A stretch of 64,000 bases of DNA from Clostridia bacterium (GTDB taxonomy: Bacteria > Bacillota > Clostridia > TANB77 > CAG-465), in contig JAVXAF010000002.1 of assembly GCA_036660635.1 (NCBI GenBank), positions 23,657-87,656 on the forward strand, given 5' to 3'. Below, one piece after another: positions 1 through 64,000 of this stretch. The position numbers were made by a program, and so were the translations under genes. The notes beneath the pieces were generated by a model. It ran no database searches, was not told where the DNA came from, and saw only the letters and a program-made list of their open reading frames with translations. Position 1 is the stretch's first letter. The number at the start of each line of letters is the position of its first letter.

Positions 1-881
1 ATATTGGAGTACCAGTTTTTGAAGAAATTGAAAATATAGAAAAAATGGATTACGCTGTAATTGAAATTTCGGCCCATCAATTAGAATTTATTCATAATTC
101 ACCTAATATAGCAGTATTACTAAATTTATTTGAAGAACATTTAGATCATTTTGGAACATATCAAAAGTATATAAACGCAAAATTAAATATATTCAGATTT
201 CAAGAAAAAAAAGATTTTGCAGTATATAATACAGATAGTAAAGTAGTAGTTGAAAATGTGGATAATTTAAGTGTAATTTCAAACAAAATGGGAGTAGCTA
301 CTAAAACTGCAAAAAAACAATTTACTTTTGACTTTAATGAAAAAAGATATTTAATTGGTAAACACAATGAAATTAATATAATGTTTGCTTTAACAGTAGC
401 AAAAATTCTTAGATTAAATGAAAATCAAACAAATGAAACAATATATGAGTTCAAATCTTTACCACACAGGATGGAATTTATTGGAAAGTTTAATGGAGTG
501 GATTACTATAATGATTCTATATCAACAATACCAGAAGCTACGATTGCATGTGTAAATTCAATTAAAAACACATCCACTGTTATAATTGGTGGTTTAGATA
601 GAGGAGTAAGCTACAATGAATTAATACAATTTTTACAAAAATCTAATTTGGATAATATTATTTGTATGAGCACAACTGGTAAAAAAATATATGATATAAT
701 TAAAGATAAATGTAAGGCAAATGTAGAATATTTTGAAACGTTAGAAGAATGTGTAAAAAAAGCAAAAGAAGTTACTATAAAAAATAAAGCATGTATATTT
801 TCACCTGCTGCTGCAAGTTATAATATGTTTAAAAATTTTGAACAACGAGGAGATGCATTTAAAGCACTAGTTAAATCTTAA
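1..881 (+). CDS. murD: UDP-N-acetylmuramoylalanine--D-glutamate ligase, C-terminal part (5' end outside window)
   Basis: The frame is open from the window edge (codons phased from nt 3). Translated HLDHFGT, PHRMEFIGKFNGVDYYNDSISTIPEA, IIGGLDRG and FSPAAASYNMFKNFEQRGDAF match the Mur-ligase central and C-terminal motifs of MurD by eye. Confidence 0.85.
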   Translation, partial: IGVPVFEEIENIEKMDYAVIEISAHQLEFIHNSPNIAVLLNLFEEHLDHFGTYQKYINAKLNIFRFQEKKDFAVYNTDSKVVVENVDNLSVISNKMGVATKTAKKQFTFDFNEKRYLIGKHNEINIMFALTVAKILRLNENQTNETIYEFKSLPHRMEFIGKFNGVDYYNDSISTIPEATIACVNSIKNTSTVIIGGLDRGVSYNELIQFLQKSNLDNIICMSTTGKKIYDIIKDKCKANVEYFETLEECVKKAKEVTIKNKACIFSPAAASYNMFKNFEQRGDAFKALVKS

Positions 882-998
882 AATTAAATTCAGGTTACAA
901 AAAAGTTACAAAAAAACAAAAAATATTACATAAATTATAGCAAAAAAAAAATATACATGATATAATGTTTTTATAATAATTTAGTGAGGTGTATATAT

Positions 999-1700
999 AT
1001 GAATGATAAAAAAATTTTAATAGTTGATGATGAAAAACCAATTGTTGATATATTGAAATTCAATTTAGAAAAAGAAGGCTTTATTACGACTGTTGCATAT
1101 GATGGCCAAGAGGCAATAAATCTTGCTCTTTCAGTTAAACCGGATTTAATATTACTTGATTTAATGCTACCTAAAATCGACGGCTTTAATGTATGCAAGG
1201 AACTAAGAAAGACTTTAGTTTGCCCTATTATAATGCTAACAGCAAAAGAAGAGGTCGTAGATAAAATTATTGGACTTGAACTAGGAGCCGATGATTATAT
1301 GACAAAACCTTTTAGCATTAGAGAAGTTATTGCTAGAATAAAAGCTAATCTTAGAAAACACATCGTGCCAGATACAGAAGAAGAAAGAAAATCTTCAAAA
1401 TCAAAAATTAAAATCAAGGATATGGTAATAGATCCTGAAAGGTATATTGCAATTGTAGGGTCTAAAGTAATAGACTTAACAATAAAAGAATTTGAACTTT
1501 TAAAAATGTTATCTTCAGCACCCAATCAAGTATTTACAAGAGAACAAATATTAAGAGGCGTTTGGGGATATGATTTTTATGGGGATGCTAGAACAGTAGA
1601 TGTTACAGTTAGAAGATTAAGAGAAAAAATAGAAAAAAATCCAGCTGAACCACAGTATGTTATGACAAAAAGAGGAATGGGATACTACGTTTCAAATTAA
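999..1700 (+). CDS. walR: OmpR-family response regulator, WalR/YycF-like
   Basis: MNDKKILIVDDEKPIVDILKFNLEKEG...DLILLDLMLPKIDG...IIMLTAKEE..DKIIGLELGADDYMTKPFS is nearly collinear with WalR. The C-terminal winged helix is RTVDVTVRRLREKIE. I chose ATG 999 over the track's GTG 984 because GTGAGGTG sits 7 nt upstream. Confidence 0.85.
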   Translation: MNDKKILIVDDEKPIVDILKFNLEKEGFITTVAYDGQEAINLALSVKPDLILLDLMLPKIDGFNVCKELRKTLVCPIIMLTAKEEVVDKIIGLELGADDYMTKPFSIREVIARIKANLRKHIVPDTEEERKSSKSKIKIKDMVIDPERYIAIVGSKVIDLTIKEFELLKMLSSAPNQVFTREQILRGVWGYDFYGDARTVDVTVRRLREKIEKNPAEPQYVMTKRGMGYYVSN

Positions 1701-1716
1701 TAGGTAGGAAAAGCTT

Positions 1717-3117
1717 ATGAAAAAATCTATAAAAAATAGTATAAGAATGATGTGCATAGTGATGGTAGTTATAGGATATATAACTACTATCGTTCTATCA
1801 TCTAAAATAATAGATACCAAAAATATATTTGCCGTGTCTAATATTGTTATTTTAGGCGTTTTAGTAATAATTGCTATAATAGTAGGAAGTGTTATGGCTA
1901 GCAGAATAATTTTTCCACTAAAAAAAATAGAAAAGAGTATGAGAGTTGTTGCTAGTGGAAAAATGATAGAAACAAAGCACTTAAAAAATTATGGAAAATT
2001 TTCTGAAATTGAAGAAGTGGCTGATGCATATATGCTTATGATGCAAGTTATTAAAAAAACCCATTTTGATTTAAATGGTCAGCAAAGTAAAACTGAGATA
2101 ATACTAGAACACATGGCAGATGGAGTTATTGCGTTTTCTGTTACAAAACAAGTAGTGCATATGAATAAATCAGCTATGAGACTACTTAATTTGTCGAGCG
2201 AAGATGACACTTTTGAAAAAATAGTTAATAAATTAAAGATCAATTTGGATTTTGACAAAATAATGTATTTACCAAATTATAAAAGCATTGATGCAAAAAC
2301 TGTAGTAAATGAGAATGCTCTAAATATTGTATTTGTACCGTTTTTTAGTGATAGACTAACTCCAATGGGCGTAATTATGATGGTAAGAAATATTACAGAA
2401 AGTGTAAAACTCGATAACTTAAGAAAAGAGTTTGTTGCTAATGTATCACATGAATTAAAAACTCCACTTACTTCTATAAAAGGCTATTCAGAAACTATTA
2501 TGAATGGTGATTTAACATATCAAGAAATTGTGCGATTTTCTAAAGTTATAAATCAAGAGGCAAATAGAATGGACAGACTGGTAGCAGATTTACTTCAACT
2601 ATCAAGATTTGATTATAAAAAAGTCAGTTGGAAAAAGATGATGTTTTCTCTAGAGGAAATGTCAAAGAGTGTATGTGAAAAAATGCAGTATGCTGCTTCA
2701 CAAAAAAATCATAAATTAGAATGTATAGTTACAGTTCCACCACCCAATGTGTATGCTGATAGGGATGCTATTGAACAAGTAATAATGAATATAGTAAGCA
2801 ATAGTATAAAATATACTCCAGATGGTGGAGAAATAAAAGTATATCTTGGTTCTATTAATTCAAATGCTTATGTAAAAGTAATAGATAATGGGATAGGGAT
2901 TCCATCAAAAGATCTAGATAGAATATTTGAAAGATTTTATAGAGTAGATAAAGCACGTTCAAGACAAATGGGTGGAACTGGCCTTGGTCTTTCTATAGTA
3001 AAAGAAATGATAGAAGGAAATGATGGTACAATAGAAATAAAGAGCCAAGTAAATAAGGGAACAGAAGTGATAATTACTCTTCCAACTAAGATAGGAGTAA
3101 GTAAACAGGTAAGGTGA
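1717..3117 (+). CDS. walK: Sensor histidine kinase (two N-terminal TM helices, HAMP/PAS-like region, HisKA, HATPase), WalK-like short form
   Basis: H-box FVANVSHELKTPLTSIKGYSE. N, G1 and G2 boxes are NIVSNSIKYTP, VIDNGIGIP and GGTGLGLSIVKE. It lies immediately downstream of the WalR-like gene. Confidence 0.8.
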   Translation: MKKSIKNSIRMMCIVMVVIGYITTIVLSSKIIDTKNIFAVSNIVILGVLVIIAIIVGSVMASRIIFPLKKIEKSMRVVASGKMIETKHLKNYGKFSEIEEVADAYMLMMQVIKKTHFDLNGQQSKTEIILEHMADGVIAFSVTKQVVHMNKSAMRLLNLSSEDDTFEKIVNKLKINLDFDKIMYLPNYKSIDAKTVVNENALNIVFVPFFSDRLTPMGVIMMVRNITESVKLDNLRKEFVANVSHELKTPLTSIKGYSETIMNGDLTYQEIVRFSKVINQEANRMDRLVADLLQLSRFDYKKVSWKKMMFSLEEMSKSVCEKMQYAASQKNHKLECIVTVPPPNVYADRDAIEQVIMNIVSNSIKYTPDGGEIKVYLGSINSNAYVKVIDNGIGIPSKDLDRIFERFYRVDKARSRQMGGTGLGLSIVKEMIEGNDGTIEIKSQVNKGTEVIITLPTKIGVSKQVR

Positions 3118-3121
3118 TATA

Positions 3122-3892
3122 TTGAAATATTTTGAAACACATGCACATTATAACGAAGAAGTATTTAAAGAAAATCAAAATGAAATTTTTAAAAAAATAA
3201 AAGAAGCAGGAGTAAATTATATAATAAATGTTGGATATAACAAAAAATCTTCAAAAGAATCCATAGATTTAGCTTCTAAATATGAAAATTTTTATGCAGC
3301 TATTGGAGTTCATCCACATGATGTAGAAAATGAAACTGCAGAGGATATATATAGGTTATATAAGTCTGAAAAAACATCAAAAATAGTTGCAATTGGAGAA
3401 ATTGGGTTAGACTATGCTTTTACTAAAGACAATAAAGAAAAGCAAGCAAAATTGTTTATTAAACAAATAGATATAGCCAATGAGTTTAAACTTCCAATAA
3501 TAGTGCACTCTAGAGAGGCATCTTTAGATACATATCAAATATTAAAAAATAACAAGCCACAATATGGAGTTTTACTCCACTGTTTTAAGCCTAGTGAAGA
3601 ATTAGTCAAATTAGTTATAGAAAACGGTTATATGGTAGCTTTTGGCGGGAATATAACATATAAAAGAAGCAAAAGCTTTTCAAAATATATAAAAATGATA
3701 CCTATAGAACAAATAGTTATTGAAACTGATTCACCATATTTGCCTCCTATACCTTTTAGGGGCACAATAAATGATTCTTCAAATTTACCTTTGATTTGTA
3801 AAAGATTAGCTGAGTATAAAGAAATGGATGAAAATTTTATTTCTAATGCCATATATGAAAATGCAATTAAATTTTTTAAAATAAAAAAATAG
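3122..3892 (+). CDS. tatD: TatD-family metal-dependent hydrolase/DNase
   Basis: TTG start. Motifs are FETHAHY near the N-terminus, GVHPHD, AIGEIGLDY, IVHSREA and ETDSPYLPP. Confidence 0.85.
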   Translation: MKYFETHAHYNEEVFKENQNEIFKKIKEAGVNYIINVGYNKKSSKESIDLASKYENFYAAIGVHPHDVENETAEDIYRLYKSEKTSKIVAIGEIGLDYAFTKDNKEKQAKLFIKQIDIANEFKLPIIVHSREASLDTYQILKNNKPQYGVLLHCFKPSEELVKLVIENGYMVAFGGNITYKRSKSFSKYIKMIPIEQIVIETDSPYLPPIPFRGTINDSSNLPLICKRLAEYKEMDENFISNAIYENAIKFFKIKK

Positions 3893-3915
3893 TATAGAGT
3901 TATTCTATACTATTT

Positions 3916-4236
3916 TTAGTTATCAAAATTATCTTTTATTATTTTAACAATTTGTTTAAATGTAGCAAGTTGTTTATCAGAAAAATAAATTTCTTCTTCT
4001 TCGCAAATTGTATTATTTAAGGAATCAGCAAATAAAGAATCTAGACTTATTTTCAATTCATTAGATAGTTGTATTAGCTTAGCAAGGCTTGGAAGCTTTA
4101 TTCCTCTTTCAATATCACCTAAAAAGTTTTGTGAAACCCCAATTTTTTCTGCTAGTTGAAACTGAGTAAGTTTTAGATTTTCTCTCGACTTTTTTATTTT
4201 CAGACCAAAGGCTTTTTTATTAATTGCATTATCCAT
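3916..4236 (-). CDS. XRE-family helix-turn-helix transcriptional regulator
   Basis: The N-terminal sequence GLKIKKSRENLKLTQFQLAEKIGVSQNFLGDIERGIKLPSLAKLIQL is a typical Cro/C1 HTH. Confidence 0.8.
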   Translation of the reverse strand: MDNAINKKAFGLKIKKSRENLKLTQFQLAEKIGVSQNFLGDIERGIKLPSLAKLIQLSNELKISLDSLFADSLNNTICEEEEIYFSDKQLATFKQIVKIIKDNFDN

Positions 4237-4303
4237 TTAATCACCATCCACATAAATAATACACTATAACAATGTAAAAATAAACAATTAGAGTGTTTTG
4301 AAA

Positions 4304-4322
4304 TAAACGCTGTGGGCGTTTA
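4304..4322. promoter_or_regulatory. Perfect 7-bp inverted repeat (TAAACGC-n5-GCGTTTA) in the divergent XRE / small-ORF intergenic region; candidate operator
   Basis: Read directly from the sequence. It is an unusually GC-containing palindrome in an AT-rich spacer between divergent genes. Confidence 0.25.
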
Positions 4323-4414
4323 ATAGTAATAAAAGTAAAAATAATGTTATAAAATAGAAAAAAAGTTTTAAAAATTATATATATACATATACTAAAATTG
4401 AGGTTGATATATAT

Positions 4415-4678
4415 ATGCTAAATTACAGTATTTTAAAAGAAAAAACTGATAGATATTATGAAGATAATTTTAAAAGCGTTAATGAAACTATACCAGACGA
4501 AATAGAAAAAGCCAGACTTTTTAATTTTATGGCAAATATCTTAAATCAGATTGTATATGATTCATACTATACAATAAAAAGGGAGGATTTTGACTTTTTA
4601 ATAAAATACAATATTGATGTAACAGAATTATTAAATGAATTTGCAAATAATGAAATAATTGAAAAAAGAGAGCTATAA
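4415..4678 (+). CDS. Hypothetical small acidic protein (87 aa), divergent from the XRE regulator
   Basis: An ORF with GAGGT-like RBS (ATTGAGGTTGAT) upstream. No family recognised. Confidence 0.4.
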   Translation: MLNYSILKEKTDRYYEDNFKSVNETIPDEIEKARLFNFMANILNQIVYDSYYTIKREDFDFLIKYNIDVTELLNEFANNEIIEKREL

Positions 4679-4819
4679 GCTTTCTTTTTTTATATAAATA
4701 TATGAAATGTGATTAATATTTAATAGATATTAATACAACTTGTAAAAATATATAATTTTTTAACAAAGTATTGATTTTATAATATAGGTATGTTATAATA
4801 TTAAGCGTATTGAATATAT

Positions 4820-4895
4820 CGGGGTGTAGCGCAATTGGTAGCGCGCGTGGTTTGGGACCATGAGGTTGCAGGTTCAAGTCCTGTCACTCCGACCA
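4820..4895 (+). tRNA. tRNA-Pro (anticodon UGG), CCA encoded
   Basis: Manual cloverleaf: acceptor CGGGGTG/CACTCCG (one G-U), D arm GCGC-AATTGGTA-GCGC, anticodon arm CGTGG-TTTGGGA-CCATG, T arm GCAGG-TTCAAGT-CCTGT, then ACCA. Confidence 0.9.
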
Positions 4896-4900
4896 TAAAA

Positions 4901-4927
4901 AGAGACTTTTTCAGTCTCTATTTTTTT
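4901..4927 (+). terminator. Rho-independent terminator after tRNA-Pro
   Basis: Stem AGAGACT / AGTCTCT with a 5-nt loop, followed by a T7 run. Confidence 0.8.
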
Positions 4928-4984
4928 GTCTTTGGCTTTATTTCAATGTTTTTAAGTATCTATAACTTTCTCAAAATTCCTCCC

Positions 4985-5020
4985 ACTGCATTCAAAACTG
5001 CATTCAAAACTGCATTCAAT
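4985..5020. repeat. Three tandem copies of a 12-bp unit (ACTGCATTCAAA x2, then ACTGCATTCAAT)
   Basis: Read directly from the sequence. It lies about 60 bp inside the tRNA-proximal copy of the duplicated tRNA 3' end. Confidence 0.85.
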
Positions 5021-5100
5021 TTAGTAATATTTATCAACTTCGTTATTTTTGAATGTATTTATTTGTTTTAATAGTCTTGAAATATAGTAGTAGCAATCAT

Positions 5101-5250
5101 TTAAAGGATTTCATTTGCAAATTCTTTAAATTTAAAAGTTCCATTATCACTTTGTTCTACAGCCGATATATTTTGTCTACTCATAGTAGCTATTACTTCC
5201 ATTATACGTTTGTTAATATTTAAATTATTTACTTTAATCTTTTCTATCAT
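5101..5250 (-). CDS. Hypothetical 49-aa protein (MIEKIKVNNLNINKRIMEVIATMSRQNISAVEQSDNGTFKFKEFANEIL)
   Basis: Not in the ORF track because it is under 60 aa. GAGGTG RBS lies 7 nt upstream of the ATG on the minus strand. No family recognised. Confidence 0.3.
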   Translation of the reverse strand: MIEKIKVNNLNINKRIMEVIATMSRQNISAVEQSDNGTFKFKEFANEIL

Positions 5251-5295
5251 TAAATATCACCTCATATAATATAGTTAAGCTAAATTATAACCATA

Positions 5296-6123
5296 TTATT
5301 CTACTATAAGTATTCTATTAAATATTCCAACACCTGCAGGAATTGAAAATTGAACTTCTATATTTAATTTGTTTTTATCATCAATAAAATATTTTATTGT
5401 ATTGTTTTTCACAGAATTATTATAATTTTCTAGTGTTTCGTTAAGATATTTATTGAAACTATCTCCTTGTGAGCCGTCCATATATTGCATTTCTTCTTCC
5501 ATACGCTTTGTTATACAAAAAATTACTTTTTGATTTATATTATTATCAGTAAAACCTAATTTCTTATATACATCTTGATATGTACATTGTTTTAATGTTT
5601 CTAAATTAAATGTATATGTATACGCATAATAATTAGTTGGCTTTTCAATCACTATAGATATTAAATTATCTTTTTCAAAAGTAATGTAAGACGTACATAT
5701 AATAGGTAGGTAAGAATTTTCTTTATCACCTAATAGTTGTTTATATAGTAAGACATGCTCATCATATATATTTTTTATTTCTTTATTAGCTTTAATAGCA
5801 TCATCTGAATTTATATTTATATATGGTAGTACAATATTATCAATAGATATAATTGATCCATCTTCCATCTTATATGAACTAGGTTTTACATCAGATGTAT
5901 AATTAGCATTATATACATATCCTTTTGATGTATCATTTTTTTTGTTTTTAGTAATTTCTTTAGTAGTTTCTTGTTCTTGATGATTATTTTTGCCAATTAC
6001 TTTGTCTTGTACAACCTTTTTTGAATTATTTAATTTGACACCTAAGTATACTGCTATAGCAGATGCAACTATTGTAGTTATAAAAAATATAACTATGTAA
6101 ATATTTTTTCTTTTATTTTCCAT
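5296..6123 (-). CDS. Membrane-anchored hypothetical protein (N-terminal TM, extracytoplasmic domain)
   Basis: I placed the start at MENKRKNIYIVIFFITTIVASAIAVYLG, which has a GGAGG RBS. The track's upstream extension would run into the duplicated tRNA 3' end. There is loose by-eye resemblance to DUF4163/DUF3298-type envelope proteins. Confidence 0.55.
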   Translation of the reverse strand: MENKRKNIYIVIFFITTIVASAIAVYLGVKLNNSKKVVQDKVIGKNNHQEQETTKEITKNKKNDTSKGYVYNANYTSDVKPSSYKMEDGSIISIDNIVLPYININSDDAIKANKEIKNIYDEHVLLYKQLLGDKENSYLPIICTSYITFEKDNLISIVIEKPTNYYAYTYTFNLETLKQCTYQDVYKKLGFTDNNINQKVIFCITKRMEEEMQYMDGSQGDSFNKYLNETLENYNNSVKNNTIKYFIDDKNKLNIEVQFSIPAGVGIFNRILIVE

Positions 6124-6217
6124 TTCTAACCTCCACGTTATCTTTAGTAAAATTATACACGAAAGTAAAAAATTAAGCAATAGCCTTTTGTTAAGTGTTT
6201 TAACTATATTATTTGTG

Positions 6218-6266
6218 GTCACTCTGACCATAAAAAGAGACTTTTTGTCTCTCTTTTTTTGTCTGT
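6218..6266 (+). repeat. Direct-repeat copy of the tRNA-Pro 3' end plus its terminator (candidate att remnant)
   Basis: GTCACTCTGACCATAAAAAGAGACTTTTTGTCTCTCTTTTTTTGTCTG aligns with 4883-4934 (GTCACTCCGACCATAAAAAGAGACTTTTTCAGTCTCTATTTTTTTGTCT). Only a few substitutions and a 2-nt indel separate them. Confidence 0.85.
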
Positions 6267-6441
6267 GTCCATAATTTTATATTTTTTAATATATACAAGT
6301 TTCTCAAATTATATCAAAAGTTGCCATAATGTCATTCTGTATAAAAACTAATATAAAAAAGCAATGAAAAAGAGTATGATTTATATGTCTTGGTGTTATT
6401 TAATTTTAATCCTTTGCATAATATTTTATAGGGTGATTAAA

Positions 6442-7935
6442 ATGAAAAAATTAACAGATGAATTAGGACATATAGTTTCATCAGATGAATTCTCATTGTC
6501 AACGGGAATCCCTGGTGAAACCTTAATTGAAGATACTTATATGATTGATAAATTGGCACACTTTAACAGGGAAAGAATACCAGAAAGAGTGGTACACGCA
6601 AAAGGTGGAGGTGCTTTTGGGTATTTTGAAGTTACAAATGACTTATCAAAATATACTTGTGCAAAGTTTTTATCACAAGTTGGTAAAAAAACTGAGATGT
6701 TAGCTAGATTTTCAACTGTTGGTGGTGAAAAAGGATCTGCCGATAGTGTCATGGATCCTAGAGGATTTGCTCTTAAATTTTATACAGAAGATGGTAATTA
6801 TGATTTAGTTGGAAACAATACCCCTGTTTTTTTTATAAGGGATGCAATAAAATTTCCTGATTTTATTCATACACAAAAAACAGATCCAAAGTCTAATTTA
6901 AAAAATCCAAATATGTTTTGGGATTTTTTATCGCTTACACCTGAGTCAATACATCAAGTAATGATACTTTTTTCAGATAGAGGTATTCCAAAAGGCTTTA
7001 GACATATGCATGGATTTGGTTCTCATACTTTTATGTGGTACAACAAAGATATGGAGTATTGTTTTGTGAAATATCATATAAAAACAAATCAAAAAATTGA
7101 AAACATACCTAGTGAAGAGGCTAAGATACTTGCTGGTAATGATCCGGATAGCTCAATAAGAGATTTATATGAAAGTATAAAAAAAGGAGATTTTCCATCG
7201 TGGAGTGTATATGTTCAAATAATGAGTAAAGAGCAGGCAAAGACGTATAAATTTGATCCATTTGATGTTACTAAAGTTTGGTATCATAAAGATTTTCCCC
7301 TTATCCCACTTGGAAAAATAGTTTTAAATAAAAATCCAAATAATTTTTTTACTGATATAGAACAAGCTGCTTTTTGCCCTTCACATTTTGTAAAAGGAAT
7401 AGGCCCTACTCCTGACAAACTATTGCAAGGTAGATTAGTCGCTTACTCAGATGCTCATAGATATAGGGTAGGTACAAATGTCAATGAGCTTGAAGTAAAC
7501 AAACCTAAAGCACAGATGTATACATATCAAAAAGATGGAACAATGGCAAACAATACTCAAGGAAATACAATACTTAATTATTTTCCAAATACATATGAAT
7601 CAATTGAAGAAGATTCAAGTTATAAAATACCAGATATAAAAGTAGATGGATTTATAGCAAGACATCATTTTCCTTTAAAAGACATAGATTTTGAACAACC
7701 TGGAGAATTATATAGAAGAGTAATGGGGGAAAAAGAAAGAGAAATTCTAATAGATAATTTAACCAATAGTTTAAAGCTTGCTGATAGTAAACTTAAATAT
7801 AGAATGGTTTCACTTTTTTATAAGACAGATAAAAATTTGGGCAAAAGATTAGCTACTAAACTTTTACTTAACTTAGAAACGGTAATAAAACTAGCTAATA
7901 TGACTCAAGAAGAAAGGGTTAAAAATACGTTATAA
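6442..7935 (+). CDS. katA: Monofunctional haem catalase
   Basis: Motifs are FNRERIPERVVHAKGGGAFGYFEV, RFSTVGGEKGSAD, DPRGFALKFYTEDGNYDLVGNNTPVFFIRD and RLVAYSDAHRYRVG. I chose the start at MKKLTDELG with an upstream AGGGTGA RBS. Confidence 0.95.
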   Translation: MKKLTDELGHIVSSDEFSLSTGIPGETLIEDTYMIDKLAHFNRERIPERVVHAKGGGAFGYFEVTNDLSKYTCAKFLSQVGKKTEMLARFSTVGGEKGSADSVMDPRGFALKFYTEDGNYDLVGNNTPVFFIRDAIKFPDFIHTQKTDPKSNLKNPNMFWDFLSLTPESIHQVMILFSDRGIPKGFRHMHGFGSHTFMWYNKDMEYCFVKYHIKTNQKIENIPSEEAKILAGNDPDSSIRDLYESIKKGDFPSWSVYVQIMSKEQAKTYKFDPFDVTKVWYHKDFPLIPLGKIVLNKNPNNFFTDIEQAAFCPSHFVKGIGPTPDKLLQGRLVAYSDAHRYRVGTNVNELEVNKPKAQMYTYQKDGTMANNTQGNTILNYFPNTYESIEEDSSYKIPDIKVDGFIARHHFPLKDIDFEQPGELYRRVMGEKEREILIDNLTNSLKLADSKLKYRMVSLFYKTDKNLGKRLATKLLLNLETVIKLANMTQEERVKNTL

Positions 7936-7941
7936 TAAAAA

Positions 7942-7980
7942 CAAAGGTGTTCTAAAAATAGGACACCTTTGCTTTTATTT
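7942..7980 (+). terminator. Rho-independent terminator after catalase
   Basis: Stem CAAAGGTGT / ACACCTTTG followed by CTTTTATTT. Confidence 0.8.
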
Positions 7981-8211
7981 AGAGTCAAAGAAAAGATTTT
8001 AATTTTCTTATATTATTTTCTTCTATTTTCTCATAAGTGAATCATATCATTTTCTGTTTTAGAGTTGTATTTGTTTATATTTTTTATTATAAAAAAATTG
8101 TAATACTGCTAAAAGTTGGCTTTACAATTATTTAAAATTTGTTTAAAATCATTGACTTTAAGGTTAAAAAAGTATAATATTATATATATACAAAAGAGGA
8201 GGTCTTACATT

Positions 8212-9585
8212 ATGTCTTTAAATGCAAAGTACCAATATACTCACTTTATTTATCCGTTTGTAGTTGAAGAAAAAAAATATAATAGCTTTATTAATTCTTT
8301 GATAAGACAAGAGAAAAATTGGAATTTAAAAATTCATGAGCAAAAAAATGATGATGAATTATATAACTTCTTTTTGCCTTATATGAAAAAGTTTTTATTT
8401 CCTACTTTAATGTGGAACAATAACGATATAAAAGAATATAAAAGTATGAATTTGTACAAAAAGACAAGTGCTGCTAGTAAAATGACATGCCTTACTTTTA
8501 ACTATAATCTTTCAAATATTAAAACTGGCAGTGTTAAAGGAAAACAATATGGTGCTATTAATTTTGATATTTCAAAAATAAAACTTATTTGTTTTGCACC
8601 GGGAATATGTTTTTTAGATATTAAGGCAGAAATTGATGAAGAAGACGAATTAATAGATTTTAAGAAGGTATTAGATTTTAACCATAATTTTAGGAATTTA
8701 ACTCCAAGAGCAATAAATAATTTTATTAATAAAAATACTATTAAAGGTAAAAAAATTGATAAAGTAGAAAACATTTCAATATTTATAAATTCAATTATTT
8801 CTGGATTTGAAACCCAAGACCTTGAAAAAATATATTATGATAAAATGTTTACATATTCATATGTATGTGTTGATTCATGGGAAAAGGAAAATGATTTTGA
8901 AAAAATCAAAAATGAGTTTTATAAATTTCAATATGTTTTAGACAGTAAAAGTAGTGCTGTATTTAATAATGAATGTGATAAATTAGACGAAAACACTTAT
9001 TCTAGATGGCAATATTCTATGTTTGGATTTTCAAGAGAAAGTGGAGTAGTTTTTGTCTCAGACAAAGAAAAATATAATATAACAAAAATGCCATATAATT
9101 TTGAGAAGACATATTTGTATATGCTACTTTTAGCTTTTTATCAAAGAATAAGTTTAATAAATTTTTCTCAAGATTTAATGAAAAATGATAAAACAATGGT
9201 AAAAAAATTAAAGAAAAAATTGACTAATTTTACACATCTTAGTTGGTTTAGTCAAATAACTAATTCTGAACATGGTATGGATATTTGGAAAAAATGGCAA
9301 AAGGCATTTGGACTAAGTGAATTATACGAAGAAGTACATAAAGAGTATATCGAATATTATGATTTTGTAACTGCTAGTGGGCAAGATAGGATAAATATTA
9401 TACTTATTATGTTATATACACTTAGTGTGGTCTTTACTGGATGCCAAATCATAACAAATATGTTTGACCTAAGAAAGATGGAACCATATATAATAGCTTT
9501 AATGGTGGCAGCGGTAATTAGCTATCCAATTTATACTATAATAAGATGGGCAGTGCATAAATTACAAGCAAAGGCAAATAAATAA
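8212..9585 (+). CDS. Hypothetical protein with large soluble N-terminal domain and C-terminal two-TM hairpin
   Basis: I set the start at MSLNAKYQYTHFIYPF, which has an AGGAGG RBS. Two C-terminal hydrophobic helices are INIILIMLYTLSVVFTGCQII and YIIALMVAAVISYPIYTII. No family recognised. Confidence 0.6.
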   Translation: MSLNAKYQYTHFIYPFVVEEKKYNSFINSLIRQEKNWNLKIHEQKNDDELYNFFLPYMKKFLFPTLMWNNNDIKEYKSMNLYKKTSAASKMTCLTFNYNLSNIKTGSVKGKQYGAINFDISKIKLICFAPGICFLDIKAEIDEEDELIDFKKVLDFNHNFRNLTPRAINNFINKNTIKGKKIDKVENISIFINSIISGFETQDLEKIYYDKMFTYSYVCVDSWEKENDFEKIKNEFYKFQYVLDSKSSAVFNNECDKLDENTYSRWQYSMFGFSRESGVVFVSDKEKYNITKMPYNFEKTYLYMLLLAFYQRISLINFSQDLMKNDKTMVKKLKKKLTNFTHLSWFSQITNSEHGMDIWKKWQKAFGLSELYEEVHKEYIEYYDFVTASGQDRINIILIMLYTLSVVFTGCQIITNMFDLRKMEPYIIALMVAAVISYPIYTIIRWAVHKLQAKANK

Positions 9586-9595
9586 TAAGGAGAAT

Positions 9596-10003
9596 ATGAT
9601 GCAAATATATTGTGGAACAGATATAATAGAAGTAGATAGAATACAAGATGCTATAGAAAACACAAAAGGATTTAAGGAAAATGTATTTACAAAAAATGAA
9701 ATTAATACCTTTGATAAAATAAAATGTATTAGTAAATATCAAAGGTACGCAGGACGATTTGCTGCAAAAGAAGCAATATATAAAGCCATGTCTAAAGTGT
9801 TAATAGAAAATAAATTAAATATGAGTTTTATTGATGTTGAAATTATAAATCTTAAAGAGCTAAAAAATAGACCGCAAGTAGTCTTTTTAAATGAAAGTTT
9901 AAAAAGACTTTCTGATGAAATGAAAATTGATATAGATATTAGCATTTCGCATATAAAAGAAAAAGCTATTGCTGTTGCAATAGTAAAATCAAACAAGGAG
10001 TGA
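9596..10003 (+). CDS. acpS: Holo-[acyl-carrier-protein] synthase (4'-phosphopantetheinyl transferase)
   Basis: Motifs are GTDIIEVDRI, RFAAKEAIYKA and ISISHIKEKAIAVAIV. The second ATG at 9599 has better spacing to the AAGGAG RBS and may be the true start. Confidence 0.85.
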   Translation: MMQIYCGTDIIEVDRIQDAIENTKGFKENVFTKNEINTFDKIKCISKYQRYAGRFAAKEAIYKAMSKVLIENKLNMSFIDVEIINLKELKNRPQVVFLNESLKRLSDEMKIDIDISISHIKEKAIAVAIVKSNKE

Positions 10004-10008
10004 TATAA

Positions 10009-11937
10009 ATGAAAAACAAAAAATATTATATAACAACGCCAATTTATTATCCAAGTGGAAAATTTCATGTTGGTCATTGCTATTGTACGGTCGTTGCTGA
10101 TACTATTGCAAGATATAAACGATTAAGAGGCTATGATGTATTTTTTTTGACTGGCACAGATGAACATGGGCAAAAAATTGAGCAAAAAGCAAAAGATGCT
10201 GGTAAAACTCCTAAAGAGTATGTAGATGATATAGTTAAAGATACTAAAAATTTATGGAGTATATTAGGTATTACTTATGATAAATATTTAAGAACAACTG
10301 ATACAGAGCACGTTAAATGTGTTCAAAAAATATTTGAAAGACTATATAATCAAGATGATATTTATTTATCAAGTTATGAAGGTAAATATTGCACTCCATG
10401 CGAATCCTTTTGGACAGAGTCACAGCTAATAGATGGGAAATGTCCTGATTGTGGAAGAGATGTTGGTGTTGTAAAAGAAGAAAGTTATTTCTTTAGACTG
10501 TCAAAATATCAAGATAAATTGTTACAATATTATAAAAAAAATCCTGATTTTTTAGAACCAATATCACGCCAAAATGAACTTATAAATAATTTTTTTGATA
10601 AAGGATTAAATGATATATGTGTATCACGTACATCTATTGATTGGGGAATTAAAGTAACCTTTGATCCTAAACACACAGTATATGTTTGGATTGACGCACT
10701 AGTAAATTATATATCTGCTCTTGGTTATTTAACTGATGATAAGAATAAAATGGAAAAGTTTTGGCCAGCGGATTTGCATTTAGTTGGGAAAGAAATCTTT
10801 AGATTTCACGCAATGATTTGGCCAGCGCTTTTGATGGCATTAGAACTTCCAATGCCTAAAAAAATTTTTGGGCATGGATGGTTAATAGTAGATGGATCTA
10901 AAATATCTAAATCACTTGGAAATTATAAAGATCCAAGAGTATATATTAATGAAACATCAGTAGACTCTTTAAGATATTATTTACTTCATGAGGTTACTCT
11001 AGGCCAAGATGGTAATTTTTCTGAGGAATTGTTTTTAGAAAAATCAAATTCTGATTTATCAAATGATTTAGGGAACTTAGTAAGTAGAGTAACTGCTATG
11101 GCAGAAAAATATAATCAAGGAATTATTAAAAAGTCAAATGTTTATCAAGACTATGATGCGGATTTGATAAATAGTGCAAGTACTCTTGTAACTGAGATTG
11201 AAGATTTAATGGATAATTTGAAAATAAGTGACTCGCTAACATCAATTTGGAAACTTATTTCAAAAGCAAATAAATATATAGACCTCTCTATGCCATGGGT
11301 TTTAGCAAAAGAAGAAAAAAAAGAACGACTAAACACTGTGCTATATAACTTAATTGAAACAATAAGGATAGTAGCGGTTTGTCTTCAAGCATATATGATA
11401 GAAACTCCAGAAAAAATATTTAATCAAATTGGAATTTCAAAAGATATTACTACTTGGGATAGTGCAAAAGAGTTTGGACTTTTAAAAGACGGAACAATTG
11501 TTGAAAAAGGACAAAATTTATTTCCAAGAGTTGAAATAAAAAAGGAGAATAAAATAGTGGAAGAAGTTGAAAAAAATAATCAAAAAGAAGTAGTTATAGA
11601 AGAAAAAGGGTATATAACAATTGATGATTTGGCTAAAGTTCAATTAAAAGTTGGCCAAATAATAGAAGTGGAAAGAATTGAAAAATCAGATAAACTATAT
11701 AAATTATTAGTTGATCTTAAAACAGAAAAAAGAGTGATAGTATCAGGAATAGTTGAGTATTATATGCCTGAAGAATTAATTGGTAAAAAAATAGTTGTTG
11801 TAACTAATTTAAAACCGGTAAAATTAAGAGGAATACTCTCAGAGGGAATGTTACTTGCTGCAGGAGATAAAGATGTTGTAAAATTATTAACTTTTGATGA
11901 TGCAAATAAGATAGAAAACGGAACAAATATACATTAA
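10009..11937 (+). CDS. metG: Methionine--tRNA ligase with C-terminal tRNA-binding (Trbp111-like) domain
   Basis: HIGH-type signature PIYYPSGKFHVGH and a KMSKS-type signature KISKSLGN. A zinc knuckle reads CTPCESF...CPDCGRD. The C-terminal OB-fold reads LKVGQIIEVERIEKSDKLYKLLVDL. Confidence 0.95.
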   Translation: MKNKKYYITTPIYYPSGKFHVGHCYCTVVADTIARYKRLRGYDVFFLTGTDEHGQKIEQKAKDAGKTPKEYVDDIVKDTKNLWSILGITYDKYLRTTDTEHVKCVQKIFERLYNQDDIYLSSYEGKYCTPCESFWTESQLIDGKCPDCGRDVGVVKEESYFFRLSKYQDKLLQYYKKNPDFLEPISRQNELINNFFDKGLNDICVSRTSIDWGIKVTFDPKHTVYVWIDALVNYISALGYLTDDKNKMEKFWPADLHLVGKEIFRFHAMIWPALLMALELPMPKKIFGHGWLIVDGSKISKSLGNYKDPRVYINETSVDSLRYYLLHEVTLGQDGNFSEELFLEKSNSDLSNDLGNLVSRVTAMAEKYNQGIIKKSNVYQDYDADLINSASTLVTEIEDLMDNLKISDSLTSIWKLISKANKYIDLSMPWVLAKEEKKERLNTVLYNLIETIRIVAVCLQAYMIETPEKIFNQIGISKDITTWDSAKEFGLLKDGTIVEKGQNLFPRVEIKKENKIVEEVEKNNQKEVVIEEKGYITIDDLAKVQLKVGQIIEVERIEKSDKLYKLLVDLKTEKRVIVSGIVEYYMPEELIGKKIVVVTNLKPVKLRGILSEGMLLAAGDKDVVKLLTFDDANKIENGTNIH

Positions 11938-11966
11938 GAGTTATAAAAGTAGGGGGAATATTTTTA

Positions 11967-12665
11967 ATGGACGATGAAAATAAAGTTGAACAAAATGTTA
12001 AACAAAAAAGCAATAATATTAAAAAATCACAAGACAGTAAAATGAATAAAATATTTAAAGAAATAGGCGAATGGATATTTTGCTTTATTATAGCATATGT
12101 ACTATATTTAAATATTAATTATTTTTTCGGTACTATGTCAGGCGTAAAGCAAGTTTCAATGAAGCCTACTGCATTAGAAGGAGAACGCTTAATAGTGCAA
12201 AGACCTAAAATATTTAAAAGACAGATACAGCATGATGATATAATAACATTTGAAGCTCCAAGTGAGTCTACAAAATATCTAAATGAAGAAGTGATAGATG
12301 ATAATATTGCAAAATATATTGAATATACAGGATTAAATAAATTTTTATATAATTTTATTGGAATAGGTAAAATAAGTTATATTAAAAGAGTAATTGGCAT
12401 AGAAGGAGATCATATACAAATTAAAGAAGATGGACAAGTATATAGAAATGAAGGAAAACTTATAGAATCATATACAAAAGATAAAACAACAAATATAAAT
12501 GGCAAATATGTAGATGTAATAGTTCCAAAAGGATGTGTATTTGTTATGGGAGATAATAGATTAGAAAGTAAAGATTCAAGATTTTTTGGATGTATACCGA
12601 TTAATAAAGTAAATGGATATGTCATTTGTAGGGTATGGCCATTTAATAGATTAGGTAAGGTATAA
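11967..12665 (+). CDS. lepB: Signal peptidase I
   Basis: N-terminal TM. The catalytic Ser box is VSMKPT and the Lys box is YIKRVIGIEGD. GDNRLESKDSRFFG is also present. Confidence 0.85.
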   Translation: MDDENKVEQNVKQKSNNIKKSQDSKMNKIFKEIGEWIFCFIIAYVLYLNINYFFGTMSGVKQVSMKPTALEGERLIVQRPKIFKRQIQHDDIITFEAPSESTKYLNEEVIDDNIAKYIEYTGLNKFLYNFIGIGKISYIKRVIGIEGDHIQIKEDGQVYRNEGKLIESYTKDKTTNINGKYVDVIVPKGCVFVMGDNRLESKDSRFFGCIPINKVNGYVICRVWPFNRLGKV

Positions 12666-12678
12666 AAAGGAGAAAGAT

Positions 12679-13512
12679 ATGTTTGAAAATATAGTAGGTC
12701 ATGAAAATCAAAAGCAAAAACTCTGTAATATGATTAAAAATGGCACTGTATCTCATGCATATCTTTTTTGCGGAGATAGTGGAATAGGAAAATCAACTAT
12801 TGCCTGTGAATTCGCTAAAGAAATACTAGGAGTTGAAAACCTTGAAAAGTCTACGGATTATGTATATATATCAAAAAAAGAAGACAAAAAAGATATTGTA
12901 ATTGAACAAATACGAAAAGAAATAATAGATACAGTATATGAGTTGCCAATGTCATCTAATAAAAAAGTATATTTAATAGATGGGGCTGAGCATTTAAATA
13001 TGTCTGCACAAAATGCATTATTAAAGACGCTTGAAGAACCGCCAAAATATATTGTTTTGATACTTATTGCATCAAATAGGGGAGCATTTTTACCTACACT
13101 GCTCTCAAGAGTAAATGAAATTTCATTTAGCGCGCTTAGCGAGGAAAAATTAAAATCATATATATATGATAAATATAATATTAAGTTGCAAGATGATATG
13201 CTAAGATATCTGAATGGATCAATAGGCAAAGCAAATGAAATAATACAAAAAGGATATATAGAAAAATTTTTAAATATTGATAAAATTTATAGCTATTTAA
13301 TAAAAAAAGATTTATTAAATATATATAATTATATATCAAATGTGGATTTTAATGATATTTATATGATAGATTATTTGGAATTTAAACTATATACAAATGG
13401 ATCTTTTAATTGTATCAAATTTATTGAAAGAGCAAAAACAAGATTGAAAAATAATGGCAATTATGATATAGTAGTAGACAGCATGATATTAAAAATAATT
13501 GATTGCATTTAA
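12679..13512 (+). CDS. holB: DNA polymerase III subunit delta'
   Basis: HAYLFCGDSGIGKST P-loop and NALLKTLEEPP motif. The position upstream of yaaT matches the usual Firmicute order. Confidence 0.8.
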   Translation: MFENIVGHENQKQKLCNMIKNGTVSHAYLFCGDSGIGKSTIACEFAKEILGVENLEKSTDYVYISKKEDKKDIVIEQIRKEIIDTVYELPMSSNKKVYLIDGAEHLNMSAQNALLKTLEEPPKYIVLILIASNRGAFLPTLLSRVNEISFSALSEEKLKSYIYDKYNIKLQDDMLRYLNGSIGKANEIIQKGYIEKFLNIDKIYSYLIKKDLLNIYNYISNVDFNDIYMIDYLEFKLYTNGSFNCIKFIERAKTRLKNNGNYDIVVDSMILKIIDCI

Positions 13513-13524
13513 GGAGAAAAAATA

Positions 13525-14355
13525 ATGGATAAAATAATAGGAGTTAGGTTTAGAAAAACAGGGAAGCTTTACTATTTTGATCCTATGCATTTTGGCTTTA
13601 GAGTAGGAGACAGCATAATAGCTGATACTGAAAGAGGCGAAGAACTAGGAAGAGTAGTAAAAATAATTGATGAAAAAGACTGCCCAAAAAATATTGAAAT
13701 CCAAAAAATTATTAAACCTGCAACAAAAAAAGATATAGATATATTTAAAGAAAATGAATTAAGAGCCAAAGAAGCTCTAGAATTTTGTAAAGATGAAGCA
13801 AAAAAATTAAATTTAAGTATGAAACTTTTATTAGCTGAATATACTTTTGATACATCAAAATTAATTTTTTATTTTGTTTCAGAAGAAAGAGTTGACTTTA
13901 GAGAATTAGTTAGAAATTTAGCACAAAAATATAAAGCAAGAATCGAATTAAGACAAATAGGCCCAAGAGATGAAGTTAAATCTCATCCAAATCTAGGAAT
14001 GTGTGGTAAAGAAGTATGTTGTAGAACATATCTTCAAGATTTTGAACCAGTTACAATAAAAATGGCAAAAGAGCAAGGCTTACAAATAAATATGGCAAAG
14101 CTTTCTGGTGCTTGTGGAAAACTTATGTGCTGCTTAAAATATGAAGAAGAAGCATATAAAGAAAACTTAGAAAAACTACCTAAAGTTGGTGAATATGTAA
14201 AAGTAGGATCAGATGGTATCGAAGGGAAAGTAAGCGCTATAGATATATTAAAATTGAAGGTAAAAGTTAGATTTGGATCTTCAAGAGAAGATGAAAAATT
14301 TGAAACTTATTCTGTTGAAGAACTAACATGGAAAAAGAAAGAAGAAAAAAAGTAA
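13525..14355 (+). CDS. ricT: PSP1-domain protein (stage 0 sporulation protein YaaT / RicT)
   Basis: PSP1 core DTSKLIFYFVSEERVDFRELVRNLAQKYKARIELRQIG and Cys cluster CGKEVCC...CGKLMCC. Confidence 0.85.
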   Translation: MDKIIGVRFRKTGKLYYFDPMHFGFRVGDSIIADTERGEELGRVVKIIDEKDCPKNIEIQKIIKPATKKDIDIFKENELRAKEALEFCKDEAKKLNLSMKLLLAEYTFDTSKLIFYFVSEERVDFRELVRNLAQKYKARIELRQIGPRDEVKSHPNLGMCGKEVCCRTYLQDFEPVTIKMAKEQGLQINMAKLSGACGKLMCCLKYEEEAYKENLEKLPKVGEYVKVGSDGIEGKVSAIDILKLKVKVRFGSSREDEKFETYSVEELTWKKKEEKK

Positions 14356-14408
14356 AGCTAATTATAGCTTGAAAATTATAATATATTAAATAAGAAGGAG
14401 GTGATCTC

Positions 14409-14579
14409 ATGTCATATAGAATTTGTGATAAATGTATATCATGTGGAGTATGTGAACAAGAATGCCCAACAGGAGCTATTTGTCAAGGCGAGGAAAGATA
14501 TCAAATAGATGAAGAAAAATGCATTTCTTGTGGAGCATGCAGAGCAGTTTGCCCAGTAGAAGCACCAGAAGAAAATTAA
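14409..14579 (+). CDS. 2x[4Fe-4S] ferredoxin (56 aa)
   Basis: Not in the ORF track. The translation MSYRICDKCISCGVCEQECP...EEKCISCGACRAVCP contains two CxxCxxCxxxCP clusters. AAGGAGGTGA RBS lies upstream. Confidence 0.85.
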   Translation: MSYRICDKCISCGVCEQECPTGAICQGEERYQIDEEKCISCGACRAVCPVEAPEEN

Positions 14580-14596
14580 AGTGTAATGTAAGTTAA

Positions 14597-14629
14597 TAGA
14601 GACTAATTTTTAATTAGCCTCTATTTTTA
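14597..14629 (+). terminator. Rho-independent terminator after ferredoxin
   Basis: Stem TAGAGACTAATT / AATTAGCCTCTA (one mismatch) followed by TTTTTAT. Confidence 0.75.
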
Positions 14630-14648
14630 TATTTGTTTAATAATTTTC

Positions 14649-14677
14649 TTGATTATCAAATACATTTGTGTTATACT
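14649..14677 (+). promoter_or_regulatory. Sigma-A-type promoter for the T-box leader
   Basis: TTGATT, 17 nt spacer, TATACT, with TG at the extended -10 position (TGTTATACT). Confidence 0.5.
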
Positions 14678-14689
14678 AGCCATATAATG

Positions 14690-14947
14690 ATATAAAAGCT
14701 ATGATGAAGAGGAGTAGAATAAAGGTTGCTTTAAGAGAGAAAAACTCATTGGTTGAAAAGTTTTTTAAGTAAACGTATTTGAAGGTAGCTTCGGAGCTGG
14801 CACACTGAAGTTTTTATGTGTAGGTATGTCCCGTCATACATCGGTTAATGTAAATGAAGAGTATATGCATTATGCATATAAAATAAGGTGGTACCGCGAA
14901 TTACAGTCATTCGTCCTTATATCATAAGGATAAATGGCTGCTTTTTA
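14690..14947 (+). promoter_or_regulatory. T-box riboswitch leader (tRNA-Val responsive, candidate specifier GUA at 14785-14787) with terminator/antiterminator
   Basis: Canonical T-box sequence GGTGGTACCGCG at 14887-14898. Terminator arms are 14904-14919 and 14925-14940, followed by CTTTTT. An AGAGA-containing stem I region lies near 14734. valS lies downstream. Confidence 0.85.
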
Positions 14948-14980
14948 TATATAAATGTGGAAATAAATGTGGTGATAAGT

Positions 14981-15172
14981 ATGGTAAAAGATTTAGAAAT
15001 TTTTGTGGCACTATTAATTGCACTTTTTTGTATAATTTTAATATACAATGCAAGATTAATAGCCAAAAAAAGATTTAGCAAAAAAGATGAAAATAAATAT
15101 ACTAATATAATAAAAATTATTGGATTTGTTATATTTGCAGGAGCATTTATAACTATTTATTATATTAGGTAG
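14981..15172 (+). CDS. Small membrane protein (63 aa, two hydrophobic helices) between T-box leader and valS
   Basis: MVKDLEIFVALLIALFCIILIYNARL...IIKIIGFVIFAGAFITIYYIR. GGTGA RBS lies 7 nt upstream. The track ORF beginning at 14888 overlaps the T-box terminator, so I trimmed it. Confidence 0.4.
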   Translation: MVKDLEIFVALLIALFCIILIYNARLIAKKRFSKKDENKYTNIIKIIGFVIFAGAFITIYYIR

Positions 15173-15184
15173 AAAGGATCTATT

Positions 15185-17794
15185 ATGGAAAACAAATTTG
15201 ATTTTGACAAAAAAGAAGAACTAATATATAAAAACTGGGAAGAAAAAGGATATTTTAAAGCGGAAATAGATAAAGATAAAAAACCATTTTCTATTTCTAT
15301 GCCACCACCAAATGTAACAGATAAATTACATATTGGTCATGCTCTAGTAAATACTATACAAGATGTATTTGTTCGTTATCATAGATTAAAAGGTGAGCCA
15401 ACACTTTGGGTACCTGGTGTTGATCATGCAAGTATTGCAACAGAAGTAAAAGTTGTTAAAAAACTAAAAGAAGAAGGCAAATCAAAAGATATGTTAGGTA
15501 GAGAAAAGTTTTTAGAAGAAGCATGGGCTTGGAAAGAAAAATATGGATCTACAATAACAAATCAGTTAAGAAAAATTGGTGCCTCATGTGACTGGTCACA
15601 TGAGAGGTTTACTATGGATGAAGGATGTTCAAAAGCAGTATTAGAAGTTTTTGAAAGATTATATAATAAAAATGTTATATATAAAGGTGAAAGAATAGTA
15701 AATTGGTGTCCTACATGTAAAACTCCAATATCTGAGACAGAAGTTGAATATGAGCAACAAGAATCTAGTCTTTGGCATATAAAATATCCTATAGAAAATA
15801 GTGATGAATATTTAGTAGTTGCAACCACTAGACCAGAAACTATGCTAGGAGATAGTGCTGTAGCAGTCAATCCAAGTGATACTAGATATAAACATTTAGT
15901 GGGAAAAAGAGTGCTTTTACCTATAGTTGAAAAATATATTCCAATTATATCTGATAGATATGTAGAGCTTGATTTTGGAACAGGTGTTGTAAAAATGACA
16001 CCGGCTCACGATCCTAACGATTTTGAAGTTGGGAAAAGGCATAATTTAGAGTTTATAAATATATTAAATGATGATGGAAAACTTAATGAAAATGCAGGCA
16101 AGTATAAAGGAATGACTACTTTAGAGGCAAGGAAAAATATTGTTGAAAAATTAGAAGAAACAGGATATCTTGTTAAGATAGAACCATATACTCATAATGT
16201 TGGTAGATGTTATAGATGCCACAATACAATTGAACCATATATTTCTAATCAATGGTTTGTAAAAATGAAAGAGCTAGTAAAACCTGCTATCGAAGCTGTT
16301 AAAACTGGCGAAGTAGAATTTATACCAAAAAGATTTGAAAAAACATATTTTAATTGGATGGAAAATATACAAGATTGGTGTATTTCTAGACAATTATGGT
16401 GGGGGCATAGGATACCTGCATATTATTGTGATAAATGCGATAAAATTACAGTTTCTAAAAATCATATAGACAAATGTAAGTGTGGTGGAAATTTAACTCA
16501 AGATGAGGATTCACTAGATACATGGTTTAGCTCAGCTTTATGGCCTTTTTCGATTCTTGGTTGGCCGGAAAAGACAGAAGAATTAGAGTATTTTTATCCA
16601 AATTCAATGCTTGTAACTGGATATGACATTATAACATTTTGGGTAAGTAAAATGGTATTTAGTGGAATAGAATATACTGGCAAAGTACCATTTAAATATG
16701 TATATATAAATGGACTTGTAAGGGATGCTATGGGAAGAAAAATGTCCAAATCTTTAGGAAATGGAGTAGACCCTATAGATATCATTAAAGAGTATGGAAC
16801 GGATGCTTTAAGATTTTCGCTTATTCAAAATATAACTGCTGGCAATGATGTCAAATATATTCCTGAAAAAGTGGAAGCTGCTAGAAATTTTGTAAATAAA
16901 CTATGGAACGCTGCAAAGTTTGTAAATACATATTTAATAGACTTAAATGTTAACAATGTGGAAAACTTAATGCCAGAAGATAAATGGATACTTACAAAGT
17001 TATCAGATGTTATAAAAGAAGTTACAAAAAATATTGATAAATTTGAAATAGGTGTTGCGATACAGCAGCTTTATGATTTTATATGGTTTGATTTTTGTGA
17101 TTGGTATATTGAAATGGTAAAGCCGCGTTTATATGAAAAAAGTTCACAGAGCTATATAGCGGCTATTTGGACATTAAATTATACTTTAAAAAATATTGTT
17201 ATATTACTACATCCATATATGCCTTTTGTAACTGAGGAAATTTATGGAAATTTAATAAATAAAAAAGATTCTATTATGGTTGAGTCTTGGCCAAAAGCAG
17301 AATATGTTTTTAAAGAAGAAAAAAAATATATAGATATAATTCAACAGTTGATAAAGCAAATTAGAAATGAAAGGGCTTTGAAAAATATTACATCTTCTAA
17401 AAAGATTGATATGCAAATATTTATACAAAACAAGGATTTTCTTGAAGTTTTTAACACATCAATACAATATATACAAAAACTTGCATATATTGATAATATA
17501 AATTATTTAGAGGATATTAATAAGGCAAATAAAGAATTTATATCATGTCATTTAGAATTAATTAATGCATATTTAGATTTTTCAAATGTAATTGATAAAA
17601 ATTCACAAATGAAAAAATTAATATTGGATAAAGAAAATATTATAAAGGAGTTAGATAGAGCTAATAGTATGTTAATTAATGAAAAATTTGTAAGTAAAGC
17701 ACCTGAACAACTTATACAAAAAGAAAAAGAAAAACTTGTAAAATATAAAGATTTACTTGAAACAGTAGAAAAAAGAATTGAAAGTTTAAAATAA
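15185..17794 (+). CDS. valS: Valine--tRNA ligase
   Basis: HIGH-type PPPNVTDKLHIGH and KMSKS-type RKMSKSLGN. The editing domain includes TTRPETMLGDSAVAVNP. A C-terminal coiled coil is present. Confidence 0.95.
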   Translation: MENKFDFDKKEELIYKNWEEKGYFKAEIDKDKKPFSISMPPPNVTDKLHIGHALVNTIQDVFVRYHRLKGEPTLWVPGVDHASIATEVKVVKKLKEEGKSKDMLGREKFLEEAWAWKEKYGSTITNQLRKIGASCDWSHERFTMDEGCSKAVLEVFERLYNKNVIYKGERIVNWCPTCKTPISETEVEYEQQESSLWHIKYPIENSDEYLVVATTRPETMLGDSAVAVNPSDTRYKHLVGKRVLLPIVEKYIPIISDRYVELDFGTGVVKMTPAHDPNDFEVGKRHNLEFINILNDDGKLNENAGKYKGMTTLEARKNIVEKLEETGYLVKIEPYTHNVGRCYRCHNTIEPYISNQWFVKMKELVKPAIEAVKTGEVEFIPKRFEKTYFNWMENIQDWCISRQLWWGHRIPAYYCDKCDKITVSKNHIDKCKCGGNLTQDEDSLDTWFSSALWPFSILGWPEKTEELEYFYPNSMLVTGYDIITFWVSKMVFSGIEYTGKVPFKYVYINGLVRDAMGRKMSKSLGNGVDPIDIIKEYGTDALRFSLIQNITAGNDVKYIPEKVEAARNFVNKLWNAAKFVNTYLIDLNVNNVENLMPEDKWILTKLSDVIKEVTKNIDKFEIGVAIQQLYDFIWFDFCDWYIEMVKPRLYEKSSQSYIAAIWTLNYTLKNIVILLHPYMPFVTEEIYGNLINKKDSIMVESWPKAEYVFKEEKKYIDIIQQLIKQIRNERALKNITSSKKIDMQIFIQNKDFLEVFNTSIQYIQKLAYIDNINYLEDINKANKEFISCHLELINAYLDFSNVIDKNSQMKKLILDKENIIKELDRANSMLINEKFVSKAPEQLIQKEKEKLVKYKDLLETVEKRIESLK

Positions 17795-17975
17795 CAAAAA
17801 AGGAAGAAAAAGCTAGATAAAATTACTATACATGAAATATTAACAATCAATATATTTGACATATTAAAAGTATTACTTAAAAATTAATCTTTAAATTTTA
17901 ATGTATTTTAAAATTAAGAGAAAGGAACATCTAGTATATATTGTGATTATATAAATTAGATTATAAGTGATTAAA

Positions 17976-18845
17976 ATGGATAAAAGAAGTAAAAGTATAA
18001 AAAAAGTAAGTATATTAAGTTTAATTGCTAATATGATATTACTCATTTTAAAATTATTTATAGGATTGCTCTCTAATTCACAAGCCATGATAGCAGACGC
18101 ACTAAATAGTGCAGGAGATATTTTTGCATCAAGTATGTCTTTTATCGGCGCTAAGCTTTCTTCTAAGCCTAATGATAAAGACCATCCATATGGTCATGGA
18201 AAAGCAGAATATATATTTTCAATGCTAATTAGTTTATCAATGATAGTAGCGTCAATTCTTATGATTAAAAATGCTATACTAAGTATTGTAAATAAAACTC
18301 AAATAATATTTTCTGTATGGCTTGTAGTTGTTTGCATAGTTGTAATATGTACTAAAGTGTTATTATATATATATAGTAAAAACAAAAATATAAAAAATGG
18401 AAGTATATTGATTAAATCTATAATGGAAGATCATAGAAATGATATTTTTGTTACAACTGGAACTTTAATGGGTATTGTTTCGAGCTATTTTGGGCTATAT
18501 TTCGTCGATGGCTTTGTAGGCATATCAATTTCTATTTGGATACTTATTGTTGGAATAAGGCTATTTAAGGAAGCATATAAAACTTTAATGGATACAAACA
18601 TATCTTTAAAAGAAGAAAATGAAATTATAGAATATGTAACTTCTAATGAAGAAGTATTACATGTAGATAGTATTATTGCAAGACCTATTGGGCAACAATA
18701 TGTTATAATACTAAAACTGTCAATGAATTCATATAAAACCTTAGAACAATGCCATAAATTAAGCGGAATAATTAAAAGTCAATTAATGGAAAAGTTCGAA
18801 TATATTTCGGATGTTGTAATTCATATTAATCCACATGAGAATTAA
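17976..18845 (+). CDS. Cation diffusion facilitator family transporter
   Basis: ADALNSAGDIFAS in TM2 and HPYGHGKAEY. There are about six TM segments and a C-terminal cytoplasmic domain. I preferred ATG 17976 over GTG 17967. Confidence 0.85.
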   Translation: MDKRSKSIKKVSILSLIANMILLILKLFIGLLSNSQAMIADALNSAGDIFASSMSFIGAKLSSKPNDKDHPYGHGKAEYIFSMLISLSMIVASILMIKNAILSIVNKTQIIFSVWLVVVCIVVICTKVLLYIYSKNKNIKNGSILIKSIMEDHRNDIFVTTGTLMGIVSSYFGLYFVDGFVGISISIWILIVGIRLFKEAYKTLMDTNISLKEENEIIEYVTSNEEVLHVDSIIARPIGQQYVIILKLSMNSYKTLEQCHKLSGIIKSQLMEKFEYISDVVIHINPHEN

Positions 18846-18899
18846 AACAAAAAAGTATAGATAAATAGTCTATACTTTTCTTAATATAAGGAGTAAAAG

Positions 18900-19775
18900 A
18901 TGGAAAAATGCAATTTATGCCCACATAAGTGTAATGTAATAAGAAGTGAAAAAATTGGGTTTTGTGGGGCAACTGATAAAATTAAAATAGCTTTGGCCAG
19001 TTTACATTATTATGAGGAGCCATGCATAAGTGGTAAAAATGGATCAGGAACAATATTTTTTTCTCATTGTAATTTAAAATGTGTGTATTGTCAAAATTAT
19101 AAAATAAGTCAAGAAGATTTAGGAAAACCAATATCTATTTTAGAACTTGCAAATATATTTTTGGATCTTGAAGCAAAAAAAGCTAATAATATAAATCTAG
19201 TAACTCCAACTATTTATGCATTACAAATTAAAGAGGCAATAAAAATAGCAAGAAATAAAGGATTAAAAATACCAATAATATATAATTCTAGTGGCTACGA
19301 AAATGTAGAAACACTAAAAAAATTAGAGGGATATATTAATGTATATTTACCAGATTTTAAATATTTTGATAATGAAATTGCTTTAAAGTATTCGGGAATA
19401 AAAGACTATTATGAAAAGGCAAGTAGCTCAATTAAAGAAATGTATAGACAAGTAGGTCCACCTAAGTTTAATGAAAATCAAATCATACAAAATGGAATGA
19501 TAATAAGGCATTTAATACTACCTAATAATATAAAAAACACTAAAAGTGTTTTAAAATGGATAAAAGAAAACATCGGAAAAGAAGCATATATTAGTATAAT
19601 GGCACAATATTTTCCTACATATAAGGCAAAAAAAATTGAAAGTTTAAATAGGAAAATAACTAAAAAAGAATTAGAACAAGTTGAAAAATATATATATGAG
19701 TTAGACTTTGAAAATGGATATATACAAGAGCTTGGCAAACATGAAGAAGAATATGTTCCAAAGTTTGATATGTAA
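18900..19775 (+). CDS. Radical SAM protein (pyruvate formate-lyase activating enzyme-like family)
   Basis: CNLKCVYCQN is a CxxxCxxC cluster. There is an additional N-terminal Cys motif, CNLCPHKCNV...GFCG. Confidence 0.8.
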   Translation: MEKCNLCPHKCNVIRSEKIGFCGATDKIKIALASLHYYEEPCISGKNGSGTIFFSHCNLKCVYCQNYKISQEDLGKPISILELANIFLDLEAKKANNINLVTPTIYALQIKEAIKIARNKGLKIPIIYNSSGYENVETLKKLEGYINVYLPDFKYFDNEIALKYSGIKDYYEKASSSIKEMYRQVGPPKFNENQIIQNGMIIRHLILPNNIKNTKSVLKWIKENIGKEAYISIMAQYFPTYKAKKIESLNRKITKKELEQVEKYIYELDFENGYIQELGKHEEEYVPKFDM

Positions 19776-19780
19776 TTTAA

Positions 19781-19835
19781 AAAATAAAATTGTCTCAATA
19801 AATATTTAAGTTGAGACAATTTTATTTTATTTTTT
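19781..19835. terminator. Bidirectional terminator between convergent genes
   Basis: Perfect 18-bp stem AAAATAAAATTGTCTCAA / TTGAGACAATTTTATTTT with a 12-nt loop. It is flanked by A runs on one side and T runs on the other. Confidence 0.85.
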
Positions 19836-19950
19836 ATTTATTAGAATTACCGCAAAAACAAAATAAAAATACAATTATAATTAATATTATGATACAACTA
19901 TTTCCACCTAAAAGATTGCCTAAAAAGCCAACATTACAATCATCACTCAT
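19834..19950 (-). CDS. Tiny Cys/Gly-rich transmembrane peptide (38 aa), YjcZ-like tiny-TM sporulation protein family by resemblance
   Basis: Not in the ORF track. The translation is MSDDCNVGFLGNLLGGNSCIIILIIIVFLFCFCGNSNK. A strong AAAGGGAGG RBS lies 7 nt upstream. It sits directly downstream of the peroxiredoxin gene on the same strand. Confidence 0.5.
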   Translation of the reverse strand: MSDDCNVGFLGNLLGGNSCIIILIIIVFLFCFCGNSNK

Positions 19951-19965
19951 ATAAATTCCTCCCTT

Positions 19966-20763
19966 TTATTTACAATTACAGTTATCTTTATAATTTAAAT
20001 TCATATTACTCATTGAAAAATTAGAATGTTGCATCATAGTATTTTCAGACATGGTTCCCATTTGTGCAACTGTTTGATTAAAACATAAATACCAATCTAA
20101 ACAATTGTACCCAAGTGGATTGTTTAATCTTTCTACTAATTCGCAATATGTTTTAGGAGAAGGTACTATAGTGGGTTGACCTGGAAGCCAATTTACAGGA
20201 GTAGCAACACCTTCTTTATCAGTAGTTAAAAGAGAGTCTAAAATTCTAAGAAGTTCTCCGGTGTTTCTTCCGGTAGTCATAGGATATTGTAAAATACATC
20301 TTATTTTTTGATCTGGATCAATAAAAAACACATTTCTTACTGTTTGAGTATTACTAACATTAGGTGCAATCATTCCATAAGATTTAGATATTTTCATATC
20401 TAAATCTGAAATTACAGGAAAAGGTATTTCCACACCAGTTGATTTATGTATATTATTTACCCAAGCAAGGTGAGAGGGATTACTGTCTATTGATAAACCA
20501 ATTAAGCAACAATTTCTTTTTTCAAATTCGGGGTTTATTTTGGCAAGTGCTATAAACTCGGTAGTGCATACAGGCGTAAAATCACCTGGATGCGAAAAAA
20601 GTAATACCCATTTTCCTAAGTAGTCACTTAGTTTTAAAGCACCACATGTAGATACTGCACTAAAAGAAGGTGCTATATTTCCAATTTTAAGAGGATGTAT
20701 ATCCTCAAAAATCATATTTAAACACCTGTCATCTAAATTTTCGTTTAATTCATTTTTTTCCAT
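19966..20763 (-). CDS. Peroxiredoxin (1-Cys/Prx6-like) with N- and C-terminal extensions
   Basis: LFSHPGDFTPVCTTE peroxidatic-Cys motif in a thioredoxin fold. The unusual C-terminal tail ends NLNYKDNCNCK. Confidence 0.9.
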   Translation of the reverse strand: MEKNELNENLDDRCLNMIFEDIHPLKIGNIAPSFSAVSTCGALKLSDYLGKWVLLFSHPGDFTPVCTTEFIALAKINPEFEKRNCCLIGLSIDSNPSHLAWVNNIHKSTGVEIPFPVISDLDMKISKSYGMIAPNVSNTQTVRNVFFIDPDQKIRCILQYPMTTGRNTGELLRILDSLLTTDKEGVATPVNWLPGQPTIVPSPKTYCELVERLNNPLGYNCLDWYLCFNQTVAQMGTMSENTMMQHSNFSMSNMNLNYKDNCNCK

Positions 20764-20963
20764 AAAAATCCTCCTTAAAAATTATAATATATAGTATGCT
20801 AATTTAAAATGTTTGTGACACTAATACAAAATAAAGGTGCCAAACTGCTTATATGCAATGCCAAACTGATTTTTACTAGTTTCAACATATAAATGTAACA
20901 ATTTACAAACTATGATAAAATTTTCAAAGAATTTAAGATATAATCTTAACAGAGGTAATAAAT

Positions 20964-21590
20964 ATGGTTGACAAAATTAGCATTTATATCTTGGATAATA
21001 TTTTATATAAAAATGAAAAAATAGAATCAGATCAAAGAGAAATGATGATTTTTGGAATAACTAGAATAGTAGAAGATATACCTAAATATTTAATTATTTT
21101 AATAATTAGTATATGTTTTAAAATATTACCTATGGTTGGAATTGTACTTGGAGTTACCGTTGCATATAAAACCTTTATAGGTGGAGCACATGCAAGAACA
21201 AATATTGGATGCTTAATATCATCAAGTATATATTTTTTGGCACCTGTATTTATAAGTAAAAATGTAAATATAAGCTTAAAAACTTTATACTTTTTTATAG
21301 TAGCAATATTTATATTTTCTTTATATGTAATCGTTAAAAGAGCTCCAGCAGATACTGAAGAAATTCCAATTATAAATAAAAAGAAAAGAAAGCTTTTCAA
21401 AATGTTTGCTTTTTTATCTTTAATTACAATATATATATTTACTTTAACCATTATTAAGAGCTTAAATATAAAAATAATGATTTTTATAACCATTCTTTTG
21501 ATAGATACTTTTGCAACAAAACCACTATATAAATTCTTTAATTGCAAATATAGCTATGAATCAGATGAGTTTAAGCAATATTTTAATTAG
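20964..21590 (+). CDS. agrB: Accessory gene regulator B (AgrB-type peptide-processing membrane protease)
   Basis: Polytopic membrane protein with the AgrB signature FIGGAHARTNIGCLISS (catalytic His/Cys region). Confidence 0.85.
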   Translation: MVDKISIYILDNILYKNEKIESDQREMMIFGITRIVEDIPKYLIILIISICFKILPMVGIVLGVTVAYKTFIGGAHARTNIGCLISSSIYFLAPVFISKNVNISLKTLYFFIVAIFIFSLYVIVKRAPADTEEIPIINKKKRKLFKMFAFLSLITIYIFTLTIIKSLNIKIMIFITILLIDTFATKPLYKFFNCKYSYESDEFKQYFN

Positions 21591-21726
21591 ATATATGAGA
21601 ATGATATAATAAAAATATTATTCTTTATATATATATAAAACTTAAGTTTTGCAAATCTTATATGTAATTACAAGCTTTTTTGGATGCACATATCGGGTGT
21701 ATTATTTTAAAAGAATTGAACATTCA

Positions 21727-21762
21727 CTTAACAACGTAAGCTAATGTTAACTTGCATGTAAG
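21727..21762 (+). promoter_or_regulatory. Candidate LytTR-type direct repeats upstream of agrD
   Basis: TTAACAACGTAAG and TTAACTTGCATGTAAG. The two GTAAG cores are 22 nt apart, close to the 21-nt phasing known for AgrA-type sites. This is a by-eye match only. Confidence 0.3.
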
Positions 21763-21791
21763 GACTAGTTTAAAAAAAGGAGGTATATATT

Positions 21792-21905
21792 ATGAAAAAA
21801 ATCGTAAAAAAATTAGTGGAGATGTACGCAAAATCATCAACAAATAGTTGCTTTTTTGTTTTATTTCATCAACCTAAAATGCCAAGAACTATGATTCAAA
21901 AATAA
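21792..21905 (+). CDS. agrD: AgrD-type autoinducing peptide precursor (37 aa)
   Basis: Not in the ORF track. The translation is MKKIVKKLVEMYAKSSTNSCFFVLFHQPKMPRTMIQK. It has an amphipathic leader, a Cys-containing core, then an HQPxxP-type recognition tail as in clostridial AgrD. AAAGGAGGT RBS lies upstream. Confidence 0.7.
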   Translation: MKKIVKKLVEMYAKSSTNSCFFVLFHQPKMPRTMIQK

Positions 21906-21981
21906 TTGATATAGTAAAAAATGTAGAAAAAAACACTTCATATTGCAATATGGAGTGTAATTTTTTTATATAGATTAATTG

Positions 21982-23319
21982 TTAAATGGATTTTTCTATA
22001 ATTAAATTTTGTACGAATTTATTTTTTTCAATAGTTGCAAAAATTTGAGAGTTTGAATTTTTACTAACTATTTTTTTAACTTCCCACAGACCAATACCAG
22101 ATTTTATCTTTTTAGATGAAAATCCTTTTTCATAAATTTTGTTGAGATCTATATTTTTATCTAAACTAAAAGTGTTAAATATTTTAATAACATCAGAGCA
22201 CTTTTTCTTATCATAAGACATTTCTATTTTTATATATTTGTCGTTTATTTTATCAGTAGCCTCTATGGCATTATCAATCAAAATACCAAGTATTCTAGAC
22301 AAATCAGGCTTTGAAAATTGTATTTCGGCTATATTAGTAGTAATATCCAACTCAACTGGAATATCCTTTTCATTAGCAATAAAAAACTTTGAACCAACTA
22401 TTCCGTAAATTGCGGGATCATTAAAGACCTTGGGATCTATAGTTGAAATATTATTAATTACACTACATTCTCCAAGAACTGAGTTTATATGATCTTGTAA
22501 TTTATCATATTGTTTAGTAGACATATATCCATTTAATGCTTGTATAATATTGTTATAATCATGCTTTATAGTACGAACTCCATCGATCATTCCACTCATT
22601 GTTTTGTTATGGAGCTTTGTCAATGTAAGCTCTGATACAACTAATTCTTTTCCAACAGTAATATTAAAATATGATATTGTTATAACACATACACAAATTA
22701 ATTGAATACTATTTACAAATAGAAAAACAGGAGGATAACTATATTTAGTTAATACAAAAATTGCAACTTGCGGTACTAAACATATAGCAACTATAAATAA
22801 AAACATTTTGACTTGTTTAGGAGACATTTTATTTAAATTGTTTTTTAAGCCAATTAATTTTTCTTTATAGTGAAGGATTAATTGAATTATTCCAAAAGCT
22901 AATAGTATTTGTAAAACGATTACAAGAAAGTATAAAACAGTACTTTCTAATAATACATGTGAGGGTTTACGAAAAATCACCATAATTCCTGTACAAGCTA
23001 GTAATTCTGTTATTGATAAAAAAGCAAATGTTAGAAAAGGTATAGATAGTGATTGTAACTTGGTAAGCTTTAGCATATATTTACCAGTTAAAAACATAAA
23101 TATTGAAACCGTCAAGTAACCAATAATTTGTAATTTACCTTTTAACACCATGCCTAATGTTACCATAATTATAGATGAACCTATTATTGAAATAATTTGC
23201 TTTTTGGTACAATGCTCATCTGTAAATAAAATTTTAAGCAACATTAAAAAATATGAAAACATGGCTGTTTGAATCAGAATACTAATTATTTTTAAAGTTA
23301 TATTTAACATTTTCTCCAC
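21982..23319 (-). CDS. AgrC-like (HPK10-type) membrane sensor histidine kinase
   Basis: The N-terminal half has about 6-7 TM helices. H-box is RTIKHDYNNIIQAL. The ATPase domain includes ILIDNAIEAT and GIGLWEVKKIV. Confidence 0.8.
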   Translation of the reverse strand: MEKMLNITLKIISILIQTAMFSYFLMLLKILFTDEHCTKKQIISIIGSSIIMVTLGMVLKGKLQIIGYLTVSIFMFLTGKYMLKLTKLQSLSIPFLTFAFLSITELLACTGIMVIFRKPSHVLLESTVLYFLVIVLQILLAFGIIQLILHYKEKLIGLKNNLNKMSPKQVKMFLFIVAICLVPQVAIFVLTKYSYPPVFLFVNSIQLICVCVITISYFNITVGKELVVSELTLTKLHNKTMSGMIDGVRTIKHDYNNIIQALNGYMSTKQYDKLQDHINSVLGECSVINNISTIDPKVFNDPAIYGIVGSKFFIANEKDIPVELDITTNIAEIQFSKPDLSRILGILIDNAIEATDKINDKYIKIEMSYDKKKCSDVIKIFNTFSLDKNIDLNKIYEKGFSSKKIKSGIGLWEVKKIVSKNSNSQIFATIEKNKFVQNLIIEKSI

Positions 23320-23325
23320 TCCTTA

Positions 23326-24000
23326 TTATATTTCAAAGTGCGAATTTATAGGACAACGCAGTTCTTTTGAAAAATACACAAAATGATCTTTTTTATCTAT
23401 ACAGTATACTTTATCTGTATTTATTATATAAGATCTATGAGATTTTCTAAAATTATTTGGTAACTTCTCTATTAAAGATTCTAAAGTTTTTGTTGATTCA
23501 AGAGTTTCACTCTTAGTATATATTATTGATTTATTACCGAGTTTTTCTATATATAAAATATCATTAACTCTTACAGATATCCATCTATTTAGATGTAAAA
23601 AGATGTTATTACTTACTTCAAATTCATCTTTTAGTCTACATACTAAATCTTGAACAATTGCTCTGTTTATTGGCTTCACTAAGTAATCAAATACTTTTGC
23701 AAAAAATGAAATATGCATATATCTTTGATGAGCAGATATAAAAATAAGGTAAAAGTCTTTATTGTATTTCCTTAAGTCTCTGGCAAATTCTAAACCGTTT
23801 TTACCACCATTTTTAAAATCTATATCTAAGAAAAGTATATCAATTTGCTTGTTTATTATTTGTTTGTAAATTTCATGCTGATCAGTAGTTACTAGATCAA
23901 TCTCAGCATCAAAGTTTTGCTCAATAAATTCTGATTCTAAAAATGTTTGCAAAGGTTGCAAAGTAATAAGGTTGTCATCGCACATACCAATTTTAATCAT
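23326..24000 (-). CDS. LytTR-family response regulator (AgrA-like)
   Basis: Receiver domain with IDILFLDIDF. C-terminal LytTR domain reads ISVRVNDILYIEKLGNKSIIYT...FRKSHRSYIIN. Confidence 0.9.
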   Translation of the reverse strand: MIKIGMCDDNLITLQPLQTFLESEFIEQNFDAEIDLVTTDQHEIYKQIINKQIDILFLDIDFKNGGKNGLEFARDLRKYNKDFYLIFISAHQRYMHISFFAKVFDYLVKPINRAIVQDLVCRLKDEFEVSNNIFLHLNRWISVRVNDILYIEKLGNKSIIYTKSETLESTKTLESLIEKLPNNFRKSHRSYIINTDKVYCIDKKDHFVYFSKELRCPINSHFEI

Positions 24001-24166
24001 ATCTTTCCTCGACTTCCAATTTTTAACACATTATTAAATATACTACAAAAATATACATTTGTCAACAGATTTCAATGCTAACTTTCCTACAAAATTCGAC
24101 ATTTTCAGCACTTTTAATAATCATAAAATTCTGATAATATAATATAATATATGAGGAGTGATTAAG

Positions 24167-24505
24167 ATGCTTTCAAAAAGAAAAGAAAAGAAAAAATGGT
24201 CAAAAAATATTATGAATTCACTTACAATAAAACAAAAAATAGAGACCGCAAGAGATAGATTTTCAGAGTTTTTTGAACTTCCAAATGAGGTGGTAGCTGG
24301 AAGTGCAAAAATAACAAGCATTGAAAATAAAAGTGTATTAATAGAAGGATATAAAAAAATTATTGATTATTATAATAATTATATTAAAATCAAAACTAAC
24401 AATATGAATGTTGTTATTGATGGTGCAAACTTGGATATAAAAGAAATCACAGATAGTGAACTTCTAATTGAAGGGGATATTTATAGTATAAATTATAATA
24501 AATAA
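24167..24505 (+). CDS. yqfC: Sporulation protein YqfC (YabP family)
   Basis: The YabP-family core is SAKITSIENKSVLIEGYKKIIDYYNNYIKIKT...LLIEGDIYSINY. It lies directly upstream of yqfD. I chose ATG 24167, which has a GAGGAG RBS. Confidence 0.8.
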   Translation: MLSKRKEKKKWSKNIMNSLTIKQKIETARDRFSEFFELPNEVVAGSAKITSIENKSVLIEGYKKIIDYYNNYIKIKTNNMNVVIDGANLDIKEITDSELLIEGDIYSINYNK

Positions 24506-24519
24506 AATAGGGGGAATCT

Positions 24520-25704
24520 ATGAATCTTACAAATAGTATTAAGAATATATTAGGGGTTGTTACAGTTCAAATAGAGGGCTTTTTTACCGAAAGATTTATA
24601 AACCTGTGCAAAATAAATAATATTAAAATTTGGGAAGTTCGAAATGTGGTAAAAGGAGTGATAAGATTTAAAATAAACATTTCTGAGTTTAAAAAACTAA
24701 AAAAAGTTGCCAAAAAAACCAAGTGCAAAATTAAAATCAAAGAAAAAAAAGGAATATATTTTAAATTATTTAAATACAGAAAAAGGAAGTTTGCCGCAAT
24801 TTTATTGTTTTTTGCATTAATTTTTTGTATTCTATTTTCTACTGTCATTTGGAATATTAATATAAGCGGAAATGATACAATTACATCAGAAGAATTATTA
24901 AACCAGCTAAAAGAATCTGGACTATACGTGGGTAAGACTAAAATAGGTTTGGACAAAAAGAAAATTATTAACAATTTAAGACTTACATCAAAAGATGTAT
25001 CTTGGGTGGGTTTAGAAATTAATGGAACACAAGCCAATATTAAGGTTGTAGAAAAAACAAGACTAGAAAAAAGAGATATACAACAGATAAAACCTGGAGA
25101 TATAATTGCAACAAAATCAGGTATAATAACAAAGATTGTACCAGAAAATGGCACGGCTAAGTATAAAGTTGGAAGTTATATTGAAGAGGGAACAATTGTA
25201 ATAGAGGGAACAATATATAGCAAGTTTATAGAGCCAATTCAGGTTCCGGCAAAGGGAATATTTAGAATTGATTGTGATTATACTTTTGAAAAAGAATATA
25301 AATATGAACAAGTACAAAAAGAGTATACTGGTAAAAAGTTTTTCACTATAGGAATTGGAATAAATTATAAAGAAAATATGTTTAATTATTTGAATAAATC
25401 TAAAAAATATGATATAAGTAAAATAAGTAAGAAAATGAATTTTTTTGGAAAAGTTATTTCATTTGATTTTTATAAATGTGTGGAATATGTTCAAAAGTCT
25501 CATGTAGGCACTAAGGAAGAACTACTAAATAAAGCAAATTTAGAAAGTGAAGAATATTTTAAAAAAGAAATATTAGCAAAATTAAATGAACCAAAGTTGG
25601 TAAAACAAAATGAAAATATATTAGAAAAAGAAGATGGAATAATAGTAAAAAAAGTATATACATTAAACGAAGAAGTTGGTAAATTTGTGGAAAGGAACTA
25701 CTGA
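24520..25704 (+). CDS. yqfD: Sporulation protein YqfD
   Basis: The size, a single central TM (FAAILLFFALIFCILFSTVIW) and WNINISGND motif match YqfD. Gene order yqfC-yqfD-ybeY-dgkA-cdd follows the Bacillus yqf cluster. Confidence 0.8.
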   Translation: MNLTNSIKNILGVVTVQIEGFFTERFINLCKINNIKIWEVRNVVKGVIRFKINISEFKKLKKVAKKTKCKIKIKEKKGIYFKLFKYRKRKFAAILLFFALIFCILFSTVIWNINISGNDTITSEELLNQLKESGLYVGKTKIGLDKKKIINNLRLTSKDVSWVGLEINGTQANIKVVEKTRLEKRDIQQIKPGDIIATKSGIITKIVPENGTAKYKVGSYIEEGTIVIEGTIYSKFIEPIQVPAKGIFRIDCDYTFEKEYKYEQVQKEYTGKKFFTIGIGINYKENMFNYLNKSKKYDISKISKKMNFFGKVISFDFYKCVEYVQKSHVGTKEELLNKANLESEEYFKKEILAKLNEPKLVKQNENILEKEDGIIVKKVYTLNEEVGKFVERNY

Positions 25705-26222
25705 TGAATATAAATATAGATTTAGATGGAAAAATAATAAAATTTTTATCAGATGAAACAAAAAAAGATAACAATACTTTTAGTAAATATATTGAAGATA
25801 TAGTATATTTTGCGTTACTTGAGCAAAAAATAGAAATAGAAAATATATTTATATCTATCAAAAGTGCAAATGAAAAAAAAATAAAGCAAATCAATAAAGA
25901 TTATAGAAATATAGATAAGGTTACAGATGTACTTTCTTTTCCTATTTTCGATGCAGACGAATTTAGTAAAATAATTAATGAGAAACAAGAACAAAAAAAG
26001 ATGAAGGCTATTGAACTTGGAGATATAGTTATATGTTTAGATAGGGTAAAGCAACAGTCCATTGAATATAAGACAGGCATTTTAAGAGAAATGCTTTATA
26101 TGATTACACATGGAGTTTGCCACTTGCTAGGATATGATCATCAAAGTGATGACCAGAAAACACAAATGAGAAAAATAGAGGAAAATATTTTAGATAAGAT
26201 AGGAGTAGGAAAAAATGAGTAA
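25704..26222 (+). CDS. ybeY: rRNA maturation endoribonuclease YbeY
   Basis: Zinc motif HGVCHLLGYDH and TDVLSFP motif. Confidence 0.9.
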   Translation: MNINIDLDGKIIKFLSDETKKDNNTFSKYIEDIVYFALLEQKIEIENIFISIKSANEKKIKQINKDYRNIDKVTDVLSFPIFDADEFSKIINEKQEQKKMKAIELGDIVICLDRVKQQSIEYKTGILREMLYMITHGVCHLLGYDHQSDDQKTQMRKIEENILDKIGVGKNE

Positions 26223-27009
26223 TATTTCTGAGACCAAAAAAAAAGAAAATTTAGAAAAAATTAAAATGACAAAAAATAAAAGCTTTTTTACATCAATGGG
26301 ACATGCACTAGATGGAATAATAAGAGCCTTTAAGACTGAAAGAAATTTAAGAATAGATTATATAATAGGACTATTTGTTTTAATTAGTAGCTTATTTTTC
26401 GATTTTACCAAAACAGAATTTGCGTGTCTTTGTCTTACAATTGGATTTGTAATATTTGCAGAAATGATTAATTCTACCGTAGAGTATATAGTAGACCTTG
26501 CAACAGATAAATATGATGATAGAGCAAAAGCTGCCAAAGATATTGCAGCAGGTGGAGTACTTCTTGCTAGTGGAGTAGCTATTGTTGTTGCATATTTTCT
26601 GTTTGCAGATAAAATATATAATGCAACAACTGTAGTTTTAAGCTCAGTGTTAGAATCAAAGATACATATTTTGTTTACAATTATATTTGCTATAGTACTG
26701 CTAGCTGTCATTTTAAAAGGAATGTTTGGAAAAAATGATAAATATTCACAGATTTATCCAAGCGCTAGAGTTGCACTTGCTTTTGCACTTACAACATATG
26801 TATATATAATCACAAAAAGTATGTTTGTTGGTGTAATTTCACTTATTCTTAGCATAATAATTGCTCAAATAAAGATTGAAAATGGGAAAACCAAACCTTT
26901 ATTTATGATATTTAGTGCTGTGCTAGGTGTTCTTGTTGTACTAATAGTATATCAGATTGTATTAATGAGACCGGAAATAATTAATATGTTTAGTTTTATC
27001 AAAAAATAA
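26215..27009 (+). CDS. dgkA: Diacylglycerol/undecaprenol kinase (DgkA family) fused to an extra C-terminal multi-TM segment
   Basis: The N-terminal half carries DgkA-like sequence: FTSMGHALDGIIRAFKTERNLRID, EMINSTVEYIVD, AKDIAAGGVLL. About 120 further residues of hydrophobic helices follow. Confidence 0.75.
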   Translation: MSNISETKKKENLEKIKMTKNKSFFTSMGHALDGIIRAFKTERNLRIDYIIGLFVLISSLFFDFTKTEFACLCLTIGFVIFAEMINSTVEYIVDLATDKYDDRAKAAKDIAAGGVLLASGVAIVVAYFLFADKIYNATTVVLSSVLESKIHILFTIIFAIVLLAVILKGMFGKNDKYSQIYPSARVALAFALTTYVYIITKSMFVGVISLILSIIIAQIKIENGKTKPLFMIFSAVLGVLVVLIVYQIVLMRPEIINMFSFIKK

Positions 27010-27021
27010 AAATAGGAGGTA

Positions 27022-27423
27022 ATGATGAATAGTATTGATTTATTAAAAATTGCTGAAAATGCAAGGAAGAATTCTTTATGTAAATGTTCTTCATATAGTG
27101 TTGGAGCAGCTTTACTTGCAAAGTCTGGTACAGTATATATTGGAGCTAATATAGAAGACCCTGTTATAATGGGGCTTTCAAATTGTGCTGAGAGAGTAGC
27201 TTTTCAAAATGCATTCTCACATGGTGAGAGAAACTTTGAGGCAATTGCAATTGTTGGCGCAAACAAAGATGAAAATGCTAAATTAGATGTGATACCTTGT
27301 GGTATGTGTATACAATATATTTTAGATATGTGTGATGATATAAGTATAATTACATATGACAAAAATGGTGAGGTCAAGTCTAATAAGGTAGATTATTATA
27401 TAAAAGGAACATTCAAAATTTAA
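27022..27423 (+). CDS. cdd: Cytidine deaminase
   Basis: Zinc ligand motifs CAERVA and PCGMCIQ. ATG 27025 has better RBS spacing than 27022. Confidence 0.85.
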   Translation: MMNSIDLLKIAENARKNSLCKCSSYSVGAALLAKSGTVYIGANIEDPVIMGLSNCAERVAFQNAFSHGERNFEAIAIVGANKDENAKLDVIPCGMCIQYILDMCDDISIITYDKNGEVKSNKVDYYIKGTFKI

Positions 27424-27469
27424 AAATAATATATAATAAAAAAGTGCATATAATGTAAGAGGTGATTTT

Positions 27470-28159
27470 ATGAAACACAAATACATTATTGCACTTTTTT
27501 GCATTTTTATGTTTATTACAGTAATTTGTATAAATTCTAGTAAAGAAGTACAGGTAAAAGAAACATTTAGTAGTATTCAAACTAAGGCTTTTTGTAATGT
27601 GCTTACTATAAAGGAAAATAGCGATAAGTATGATATAGAAGTTTTTTATCCAGAGACAAAATATGAACAATTAAATAAAATTATAAAAGACAAAATTGAT
27701 ACTTATATATCTGATTTTAAAAAAGAAGCAAATGAAAATATTGTTAAGAGTACTTTAATAATAAAATTTGATTCTTATGAATATAAAGAATATGTTTCAT
27801 ATCTTTTTAGGAATGTTGTTGATTTTGGCGGAGCACATCCAAATACATATTCGTCTAGTGTTAATTTTGATACTAAAAAATTAAAGGAAATAACAATAAA
27901 AGATTTGATCCAAAAAAATAAAAAATTTTTACTTTTTTTGTCAGAGTTTGCTTTTGACAATTTAAAGAACGTTAAGGATATGATAAAAGGAAATGATTTT
28001 ACTATGCTAAAAGATGGAACATTACCAAAGCAGGAAAATTTTCAAAATTTTGTATTTGATAAAGACGGAATCAAATTCTTTTTTGATAGATATCAAGTTG
28101 CTCCATATTATTTAGGTGAATTTAATGTAATTGTACCGTATGATAAAGTTAATATCTAA
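27470..28159 (+). CDS. Exported DUF3298/DUF4163-like protein
   Basis: N-terminal signal/anchor. Motifs are VDFGGAHPNTY and the C-terminal FFFDRYQVAPYYLGEFNVIVPY. Confidence 0.55.
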   Translation: MKHKYIIALFCIFMFITVICINSSKEVQVKETFSSIQTKAFCNVLTIKENSDKYDIEVFYPETKYEQLNKIIKDKIDTYISDFKKEANENIVKSTLIIKFDSYEYKEYVSYLFRNVVDFGGAHPNTYSSSVNFDTKKLKEITIKDLIQKNKKFLLFLSEFAFDNLKNVKDMIKGNDFTMLKDGTLPKQENFQNFVFDKDGIKFFFDRYQVAPYYLGEFNVIVPYDKVNI

Positions 28160-28182
28160 TATATTATTAAATTGTATAAAAA

Positions 28183-28228
28183 AAAAATCCTTTCAAATAC
28201 TAATGGTAAGTAATTGAAAGGATTTTTT
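28183..28228 (+). terminator. Rho-independent terminator
   Basis: Perfect 14-bp stem AAAAATCCTTTCAA / TTGAAAGGATTTTT ending in a T run. The track's TTG 28214 start falls inside this stem. Confidence 0.7.
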
Positions 28229-29632
28229 ATGCAAGTTTCAAAAAAAATAAATATAAATGAATTCAAAATGGATAGCAGTTTGGATTTAAAAAACAATTAT
28301 GATATCATAAAAAAACATATAAAAGTTGGTTCAAAACAAGGATGCTTCTACTATATAGATGGATTTTTAAAAGAAAAAATTATGACAAATATAATGGAGG
28401 CTATTTTAAAGATAACTCCTGAACAAATCAGTAGTATAAAAACTGCTGAAGAGTTTTCAAGCAATTTTTTGAATTATCCAGAAATTGAAATTCAAACTGA
28501 TTTTAATATGATATTTCAAAATATATTATCTGGATGTCTTATTTTTTTTATAGATGATTTTGATCAGAGCATAATAATTGATATTAGAAAATACCCAAAT
28601 AGAAGTATAGAAGAACCTGAAAATGATAAAGTTTTAAGAGGAGCAAAAGATGGATTTATAGAGACACCGATAGTAAATATTGCTCTAATAAGAAGAAGAA
28701 TTAGGAGTCTTGATCTAAAAGTAGAGTATTTTAATTTAGGAGAAGAAACTCATAGTGATGTTGTTATTTGTTATATGCAAAGTAAAGTTGATGGTGAAAA
28801 GCTCGAAAATTTAAAAAATAAAATATCAAATTTAAAGGTTAAGTCACTAACTAATGGTAGTCAGAGCTTAATTGAATCTCTTAGTACTAAAAAATGGATA
28901 AATCCATTTCCAAAAGTAAAATTCACATCAAGACCTGATATTGCAGCAAGTAATCTACTTGAGGGGCGCATAATTTTAATGGCTGATAATACACCATCTG
29001 TTGCAATTGTTCCGACATTTATACTTGATTTTTTTCAAGAGGCTGAGGATTACTATTTTCCACCCCCTACTGGTAATTTTATACGTTTTACAAGAATATT
29101 ACTAGCAATTATTTCTACGTTTGTAACACCGTTATGGCTTTTAGCAATAAAAAATTTGAGCTTATTGCCTACTTGGCTTGCTTTTTTAGAACCTAAAGAA
29201 ATGGCAGGCATTCCGACATTAATTCAGTTACTATTTCTTGAGTTTTCGGTTGAAGCATTAAGGGCGGCAAGTGTTAATACACCCGCAATGATATCAACCT
29301 CAGTTGCTTTAATTGGTACAATTATAATAGGAGATATTGCAGTTGTAAGTAAAATAATAATGCCAGAAGCATTGCTTTTTACAGCTTTTGCAACCATAGG
29401 ATTTTATTGCCAATCATCATTTGAGTTTGGATATGCATTAAAATATGTAAGAATGATGTTATTGATTTTAGTGGGACTATTTAATTTTTATGGCTTGGCA
29501 ATAGGTATAATTATAACAATTTTAATGATGGCTTTTAATAAAACTATTACAAAAGATAGTTTTATTTATCCATTAATTCCTTTTAATTTTAAAGATCTTA
29601 AAAAAAGTTTAATAAGAACTAAAAATATTTAG
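28229..29632 (+). CDS. GerA-family spore germination protein (A-subunit type), no B or C subunit genes adjacent
   Basis: KYPNRSIEEPENDKVLRGAKDGFIETPIVNIALIRRRI and a C-terminal multi-TM region are typical of GerAA/SpoVAF-type proteins. I set the start at ATG 28229. Confidence 0.8.
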   Translation: MQVSKKININEFKMDSSLDLKNNYDIIKKHIKVGSKQGCFYYIDGFLKEKIMTNIMEAILKITPEQISSIKTAEEFSSNFLNYPEIEIQTDFNMIFQNILSGCLIFFIDDFDQSIIIDIRKYPNRSIEEPENDKVLRGAKDGFIETPIVNIALIRRRIRSLDLKVEYFNLGEETHSDVVICYMQSKVDGEKLENLKNKISNLKVKSLTNGSQSLIESLSTKKWINPFPKVKFTSRPDIAASNLLEGRIILMADNTPSVAIVPTFILDFFQEAEDYYFPPPTGNFIRFTRILLAIISTFVTPLWLLAIKNLSLLPTWLAFLEPKEMAGIPTLIQLLFLEFSVEALRAASVNTPAMISTSVALIGTIIIGDIAVVSKIIMPEALLFTAFATIGFYCQSSFEFGYALKYVRMMLLILVGLFNFYGLAIGIIITILMMAFNKTITKDSFIYPLIPFNFKDLKKSLIRTKNI

Positions 29633-29731
29633 ATTTTTTTAAAACTCTTATTAGTATAACTAATCATAAAAAAAAAGTCGAATAATATAATATAGTAGTA
29701 CATTAATTGTTTGATTTTTTTGAGGTGAAAT

Positions 29732-30952
29732 ATGTTAAAAATAAATAATAAAATAAAAGTAATGTTTTGTATAACTATGAGCTTTTTGATTTTTGCAAAT
29801 AGTATATTAGGAGTTGGATATATATATAAACTAGAAAAAACAAAGGAGAAGGAATCTAGTATAAGTACAATTGCCACCCCTGAGTTTAATTTTCAATCAG
29901 AGTCTCAGTATTTGATTGAACCATATAGTGGTAACGTACTATATGCCAATAATGAAGATGAAAAACTTTTACCAGCATCAGTAACCAAAGTAATGACCTT
30001 ACTATTAATAATGGAACAAATTGATTCTGGAAAAGTATCATATGATGATAAAGTTACATGTAGCGCTAATGCATCAAAAATGGGTGGTTCTCAAATTTGG
30101 TTTAAAGAAGGTGAGCAATTAACAATTGATGAAGCACTTAAGGCAATATGCGTTGTTAGTGCAAATGATGTAACGGTTGCAATTGCAGAAATGATTGGTG
30201 GAACAGAAAGCAATTTTGTTAGTATGATGAATAAAAAAGCACAAGAATTAGGTATGTCAAATACATGTTTTAAAAATTCTCATGGAATAGATGAAGATGG
30301 ACACTATAGCACAGCTAAAGATATTGCAATAATGTCATCTGAACTTATAAAAAAACATCCTAATATATTAAAATATACTTCGATATGGATGGATACACTA
30401 AGAGATGGAACATTTACTCTTAGTAACACCAATAATTTGATTAGATATTATGAGGGCGCAAATGGACTTAAAACAGGGTCTACATCTAAAGCTCTATTTA
30501 ATTTGGCGTCCAGTGCAACAAGAGATGGAACAACTTTTTTAGCTGTTATAATGAGAGCACCATCTTCTGCTATAAGAGCAGAAGAATCTAAGCAATTGTT
30601 AAATTATGCTTTTTCTACATATGAAACACAAAATATATATTCAAAAGGAGTAAGCGTAGACAGCATAAATATAAATAAGGATATAACGGGTGAAAAAGAG
30701 GTTATTACAAAAGATGATATAAAATCATTAATTGAAAAAGGTAACAAAATCAATACAATATTTAAAATCACATATGATAAAGTAAAAGCACCTATTTTAA
30801 AAGATGAATCAATAGGCAAAATAGAGGTGTTTGAAGAAAAAACAGGCAAAAAAATAGGAGAAACATCTCTTACTTTAAAAGAAGATTCACTAAAATCTGG
30901 AATAAAACAATATTTAAGAAAAGTTTTGGATATTTTTATGTTAAATATATAA
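29732..30952 (+). CDS. D-alanyl-D-alanine carboxypeptidase (PBP5-type, DacB/DacF-like)
   Basis: SVTKVMT is an SxxK motif, SANDV an SxN motif and KTGST a KTG motif. A signal peptide and a C-terminal PBP5-C domain are present. Confidence 0.9.
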   Translation: MLKINNKIKVMFCITMSFLIFANSILGVGYIYKLEKTKEKESSISTIATPEFNFQSESQYLIEPYSGNVLYANNEDEKLLPASVTKVMTLLLIMEQIDSGKVSYDDKVTCSANASKMGGSQIWFKEGEQLTIDEALKAICVVSANDVTVAIAEMIGGTESNFVSMMNKKAQELGMSNTCFKNSHGIDEDGHYSTAKDIAIMSSELIKKHPNILKYTSIWMDTLRDGTFTLSNTNNLIRYYEGANGLKTGSTSKALFNLASSATRDGTTFLAVIMRAPSSAIRAEESKQLLNYAFSTYETQNIYSKGVSVDSININKDITGEKEVITKDDIKSLIEKGNKINTIFKITYDKVKAPILKDESIGKIEVFEEKTGKKIGETSLTLKEDSLKSGIKQYLRKVLDIFMLNI

Positions 30953-31032
30953 AATTAAATATTGAGTGCTATAGATAAAAGGTAGTAAATAAAATTAATT
31001 TTAAAAAATAAAAAAATAAATAAGAATTTTAT

Positions 31033-31068
31033 AAAAAAGTGAAGATTTTTAAATGTTCACTTTTTTTT
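31033..31068 (+). terminator. Rho-independent terminator after the carboxypeptidase gene
   Basis: Stem AAAAGTGAA / TTCACTTTT followed by a T run. Confidence 0.7.
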
Positions 31069-31184
31069 CATGGCAGAAAATGTCGTAATAGCAAAAGAAA
31101 AGAGACCTATATTTCAAAAGCATTACACGTATATTACATTTTCGTTTAAATGAATAAAACTAAATAAAAATAGAGCATAAGAGA

Positions 31185-31213
31185 TTGAAAAAAACTTATT
31201 AATAATATATACT
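31185..31213 (+). promoter_or_regulatory. Candidate sigma-A-type promoter of the Tad-like locus
   Basis: TTGAAA, 17 nt spacer, TATACT, about 50 nt upstream of the first gene. Chance matches of this kind are common in AT-rich DNA. Confidence 0.3.
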
Positions 31214-31263
31214 TAATTAGTAATAAGGAATTTAAACAAAAAATGTTTTGTGGAGGTAAATAT

Positions 31264-32298
31264 ATGATTGGAATGGGTCAAATCAAGAGGAAACAAATGC
31301 AAGGAATAGCTATTGGAATAGCTATTGGTATAGTTGGAATAGCAGCAACTATTTGGATATGTGTATCTATAATTAAAACATATCAAGAGGGAACAAACAA
31401 AAGCTATAATAAAACGTATACTCAAATGGTAGCGGTTCTTACAAAAGATGTTATACAAGGAGAAAATATTACAAACGATATGGTAAGCGAAGTTAGAGTA
31501 CATAAAAGTACAGTACCTACTGGTGCTTTAAGCATAAGCGATATAGTAGGGCAAGTTGCAAAATTTAATATTGCAGCAAATGTGCCACTTACATCTTCTA
31601 TGATAACAACTGAAATAATAGCAGCAGATATAAGAATACAAGAAATAAATACAATACTTATGCCATCTGATTTAAAAGAGGGCGAAAATATAGATGTTAG
31701 AATAATGTTTCCAAATGGTACAGATTATATAGTATTAGCACAAAAACAAGTTAGCAAAATTGCTGGTGCTACAATGTGGTTAAAACTTGGAGAAGACGAA
31801 AGATTGATTTTAAATAGTGCAATGGTAGATTCATTCTTAAATGAAGGAACAAAACTTTATGCAACAAAGTATGCAGATAGTGACGCACAAATAAAAATAT
31901 CTGATGATGCTTCAAACAAAGCACAAGGATATGTGACAGAAGAGATTAAAAAAGAAATGAGTAAAATTAAAACTGCAGATGAAAAAACAATTACTGATAT
32001 GTTATTTAACTTAGTAATAAAGTATAAAAACTTTGCTGCAACTGTAACAAGAACAGCAGAAAACTATCAACCAAATTCACAAGTTATGGCTATGATGAAA
32101 ACAAATACAATTATATTAGATCAAGCTAAAGAAAAATTAAGTAATGAGGCTAGAGCAAATATAGAGTCTGGAATAAATAGTTATGAGTCAATAACTGGTG
32201 ATAAATATTCAAACGTTGTCTCAGGAGCACAAAGTTCAATCAACAATCAAAAAACAACAAGAAATGAAATTATAACTGGTGCTACTACAAAAGAATAA
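31264..32298 (+). CDS. CpaB/RcpC-like Flp pilus assembly protein (N-terminal TM, SAF-like domain, extended C-terminus)
   Basis: TM is GIAIGIAIGIVGIAATIWICVSII. The SAF-like stretch is VAVLTKDVIQGENITNDMVSEVRVHKSTVPTGAL. The RcpC-like stretch is IRIQEINTILMPSDLKEGENIDVRIMF...IVLAQKQVSKI. I chose ATG 31264, which has a GGAGGT RBS. Confidence 0.7.
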   Translation: MIGMGQIKRKQMQGIAIGIAIGIVGIAATIWICVSIIKTYQEGTNKSYNKTYTQMVAVLTKDVIQGENITNDMVSEVRVHKSTVPTGALSISDIVGQVAKFNIAANVPLTSSMITTEIIAADIRIQEINTILMPSDLKEGENIDVRIMFPNGTDYIVLAQKQVSKIAGATMWLKLGEDERLILNSAMVDSFLNEGTKLYATKYADSDAQIKISDDASNKAQGYVTEEIKKEMSKIKTADEKTITDMLFNLVIKYKNFAATVTRTAENYQPNSQVMAMMKTNTIILDQAKEKLSNEARANIESGINSYESITGDKYSNVVSGAQSSINNQKTTRNEIITGATTKE

Positions 32299-32319
32299 TA
32301 AAAAATAGGAGGAAAACAG

Positions 32320-33030
32320 ATGCAAGTAATTGGATTAATAGGGTATGTAGATAAATATGACTTTGCTATAAATTTAGCTAAAGCAATAAATGTTATGAAC
32401 AAATCCGTTTTAGTAGTTGATGCTACAAATGATAAAAAGTTGCAAGCTATAATACCGTCATTGGATAATATAGGAGATGCATACATAACGCAGTACAATA
32501 ATATAGATTTTGCTCTTGGATTTAAAAGCTTACATGATATTGAAAATTATACGGCGGAGCAAGGAATTAATTTATCACTGTATGATTATATTTTAATAGA
32601 TATAGACACCACTGCTACATATGAGTTATTTAGAAGTAGAAATTTTGATAGAACATACTTTTTTATAGATACAAGTGTTTTATCAGTATCAAAAAACAAA
32701 GAATTGGTAAAATCAATGAGAGTATATAACAAAGAAGAAGCTTTAAAAATTACTAAAGTTTTATATAGGGCCTATATGTCAAGAGCTGCTGAGGAGTATT
32801 TTGAAAATCAAATTGAATCATATAATGTAGAGTGGCAAGAGCCTGAGTATGAAATACCAATAGATGAAATAGATAAAATTACTGATATTGATTCACAGTT
32901 TTCAGGTATAATTGAAATTAGAAAACATAGTAAAATGTTCATAAATACTATTGCGGATTTAACATCTGAGATATTAGATGAGGTTACCGCAAAAGAAGTT
33001 ATAAGAGAAATTAAAAGGAGGAAGGATTAA
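32320..33030 (+). CDS. ParA/MinD-fold TadZ/CpaE-like protein with degenerate Walker A
   Basis: VIGLIGYVDKYDFAINLAKAI...KSVLVVDA is collinear with the IAVxSxKGGVGKTTxAxNLA...VLLxD pattern, but the P-loop lysine/GKT is absent. A Walker B-like YDYILIDID is present. Confidence 0.5.
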   Translation: MQVIGLIGYVDKYDFAINLAKAINVMNKSVLVVDATNDKKLQAIIPSLDNIGDAYITQYNNIDFALGFKSLHDIENYTAEQGINLSLYDYILIDIDTTATYELFRSRNFDRTYFFIDTSVLSVSKNKELVKSMRVYNKEEALKITKVLYRAYMSRAAEEYFENQIESYNVEWQEPEYEIPIDEIDKITDIDSQFSGIIEIRKHSKMFINTIADLTSEILDEVTAKEVIREIKRRKD

Positions 33031-33845
33031 TGCCAAGAATTGCTTTTTGGAGCCCTGATGCCAGTATGACTGGTAACACACATGTCGCAATAGCTGTAAG
33101 TTCTTTGATGGGAATTACGCACAAATCAACATGTTTGTTAATGCAAGGAAATTATAATTCAAGAAAAATAGAAGCATCATTTACATCATATGATCAGCTA
33201 AAAGCTAGTGGAGCATTTGAGAGCTCTAACTTAGGAATTAATGCTTTAATAAGACTTGTAACTAGTAGCAAGCTTACATCTGACGCAATTGAAAATTATG
33301 CAAAACCAGTTTTAAAAGATAGATTAGATGTATTATATGGTATGAACTCAAAAGATATAGAGGGATATTCTCAATTAGTAAATAATTTACCTTATATAAT
33401 TAGAAAAGCAGCAGAAATTTACGATATTGTTTTTATAGATATTCCAAAAACACTTGATGAACAGTATACAAAAGCTACACTAAAAGATGCGGAAATTGTT
33501 ATATGTGTGGTAAATCAAGATGTTGTAAAATTGGATGAGTTTTTTAATACATTAAATAATTCAGATGAATTAAAAGATAAACAAAAGATTATTGTTATTG
33601 GCGATTATGAAAATAAGTCTAAACTTAATATATCAAATATAAAATTAAAATATGGCGTAAAAGAGCCAATATATGCTCTACCACATAACTATATATTTTC
33701 TGATGCTTGTAATAGTGGTACTATATTAGACTTCCTATATAGAAATCTTAATGCTGATTCTAAAGATTATAATGGGAATTTTATATTCCAAGCATTACAA
33801 ATTGTAGAAAGAATTGTAGAACTTGGCAAAATAAAAGATAATTAA
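33030..33845 (+). CDS. Second ParA/MinD-fold TadZ/CpaE-like protein with degenerate Walker A
   Basis: IAFWSPDASMTGNTHVAIAVSS stands in place of the P-loop. YDIVFIDIP is Walker B-like. Its start overlaps the upstream stop (TAATG), implying translational coupling. Confidence 0.55.
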   Translation: MPRIAFWSPDASMTGNTHVAIAVSSLMGITHKSTCLLMQGNYNSRKIEASFTSYDQLKASGAFESSNLGINALIRLVTSSKLTSDAIENYAKPVLKDRLDVLYGMNSKDIEGYSQLVNNLPYIIRKAAEIYDIVFIDIPKTLDEQYTKATLKDAEIVICVVNQDVVKLDEFFNTLNNSDELKDKQKIIVIGDYENKSKLNISNIKLKYGVKEPIYALPHNYIFSDACNSGTILDFLYRNLNADSKDYNGNFIFQALQIVERIVELGKIKDN

Positions 33846-33870
33846 AAACTAAAATAAAAGAGGTGAGAAA

Positions 33871-35763
33871 ATGTCAATTGCATTTATATTTAATATTATA
33901 TTAATCATATTACTTATAGGGTTTGTTATAGCATTTTTTGTATATAAAATAAAAAAAGCAGATACAAAAGAAGAAAAATCAGATATAACAAGAGAAAAAG
34001 AAAAATATAGTTTGGAAACAATGCAAGAATATATAAAAAAGCAATTTGATGAAATTACTAGAATGAATTTATATGATCTTGCTTTATCAGAAGAAGAATT
34101 TGAAAGAAGAAAAAATGTTAAATATGAATTAAAAAAGGCTTTAAGAGGCGCTGGATATGCTGACAAAAAAGATAAAAAATATGTAAAGACTTTGATGTTT
34201 GACCTTTTGAGAAATAATTATAAAGTAAATAATTTTAATATCAATAATGCAATACCTTTTAGTGATTTTGACAGATTAACTCCTCAAGATAAATTTGAAA
34301 TCTTATTGCATATATATAAAAAAGAATTTAAAGCAGACGCTTTAAGTGAAATAATCACAAAATATACTTTAGATTATCCAAAATATGAGTTTGACTCTCA
34401 AGTGCCTTCATACGTAATAACTGCTAAAGAAATTTCGGATATATTTGAGAAAGAAGTGTCAGAAGATACATTATCTTTTGAAGATAAATTAGAAATATTA
34501 GTACAAAGAATATATCAAAAATATAAAGGTTATAGCGTTGTAGACGATATTCGTGATATGAATATTGATGGAATATCTGGAGGAGTATCTGGTATACCTC
34601 CTTCATTTCTAGACCAATTAAGTGATATGAGCGATTATTTAGATCAAATGCAAGATAGAAAAATACCTATGTCTTATGATTCAATTTGGATATTTTATAA
34701 AGGTAAAGCAACATATTTGTCGTTTTTATCTTTTGGCAGTGAAGCTGAGCTAAAAAGAGTATGTCAAAACATATATAAATACAATAATCCAGGGCAACTC
34801 TCTGAGTCTGTTGGTTTTAAAATCAATGAGATGAAAGATGGTTCACGTGTAGTTGTTTTAAGACCTAACTTTTCAGAGTCTTGGGCATTTTTCGTAAGAA
34901 AGTTTGCTCCACCAACTCTTATTTCTCCGGAACAATTATTAGTACATAAAAATAAAGAGACTGTAATAGAACTGCTTAAATATTTAATTAGAGGTGCTAG
35001 AGTAACAGCAATAACTGGTGAACAAGGTTGTGGTAAAACAACACTTTTAATGGCTATAATGAAATATTTGTATCCAACAATAACAATTCGTGTACAAGAG
35101 ACAGCTTTTGAATTACATTTAAGAAAAATATATCCTTATCATAACATTTTATCTTTAAGAGAAACTGATACAATAACAGGACAACAAGGTCTTGACGTAC
35201 AAAAGAAAACTGATGGAGGCGTTAATATATTAGGAGAGGTCGCAACTGATCCGGTTGCCGCTTGGATGATTCAAATGGCACAGGTTGCTTCAAAATTTAC
35301 ATTATTTACTCATCATGCTAAAACGTTTCCTAACTTGATTACAGCACTTAGAAACTCACTTTTAAAAATAGGAATGTTTAACTCAGAAAACGTGGCAGAA
35401 GTGCAAGTTGTACAAGTTATAAACTTTGATATACATTTAAAAAGAGGCGTTGATGGAACTAGATACATTGAAAGAATAACAGAATGTATACCATTGGAAC
35501 CAACGTTTAATTACAATGAAGATTATAAAAAAGTAAAAGATATGGACAAAAAACTAGATAAATTCATGGACAACACTGTAGAATATTTTAGACATATGAC
35601 ACAAACAAGCAATTATACATATAAAAATATAATTGAATTTGTCGATGGAGAATACGTATTTAAAAATCCAATTTCTGAAGATAATATAAAAGCAATGAGA
35701 GACAATATGTCACCAGAAGATGTCAAGGAATTTGACAATTTCATTGATAGAGCTTGGAGGTGA
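33871..35763 (+). CDS. CpaF/TadA-type (VirB11-like) secretion ATPase with N-terminal TM anchor and about 340-aa N-terminal extension
   Basis: Walker A is ITGEQGCGKTTLLMAI. VQETAFEL replaces the usual IEDxxEL. LGEVATDP replaces GEVRGxE. The His box is LFTHHAKT. The N-terminus IAFIFNIILIILLIGFVIAFFVY is a predicted TM helix. Confidence 0.85.
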   Translation: MSIAFIFNIILIILLIGFVIAFFVYKIKKADTKEEKSDITREKEKYSLETMQEYIKKQFDEITRMNLYDLALSEEEFERRKNVKYELKKALRGAGYADKKDKKYVKTLMFDLLRNNYKVNNFNINNAIPFSDFDRLTPQDKFEILLHIYKKEFKADALSEIITKYTLDYPKYEFDSQVPSYVITAKEISDIFEKEVSEDTLSFEDKLEILVQRIYQKYKGYSVVDDIRDMNIDGISGGVSGIPPSFLDQLSDMSDYLDQMQDRKIPMSYDSIWIFYKGKATYLSFLSFGSEAELKRVCQNIYKYNNPGQLSESVGFKINEMKDGSRVVVLRPNFSESWAFFVRKFAPPTLISPEQLLVHKNKETVIELLKYLIRGARVTAITGEQGCGKTTLLMAIMKYLYPTITIRVQETAFELHLRKIYPYHNILSLRETDTITGQQGLDVQKKTDGGVNILGEVATDPVAAWMIQMAQVASKFTLFTHHAKTFPNLITALRNSLLKIGMFNSENVAEVQVVQVINFDIHLKRGVDGTRYIERITECIPLEPTFNYNEDYKKVKDMDKKLDKFMDNTVEYFRHMTQTSNYTYKNIIEFVDGEYVFKNPISEDNIKAMRDNMSPEDVKEFDNFIDRAWR

Positions 35764-35769
35764 TAGTAC

Positions 35770-53411: not shown

Positions 53412-56400
53412 ATGAGCAAACTAGTAAAAGATGTTTTTACAAATTATATAGATGTTTCTAATGCTTTATTAGAAGCTACAATAGACGAAATGAAATTTTC
53501 TAAAAAGCTTAATGCAGTTATTTTAAATACATCAAGTGTAAAAAGTATTCCTCTATCAGATATTGAAGAGTTTGAAAAAATTGCGGCTAAATCATATGAA
53601 CTAAATACGCTTAAAGTAAATTATGAATTTAGAGGCAAAGCTTTAAGTTGCGAGGTAGAAGATATAAAAAAAATACTTGAATATATAAATAAAAAAAATA
53701 TATATACTCAAGATATATTTGAAAATTGTGTTATTGATTTAGATAAGGACTCTAACTTTGTAAATATAACTTTGCAAAAGCCATTTGCACAGTTTTTAAA
53801 AATAAAAAAAATGGATAAGTATATACAAAAAAGTATTAATATAGAATTTGGATTAAATTACACAGTTAATATATCTCAAATAGCTTCTACAGGCGAAAAA
53901 AAAGATCGTTTTAATATAGTAAAGTTAGAAAGTATTTCACCAAATGTAACATTTTCAAATAATAAAAAAGAGAATGTTAATACTCAAACAAAAAAGCAAG
54001 ATTTTGTTAAAAGAGCACCGCTTAGTGAAGAAGAAAAAAAAGAAAGAGTTCTTGCTAAAGACCCACAACCAGATGTTGTAATATATGGTGTACAAATAAA
54101 AGATACTGACAGGACAAAGGTGGAAGATCTAGTCTCAGGTCAAGAGAGAGTGTGTATTGAGGGCGAACTTTTTCAAAAAGATATACATGAAACCAAGAAA
54201 GGTAAAATGTTAGTTACACTAGATGTAACCGATTTTACAAGTACTATTGCATGTAAAATGTTTTTAGACAAAAAGAAGTTTTTGGAAGTTTCACCAAAAC
54301 TTGTTGAAGGAGACTATATCAGTTTGCAAGGTAGAGCTCAGTTTGATAATTATTCAAATGAGTTAAGTATAATGGTAAATAATATAAATAAAGCACAAAA
54401 ACCAGAGCTTAAAAAAGATAATGCAGATAAAAAACGTGTTGAACTACATTTACATACTCAAATGAGTGCAATGGACGCGGTAAGTTCAGCTACCGATATT
54501 ATAAATCAAGCAATAAGATGGGGACATAGTGCTATTGCAATAACTGATCATGGTGTTGCACAAGCATTTCCAGAAGCACTACACGTAATAACAAATAAAT
54601 TTGCTAAGCTTGTGAAAAAGGAAAAAGGGTACCCTACAACTCAAGAAATAATTGATGAAGCTCCAATTAAAATTATTTATGGAGTAGAGGGATATTTAAC
54701 AAAAGATATTGAAGTAGAACCCGAATATCCAGATACATTTTGTGTTTTTGACATAGAAACTACAGGATTTCATCATAAGGTAGATAAAATAACAGAAATA
54801 GCAGTTTGCAAAGTAAAAGATGGAGTTATAATAGATGAATTTTCTACTTTTGTAAATCCTGAAAGATATATTCCAGAAGAAGTGCAAAAGCTTACTCATA
54901 TAACAGAAGATTTAGTAAAAGATGCTCCTACAATAAAAGAAGTCTTACCAGAATTTTTGGAATTTACTAAAGGGACAATTTTAGTAGCGCATAATGCAAA
55001 GTTTGATATAGGTTTTATAAAACACTTTGCTGATGAACTAGATTTGGAATTTAATCCGAAAGTTATTGATACTCTTACAATGTCAAGAGAATTATATAAT
55101 AATTTTGAAAATCATAAACTTGCTACTGTTGCAGAAAATCTAGGGATATCTTTAGAGGGAGCACATAGAGCTATAAACGATACAAGAGCAACAGCAAAAG
55201 TATTTTTAAAAATGCAAGAAGATGCTGCAAAAGTAGGAATAGGCAAGTATGGATATATGTACTCAGTTATATCTGAAGAAGCAAAAAAGTTACCATATTA
55301 TCATATTATAATAATGGCAAAAAATTATGTTGGACTTAAAAATCTATATAAATTAATATCGTTTTCACATCTTAATTTTTTTAATAAAAGGCCAAGAATT
55401 CCAAGGTCACTTTTAAACAGATATAAAGAAGGTCTCATTATTGGCTCTGCATGTGAGAGAGGAGAACTTTATCAAGCTATATATGAAAAAAAGCCACAAG
55501 AGCAAATAGATGCTATTGGTATGTTTTATGATTATTTTGAAGTACAGCCACTTGGTAATAATCAGTTCTACTTAGATCAAGGACTTTTAGAGTCTAAGGA
55601 TGATTTAATAAGAATAAATAAAGATATAGTAAAACTTGGAGATAAACTGAAAAAGCCAGTTGTCGCCACTTGTGACGTCCATTTTTTAAATCCGGAAGAT
55701 GAAATATACAGACGAATAATAATGGCAGGACAAGGATATGCAGATGCTGATAAACAAGCACCTCTATATTTTAGAACAACTGAGGAAATGCTAAATGAAT
55801 TTTATTATCTACCAGAAGAAAAAGCTTATGAAATTGTTGTTGAAAATACAAATAAAGTAGCAGATATGTGTGAGAGAATTAGTCCAATATCTGATGAAAA
55901 ATGTCCACCACATATTGAAGGGTGTGAAAAAACAATTGAAGATATAGCAATTACTAAAGCAAAAGAATTGTATGGTGATAATCTGCCTAAGATAGTAGAA
56001 GAAAGATTAGAAAAAGAGCTAGATTCTATTATAAAAAACGGATTTGCTGTTATGTATATAATAGCTCAAAAGTTAGTATGGAAGTCTAATGAAGATGGAT
56101 ATTTAGTTGGATCTAGAGGATCTGTTGGATCATCTTTTGTCGCAAATATGACAGGTATTACTGAGGTTAATTCACTTCCACCACATTATATATGCCCAAA
56201 TTGTAAATATAGTGATTTTACTGATAAGGGTGTTAAAAACGGATTTGATCTTCCTGATATGGATTGCCCAAAATGTGGAACAAAACTTGGAAAAGATGGT
56301 ATGGATATTCCATTTGAAACTTTCCTTGGATTTAATGGAGACAAAGAACCCGATATAGATTTAAACTTTTCTGGAGAATATCAAGCAAAAGCTCATAAAT

Positions 56401-57794
56401 ATACTGAAGTGATTTTTGGAAAAGGTACTACATATAAAGCTGGGACAATAGGAACAATAGCAGATAAAACTGCATATGGATTTGTAATGAAATATTTAGA
56501 AGAAAAGCAAAAAACAATGCTTTCTCCAGAAATAAATAGAATCTCAAAAGGATGTACAGGAGTAAAAAGAACATCAGGTCAACATCCAGGTGGTATTATA
56601 GTTGTACCAAAAGGAAGAGAAATATATGAGTTTTGTCCTGTACAACATCCAGCTGATGATCCACATTCAAATATAGTTACTACTCATTTTGATTATCACT
56701 CTATTGATAAAAACTTACTTAAACTTGATATTTTAGGACATGATGATCCTACTATGATAAGAATGTTACAAGATATTACTGGGGTGGATCCAAAAAAAAT
56801 ACCACTTGATGATAAAGAAACAATGTCTATATTTAGCTCAACTGACGCATTAAAACTAACAAAGGACCAAATAAAATCAGAGGTTGGAACTTTTGGAATA
56901 CCAGAGTTTGGAACTAAGTTTGTAAGAGAAATGCTTGTTGATACAAGGCCAACTACTTTTGAAGAGTTGATAAGAATATCTGGACTATCTCATGGTACAG
57001 ATGTATGGTTAGATAACGCTCAAAGTTTAATTGAAGATGGGATTGTAACTCTTGATGATGCAATATGTACAAGAGATGATATAATGATTTATTTGATTAA
57101 AATGGGTCTTCCACCAAACTCTGCGTTTAAAATTATGGAAATAGTTCGTAAGGGTAAAGCGTTAAAAGATCCAATTAAGTGGGAAGAATATAAACAACTT
57201 ATGAAAAAAAATAATATCCCAGATTGGTACATTAAATCTTGTGAAAAGATCAAATATATGTTTCCTAAGGCCCATGCGGCAGCATATGTAACTATGGCTT
57301 TTAGAATAGCTTGGTTTAAAGTACATATTCCAGAAGCATATTATGCTTCATTTATGTCTATTAGAGCAGATGACTTTGATAGTGATTCCATGTTATATGG
57401 AAAAGATAGAGTAAAATCTAAAATGAAAGAGATAGAATCTCTTGGAAATACAGCATCAAATAAAGAAAAAAATATGTATCCTATTTTAGAAATAGTTCTT
57501 GAAATGAATGAACGAAAAATAAACTTTTTGCCTGTTGATATATATATATCAGATGATAAAAAATTTTTAGTAGAACAAGATGGAATAAGACCACCATTTT
57601 CTTCTCTTACAGGATTTGGTGAAGTAGACGCGGCTAAACTTATTGAAGCAAGAAAAGAAGGCCAATTTACATCTATAGAACAAATGGCAAATAAAGCTAA
57701 ACTTGGAAAAGTAGCTGTAGAAGTGTTGCAAAGATCGGGATGTTTAGATGGTATGCCACGTTCTGAGCAAATGGATATGTTTGATATACTTTAG
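53412..57794 (+). CDS. polC: DNA polymerase III PolC-type (PHP, 3'-5' exonuclease, polymerase core)
   Basis: The 1460-aa size fits PolC. VELHLHTQMSAMD is the PHP motif. FCVFDIETTGF and AHNAKFDIGF belong to the exonuclease domain. PDIDLNFSGEYQ and KLDILGHDDPT mark the polymerase core. Confidence 0.95.
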   Translation: MSKLVKDVFTNYIDVSNALLEATIDEMKFSKKLNAVILNTSSVKSIPLSDIEEFEKIAAKSYELNTLKVNYEFRGKALSCEVEDIKKILEYINKKNIYTQDIFENCVIDLDKDSNFVNITLQKPFAQFLKIKKMDKYIQKSINIEFGLNYTVNISQIASTGEKKDRFNIVKLESISPNVTFSNNKKENVNTQTKKQDFVKRAPLSEEEKKERVLAKDPQPDVVIYGVQIKDTDRTKVEDLVSGQERVCIEGELFQKDIHETKKGKMLVTLDVTDFTSTIACKMFLDKKKFLEVSPKLVEGDYISLQGRAQFDNYSNELSIMVNNINKAQKPELKKDNADKKRVELHLHTQMSAMDAVSSATDIINQAIRWGHSAIAITDHGVAQAFPEALHVITNKFAKLVKKEKGYPTTQEIIDEAPIKIIYGVEGYLTKDIEVEPEYPDTFCVFDIETTGFHHKVDKITEIAVCKVKDGVIIDEFSTFVNPERYIPEEVQKLTHITEDLVKDAPTIKEVLPEFLEFTKGTILVAHNAKFDIGFIKHFADELDLEFNPKVIDTLTMSRELYNNFENHKLATVAENLGISLEGAHRAINDTRATAKVFLKMQEDAAKVGIGKYGYMYSVISEEAKKLPYYHIIIMAKNYVGLKNLYKLISFSHLNFFNKRPRIPRSLLNRYKEGLIIGSACERGELYQAIYEKKPQEQIDAIGMFYDYFEVQPLGNNQFYLDQGLLESKDDLIRINKDIVKLGDKLKKPVVATCDVHFLNPEDEIYRRIIMAGQGYADADKQAPLYFRTTEEMLNEFYYLPEEKAYEIVVENTNKVADMCERISPISDEKCPPHIEGCEKTIEDIAITKAKELYGDNLPKIVEERLEKELDSIIKNGFAVMYIIAQKLVWKSNEDGYLVGSRGSVGSSFVANMTGITEVNSLPPHYICPNCKYSDFTDKGVKNGFDLPDMDCPKCGTKLGKDGMDIPFETFLGFNGDKEPDIDLNFSGEYQAKAHKYTEVIFGKGTTYKAGTIGTIADKTAYGFVMKYLEEKQKTMLSPEINRISKGCTGVKRTSGQHPGGIIVVPKGREIYEFCPVQHPADDPHSNIVTTHFDYHSIDKNLLKLDILGHDDPTMIRMLQDITGVDPKKIPLDDKETMSIFSSTDALKLTKDQIKSEVGTFGIPEFGTKFVREMLVDTRPTTFEELIRISGLSHGTDVWLDNAQSLIEDGIVTLDDAICTRDDIMIYLIKMGLPPNSAFKIMEIVRKGKALKDPIKWEEYKQLMKKNNIPDWYIKSCEKIKYMFPKAHAAAYVTMAFRIAWFKVHIPEAYYASFMSIRADDFDSDSMLYGKDRVKSKMKEIESLGNTASNKEKNMYPILEIVLEMNERKINFLPVDIYISDDKKFLVEQDGIRPPFSSLTGFGEVDAAKLIEARKEGQFTSIEQMANKAKLGKVAVEVLQRSGCLDGMPRSEQMDMFDIL

Positions 57795-57895
57795 ATAGAA
57801 GTTAAAAGTCTAAAGCCTATTACTTATAGGACGCATATTGAATTTATCCTTAACATATGATATAATGAAATCAATAAAAAAAGGGACGTGAAAAA

Positions 57896-58195
57896 ATGAA
57901 AACTTTCATGCACGAGTTAACTCGGATTAAAAAAATCCGAAAAATGAGAAAAGATTTACAGTATTCTAAGAGATTACGCTCTAATGAGCGTATATGCCAG
58001 ATTAAAGAAGATATGTTAGATTCCTATATGTCTTCACAAAATAAATTCAAATTTTACATTGATATATCAAGTGAAGTAGATAAAGATGTAATATATCATT
58101 TAGCAAAAAAATATGAATTTTTTATTGTAGAAGAAAAATATTTACAAGCTACAAAAACTACTAGATTTTATTTTAAAGAATCAAAATCACATTAG
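57896..58195 (+). CDS. Hypothetical basic protein (99 aa)
   Basis: An ORF with an upstream AAAGGGACGTGA RBS-like sequence. No family recognised. Confidence 0.4.
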   Translation: MKTFMHELTRIKKIRKMRKDLQYSKRLRSNERICQIKEDMLDSYMSSQNKFKFYIDISSEVDKDVIYHLAKKYEFFIVEEKYLQATKTTRFYFKESKSH

Positions 58196-58392
58196 TATTT
58201 GAAAAAATTATAAAAAAGCGTTATTATAAAATATAACGCTTTTTTATTTGTGGTATAGTACTATAAAATATATTTTTAAATTGATTTAACTATGTATATT
58301 TTGTGTAAAAGGTGTGAAATGTTTATAAAAAGAATTATTTACTATTGAAAAATATATAAAATAGTGTATAATATATCTATGAGGTGATTACT

Positions 58393-58743
58393 ATGAAATT
58401 AGATTTAACAGGACTTCGTATAGAAGTTACAGATGCAATTAGAGATTTTACTGAAAAAAAAGTAGAAAAATTGTCTAAATTTTTTGATGAGGAAACAATT
58501 TGTCATGTTACATTTTCAGCTCCTGTAAAAGCAAAACAAAATGTTAATATTAGGATTGAATACAAGTCTCGTACTTACTTAGCTGAGACAGATACTGAAG
58601 ATTATTATTACTCTATTGAAGAGCTAGTAAATAAAATCGAAGGTCAAATTAGAAAAGACAAAGCATTAATTGAAAAAAAAAGAAGAGAAACTATACCAGA
58701 ACAAGAAATTGAAGATATCGAAGATATTTTAGATGAAGAATAA
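58393..58743 (+). CDS. hpf: Ribosome hibernation promoting factor / RaiA family, short form with acidic tail
   Basis: The sequence IEVTDAIRDFTEKKVEKLSKFF...VNIRIEY...AETDTEDYYYSIEELVNKIEGQIRK matches the sigma-54 modulation protein/S30EA fold pattern. No C-terminal dimerisation domain is present. I chose ATG 58393. Confidence 0.8.
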   Translation: MKLDLTGLRIEVTDAIRDFTEKKVEKLSKFFDEETICHVTFSAPVKAKQNVNIRIEYKSRTYLAETDTEDYYYSIEELVNKIEGQIRKDKALIEKKRRETIPEQEIEDIEDILDEE

Positions 58744-58877
58744 AAAATAGTTGAAATTTAAAATTAAGAGTACTAATTATATATAGTTAGTGCTCTTAAT
58801 GATTTAAACCATGAAACAAAAAAATAAAATTATAAAATTTTCTGTTATTATATATTTTTTTGTGATATAATTAGTTC

Positions 58878-59933
58878 ATGATGAAAATAAAAGCAATATA
58901 TAATTTTAGTGAAGATATTAATTTTAAATTATTAAAAGATTGTGGCAAAAAAATAAAAGATGGCTTTACAATAGTATTTCCTACGGAAACAGTTTATGGA
59001 ATAGGTACAAATGCCTTAGATAAAAAAGCTGTAAAAAAGATATTTATTGCAAAGGGAAGACCAACAGATAATCCTTTAATTGTACATATAAGTGATTATA
59101 GAATGCTAAAACCACTTGTTAAAAATGTAACTAAAATAGAAAAAAAATTAATGAAAACATTTTGGCCAGGGCCAATGACTATAGTTTTACCTAAAACTGA
59201 TTTAATACCAGATATTGTGACTTGTGGTATGGATACAGTTGGAATACGAATGCCCTCAAATATAATTGCAAAAAAACTAATCAAATATGCAAAAGTTCCG
59301 GTTGCAGCTCCAAGTGCTAATATATCTGGTAGGCCAAGTGGGACTGCTTTAGAAGATATTGTAGATGAATTAGATGATAAAGTAGATTATATGATAGATG
59401 GTGGAGCATGTGAAGTTGGTGTTGAGTCGACAGTAATAAAGGTAGTAAATGATGAGGTTATTATACTAAGACCAGGAAAAATAACTAAGGAAGATATAGA
59501 AGATTTAGGTATTAGTGTAAAATTGGATAGCCATATTTTTTCTGATGTAAAAAATGATGAAAAAGTATTATCTCCAGGTATGAAACATAGACATTATGCG
59601 CCTAAAACAAAAGCTATTTTAGTTGAAAATGCAAAAAAAGAGAATTTTGTGGATTATGTGGATAAATTAATCTTAGAAAATAAAAGAGTTTGTGTTATAA
59701 GTTTTGATGAATATAAAAAAGAATTTGAATTAAAACAAAATGTAGAGTTCTTAAATTTAGGAAGTTATTCAAACTTAGCACAAATTTCAAAGAAATTATT
59801 TTCTGTGCTTAGGAAAATAGATAAATTAAATGTAGATATTTGTATAATAAGTGCAGTAGAAAAAAAAGGTATTGGCACTGCTATAATGAATAGACTGTAT
59901 AGAGCGTGTGGATACAATATTGTTAAATTGTAG
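58878..59933 (+). CDS. tsaC: L-threonylcarbamoyladenylate synthase (Sua5/YwlC long form)
   Basis: Motifs are FPTETVYGIGTNA, IFIAKGRPTDNPLIVHI, FWPGPMT and APSANISGRPS. A C-terminal Sua5 domain is present. Confidence 0.9.
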   Translation: MMKIKAIYNFSEDINFKLLKDCGKKIKDGFTIVFPTETVYGIGTNALDKKAVKKIFIAKGRPTDNPLIVHISDYRMLKPLVKNVTKIEKKLMKTFWPGPMTIVLPKTDLIPDIVTCGMDTVGIRMPSNIIAKKLIKYAKVPVAAPSANISGRPSGTALEDIVDELDDKVDYMIDGGACEVGVESTVIKVVNDEVIILRPGKITKEDIEDLGISVKLDSHIFSDVKNDEKVLSPGMKHRHYAPKTKAILVENAKKENFVDYVDKLILENKRVCVISFDEYKKEFELKQNVEFLNLGSYSNLAQISKKLFSVLRKIDKLNVDICIISAVEKKGIGTAIMNRLYRACGYNIVKL

Positions 59934-60003
59934 TTTTGTAATAAACGTAATTGCTTTTTAGAGCATTTATGTGATAATATAAATAAAAAATAGGAGTGAT
60001 GAA

Positions 60004-60621
60004 ATGATTTATATTTTAACAGGTGGACCTGCAACAGGAAAAGGAACAAGATCAGATATTTTAGCAAGATATTTAGAAATTCCTCATATTTCGACAGGTG
60101 AAATATTAAGAAATGTAAGCAAAACAGATGCCAAAATGGCTGAAATGCTATCAAGAGGAATGCTGATTTCTGATGAAATAATAACAAAATTAGTAAAAGC
60201 AAGAATAAGCATGGAAGACTGTAAAGATGGCTTCGTATTAGATGGATACCCTCGAACTTTACCTCAAGTATATTTATTAAATGAGGTTTTAAAAGATTTG
60301 GGCAGAAAAATCGATAAAGTTGTTGAATTGGTGGTTCCAGATGAGCTAGTATATAGAAGAATACTTGAGAGAAAGCAATGTAAAAATTGTTCGAAAATGT
60401 ATGGAATAGATTTCCCACCAAAAGTTGAAAATGTTTGCGATGATTGTGGAGGAGAATTAATTGTAAGAACAGATGATACAAAAGAAACTCTTAAAAATAG
60501 AATTGATACATATAAAGCAAATGCAAAAGATATTTTGGACTATTATAGAGATGAAGGACTATTAAAAACTGTAGATGCATCATCTCATCCAGAATCAGTT
60601 GTAGAAGATATTAAAGATTAA
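60004..60621 (+). CDS. adk: Adenylate kinase with zinc-lid
   Basis: The P-loop is GGPATGKGT. Other motifs are ISTGEILR and GFVLDGYPRT. The lid reads CKNCSKMY...CDDCGGEL. Confidence 0.9.
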   Translation: MIYILTGGPATGKGTRSDILARYLEIPHISTGEILRNVSKTDAKMAEMLSRGMLISDEIITKLVKARISMEDCKDGFVLDGYPRTLPQVYLLNEVLKDLGRKIDKVVELVVPDELVYRRILERKQCKNCSKMYGIDFPPKVENVCDDCGGELIVRTDDTKETLKNRIDTYKANAKDILDYYRDEGLLKTVDASSHPESVVEDIKD

Positions 60622-60637
60622 TTGGGAAGTGTAAAAA

Positions 60638-61405
60638 ATGATTAATATTAAAAATGAGCATGAAATAAAATTAATGCAAAATTCTGCAGATGTATTAAAG
60701 TCTGCATTAAAAGCGATTGAAGAAAATATACGCCCGGGTGTTACAACACTGCAATTAAATAGAGTAGCTGAAGAAGCAATGATAAAAGGTGGAGCAATAC
60801 CAGCATTTAAAGGTGAACAGTGTCCATATCGTGGTGGAAAATCATATAAATGGGCGATATGTACTTCTGTTAATGATGAAATAATACATGGGATACCAAC
60901 AAATGACAAGGTATTAAAAGAAGGCGATATTGTAAGTGTAGATCTAGGTGTATTACTTAATGGATGGGCCTCAGATGCAGGAAGAACATACGGAGTAGGA
61001 AAGATATCGCCTGTTGCACAAAAATTAATTAATGTAGCTAAAGATGCATTTTTTGCGGGAGTAGATAAAGCTGTTGAGGGAAATAGAGTAGGAGATATCT
61101 CTAATGCTGTGCAAACATATGTAGAAAAGCAAGGATTTTCACTATTAAGAGAATATCAAGGACATGGTATAGGAAAAGAAATGCATGAAGATCCAGGAGT
61201 ACCTAATATTGGAAGGAAAGGAACTGGTCCTAGACTTCAAAAAGGAATGGCACTCGCAATAGAGCCTATGATATGTGAAAAAAAGCCAGATGTATATGTA
61301 AAACCTGATATGTGGACAGTAGCAACTAAAGATGGAGCTTTTACTGCTTATTATGAAAATACTATTGTAATAACAGATAAAGAAGCAAAGATTTTAACGC
61401 TATAG
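60638..61405 (+). CDS. map: Methionine aminopeptidase type I
   Basis: Motifs are CTSVNDEIIHGIP, DIVSVDLG, WASDAGRTY, GHGIGKEMHE, ALAIEPM and YENTIVIT. Confidence 0.95.
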   Translation: MINIKNEHEIKLMQNSADVLKSALKAIEENIRPGVTTLQLNRVAEEAMIKGGAIPAFKGEQCPYRGGKSYKWAICTSVNDEIIHGIPTNDKVLKEGDIVSVDLGVLLNGWASDAGRTYGVGKISPVAQKLINVAKDAFFAGVDKAVEGNRVGDISNAVQTYVEKQGFSLLREYQGHGIGKEMHEDPGVPNIGRKGTGPRLQKGMALAIEPMICEKKPDVYVKPDMWTVATKDGAFTAYYENTIVITDKEAKILTL

Positions 61406-61430
61406 TAATTTTAAAAAATAAGGGGGATAT

Positions 61431-62141
61431 ATGAATAAAGATACAGTAAACACATATATTTCATACACTGCAATACTTGGAATTGTTGTAAAAGCTTTGC
61501 AGGTTATATTATGTATAATGGAAAATCCTGGATTTATCACTCCGACAATTACATATCATATTTTAATGATATGTCCATTTGTTATACTTTTTTATGCTTC
61601 AAGAAAAAAATATAGTTCGGTGTGTTTAATGGGAATTATAATTGCTGTAGCTACAATTGTGTCGTTTAATATTTTTGATGTTATATATGCTACGATATTG
61701 ATAATTGTATCACTTTTACTTCTTCCTTCCAGAGAAATATATAGAGACTCATATAAAAAAAACAGATTTAAAAATATTTGGTTACTTATACTTTTTATAG
61801 TGTTTGCTTTAACAATTCCAATTAATTTATATGAAATTGAAAGTGATAAATTTTCAAACTTAACTCCTAAAGTAATTGTTGATAATTTTGATGTATCACG
61901 TAATAGAATAGCCAAAGAATGCGAAATATATATTAGAAAAAATAATATATTTCCAATTTATGATGATACGGGAAAAATAAATTTTGATGAGTTGGGAATT
62001 GTTGAACCTACAATATTTAAAGGACAAGGAAAGTGGGTTTATTCAGGAAAAATAAATGGAAAAGTTGAATTTGTGTTATTTAATGATTCATATTTAGCAA
62101 AAAAAGGATATAAAAGTTTATTTAGCACTCAGACTAATTAA
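61431..62141 (+). CDS. Hypothetical membrane protein (about 4 TM helices plus C-terminal soluble domain)
   Basis: Strong AAGGGGGA RBS. Hydrophobic helices fill the first 130 aa. No family recognised. Confidence 0.5.
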   Translation: MNKDTVNTYISYTAILGIVVKALQVILCIMENPGFITPTITYHILMICPFVILFYASRKKYSSVCLMGIIIAVATIVSFNIFDVIYATILIIVSLLLLPSREIYRDSYKKNRFKNIWLLILFIVFALTIPINLYEIESDKFSNLTPKVIVDNFDVSRNRIAKECEIYIRKNNIFPIYDDTGKINFDELGIVEPTIFKGQGKWVYSGKINGKVEFVLFNDSYLAKKGYKSLFSTQTN

Positions 62142-62216
62142 AATGGTACAAGGCTGACATGCAATAAATACAAAAATTGGCATAAACATATACCAAAGTG
62201 ATTGGAGGATATGTTT

Positions 62217-62867
62217 ATGCTTTTTTCTTTTTTTAGTAGTTTATTATCGCATATGTTTTTTCTATTTGGATATATCTCAAATAATAATTTGTTTCCAGAA
62301 CCATTATCTAAGACAGAAGAAGAATATTATTTAAAAAAATATTTTGAGGGCGACAAAGACGCAAGAAATGTTTTAATTGAACATAATTTAAGATTAGTAG
62401 CTCATATTGCTAAAAAATATTCAAATAATGAGCAAGAATTAGAAGAACTAATATCAATTGGAACAATTGGACTTATAAAGGCAATAAACAGCTTTAGTTG
62501 TGACAAAGGCTTTAAGGTTAGTACATATGCCAGTAAATGCGTTGAAAATGAAATTTTGATGAATATACGATCAACAAAAAAACAAAAATATGAAGTTTCA
62601 ATGAATACAATAATTGGAACAGATAAAGATGGAAACGATATGGAATTAGTTGAGACAATTGATTCAAATGCTAAAGATGCAATTGATACAATATATAACA
62701 AAATAATGACAGATCAAGTTATTAATTATGTTAACACAAAGCTAACAAAAAGAGAAAAGTATATAATGAATTTAAGATATGGAATTAATGGCAAAAATAC
62801 AAAAACACAACAAGAAATAGCTGATGAACTTGGAATTTCACGTAGCTATGTATCAAGAACTTGTTAG
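62217..62867 (+). CDS. sigK: RNA polymerase sporulation sigma factor K, 5' segment only: reading frame ends inside region 4.2 (interrupted or truncated gene)
   Basis: The pro-sequence followed by YISNNNLFPEPLS, then LIEHNLRLVAHIAKKY, ISIGTIGLIKAI, YASKCVENEILM and TQQEIADELGISRSYVSR, are collinear with SigK. After ...SYVSR the frame reads TC-stop. The expected IEKRAL... recognition-helix continuation and C-terminus are missing. I chose ATG 62217, which has a GGAGG RBS 8 nt upstream. Confidence 0.8.
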   Translation: MLFSFFSSLLSHMFFLFGYISNNNLFPEPLSKTEEEYYLKKYFEGDKDARNVLIEHNLRLVAHIAKKYSNNEQELEELISIGTIGLIKAINSFSCDKGFKVSTYASKCVENEILMNIRSTKKQKYEVSMNTIIGTDKDGNDMELVETIDSNAKDAIDTIYNKIMTDQVINYVNTKLTKREKYIMNLRYGINGKNTKTQQEIADELGISRSYVSRTC

Positions 62868-63140
62868 TACACATATGACAAAACCTTAGCAAATCAACGT
62901 TTTTTAAAACCATTCAAATATAAAAGCAATAACAAAAAATCAATTTTTTTAATATTAAGCAGGACAAGTAATAAATTTTAATTATTTAAGCTACTACTAT
63001 AAATATTATAGAGTAGTTTTTTTATGTGAAAGAATAGATAAAAATAATATTAAATTTATATAAAATAATGTAATAATAAATGTTTTTATTCCATTTTTCG
63101 ACTAAAAAAATGGAAAGTATAGGAAAGAGCCCCCTCTCTA

Positions 63141-63149
63141 TGGTATAAT
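63141..63149 (+). promoter_or_regulatory. Extended -10 element (TGGTATAAT) upstream of the RT gene
   Basis: Read directly from the sequence, 55 nt upstream of ATG 63204. No good -35 element is present. Confidence 0.35.
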
Positions 63150-63203
63150 ATTTAATGAAATAATATATATGCGATGAAAATAAAAAGCTAAGAAGGAGAT
63201 AGT

Positions 63204-64000
63204 ATGAAACAGATATTAAAAATGAATTCAGATAATGCAAAGAAATATTTTTTAAAAGAAAAGAGTTATTTTAATGTAGATTTACCACCATATTTTAAAT
63301 TTCAAGACATATTAAATAGCTGTGAACAATCTCTATTAGTAGAAAAAGATATAAAGAATTTATATAAAACGGGAAAATTTCCAAAAAATTGTGAAAATGT
63401 GAATTATAAATTTTTATGCAACAAAGATGGAAAATTTGCATGGAGACCTTTTCAAATAATACATCCATTGTTATACGTAAATTTAGTTAATCAAATAACC
63501 CAAAATGAAAATTGGAATAAAATTCAAAAACGTTTTGTGGAATTTAAAAAAAATAAGAATATTGTTTGTTGTAGCGATTTACTAGAATCTGATACTAAAT
63601 TGCATGATAAATTTTCAACAATAATGAATTGGTGGGGAAAGTTTGAACAACAATCAATAGAATTATCAGCACAATATTCAAAAATTGCTTGTACAGATAT
63701 AACGGATTGTTATGGAAGTATATATACACATACCATAGTTTGGGCAATAGAAGGCAGGGATATTGCTAAGCAAAAAAAGAATGATAAAAAATTCAATAAA
63801 ACAATTTCTCCACAAATAGATAAACTATTACAAGAGATGTCTTATGGTGAAACAAATGGAATTCCACAAGGCAGCGCTTTAATGGATTTTATAGCAGAAA
63901 TAGTATTAGGTTATGCGGATTTATTATTGACTGAAAAACTAGAAACATTACAAATAAAAAATTACAAAATTTTGAGATATAGAGATGATTATCGAATATT
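63204..64000 (+). CDS. Reverse transcriptase, stand-alone defence-type (Abi/UG/DRT-like), 3' end outside window
   Basis: Not in the ORF track because it runs off the window. AAGGAG RBS at 63193-63198. Translated motifs are FAWRPFQIIHPLLYV (RT1/2-like), ACTDITDCYGSIYTH (motif A Asp), NGIPQGSALMDFIAEIVL (motif B) and KILRYRDDYRI (motif C, YxDD). Confidence 0.85.
   Translation, partial: MKQILKMNSDNAKKYFLKEKSYFNVDLPPYFKFQDILNSCEQSLLVEKDIKNLYKTGKFPKNCENVNYKFLCNKDGKFAWRPFQIIHPLLYVNLVNQITQNENWNKIQKRFVEFKKNKNIVCCSDLLESDTKLHDKFSTIMNWWGKFEQQSIELSAQYSKIACTDITDCYGSIYTHTIVWAIEGRDIAKQKKNDKKFNKTISPQIDKLLQEMSYGETNGIPQGSALMDFIAEIVLGYADLLLTEKLETLQIKNYKILRYRDDYRI

Follow-up and report, generated by a model that had tools for sequence, protein, structure and literature searches.

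A probable skin-like intervening element with an AbiP2-type reverse transcriptase in the recognition-helix region of sigK in a Clostridia bacterium

Developmentally excised sigK elements are a classic programmed DNA rearrangement in bacteria, of which few cases are known, most of them large, prophage-like and from cultured species. The sigK-intervening elements on record include the skin element of Bacillus subtilis (PMC4191935), skinCd with its genes CD1231 and CD1234 (PMC5025042), the skin element of Clostridium tetani and phiS63 of Clostridium perfringens (PMC3442830, PMC5553647), and a prophage of Alicyclobacillus reported in 2026 adds another case of the kind (PMC13141910). Here, we describe a sigK gene that breaks off close to its 3′ end in a 64,000-nt stretch of DNA (the window) from a MAG of the class Clostridia, and compare it with these systems and with elements found at the same site in related lineages.

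The closest model is that of B. subtilis (spoIVCB–skin–spoIIIC, with the serine recombinase SpoIVCA; PMC4191935), with which the present case shares the split of sigK, presumed for the window, into a 5′ and a 3′ part, the position of the recombinase, which in related elements is encoded beside the 5′ part but in the opposite orientation, like spoIVCA, and the N-terminal pro-sequence, which is found on the pro-sigma-K of the window too. [quoted passage not shown] In addition, mother-cell excision has been demonstrated for skin, whereas the family described here is known from genomes alone.

The clostridial elements, i.e. skinCd (with the large serine recombinase, LSR, CD1231 and the directionality factor CD1234), the C. 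tetani skin and phiS63, are likewise sigK-intervening and moved by an LSR, and they are characterized by short identical cores with flanking imperfect inverted repeats (PMC5025042, PMC3442830, PMC5553647). In skinCd, the LSR adjoins the 3′ moiety of the gene, which shows that a recombinase may lie at a distance from the 5′ end of the insertion, as the window would require. The insertion site sets these elements apart from the present one: phiS63 has its core at nt 427 of sigK, and skinCd and skinCt are placed similarly (PMC3442830), whereas the site in the window is found near nt 636 of ~693, within the region 4.2 recognition helix.

Defence genes in an island that interrupts a late mother-cell regulator have a precedent in gin, a non-viral island with a restriction-modification system in gerE of Bacillus cereus ATCC 10987, which is excised by a serine recombinase together with a small factor (GirC/GirX) (PMC5595907). 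The corresponding genes are methyltransferases in one of the related elements (L093) and an Abi-type RT in the window. In contrast to gin, which measures 28.6 kb, has three recombinases and lies in gerE, the elements of relatives are far smaller, possess one LSR and an ORF of ~40 aa, and lie in sigK. To judge from these sequence comparisons, the kind of element is already known and differs here by its site, by the very small, non-phage elements of relatives and by the defence RT as cargo; it is plausible that minimal sigK cassettes form a subfamily of their own with a wide distribution.

Truncation and conservation of sigK

The sigK ORF of the window (62217–62867; Table 1) encodes 216 aa counted from the ATG at 62217, with 62202 and 62211 as other possible starts. 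The product begins with the pro-sequence MLFSFF...FGYISNNNLFPEPL and ends in ...TQQEIADELGISRSYVSR-T-C-stop, the last three codons being ACT TGT TAG. It matches Pfam Sigma70_r2 and a part of Sigma70_r4 (positions 4–39 of 50), as well as the NCBIfam SigK model NF004471 with 283.4 bits (cut-off 252 bits) over positions 5–215 of 235. The score of 277.7 bits against TIGR02846 (positions 2–213 of 227) stays under the cut-off of 298.65, as expected because the protein is truncated. Models of SigE reach 205–216 bits, i.e. less than the SigK model NF004471. Scoring above the SigK-specific cut-off and better with SigK than with SigE, the ORF is SigK by its profile matches.

Since the SigK profile matches end early, the last ~15–20 model positions are missing from the protein. 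Over aa 12–214, it is 85 % identical to the intact ortholog of the closest intact relative (P0002). Full-length SigK orthologs, which measure 229–233 aa, continue as ...RIETKVQNKLKKYVKWQE, i.e. for 15–17 residues beyond ...SRSYVSR, and ~110 of the 120 best SigK homologs are 227–234 aa long and run on as ...SRSYVSRIETKVQNKLKKYVKWQE past the break. The sigK gene of the window is truncated in the recognition helix of region 4.2, between S-Y-V-S-R and I-E-T-K, and its unexcised product, devoid of half of the −35-recognition helix, should be inactive. A motif search in all six frames of the 64-kb window (IE[TMK]K.., IEKRA and KLKKY-type motifs) returned no sigK tail, a DNA core search for the tail found nothing in the same 64 kb, and tblastn showed sigK to be single copy there, with no second copy in the window.

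A simple frameshift was rejected, as the SigK protein resumes in no frame, and so was a naturally short C-terminus, as each truncated homolog examined is explained by inserted DNA or by a contig end. These results agree with the original prediction, which had read the protein as collinear with SigK up to Thr-Cys-stop, had noted that the continuation is absent from the three forward frames downstream (it is missing in all six of the window) and had judged a frameshift insufficient as an explanation. It had also named orthologs ending naturally at the same position as counter-evidence; orthologs do not end there.

Table 1. Features of the interrupted sigK locus (window positions) and elements at the same sigK site in related lineages
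Feature or locus	Position or extent	Strand	Description
sigK 5′ segment (pro-sequence, regions 2–4.1, first half of region 4.2 helix-turn-helix)	62217–62858	+	Last residues ...GISRSYVSR
Junction interval, attL core region	62847–62859	+	TATGTAT 62847–62853; GT 62850–62851
Thr-Cys-stop codons	62859–62867	+	Supplied by inserted DNA
Element-side arm of attL	62860–62883	+	Ends in TATGACAAAA (62874–62883), distal arm motif of relatives' elements
Terminator-like hairpin and run of seven T	62988–63023	+	−11.1 kcal/mol, z = −2.75 (RNA folding)
AbiP2-type defence RT, first 265 codons	63204–64000, continues past window end	+	PADLOC AbiP2 PDLC03744
L006	4,456 bp		LSR, Bro-N, RepA_N
L093	5,139 bp		LSR, Dam methylase, DUF6996/6997/7226, N6/N4 methylase
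L189	2,815 bp		LSR, PhdYeFM-like gene
L100	~6.7 kb		LSR
L102	~3.4 kb		LSR adjoining tail; amidohydrolase between LSR and attL
L002	>10 kb, far end not reached		LSR; HD-domain gene between attL and LSR
L101	Far end not found		LSR; ~800 bp from LSR to attL
L187	Contig ends 2.7 kb in		No LSR within that 2.7 kb
P0013 species			Seven contigs stop exactly at junction

The remaining part of the gene shows no sign of degeneration. Its 214 codons run without stop or frameshift in a genome of 27 % G+C, and dN/dS against five relatives is 0.05–0.12, equal to the values among those relatives, which indicates strong purifying selection and no decay. The window further encodes YqfD and a GerA-family germination protein, both intact. 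An intact 5′ part of sigK together with intact sporulation genes argues against a long-standing loss of sporulation, while a recent dead-end insertion is still compatible with them. According to that alternative, the insertion is real but no longer excisable, the recombinase having been lost, the att arm damaged or the 3′ fragment deleted, and sigK is a recent pseudogene in a lineage that is asporogenous or heading there. We regard this as unlikely, considering that the ORF is uninterrupted at such a low G+C content, that its dN/dS is that found between intact genes and that the other sporulation and germination genes of the window are intact; the features of the junction that speak for it are given below.

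No intact sigK allele of this species was found in the collections searched. Two MAG contigs are on record with an identical SigK protein (MEG2348681.1 and MEG2645595.1), the two MAGs concerned being GCA_036657795.1 and the assembly that carries MEG2348681.1 or MEG2645595.1. The only other contig of the species (L001) ends 150 bp past the sigK stop codon, at 63017 and hence within the hairpin listed in Table 1. An assembly or binning artefact, i.e. the chimeric join of a contig ending in sigK to unrelated DNA, might be suspected given that the source is a MAG, that the contig of the sister assembly stops so soon after the stop codon and that the contigs of a related species (P0013) stop exactly at the junction. 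We nevertheless consider it highly improbable, as two separately deposited assemblies yield the same 216-aa product including the element-derived Thr-Cys-stop, the 150 post-junction bases are identical in both and the break falls exactly at a biologically recurrent site.

Elements at the same site in related Clostridia

In nine other lineages, sigK is broken within the same three codons (Y-V-S), and the break in the window is therefore not a matter of chance. An LSR is present in seven of the nine. Both ends could be seen in five of them (L006, L093, L189, L100 and L102); these elements measure 2.8–6.7 kb, and each has the sigK tail at its distal end. In all seven loci, the LSR combines Resolvase, Recombinase and Zn_ribbon_recom domains, lies on the strand opposite to sigK and is preceded by a conserved ORF of ~40 aa (7/7; consensus ...NLICIYDETKENIEDILLKIY..FV..EL), a candidate directionality factor or regulator. 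The LSRs of L002, L006 and L093 share 60–66 % mutual identity, and those of L100, L101 and L102 are 80, 79 and 61 % identical to the LSR of L006, respectively; these values of 60–80 % cover six LSRs, the recombinase of L189 being known from its Pfam domains only. Across the loci with these related LSRs, the identity of the host SigK drops to ~50 %. Identity of the relatives' LSRs to any recombinase in phage records is at most 34 %.

In silico removal of the DNA between the TATGTAT cores yields a 231-aa protein from L006 and a 230-aa protein from L189, which are 100 % identical to P0032 and P0017, respectively, i.e. to full-length SigK alleles on other contigs. Since the products of in silico excision match real alleles, occupied and precisely empty sites coexist in nature, as would be predicted for a site-specific, reversible element. 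On this genomic evidence, this exact sigK site is a recurrent target of one LSR clade in related Clostridia.

Attachment site, inserted DNA and cargo of the window

In an alignment of attL and attR from eight relatives (L002, L006, L093, L100, L101, L102, L187 and L189), the heptamer TATGTAT, which covers the Tyr-Val codons, is common to attL and attR, and its GT is the symmetry centre of the att sites. The element arms form imperfect inverted repeats, with G(C/G)(A/T)AC(G/A)T near the core and TATGA(C/T).AAA 11 nt away. In comparison, attL of the window reads ...CACGTAGC-TATGTAT-CAAGAACTTGTTAGTACACA-TATGACAAAA..., and its arm contains the family motif TATGACNAAA as well as the proximal GAAC, in the right orientation; the former lies 9 nt further out, the distance from TATGTAT to TATGAC being 20 nt versus 11 nt in 8/8 relatives. 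There are only four occurrences of TATGACNAAA on both strands of the 64-kb window (128 kb), and a rough, post hoc estimate puts the chance that a correctly oriented copy lies 40 nt or less from the junction at ~0.001. At the same time, the window stays sigK-compatible (TCA AGA A) up to 62859, i.e. for 6–7 nt beyond the crossover of the family.

With attL as the only visible end, the junction is bracketed at 62850–62859. Two readings fit this interval: either the GT was the crossover point here too, with an arm that is longer by 9 nt and resembles sigK at its start by chance, or the crossover occurred 6–9 nt further 3′. The att site of the window may be recognised by a different enzyme, or it may be damaged. 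Neither a target-site duplication nor a terminal inverted repeat is evident at the insertion, and a tblastn search found no LSR or other recombinase in the visible 1.1 kb or elsewhere in the 64-kb window. The lack of a recombinase in this 1.1 kb and the deviating arm are what chiefly calls for caution.

These features bear on two alternatives. The apparent breakpoint 6–9 nt 3′ of the LSR-family crossover and the lack of a recombinase of any kind in the window could point to a mobile element of another type (a tyrosine-integrase island, a transposon or a defence island that arrived by another route) in the same few bases, with sigK restored, if at all, by another mechanism. This appears improbable to us, as it is very unlikely that an unrelated element would land 9 bp or less from a known LSR core in a megabase genome and the arm shows both the proximal GAAC and the distal TATGACNAAA of the family, correctly oriented; the failure to find a target-site duplication, a terminal inverted repeat or a group II intron RNA also speaks against it. 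The dead-end insertion introduced above, on the other hand, gains from the 9-nt shift of the arm relative to all eight relatives and from the want of a recombinase next to attL, where most relatives have one. A further point in its favour is that the RT protein is missing from the protein collection even though sigK of the same assemblies is present, the RT gene perhaps being annotated as a pseudogene or the contig stopping there. However, L102 and L187 show that the LSR need not adjoin attL. With cargo between attL and the LSR in L002 and L102, and no LSR within 2.7 kb in L187, the layout of the window is therefore not exceptional among the relatives.

That DNA has been inserted follows from synteny. 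The locus of the closest intact relative (P0002) shares the upstream genes of the window, i.e. hpf, sua5, adk, map and the gene for a 235-aa membrane protein, and has a convergent GNAT gene 65 bp after the end of sigK, where the window has a spacer and the RT gene. Hence, what follows 62859 was inserted into the ancestral locus and is foreign DNA. In base composition, the inserted DNA is not distinguishable from the host. The far side of the element was sought via the GNAT gene that follows intact sigK, and the matches belonged to other organisms.

The inserted DNA starts with a spacer of 336 bp (62868–63203; 20–23 % G+C), which is without a credible ORF and shows noise-level similarity only to all fetched loci. 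The terminator-like hairpin within it was not flagged by a terminator consensus scan because its stem is A+T-rich; together with the T-run, it would keep transcripts started at the sigK promoter from running on into the RT gene. The RT gene itself is cut by the window end at the active-site motif YRDD, its C-terminal half lying outside. The encoded fragment matches the PADLOC AbiP2 profile with E = 5.5e-114 over positions 4–256 of 489, the NCBIfam model Drt4 with E = 4e-30, under the cut-off, and a group II RT model with E = 1.6e-5 only. A group II intron was rejected, as Rfam gave no match in 62000–64000 at E ≤ 1 and the AbiP2 model fits far better than that of group II RTs.

AbiP2 has been described in a variable region of P2-like prophages of Escherichia coli. 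The RT of the window resembles AbiP2 and other RTs of the DRT class by its match to the first 256 positions of the AbiP2 profile and by its YRDD motif. Unlike AbiP2, it stands at the edge of an element in a sporulation gene of a Clostridia MAG, and nothing in the collections exceeds 59 % identity to it. Its nearest homologs (56–59 % identity) are scattered over phyla; the fragment found no match above 59 % identity among 5.8 billion proteins and none above 56 % among the GTDB representative genomes. An AbiP2-like RT is also carried by an LSR island in another Clostridium (L056). A 26-nt exact pattern of the element arm was absent from the JGI metagenomes and IMG/VR, and 62868–64000 gave no blastn match to phage records. 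The RT is cargo of the inserted DNA; the window ends 1.1 kb into the element, and the source contig probably does too.

With these data, the original prediction can be specified. The junction that it had placed near 62856–62861 is compatible with our bracket, and the A+T-rich, non-coding DNA followed by an unrelated gene is indeed what the visible inserted sequence consists of. As for its skin-like reading, the intervening element that interrupts sigK near the 3′ end stands, given that orthologs run on and that same-site LSR elements with a sigK tail excise precisely in silico. The prophage-like character of skin needs qualifying here, as the visible cargo is an AbiP2-type RT with no phage genes and the elements of relatives are cassettes of a few kilobases.

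Proposed excision and its implications

Altogether, and by analogy with the elements of relatives, we consider it probable that sigK of the window is interrupted by a mobile, non-phage, skin-like gene-intervening element, the visible left end of which carries an AbiP2-type anti-phage RT and the excision of which would restore sigK. This reading is partly supported; it is strong for the element family, and for this particular copy excision is presumed by analogy. By the same analogy, the element would continue past the window and end in an attR joined to a sigK tail of 15–17 codons. The far end would be expected to consist of an inverted copy of GTTTTGTCATATGTGTAC, the core and ATAGAAAC... encoding the tail, followed by a host gene, the expected tail sequence being YVSRIETKVQNKLKKYVKWQE, i.e. 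(R)IETKVQNKL...-like. An LSR, either the element's own or one acting in trans, would join attL and attR in the mother cell, and the rejoined gene would give rise to full-length pro-sigma-K, which would then be processed. The chromosome of the forespore, and with it the spore, would retain the element and its defence cargo.

One may go further and speculate, with considerably more reserve, that a single clade of LSRs, each with its ~40-aa ORF, has specialised on the S-Y-V-S-R codons of sigK across distant, mostly uncultured Clostridia, and that its excision cassettes of 2.8–6.7 kb are vehicles for genes of defence and perhaps also of resistance, namely methyltransferases, an antitoxin-like gene, what looks like a van-like cluster and, in the window, the AbiP2 RT. 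The window would then represent a variant with a shifted att site, possibly without a recombinase of its own and mobilised in trans.

Annotation pipelines label such interrupted genes ‘SigK’ or ‘SigK, partial’, so that MAG-based inferences on the capacity to sporulate could go wrong. If the proposed explanation is true, the developmental excision of sigK elements would reach uncultured, very A+T-rich gut Clostridia, and would make use of an insertion site in the last 15–17 codons, i.e. in the −35-recognition helix, of which our literature search, although not exhaustive, returned no description. The elements would be near the minimum possible, with a single recombinase, a tiny ORF and between one and three genes of cargo. 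Finally, anti-phage cargo would be tied to a location that loses it in no cell but the terminally differentiating mother cell, and it would always be inherited via the spore.

Junctions and elements within sigK

The sigK gene of contig L102 (ERZ1643249.837 NODE-837) appears to consist of three pieces, split by two separate serine-recombinase elements (see table). One of these, of ~3.4 kb, occupies the Y-V-S site, i.e. the recognition-helix codons at which the sigK of the window is also broken, while the second, of ~4.1 kb, lies near codon 110 and carries a large serine recombinase (LSR) in two ORFs (5309-7019) together with a GNAT gene. Both LSRs of L102 look frameshifted in this assembly. A further position is given by L120, a predicted viral contig from IMG/VR, where a more distant LSR adjoins a sigK 3' moiety starting near residue 133 (2914-4777); this is the classical mid-gene sigK site.

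Seven contigs (L095-L098) encoding the SigK protein P0013, drawn from several assemblies of one related species (GCA_036645795.1, GCA_036646865.1 and Logan runs), all stop exactly at ...SRSYVS, which suggests an assembly branch at the junction, either between occupied and empty sites or between alternative elements. In L187 (8930-9070), a second arm-like sequence, GGTATAGGTATCTTCGTGATTATGATGAAAA, follows ~75 nt past the arm (TATGTATAGGACCGTGGGTATGATGAAAAA) of attL, the junction of the sigK 5' part with the element, and may have been left behind by a previous or a tandem insertion. The cargo genes of L187 code for a P-loop kinase-like protein, a nucleotidyltransferase and a radical SAM protein; no LSR was found within the 2.7 kb available.

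Genes accompanying the recombinases

Directly upstream of each recombinase of the sigK-tail LSR clade (seven loci) lies a conserved ORF of ~40 aa with the consensus …N[LV]ICIY[DN][ED]T…I[YF]..F[VI]..EL…. No Pfam match is recorded for this ORF, a candidate directionality factor for excision.

Coordinates of sigK pieces, recombinase-associated ORFs and sporulation genes
Feature	Contig	Position
sigK region with both elements	L102	1500-9800
sigK piece, aa 14-114	L102	9760-9458
sigK piece, aa 108-212	L102	5322-5007
sigK piece, tail	L102	about 1576
~40-aa ORF	L002	13102-13236
~40-aa ORF	L006	12418-12540
~40-aa ORF	L093	6853-6996
~40-aa ORF	L100	9694-9813
~40-aa ORF	L189	3499-3621
~40-aa ORF, upstream of LSR	L101 and L102	
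Sporulation protein YqfD homolog and GerA-family spore germination protein	window	24520-25704 and 28214-29632

Past the sigK break of L002/L003 (10640-20700), the genes code for VanW, D-Ala-D-Ala ligase, VanY, acyltransferase and alanine racemase domains and for a response regulator, a set which, judged by domain content, resembles a van-type (D-Ala-D-Ser-like) cluster. These van-like genes apparently lie inside a sigK-intervening element of >10 kb, the far end of which was not reached.

An AbiP2-like reverse transcriptase (RT), about 52 % identical to the AbiP2-type RT of the window, lies in L056 (region 7089-12349) and L072. The distance from this RT to an LSR of divergent orientation and distant relationship is 1.4 kb, and genes for an HTH regulator, Abi_alpha and Toprim/DUF3987 are close by. 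Such RTs are therefore also carried on LSR islands elsewhere.

The sigK neighbourhood and other sporulation genes

In the closest intact relative, a DUF1016/YhcG-type gene is inserted between the gene for a 235-aa membrane protein and sigK (L090, 6711-7688; L091, 6498-7475). Since this gene is missing from the window, the sigK neighbourhood is variable on both sides.

Insertion may also have interrupted spoIIID in the genome of L099 (GCA_037193245.1), where an ORF of 33 aa, which matches SpoIIID weakly, directly precedes genes that encode AAA_14/DUF4143 and SNF2-helicase domains (11141-16448). As for the window, its YqfD homolog and GerA-family protein indicate that the genome has sporulation and germination functions besides sigK.

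Follow-up and report, generated by a model that had tools for sequence, protein, structure and literature searches.

What kind of reverse transcriptase (RT) gene lies immediately beyond a broken sporulation sigma factor gene, and on what kind of DNA is it carried? The question is raised by the end of a 64,000-nucleotide stretch of DNA from a Clostridia bacterium (the whole stretch is called the window here), in which sigK stops short of its usual end and is followed by an RT-like reading frame running off the last nucleotide. Elements that split sigK are familiar from skin in Bacillus subtilis, skinCd in C. difficile, and the phiS63 prophage in C. perfringens. In published descriptions, such sporulation-gene intervening elements figure as prophages or remnants of prophages, with cargo regarded as incidental. 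That defense genes lie at the borders of integrated mobile elements is, for its part, the rule and not the exception. An earlier, sequence-only reading of this locus had proposed a stand-alone defense RT on DNA that interrupts sigK and had left the class of the enzyme undecided. Taken as a whole, the observations are best explained, with good confidence on our part, by the N-terminal half of an Abi-P2 abortive-infection polymerase that forms the outermost gene of likely excisable DNA inserted into sigK. The features on which this explanation rests are collected in Table 1.

Table 1. Features around the sigK junction and the RT gene in the window, and related elements at the same site
Feature	Position	Strand	Evidence or content
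sigK 5' fragment (pro-sigma-K), 214 genuine codons followed by Thr-Cys and TAG	62217..62867	+	SigK PRK05803
Insertion junction (attL-like)	62847..62882	.	Nucleotide comparison with the intact sigK of L092 and with attL/attR of L084, L088, and L090
Terminator-like A+T-rich hairpin followed by T7, between the sigK 5' fragment and RT	62988..63023	+	RNA fold
Extended -10-like TGgTATAAT, 55 nt 5' of RT start	63141..63149	+	Consensus match only, poor -35
Ribosome-binding site GGAG, 6 nt 5' of ATG	63194..63197	+	Sequence
RT, first 265 codons, spanning the fingers and the palm through motif C	63204..64000	+	AbiP2 profile, 7R08, P2-EC58/P2-EC30
Tyr30 codon, predicted protein-priming tyrosine (LPPYFKF)	63291..63293	+	Aligns with Abi-P2 Tyr61; 76/76
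Asp165 codon, motif A catalytic aspartate	63696..63698	+	76/76
Asp261-Asp262 codons, motif C (YRDD)	63984..63989	+	76/76; preceding Tyr corresponds to Abi-P2 Tyr282
L084 element, 4.45 kb	L084:10640-15095		Both junctions seen
L088 element, 5.1 kb	L088:5140-10285		Both junctions seen
L099 element	L099:1055-4483		PhdYeFM-like gene, 522-aa serine recombinase
L090 element	L090:8946-11680		233-aa gene of no known kind, nucleotidyltransferase, radical-SAM protein (weakly pVip-like)

Foreign DNA splits sigK in its last codons

The 5' fragment of sigK (sigK') matches the NCBIfam SigK model PRK05803 with an E value of 3.7e-85 over profile positions 3-215 of 235 and contains the Pfam domains Sigma70_r2 and a truncated Sigma70_r4; a TTG at 62202 is an alternative start. 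The pro-sequence is kept and the last ~16 codons are missing. The product ends ...ELGISRSYVSR-TC-stop at the point where the intact orthologues P0122, P0123, P0126, and P0162 go on with IETKVQNKLKK..., and the closest intact orthologues, at 81-85% identity, continue with ...SRSYVSRIETKVQNKLKKHVKWE. The orthologous loci are syntenic with the window: the genes leading up to sigK encode, in order, S30AE (ribosome hibernation factor), Sua5, Adk, Map, and a 235-aa membrane protein.

In the nucleotide comparison, 62859 is the last position similar to sigK and the DNA is foreign from 62860 onwards, with the insertion point lying within the region 4.2 recognition helix (SRSYVSR|IE); reconstructed, the intact gene reads ...TATGTATCAAGAATHGAAAC.... 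The earlier claim of an interrupted sigK is thereby borne out, with the intact syntenic orthologues putting the junction at about 62859/62860, and by this comparison sigK is split by inserted foreign DNA. Centered on 62860 is an imperfect palindrome, TGTATCAAGAACTTGTTAGTACA (62847-62870), with 9 of 14 positions paired; it is A+T-rich and, weak evidence alone, might be the dyad expected of a hybrid recombinase site. A TATGAC motif follows at 62877-62882. A search of the 64-kb window found no attR and, on either strand, no sigK 3' fragment, and the 1.1 kb of the element in view holds no recombinase. Junction 27- and 33-mers had 0 matches in viral and metagenome contigs.

Two features upstream of the junction bear on the genomic setting of sigK. 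In the closest species with an intact sigK, a DUF1016/YhcG gene (PDDEXK nuclease-like) lies between the membrane protein gene and sigK (L092:6711-7688, L093:6498-7475); it is absent from the window, and therefore the DNA directly upstream of sigK is also variable. Further away, a spoIIID homologue at 51855-52109 (equal to L001:425-679) adjoins an MreB/Mbl gene upstream of polC. The presence of spoIIID and of a sigK that retains its pro-sequence indicates that this organism has kept a Bacillus-like late mother-cell program.

The split is not peculiar to one assembly. An identical truncated SigK protein is known from two metagenome-assembled genomes (MAGs) (MEG2348681.1 and MEG2645595.1), in one case on a 93-kb contig. 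The 21-kb contig JAVXFS010000016.1 of GCA_036657795.1 is 100% identical to positions 51431-63017 of the window (11.6 kb compared) and shares the junction together with 150 nt of the foreign DNA; since two MAGs have the same junction, the sigK split is real and not private to a single assembly. The same contig ends at 63017, which is the first T of the hairpin T-run and lies 187 nt before the RT gene. Because it stops short of RT, the linkage between RT and sigK' rests on one assembly. Seven contigs carrying P0133 likewise end exactly at the truncated sigK codon (the ends of L095-L098), and these contig breaks at the sigK junction suggest that integrated and excised forms are mixed, or that the elements vary, in the sampled populations.

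Related elements occupy the same site

To place the junction among others, the 120 best SigK matches were surveyed, the window's own protein included. SigK is truncated within two codons of the window's break in 6 of the 120, again counting the window's own. In the five relatives sigK is cut no more than 6 nt from the window's point, and with the shared core allowed for, the window junction lies 4-6 nt to the 3' side. Within the resolution of this comparison, the junctions of the window and its relatives are the same site.

Four of the related elements are listed in Table 1, those of L084 and L088 being complete. L084 contains a large serine recombinase of 487 aa, located next to sigK' on the opposite strand, and as other cargo a small open reading frame (ORF), a Bro-N protein (PADLOC candidate PDC-S13, E=8e-126), and a RepA_N fragment; its ends show the 10-nt direct repeat CTATGTATCG and imperfect inverted ends. 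L088 carries a 524-aa serine recombinase and a complete type II restriction-modification (R-M) system that consists of a methylase, an REase_II nuclease (E=6e-120), and a second methylase. Here the 3' piece of sigK comes directly after the element, and a 3' piece was found in L084, too. No recognizable recombinase lies next to sigK' in L090. In L084, L088, and L099 the recombinase adjoins sigK' on the opposite strand; in the window a co-oriented RT takes its place, and the window's element is therefore organized differently.

Directly 5' of the recombinase, and on the same strand, lies an ORF of 40-47 aa (L084:12418-12540, L085:12419-12541, L088:6853-6996, L099:3499-3621), which is a candidate recombination directionality factor or regulator. 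A shared end motif was also considered. TATGAC or TATGAT occurs near all junctions, in the form GTAC-N3-TATGAC here versus CTAC-N5-TATGAC in L084, L088, and L090; in a generic motif search such TATGAC-type motifs proved not rare, and the candidate is a weak one.

As related elements occupy the same sigK site, the DNA to the right of 62860 is likely, by analogy, to be the end of a comparable recombinase-mobilized element. The interruption might instead be a dead end that is never excised, leaving sigK a pseudogene in a non-sporulating lineage, or the contig might be misassembled after about 63017. A pseudogene would be in keeping with the lack of a recombinase where related elements have one, yet sigK' shows no other damage and has 85% identity to intact orthologues, other sporulation genes such as spoIIID lie nearby, and a recombinase could sit at the far end of the element. 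A misassembly would account for the second MAG contig stopping at 63017, at an A+T-rich hairpin and T-run, for the frequent breaks at this place in metagenome assemblies of the clade (seven contigs end exactly at the junction), and for an RT sequence that was found in no other sample searched; against this, two MAGs agree letter for letter at the junction and over 150 nt of the foreign DNA and, as a weak argument, the G+C content is continuous across 63017. We consider a dead end or a misassembly improbable and prefer an excisable element with RT at its edge.

The RT is an Abi-P2 polymerase

The RT frame begins with an ATG and, as had been pointed out from the sequence, runs for 265 codons without a stop up to 64000, where it is still open. 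It contains the four motifs previously listed for it, in the same order: WRPFQIIHP, TDITDCYGSI, GIPQGSALMDFIAEIVL, and RYRDDY. The AbiP2 model of PADLOC matches the fragment with an E value of 5.5e-114 and 379.7 bits over model positions 4-256 of 489, a match well past anything expected by chance and in agreement with the stand-alone defense RT of the Abi/UG type that the sequence-only reading had seen in it. The best match in the PDB is 7R08, the Abi-P2 of E. coli (E=7.2e-53), with all 265 residues aligned and 39% identity in our own alignment, while AbiK, DRT3b, and UG15 reach no better than 1e-8 to 1e-11. In tblastn searches of phage records, the fragment retrieved the founding Abi-P2 genes of P2-EC58 and P2-EC30 at 38-39% identity (E about 1e-47). 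The fragment is, on these comparisons, unambiguously an Abi-P2 family polymerase, of which 265 of ~500 codons are in view.

The class had been held to be undeterminable from 265 codons. This statement is wrong, given the lead of AbiP2 over all other classes in PADLOC and the dominance of Abi-P2 among the 7R08 and tblastn matches. Several Abi/UG (DRT) classes had also been called mechanistically uncharacterized; at the enzyme level, Abi-P2 is not one of them. It could still be argued that the AbiP2 assignment is an artifact of the conserved core and that the protein belongs to another UG/DRT class (UG14, DRT6, DRT4, or others), for instance one with a noncoding RNA (ncRNA) template or partner effectors. 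The next PADLOC classes do match the fragment, namely, UG14 at 6e-40 (135.4 bits), Drt6 at 2.5e-36, and Drt4 at 1.4e-35, as does AbiK at about 1e-20; Drt4 and Drt3b also appear in the NCBIfam results, with scores well under their cutoffs; and the C-terminal half, which defines the class, lies past 64000. However, AbiP2 is ahead by about 245 bits in an alignment that starts from residue 1 and includes the N-terminal fingers extension, the closest full-length relatives are AbiP2 from end to end, and among solved structures 7R08 leads by about 40 orders of magnitude in E value. A structured RNA signal is also absent upstream of RT. Another UG/DRT class is thus very improbable, and we retain the assignment to Abi-P2.

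A retroelement RT (a group II intron maturase or a retron RT) in place of a defense polymerase, which the generic RT motifs and a weak TIGR04416 match (E=1.6e-5) might bring to mind, is effectively refuted by a TIGR04416 score of 24 bits against a cutoff of 300, by an Rfam search that yielded no RNA family of introns or retrons at E values up to 10, by the absence of a retron model from the best 25 of 28 PADLOC matches, and by a 160-aa N-terminal extension with a priming tyrosine that is specific to Abi polymerases. The earlier view that this is not a group II intron RT agrees with that TIGR04416 score.

Relatives of the RT are rather distant. No protein above 59% identity was found in a protein search, RT relatives in a scan of genome contigs have 56% identity or less, and an exact 53-mer from the RT had 0 matches in viral and metagenome contigs. 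A Pfam scan of the fragment gave no domain match; PF00078 is present in RT homologues. The protein, a divergent Abi-P2 homologue of an uncultured spore-former of the gut, is useful for sampling of the family and by itself unsurprising.

Priming and catalytic residues are conserved

The DNA synthesis of Abi-P2 is template independent and primed on Tyr61 (Figiel et al., PMC9508834), a tyrosine that sits on the alpha2-alpha3 loop of the fingers. Tyr61 of the Abi-P2 construct is native Tyr30 and aligns with Tyr30 of the window's RT; that construct residue 32 is native Met1 can be deduced from where Tyr46, Tyr61, and Tyr282 fall in the 7R08 alignment. We aligned the window fragment and the 7R08 fragment with 74 complete homologues from genomes (76 sequences in total), and Tyr30, Asp165, Asp261, and Asp262 are invariant in all 76. 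With the priming and catalytic residues invariant, the visible half carries the residue set of an active enzyme, and it is from this that we infer enzymatic activity.

The part of the protein that lies outside the window can be anticipated from its homologues. Complete RT homologues have 490-530 aa. Three of the closest, from MAGs of Bacilli and Clostridia and at 54-56% identity, span positions 4-486 of the 489-position AbiP2 model, with E values of 1e-168 to 1e-187, and one close full-length homologue aligns with residues 32-530 of 7R08. Because full-length homologues match AbiP2 and 7R08 throughout, ~230-250 further codons are expected past 64000, and these would encode the end of the palm and a trimer-forming helical domain, although a frameshift or another kind of C-terminal domain past 64000 is conceivable.

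RT is probably transcribed separately from sigK

Of the signals that had been proposed to precede RT, both the ribosome-binding site and the extended -10 element are there (Table 1). The latter comes with a poor -35 region, which is the reason why a consensus promoter scan omits it. Between sigK' and RT lies a terminator-like hairpin with a folding energy of -11.1 kcal/mol, followed by a U-run in the RNA; the consensus terminator scan, which requires 3 G-C pairs, does not call it. The hairpin would fit a termination of read-through from sigK', with transcription of RT then starting from its own -10 element. With its own promoter-like element and ribosome-binding site 3' of a terminator-like hairpin, RT is probably transcribed apart from sigK and expressed independently of it. 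The sole other ORF of the 336-nt spacer, on the minus strand at 63022-63240 (72 aa), is of low complexity and overlaps the start of RT; it was rejected as a gene, which makes RT the first credible gene past the sigK break.

The spacer at 62868-63203 had been suggested as a place to look for a structured ncRNA, and none was detected in it. Rfam gave nothing upstream of RT at gathering thresholds and, at E values up to 10, only a meaningless subthreshold miRNA match inside the RT ORF, and the folding of the 336-nt spacer did not differ significantly from that of shuffled sequences (z-scores of -1.66 and 0.0). With both Rfam and the fold tests empty, an ncRNA partner in the spacer was rejected. 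For an RT of the Abi-P2 type, no ncRNA partner is expected.

Homologues recur beside other defense genes

When the three ORFs closest to each RT homologue on either side were clustered, no neighbor proved universal among 76 loci. The largest clusters of neighbors are HsdS, HsdM, and HsdR, and GmrSD and RhuM also recur. The nearest Firmicutes homologues adjoin an Eco57I-type methylase, a DpnII-type nuclease, Abi_alpha, or a Fic protein whose N-terminal domain is IrrE-like (Peptidase_M78). Judged by its neighbors, this pattern is that of a stand-alone defense gene in defense islands. In 15 of the 76 loci (e.g., L022, L023, L030, and L033), RT is located inside a type I R-M operon, between hsdS and hsdR. 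Plasmids of Enterococcus, Staphylococcus, and lactic acid bacteria often carry the family (208 records), and Abi-P2 family members also occur in Listeria phages. None of 80 homologue loci lies beside sigK. Our literature search found no Firmicutes Abi-P2 homologue with measured anti-phage activity.

Proposed mode of action and comparison with known systems

We propose that the full RT, of ~500 aa, would combine RT-like fingers and palm with a C-terminal helical domain that replaces the thumb. The helical domain would drive assembly of a trimer, and the polymerase would need neither an RNA template nor a partner gene. The first nucleotide would be joined to the RT's own Tyr30, and single-stranded DNA (ssDNA) of random sequence would then be extended at D165/D261/D262 in a template-free manner. 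Expression from this single gene may be constitutive, with an activity that, when triggered, would interfere with phage development and keep the phage from propagating, probably at the expense of the cell. By analogy with the elements at the same site, the inserted DNA would be a serine-recombinase-mobilized element whose excision in the mother cell restores sigK. The rejoining of sigK would remove RT from the mother-cell chromosome, and the forespore would retain it. The anti-phage role of RT is predicted from its family membership, and developmental excision of the sigK element is plausible given the related elements.

The closest known system is the Abi-P2 of P2-EC30 and P2-EC58 (7R08), which belongs to the same family and has the same priming tyrosine and catalytic aspartates. 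As in P2-like prophages, RT is a single gene at the edge of an integrated mobile element. The window's RT differs from the E. coli enzyme, to which it is 39% identical, in its host, which is a low-G+C gut Clostridia MAG versus a Gram-negative enterobacterium, and in its carrier, which is sigK-inserted DNA versus a P2 prophage. AbiK of Lactococcus and AbiA resemble the window's RT in that protein-primed, template-independent synthesis of ssDNA by an RT-like and a helical domain would be expected for all of them (PMC9508834, PMC11077055). The similarity of AbiK to the window's RT is much weaker (about 1e-20 in PADLOC and 1e-8 in the PDB). Moreover, AbiK assembles as a hexamer and AbiA as a dimer that carries a HEPN domain, whereas Abi-P2 is a trimer.

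With regard to the element, the likeness to skin, skinCd, and phiS63 lies in the splitting of sigK by foreign DNA and, in the same-site relatives, in a SpoIVCA-like large serine recombinase that adjoins the 5' sigK fragment. In contrast to those elements, the insertion here is at the region 4.2 recognition helix, and the complete elements of the relatives, at 4.5-5.1 kb, are not prophage-like. In B. cereus, gin-type non-prophage elements interrupt gerE (PMC5595907). Like the elements of L084 and L088, these are small, are not prophages, encode a recombinase and a handful of cargo genes, and sit within a sporulation gene; in structure they offer the best analogy to those two elements. They differ in their target gene and in that the cargo here is defense-like (type II R-M, Bro-N/PDC-S13, and Abi-P2); in the literature, we did not find defense-like cargo reported for intervening elements.

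A possible landing site for defense cassettes

The cargo at this site varies from locus to locus: L088 has a type II R-M system, L084 the Bro-N/PDC-S13 candidate, L090 a nucleotidyltransferase and a radical-SAM protein, and the window Abi-P2. These differences lead us to speculate, with considerable doubt, that the SRSYVSR codons might serve as a landing site for small recombinase-borne cassettes that carry differing anti-phage systems in a clade of gut Clostridia related to Clostridium sp. CAG:465. If this were true, a developmental excision site would double as a swappable defense locus, and the defense gene would be lost from the mother cell exactly when sigma-K is switched on and kept in the forespore. 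Suicidal (Abi) immunity could in this way be uncoupled from the terminal mother cell. Should it be upheld, the idea would join the field of mobile defense islands to that of developmental DNA rearrangement and offer a natural system in which one of two sister cells loses a defense gene on schedule. A search of the literature turned up no paper that ties sporulation-gene intervening elements to anti-phage cargo. The enzyme family and the kind of element are both already known, and it is the combination of Abi-P2 with sigK-interrupting DNA that appears to be new.

Elsewhere in the window, a T-box leader at 14692-14921 (131.8 bits) and a tRNA gene at 4820-4892 are ordinary features unrelated to the locus.
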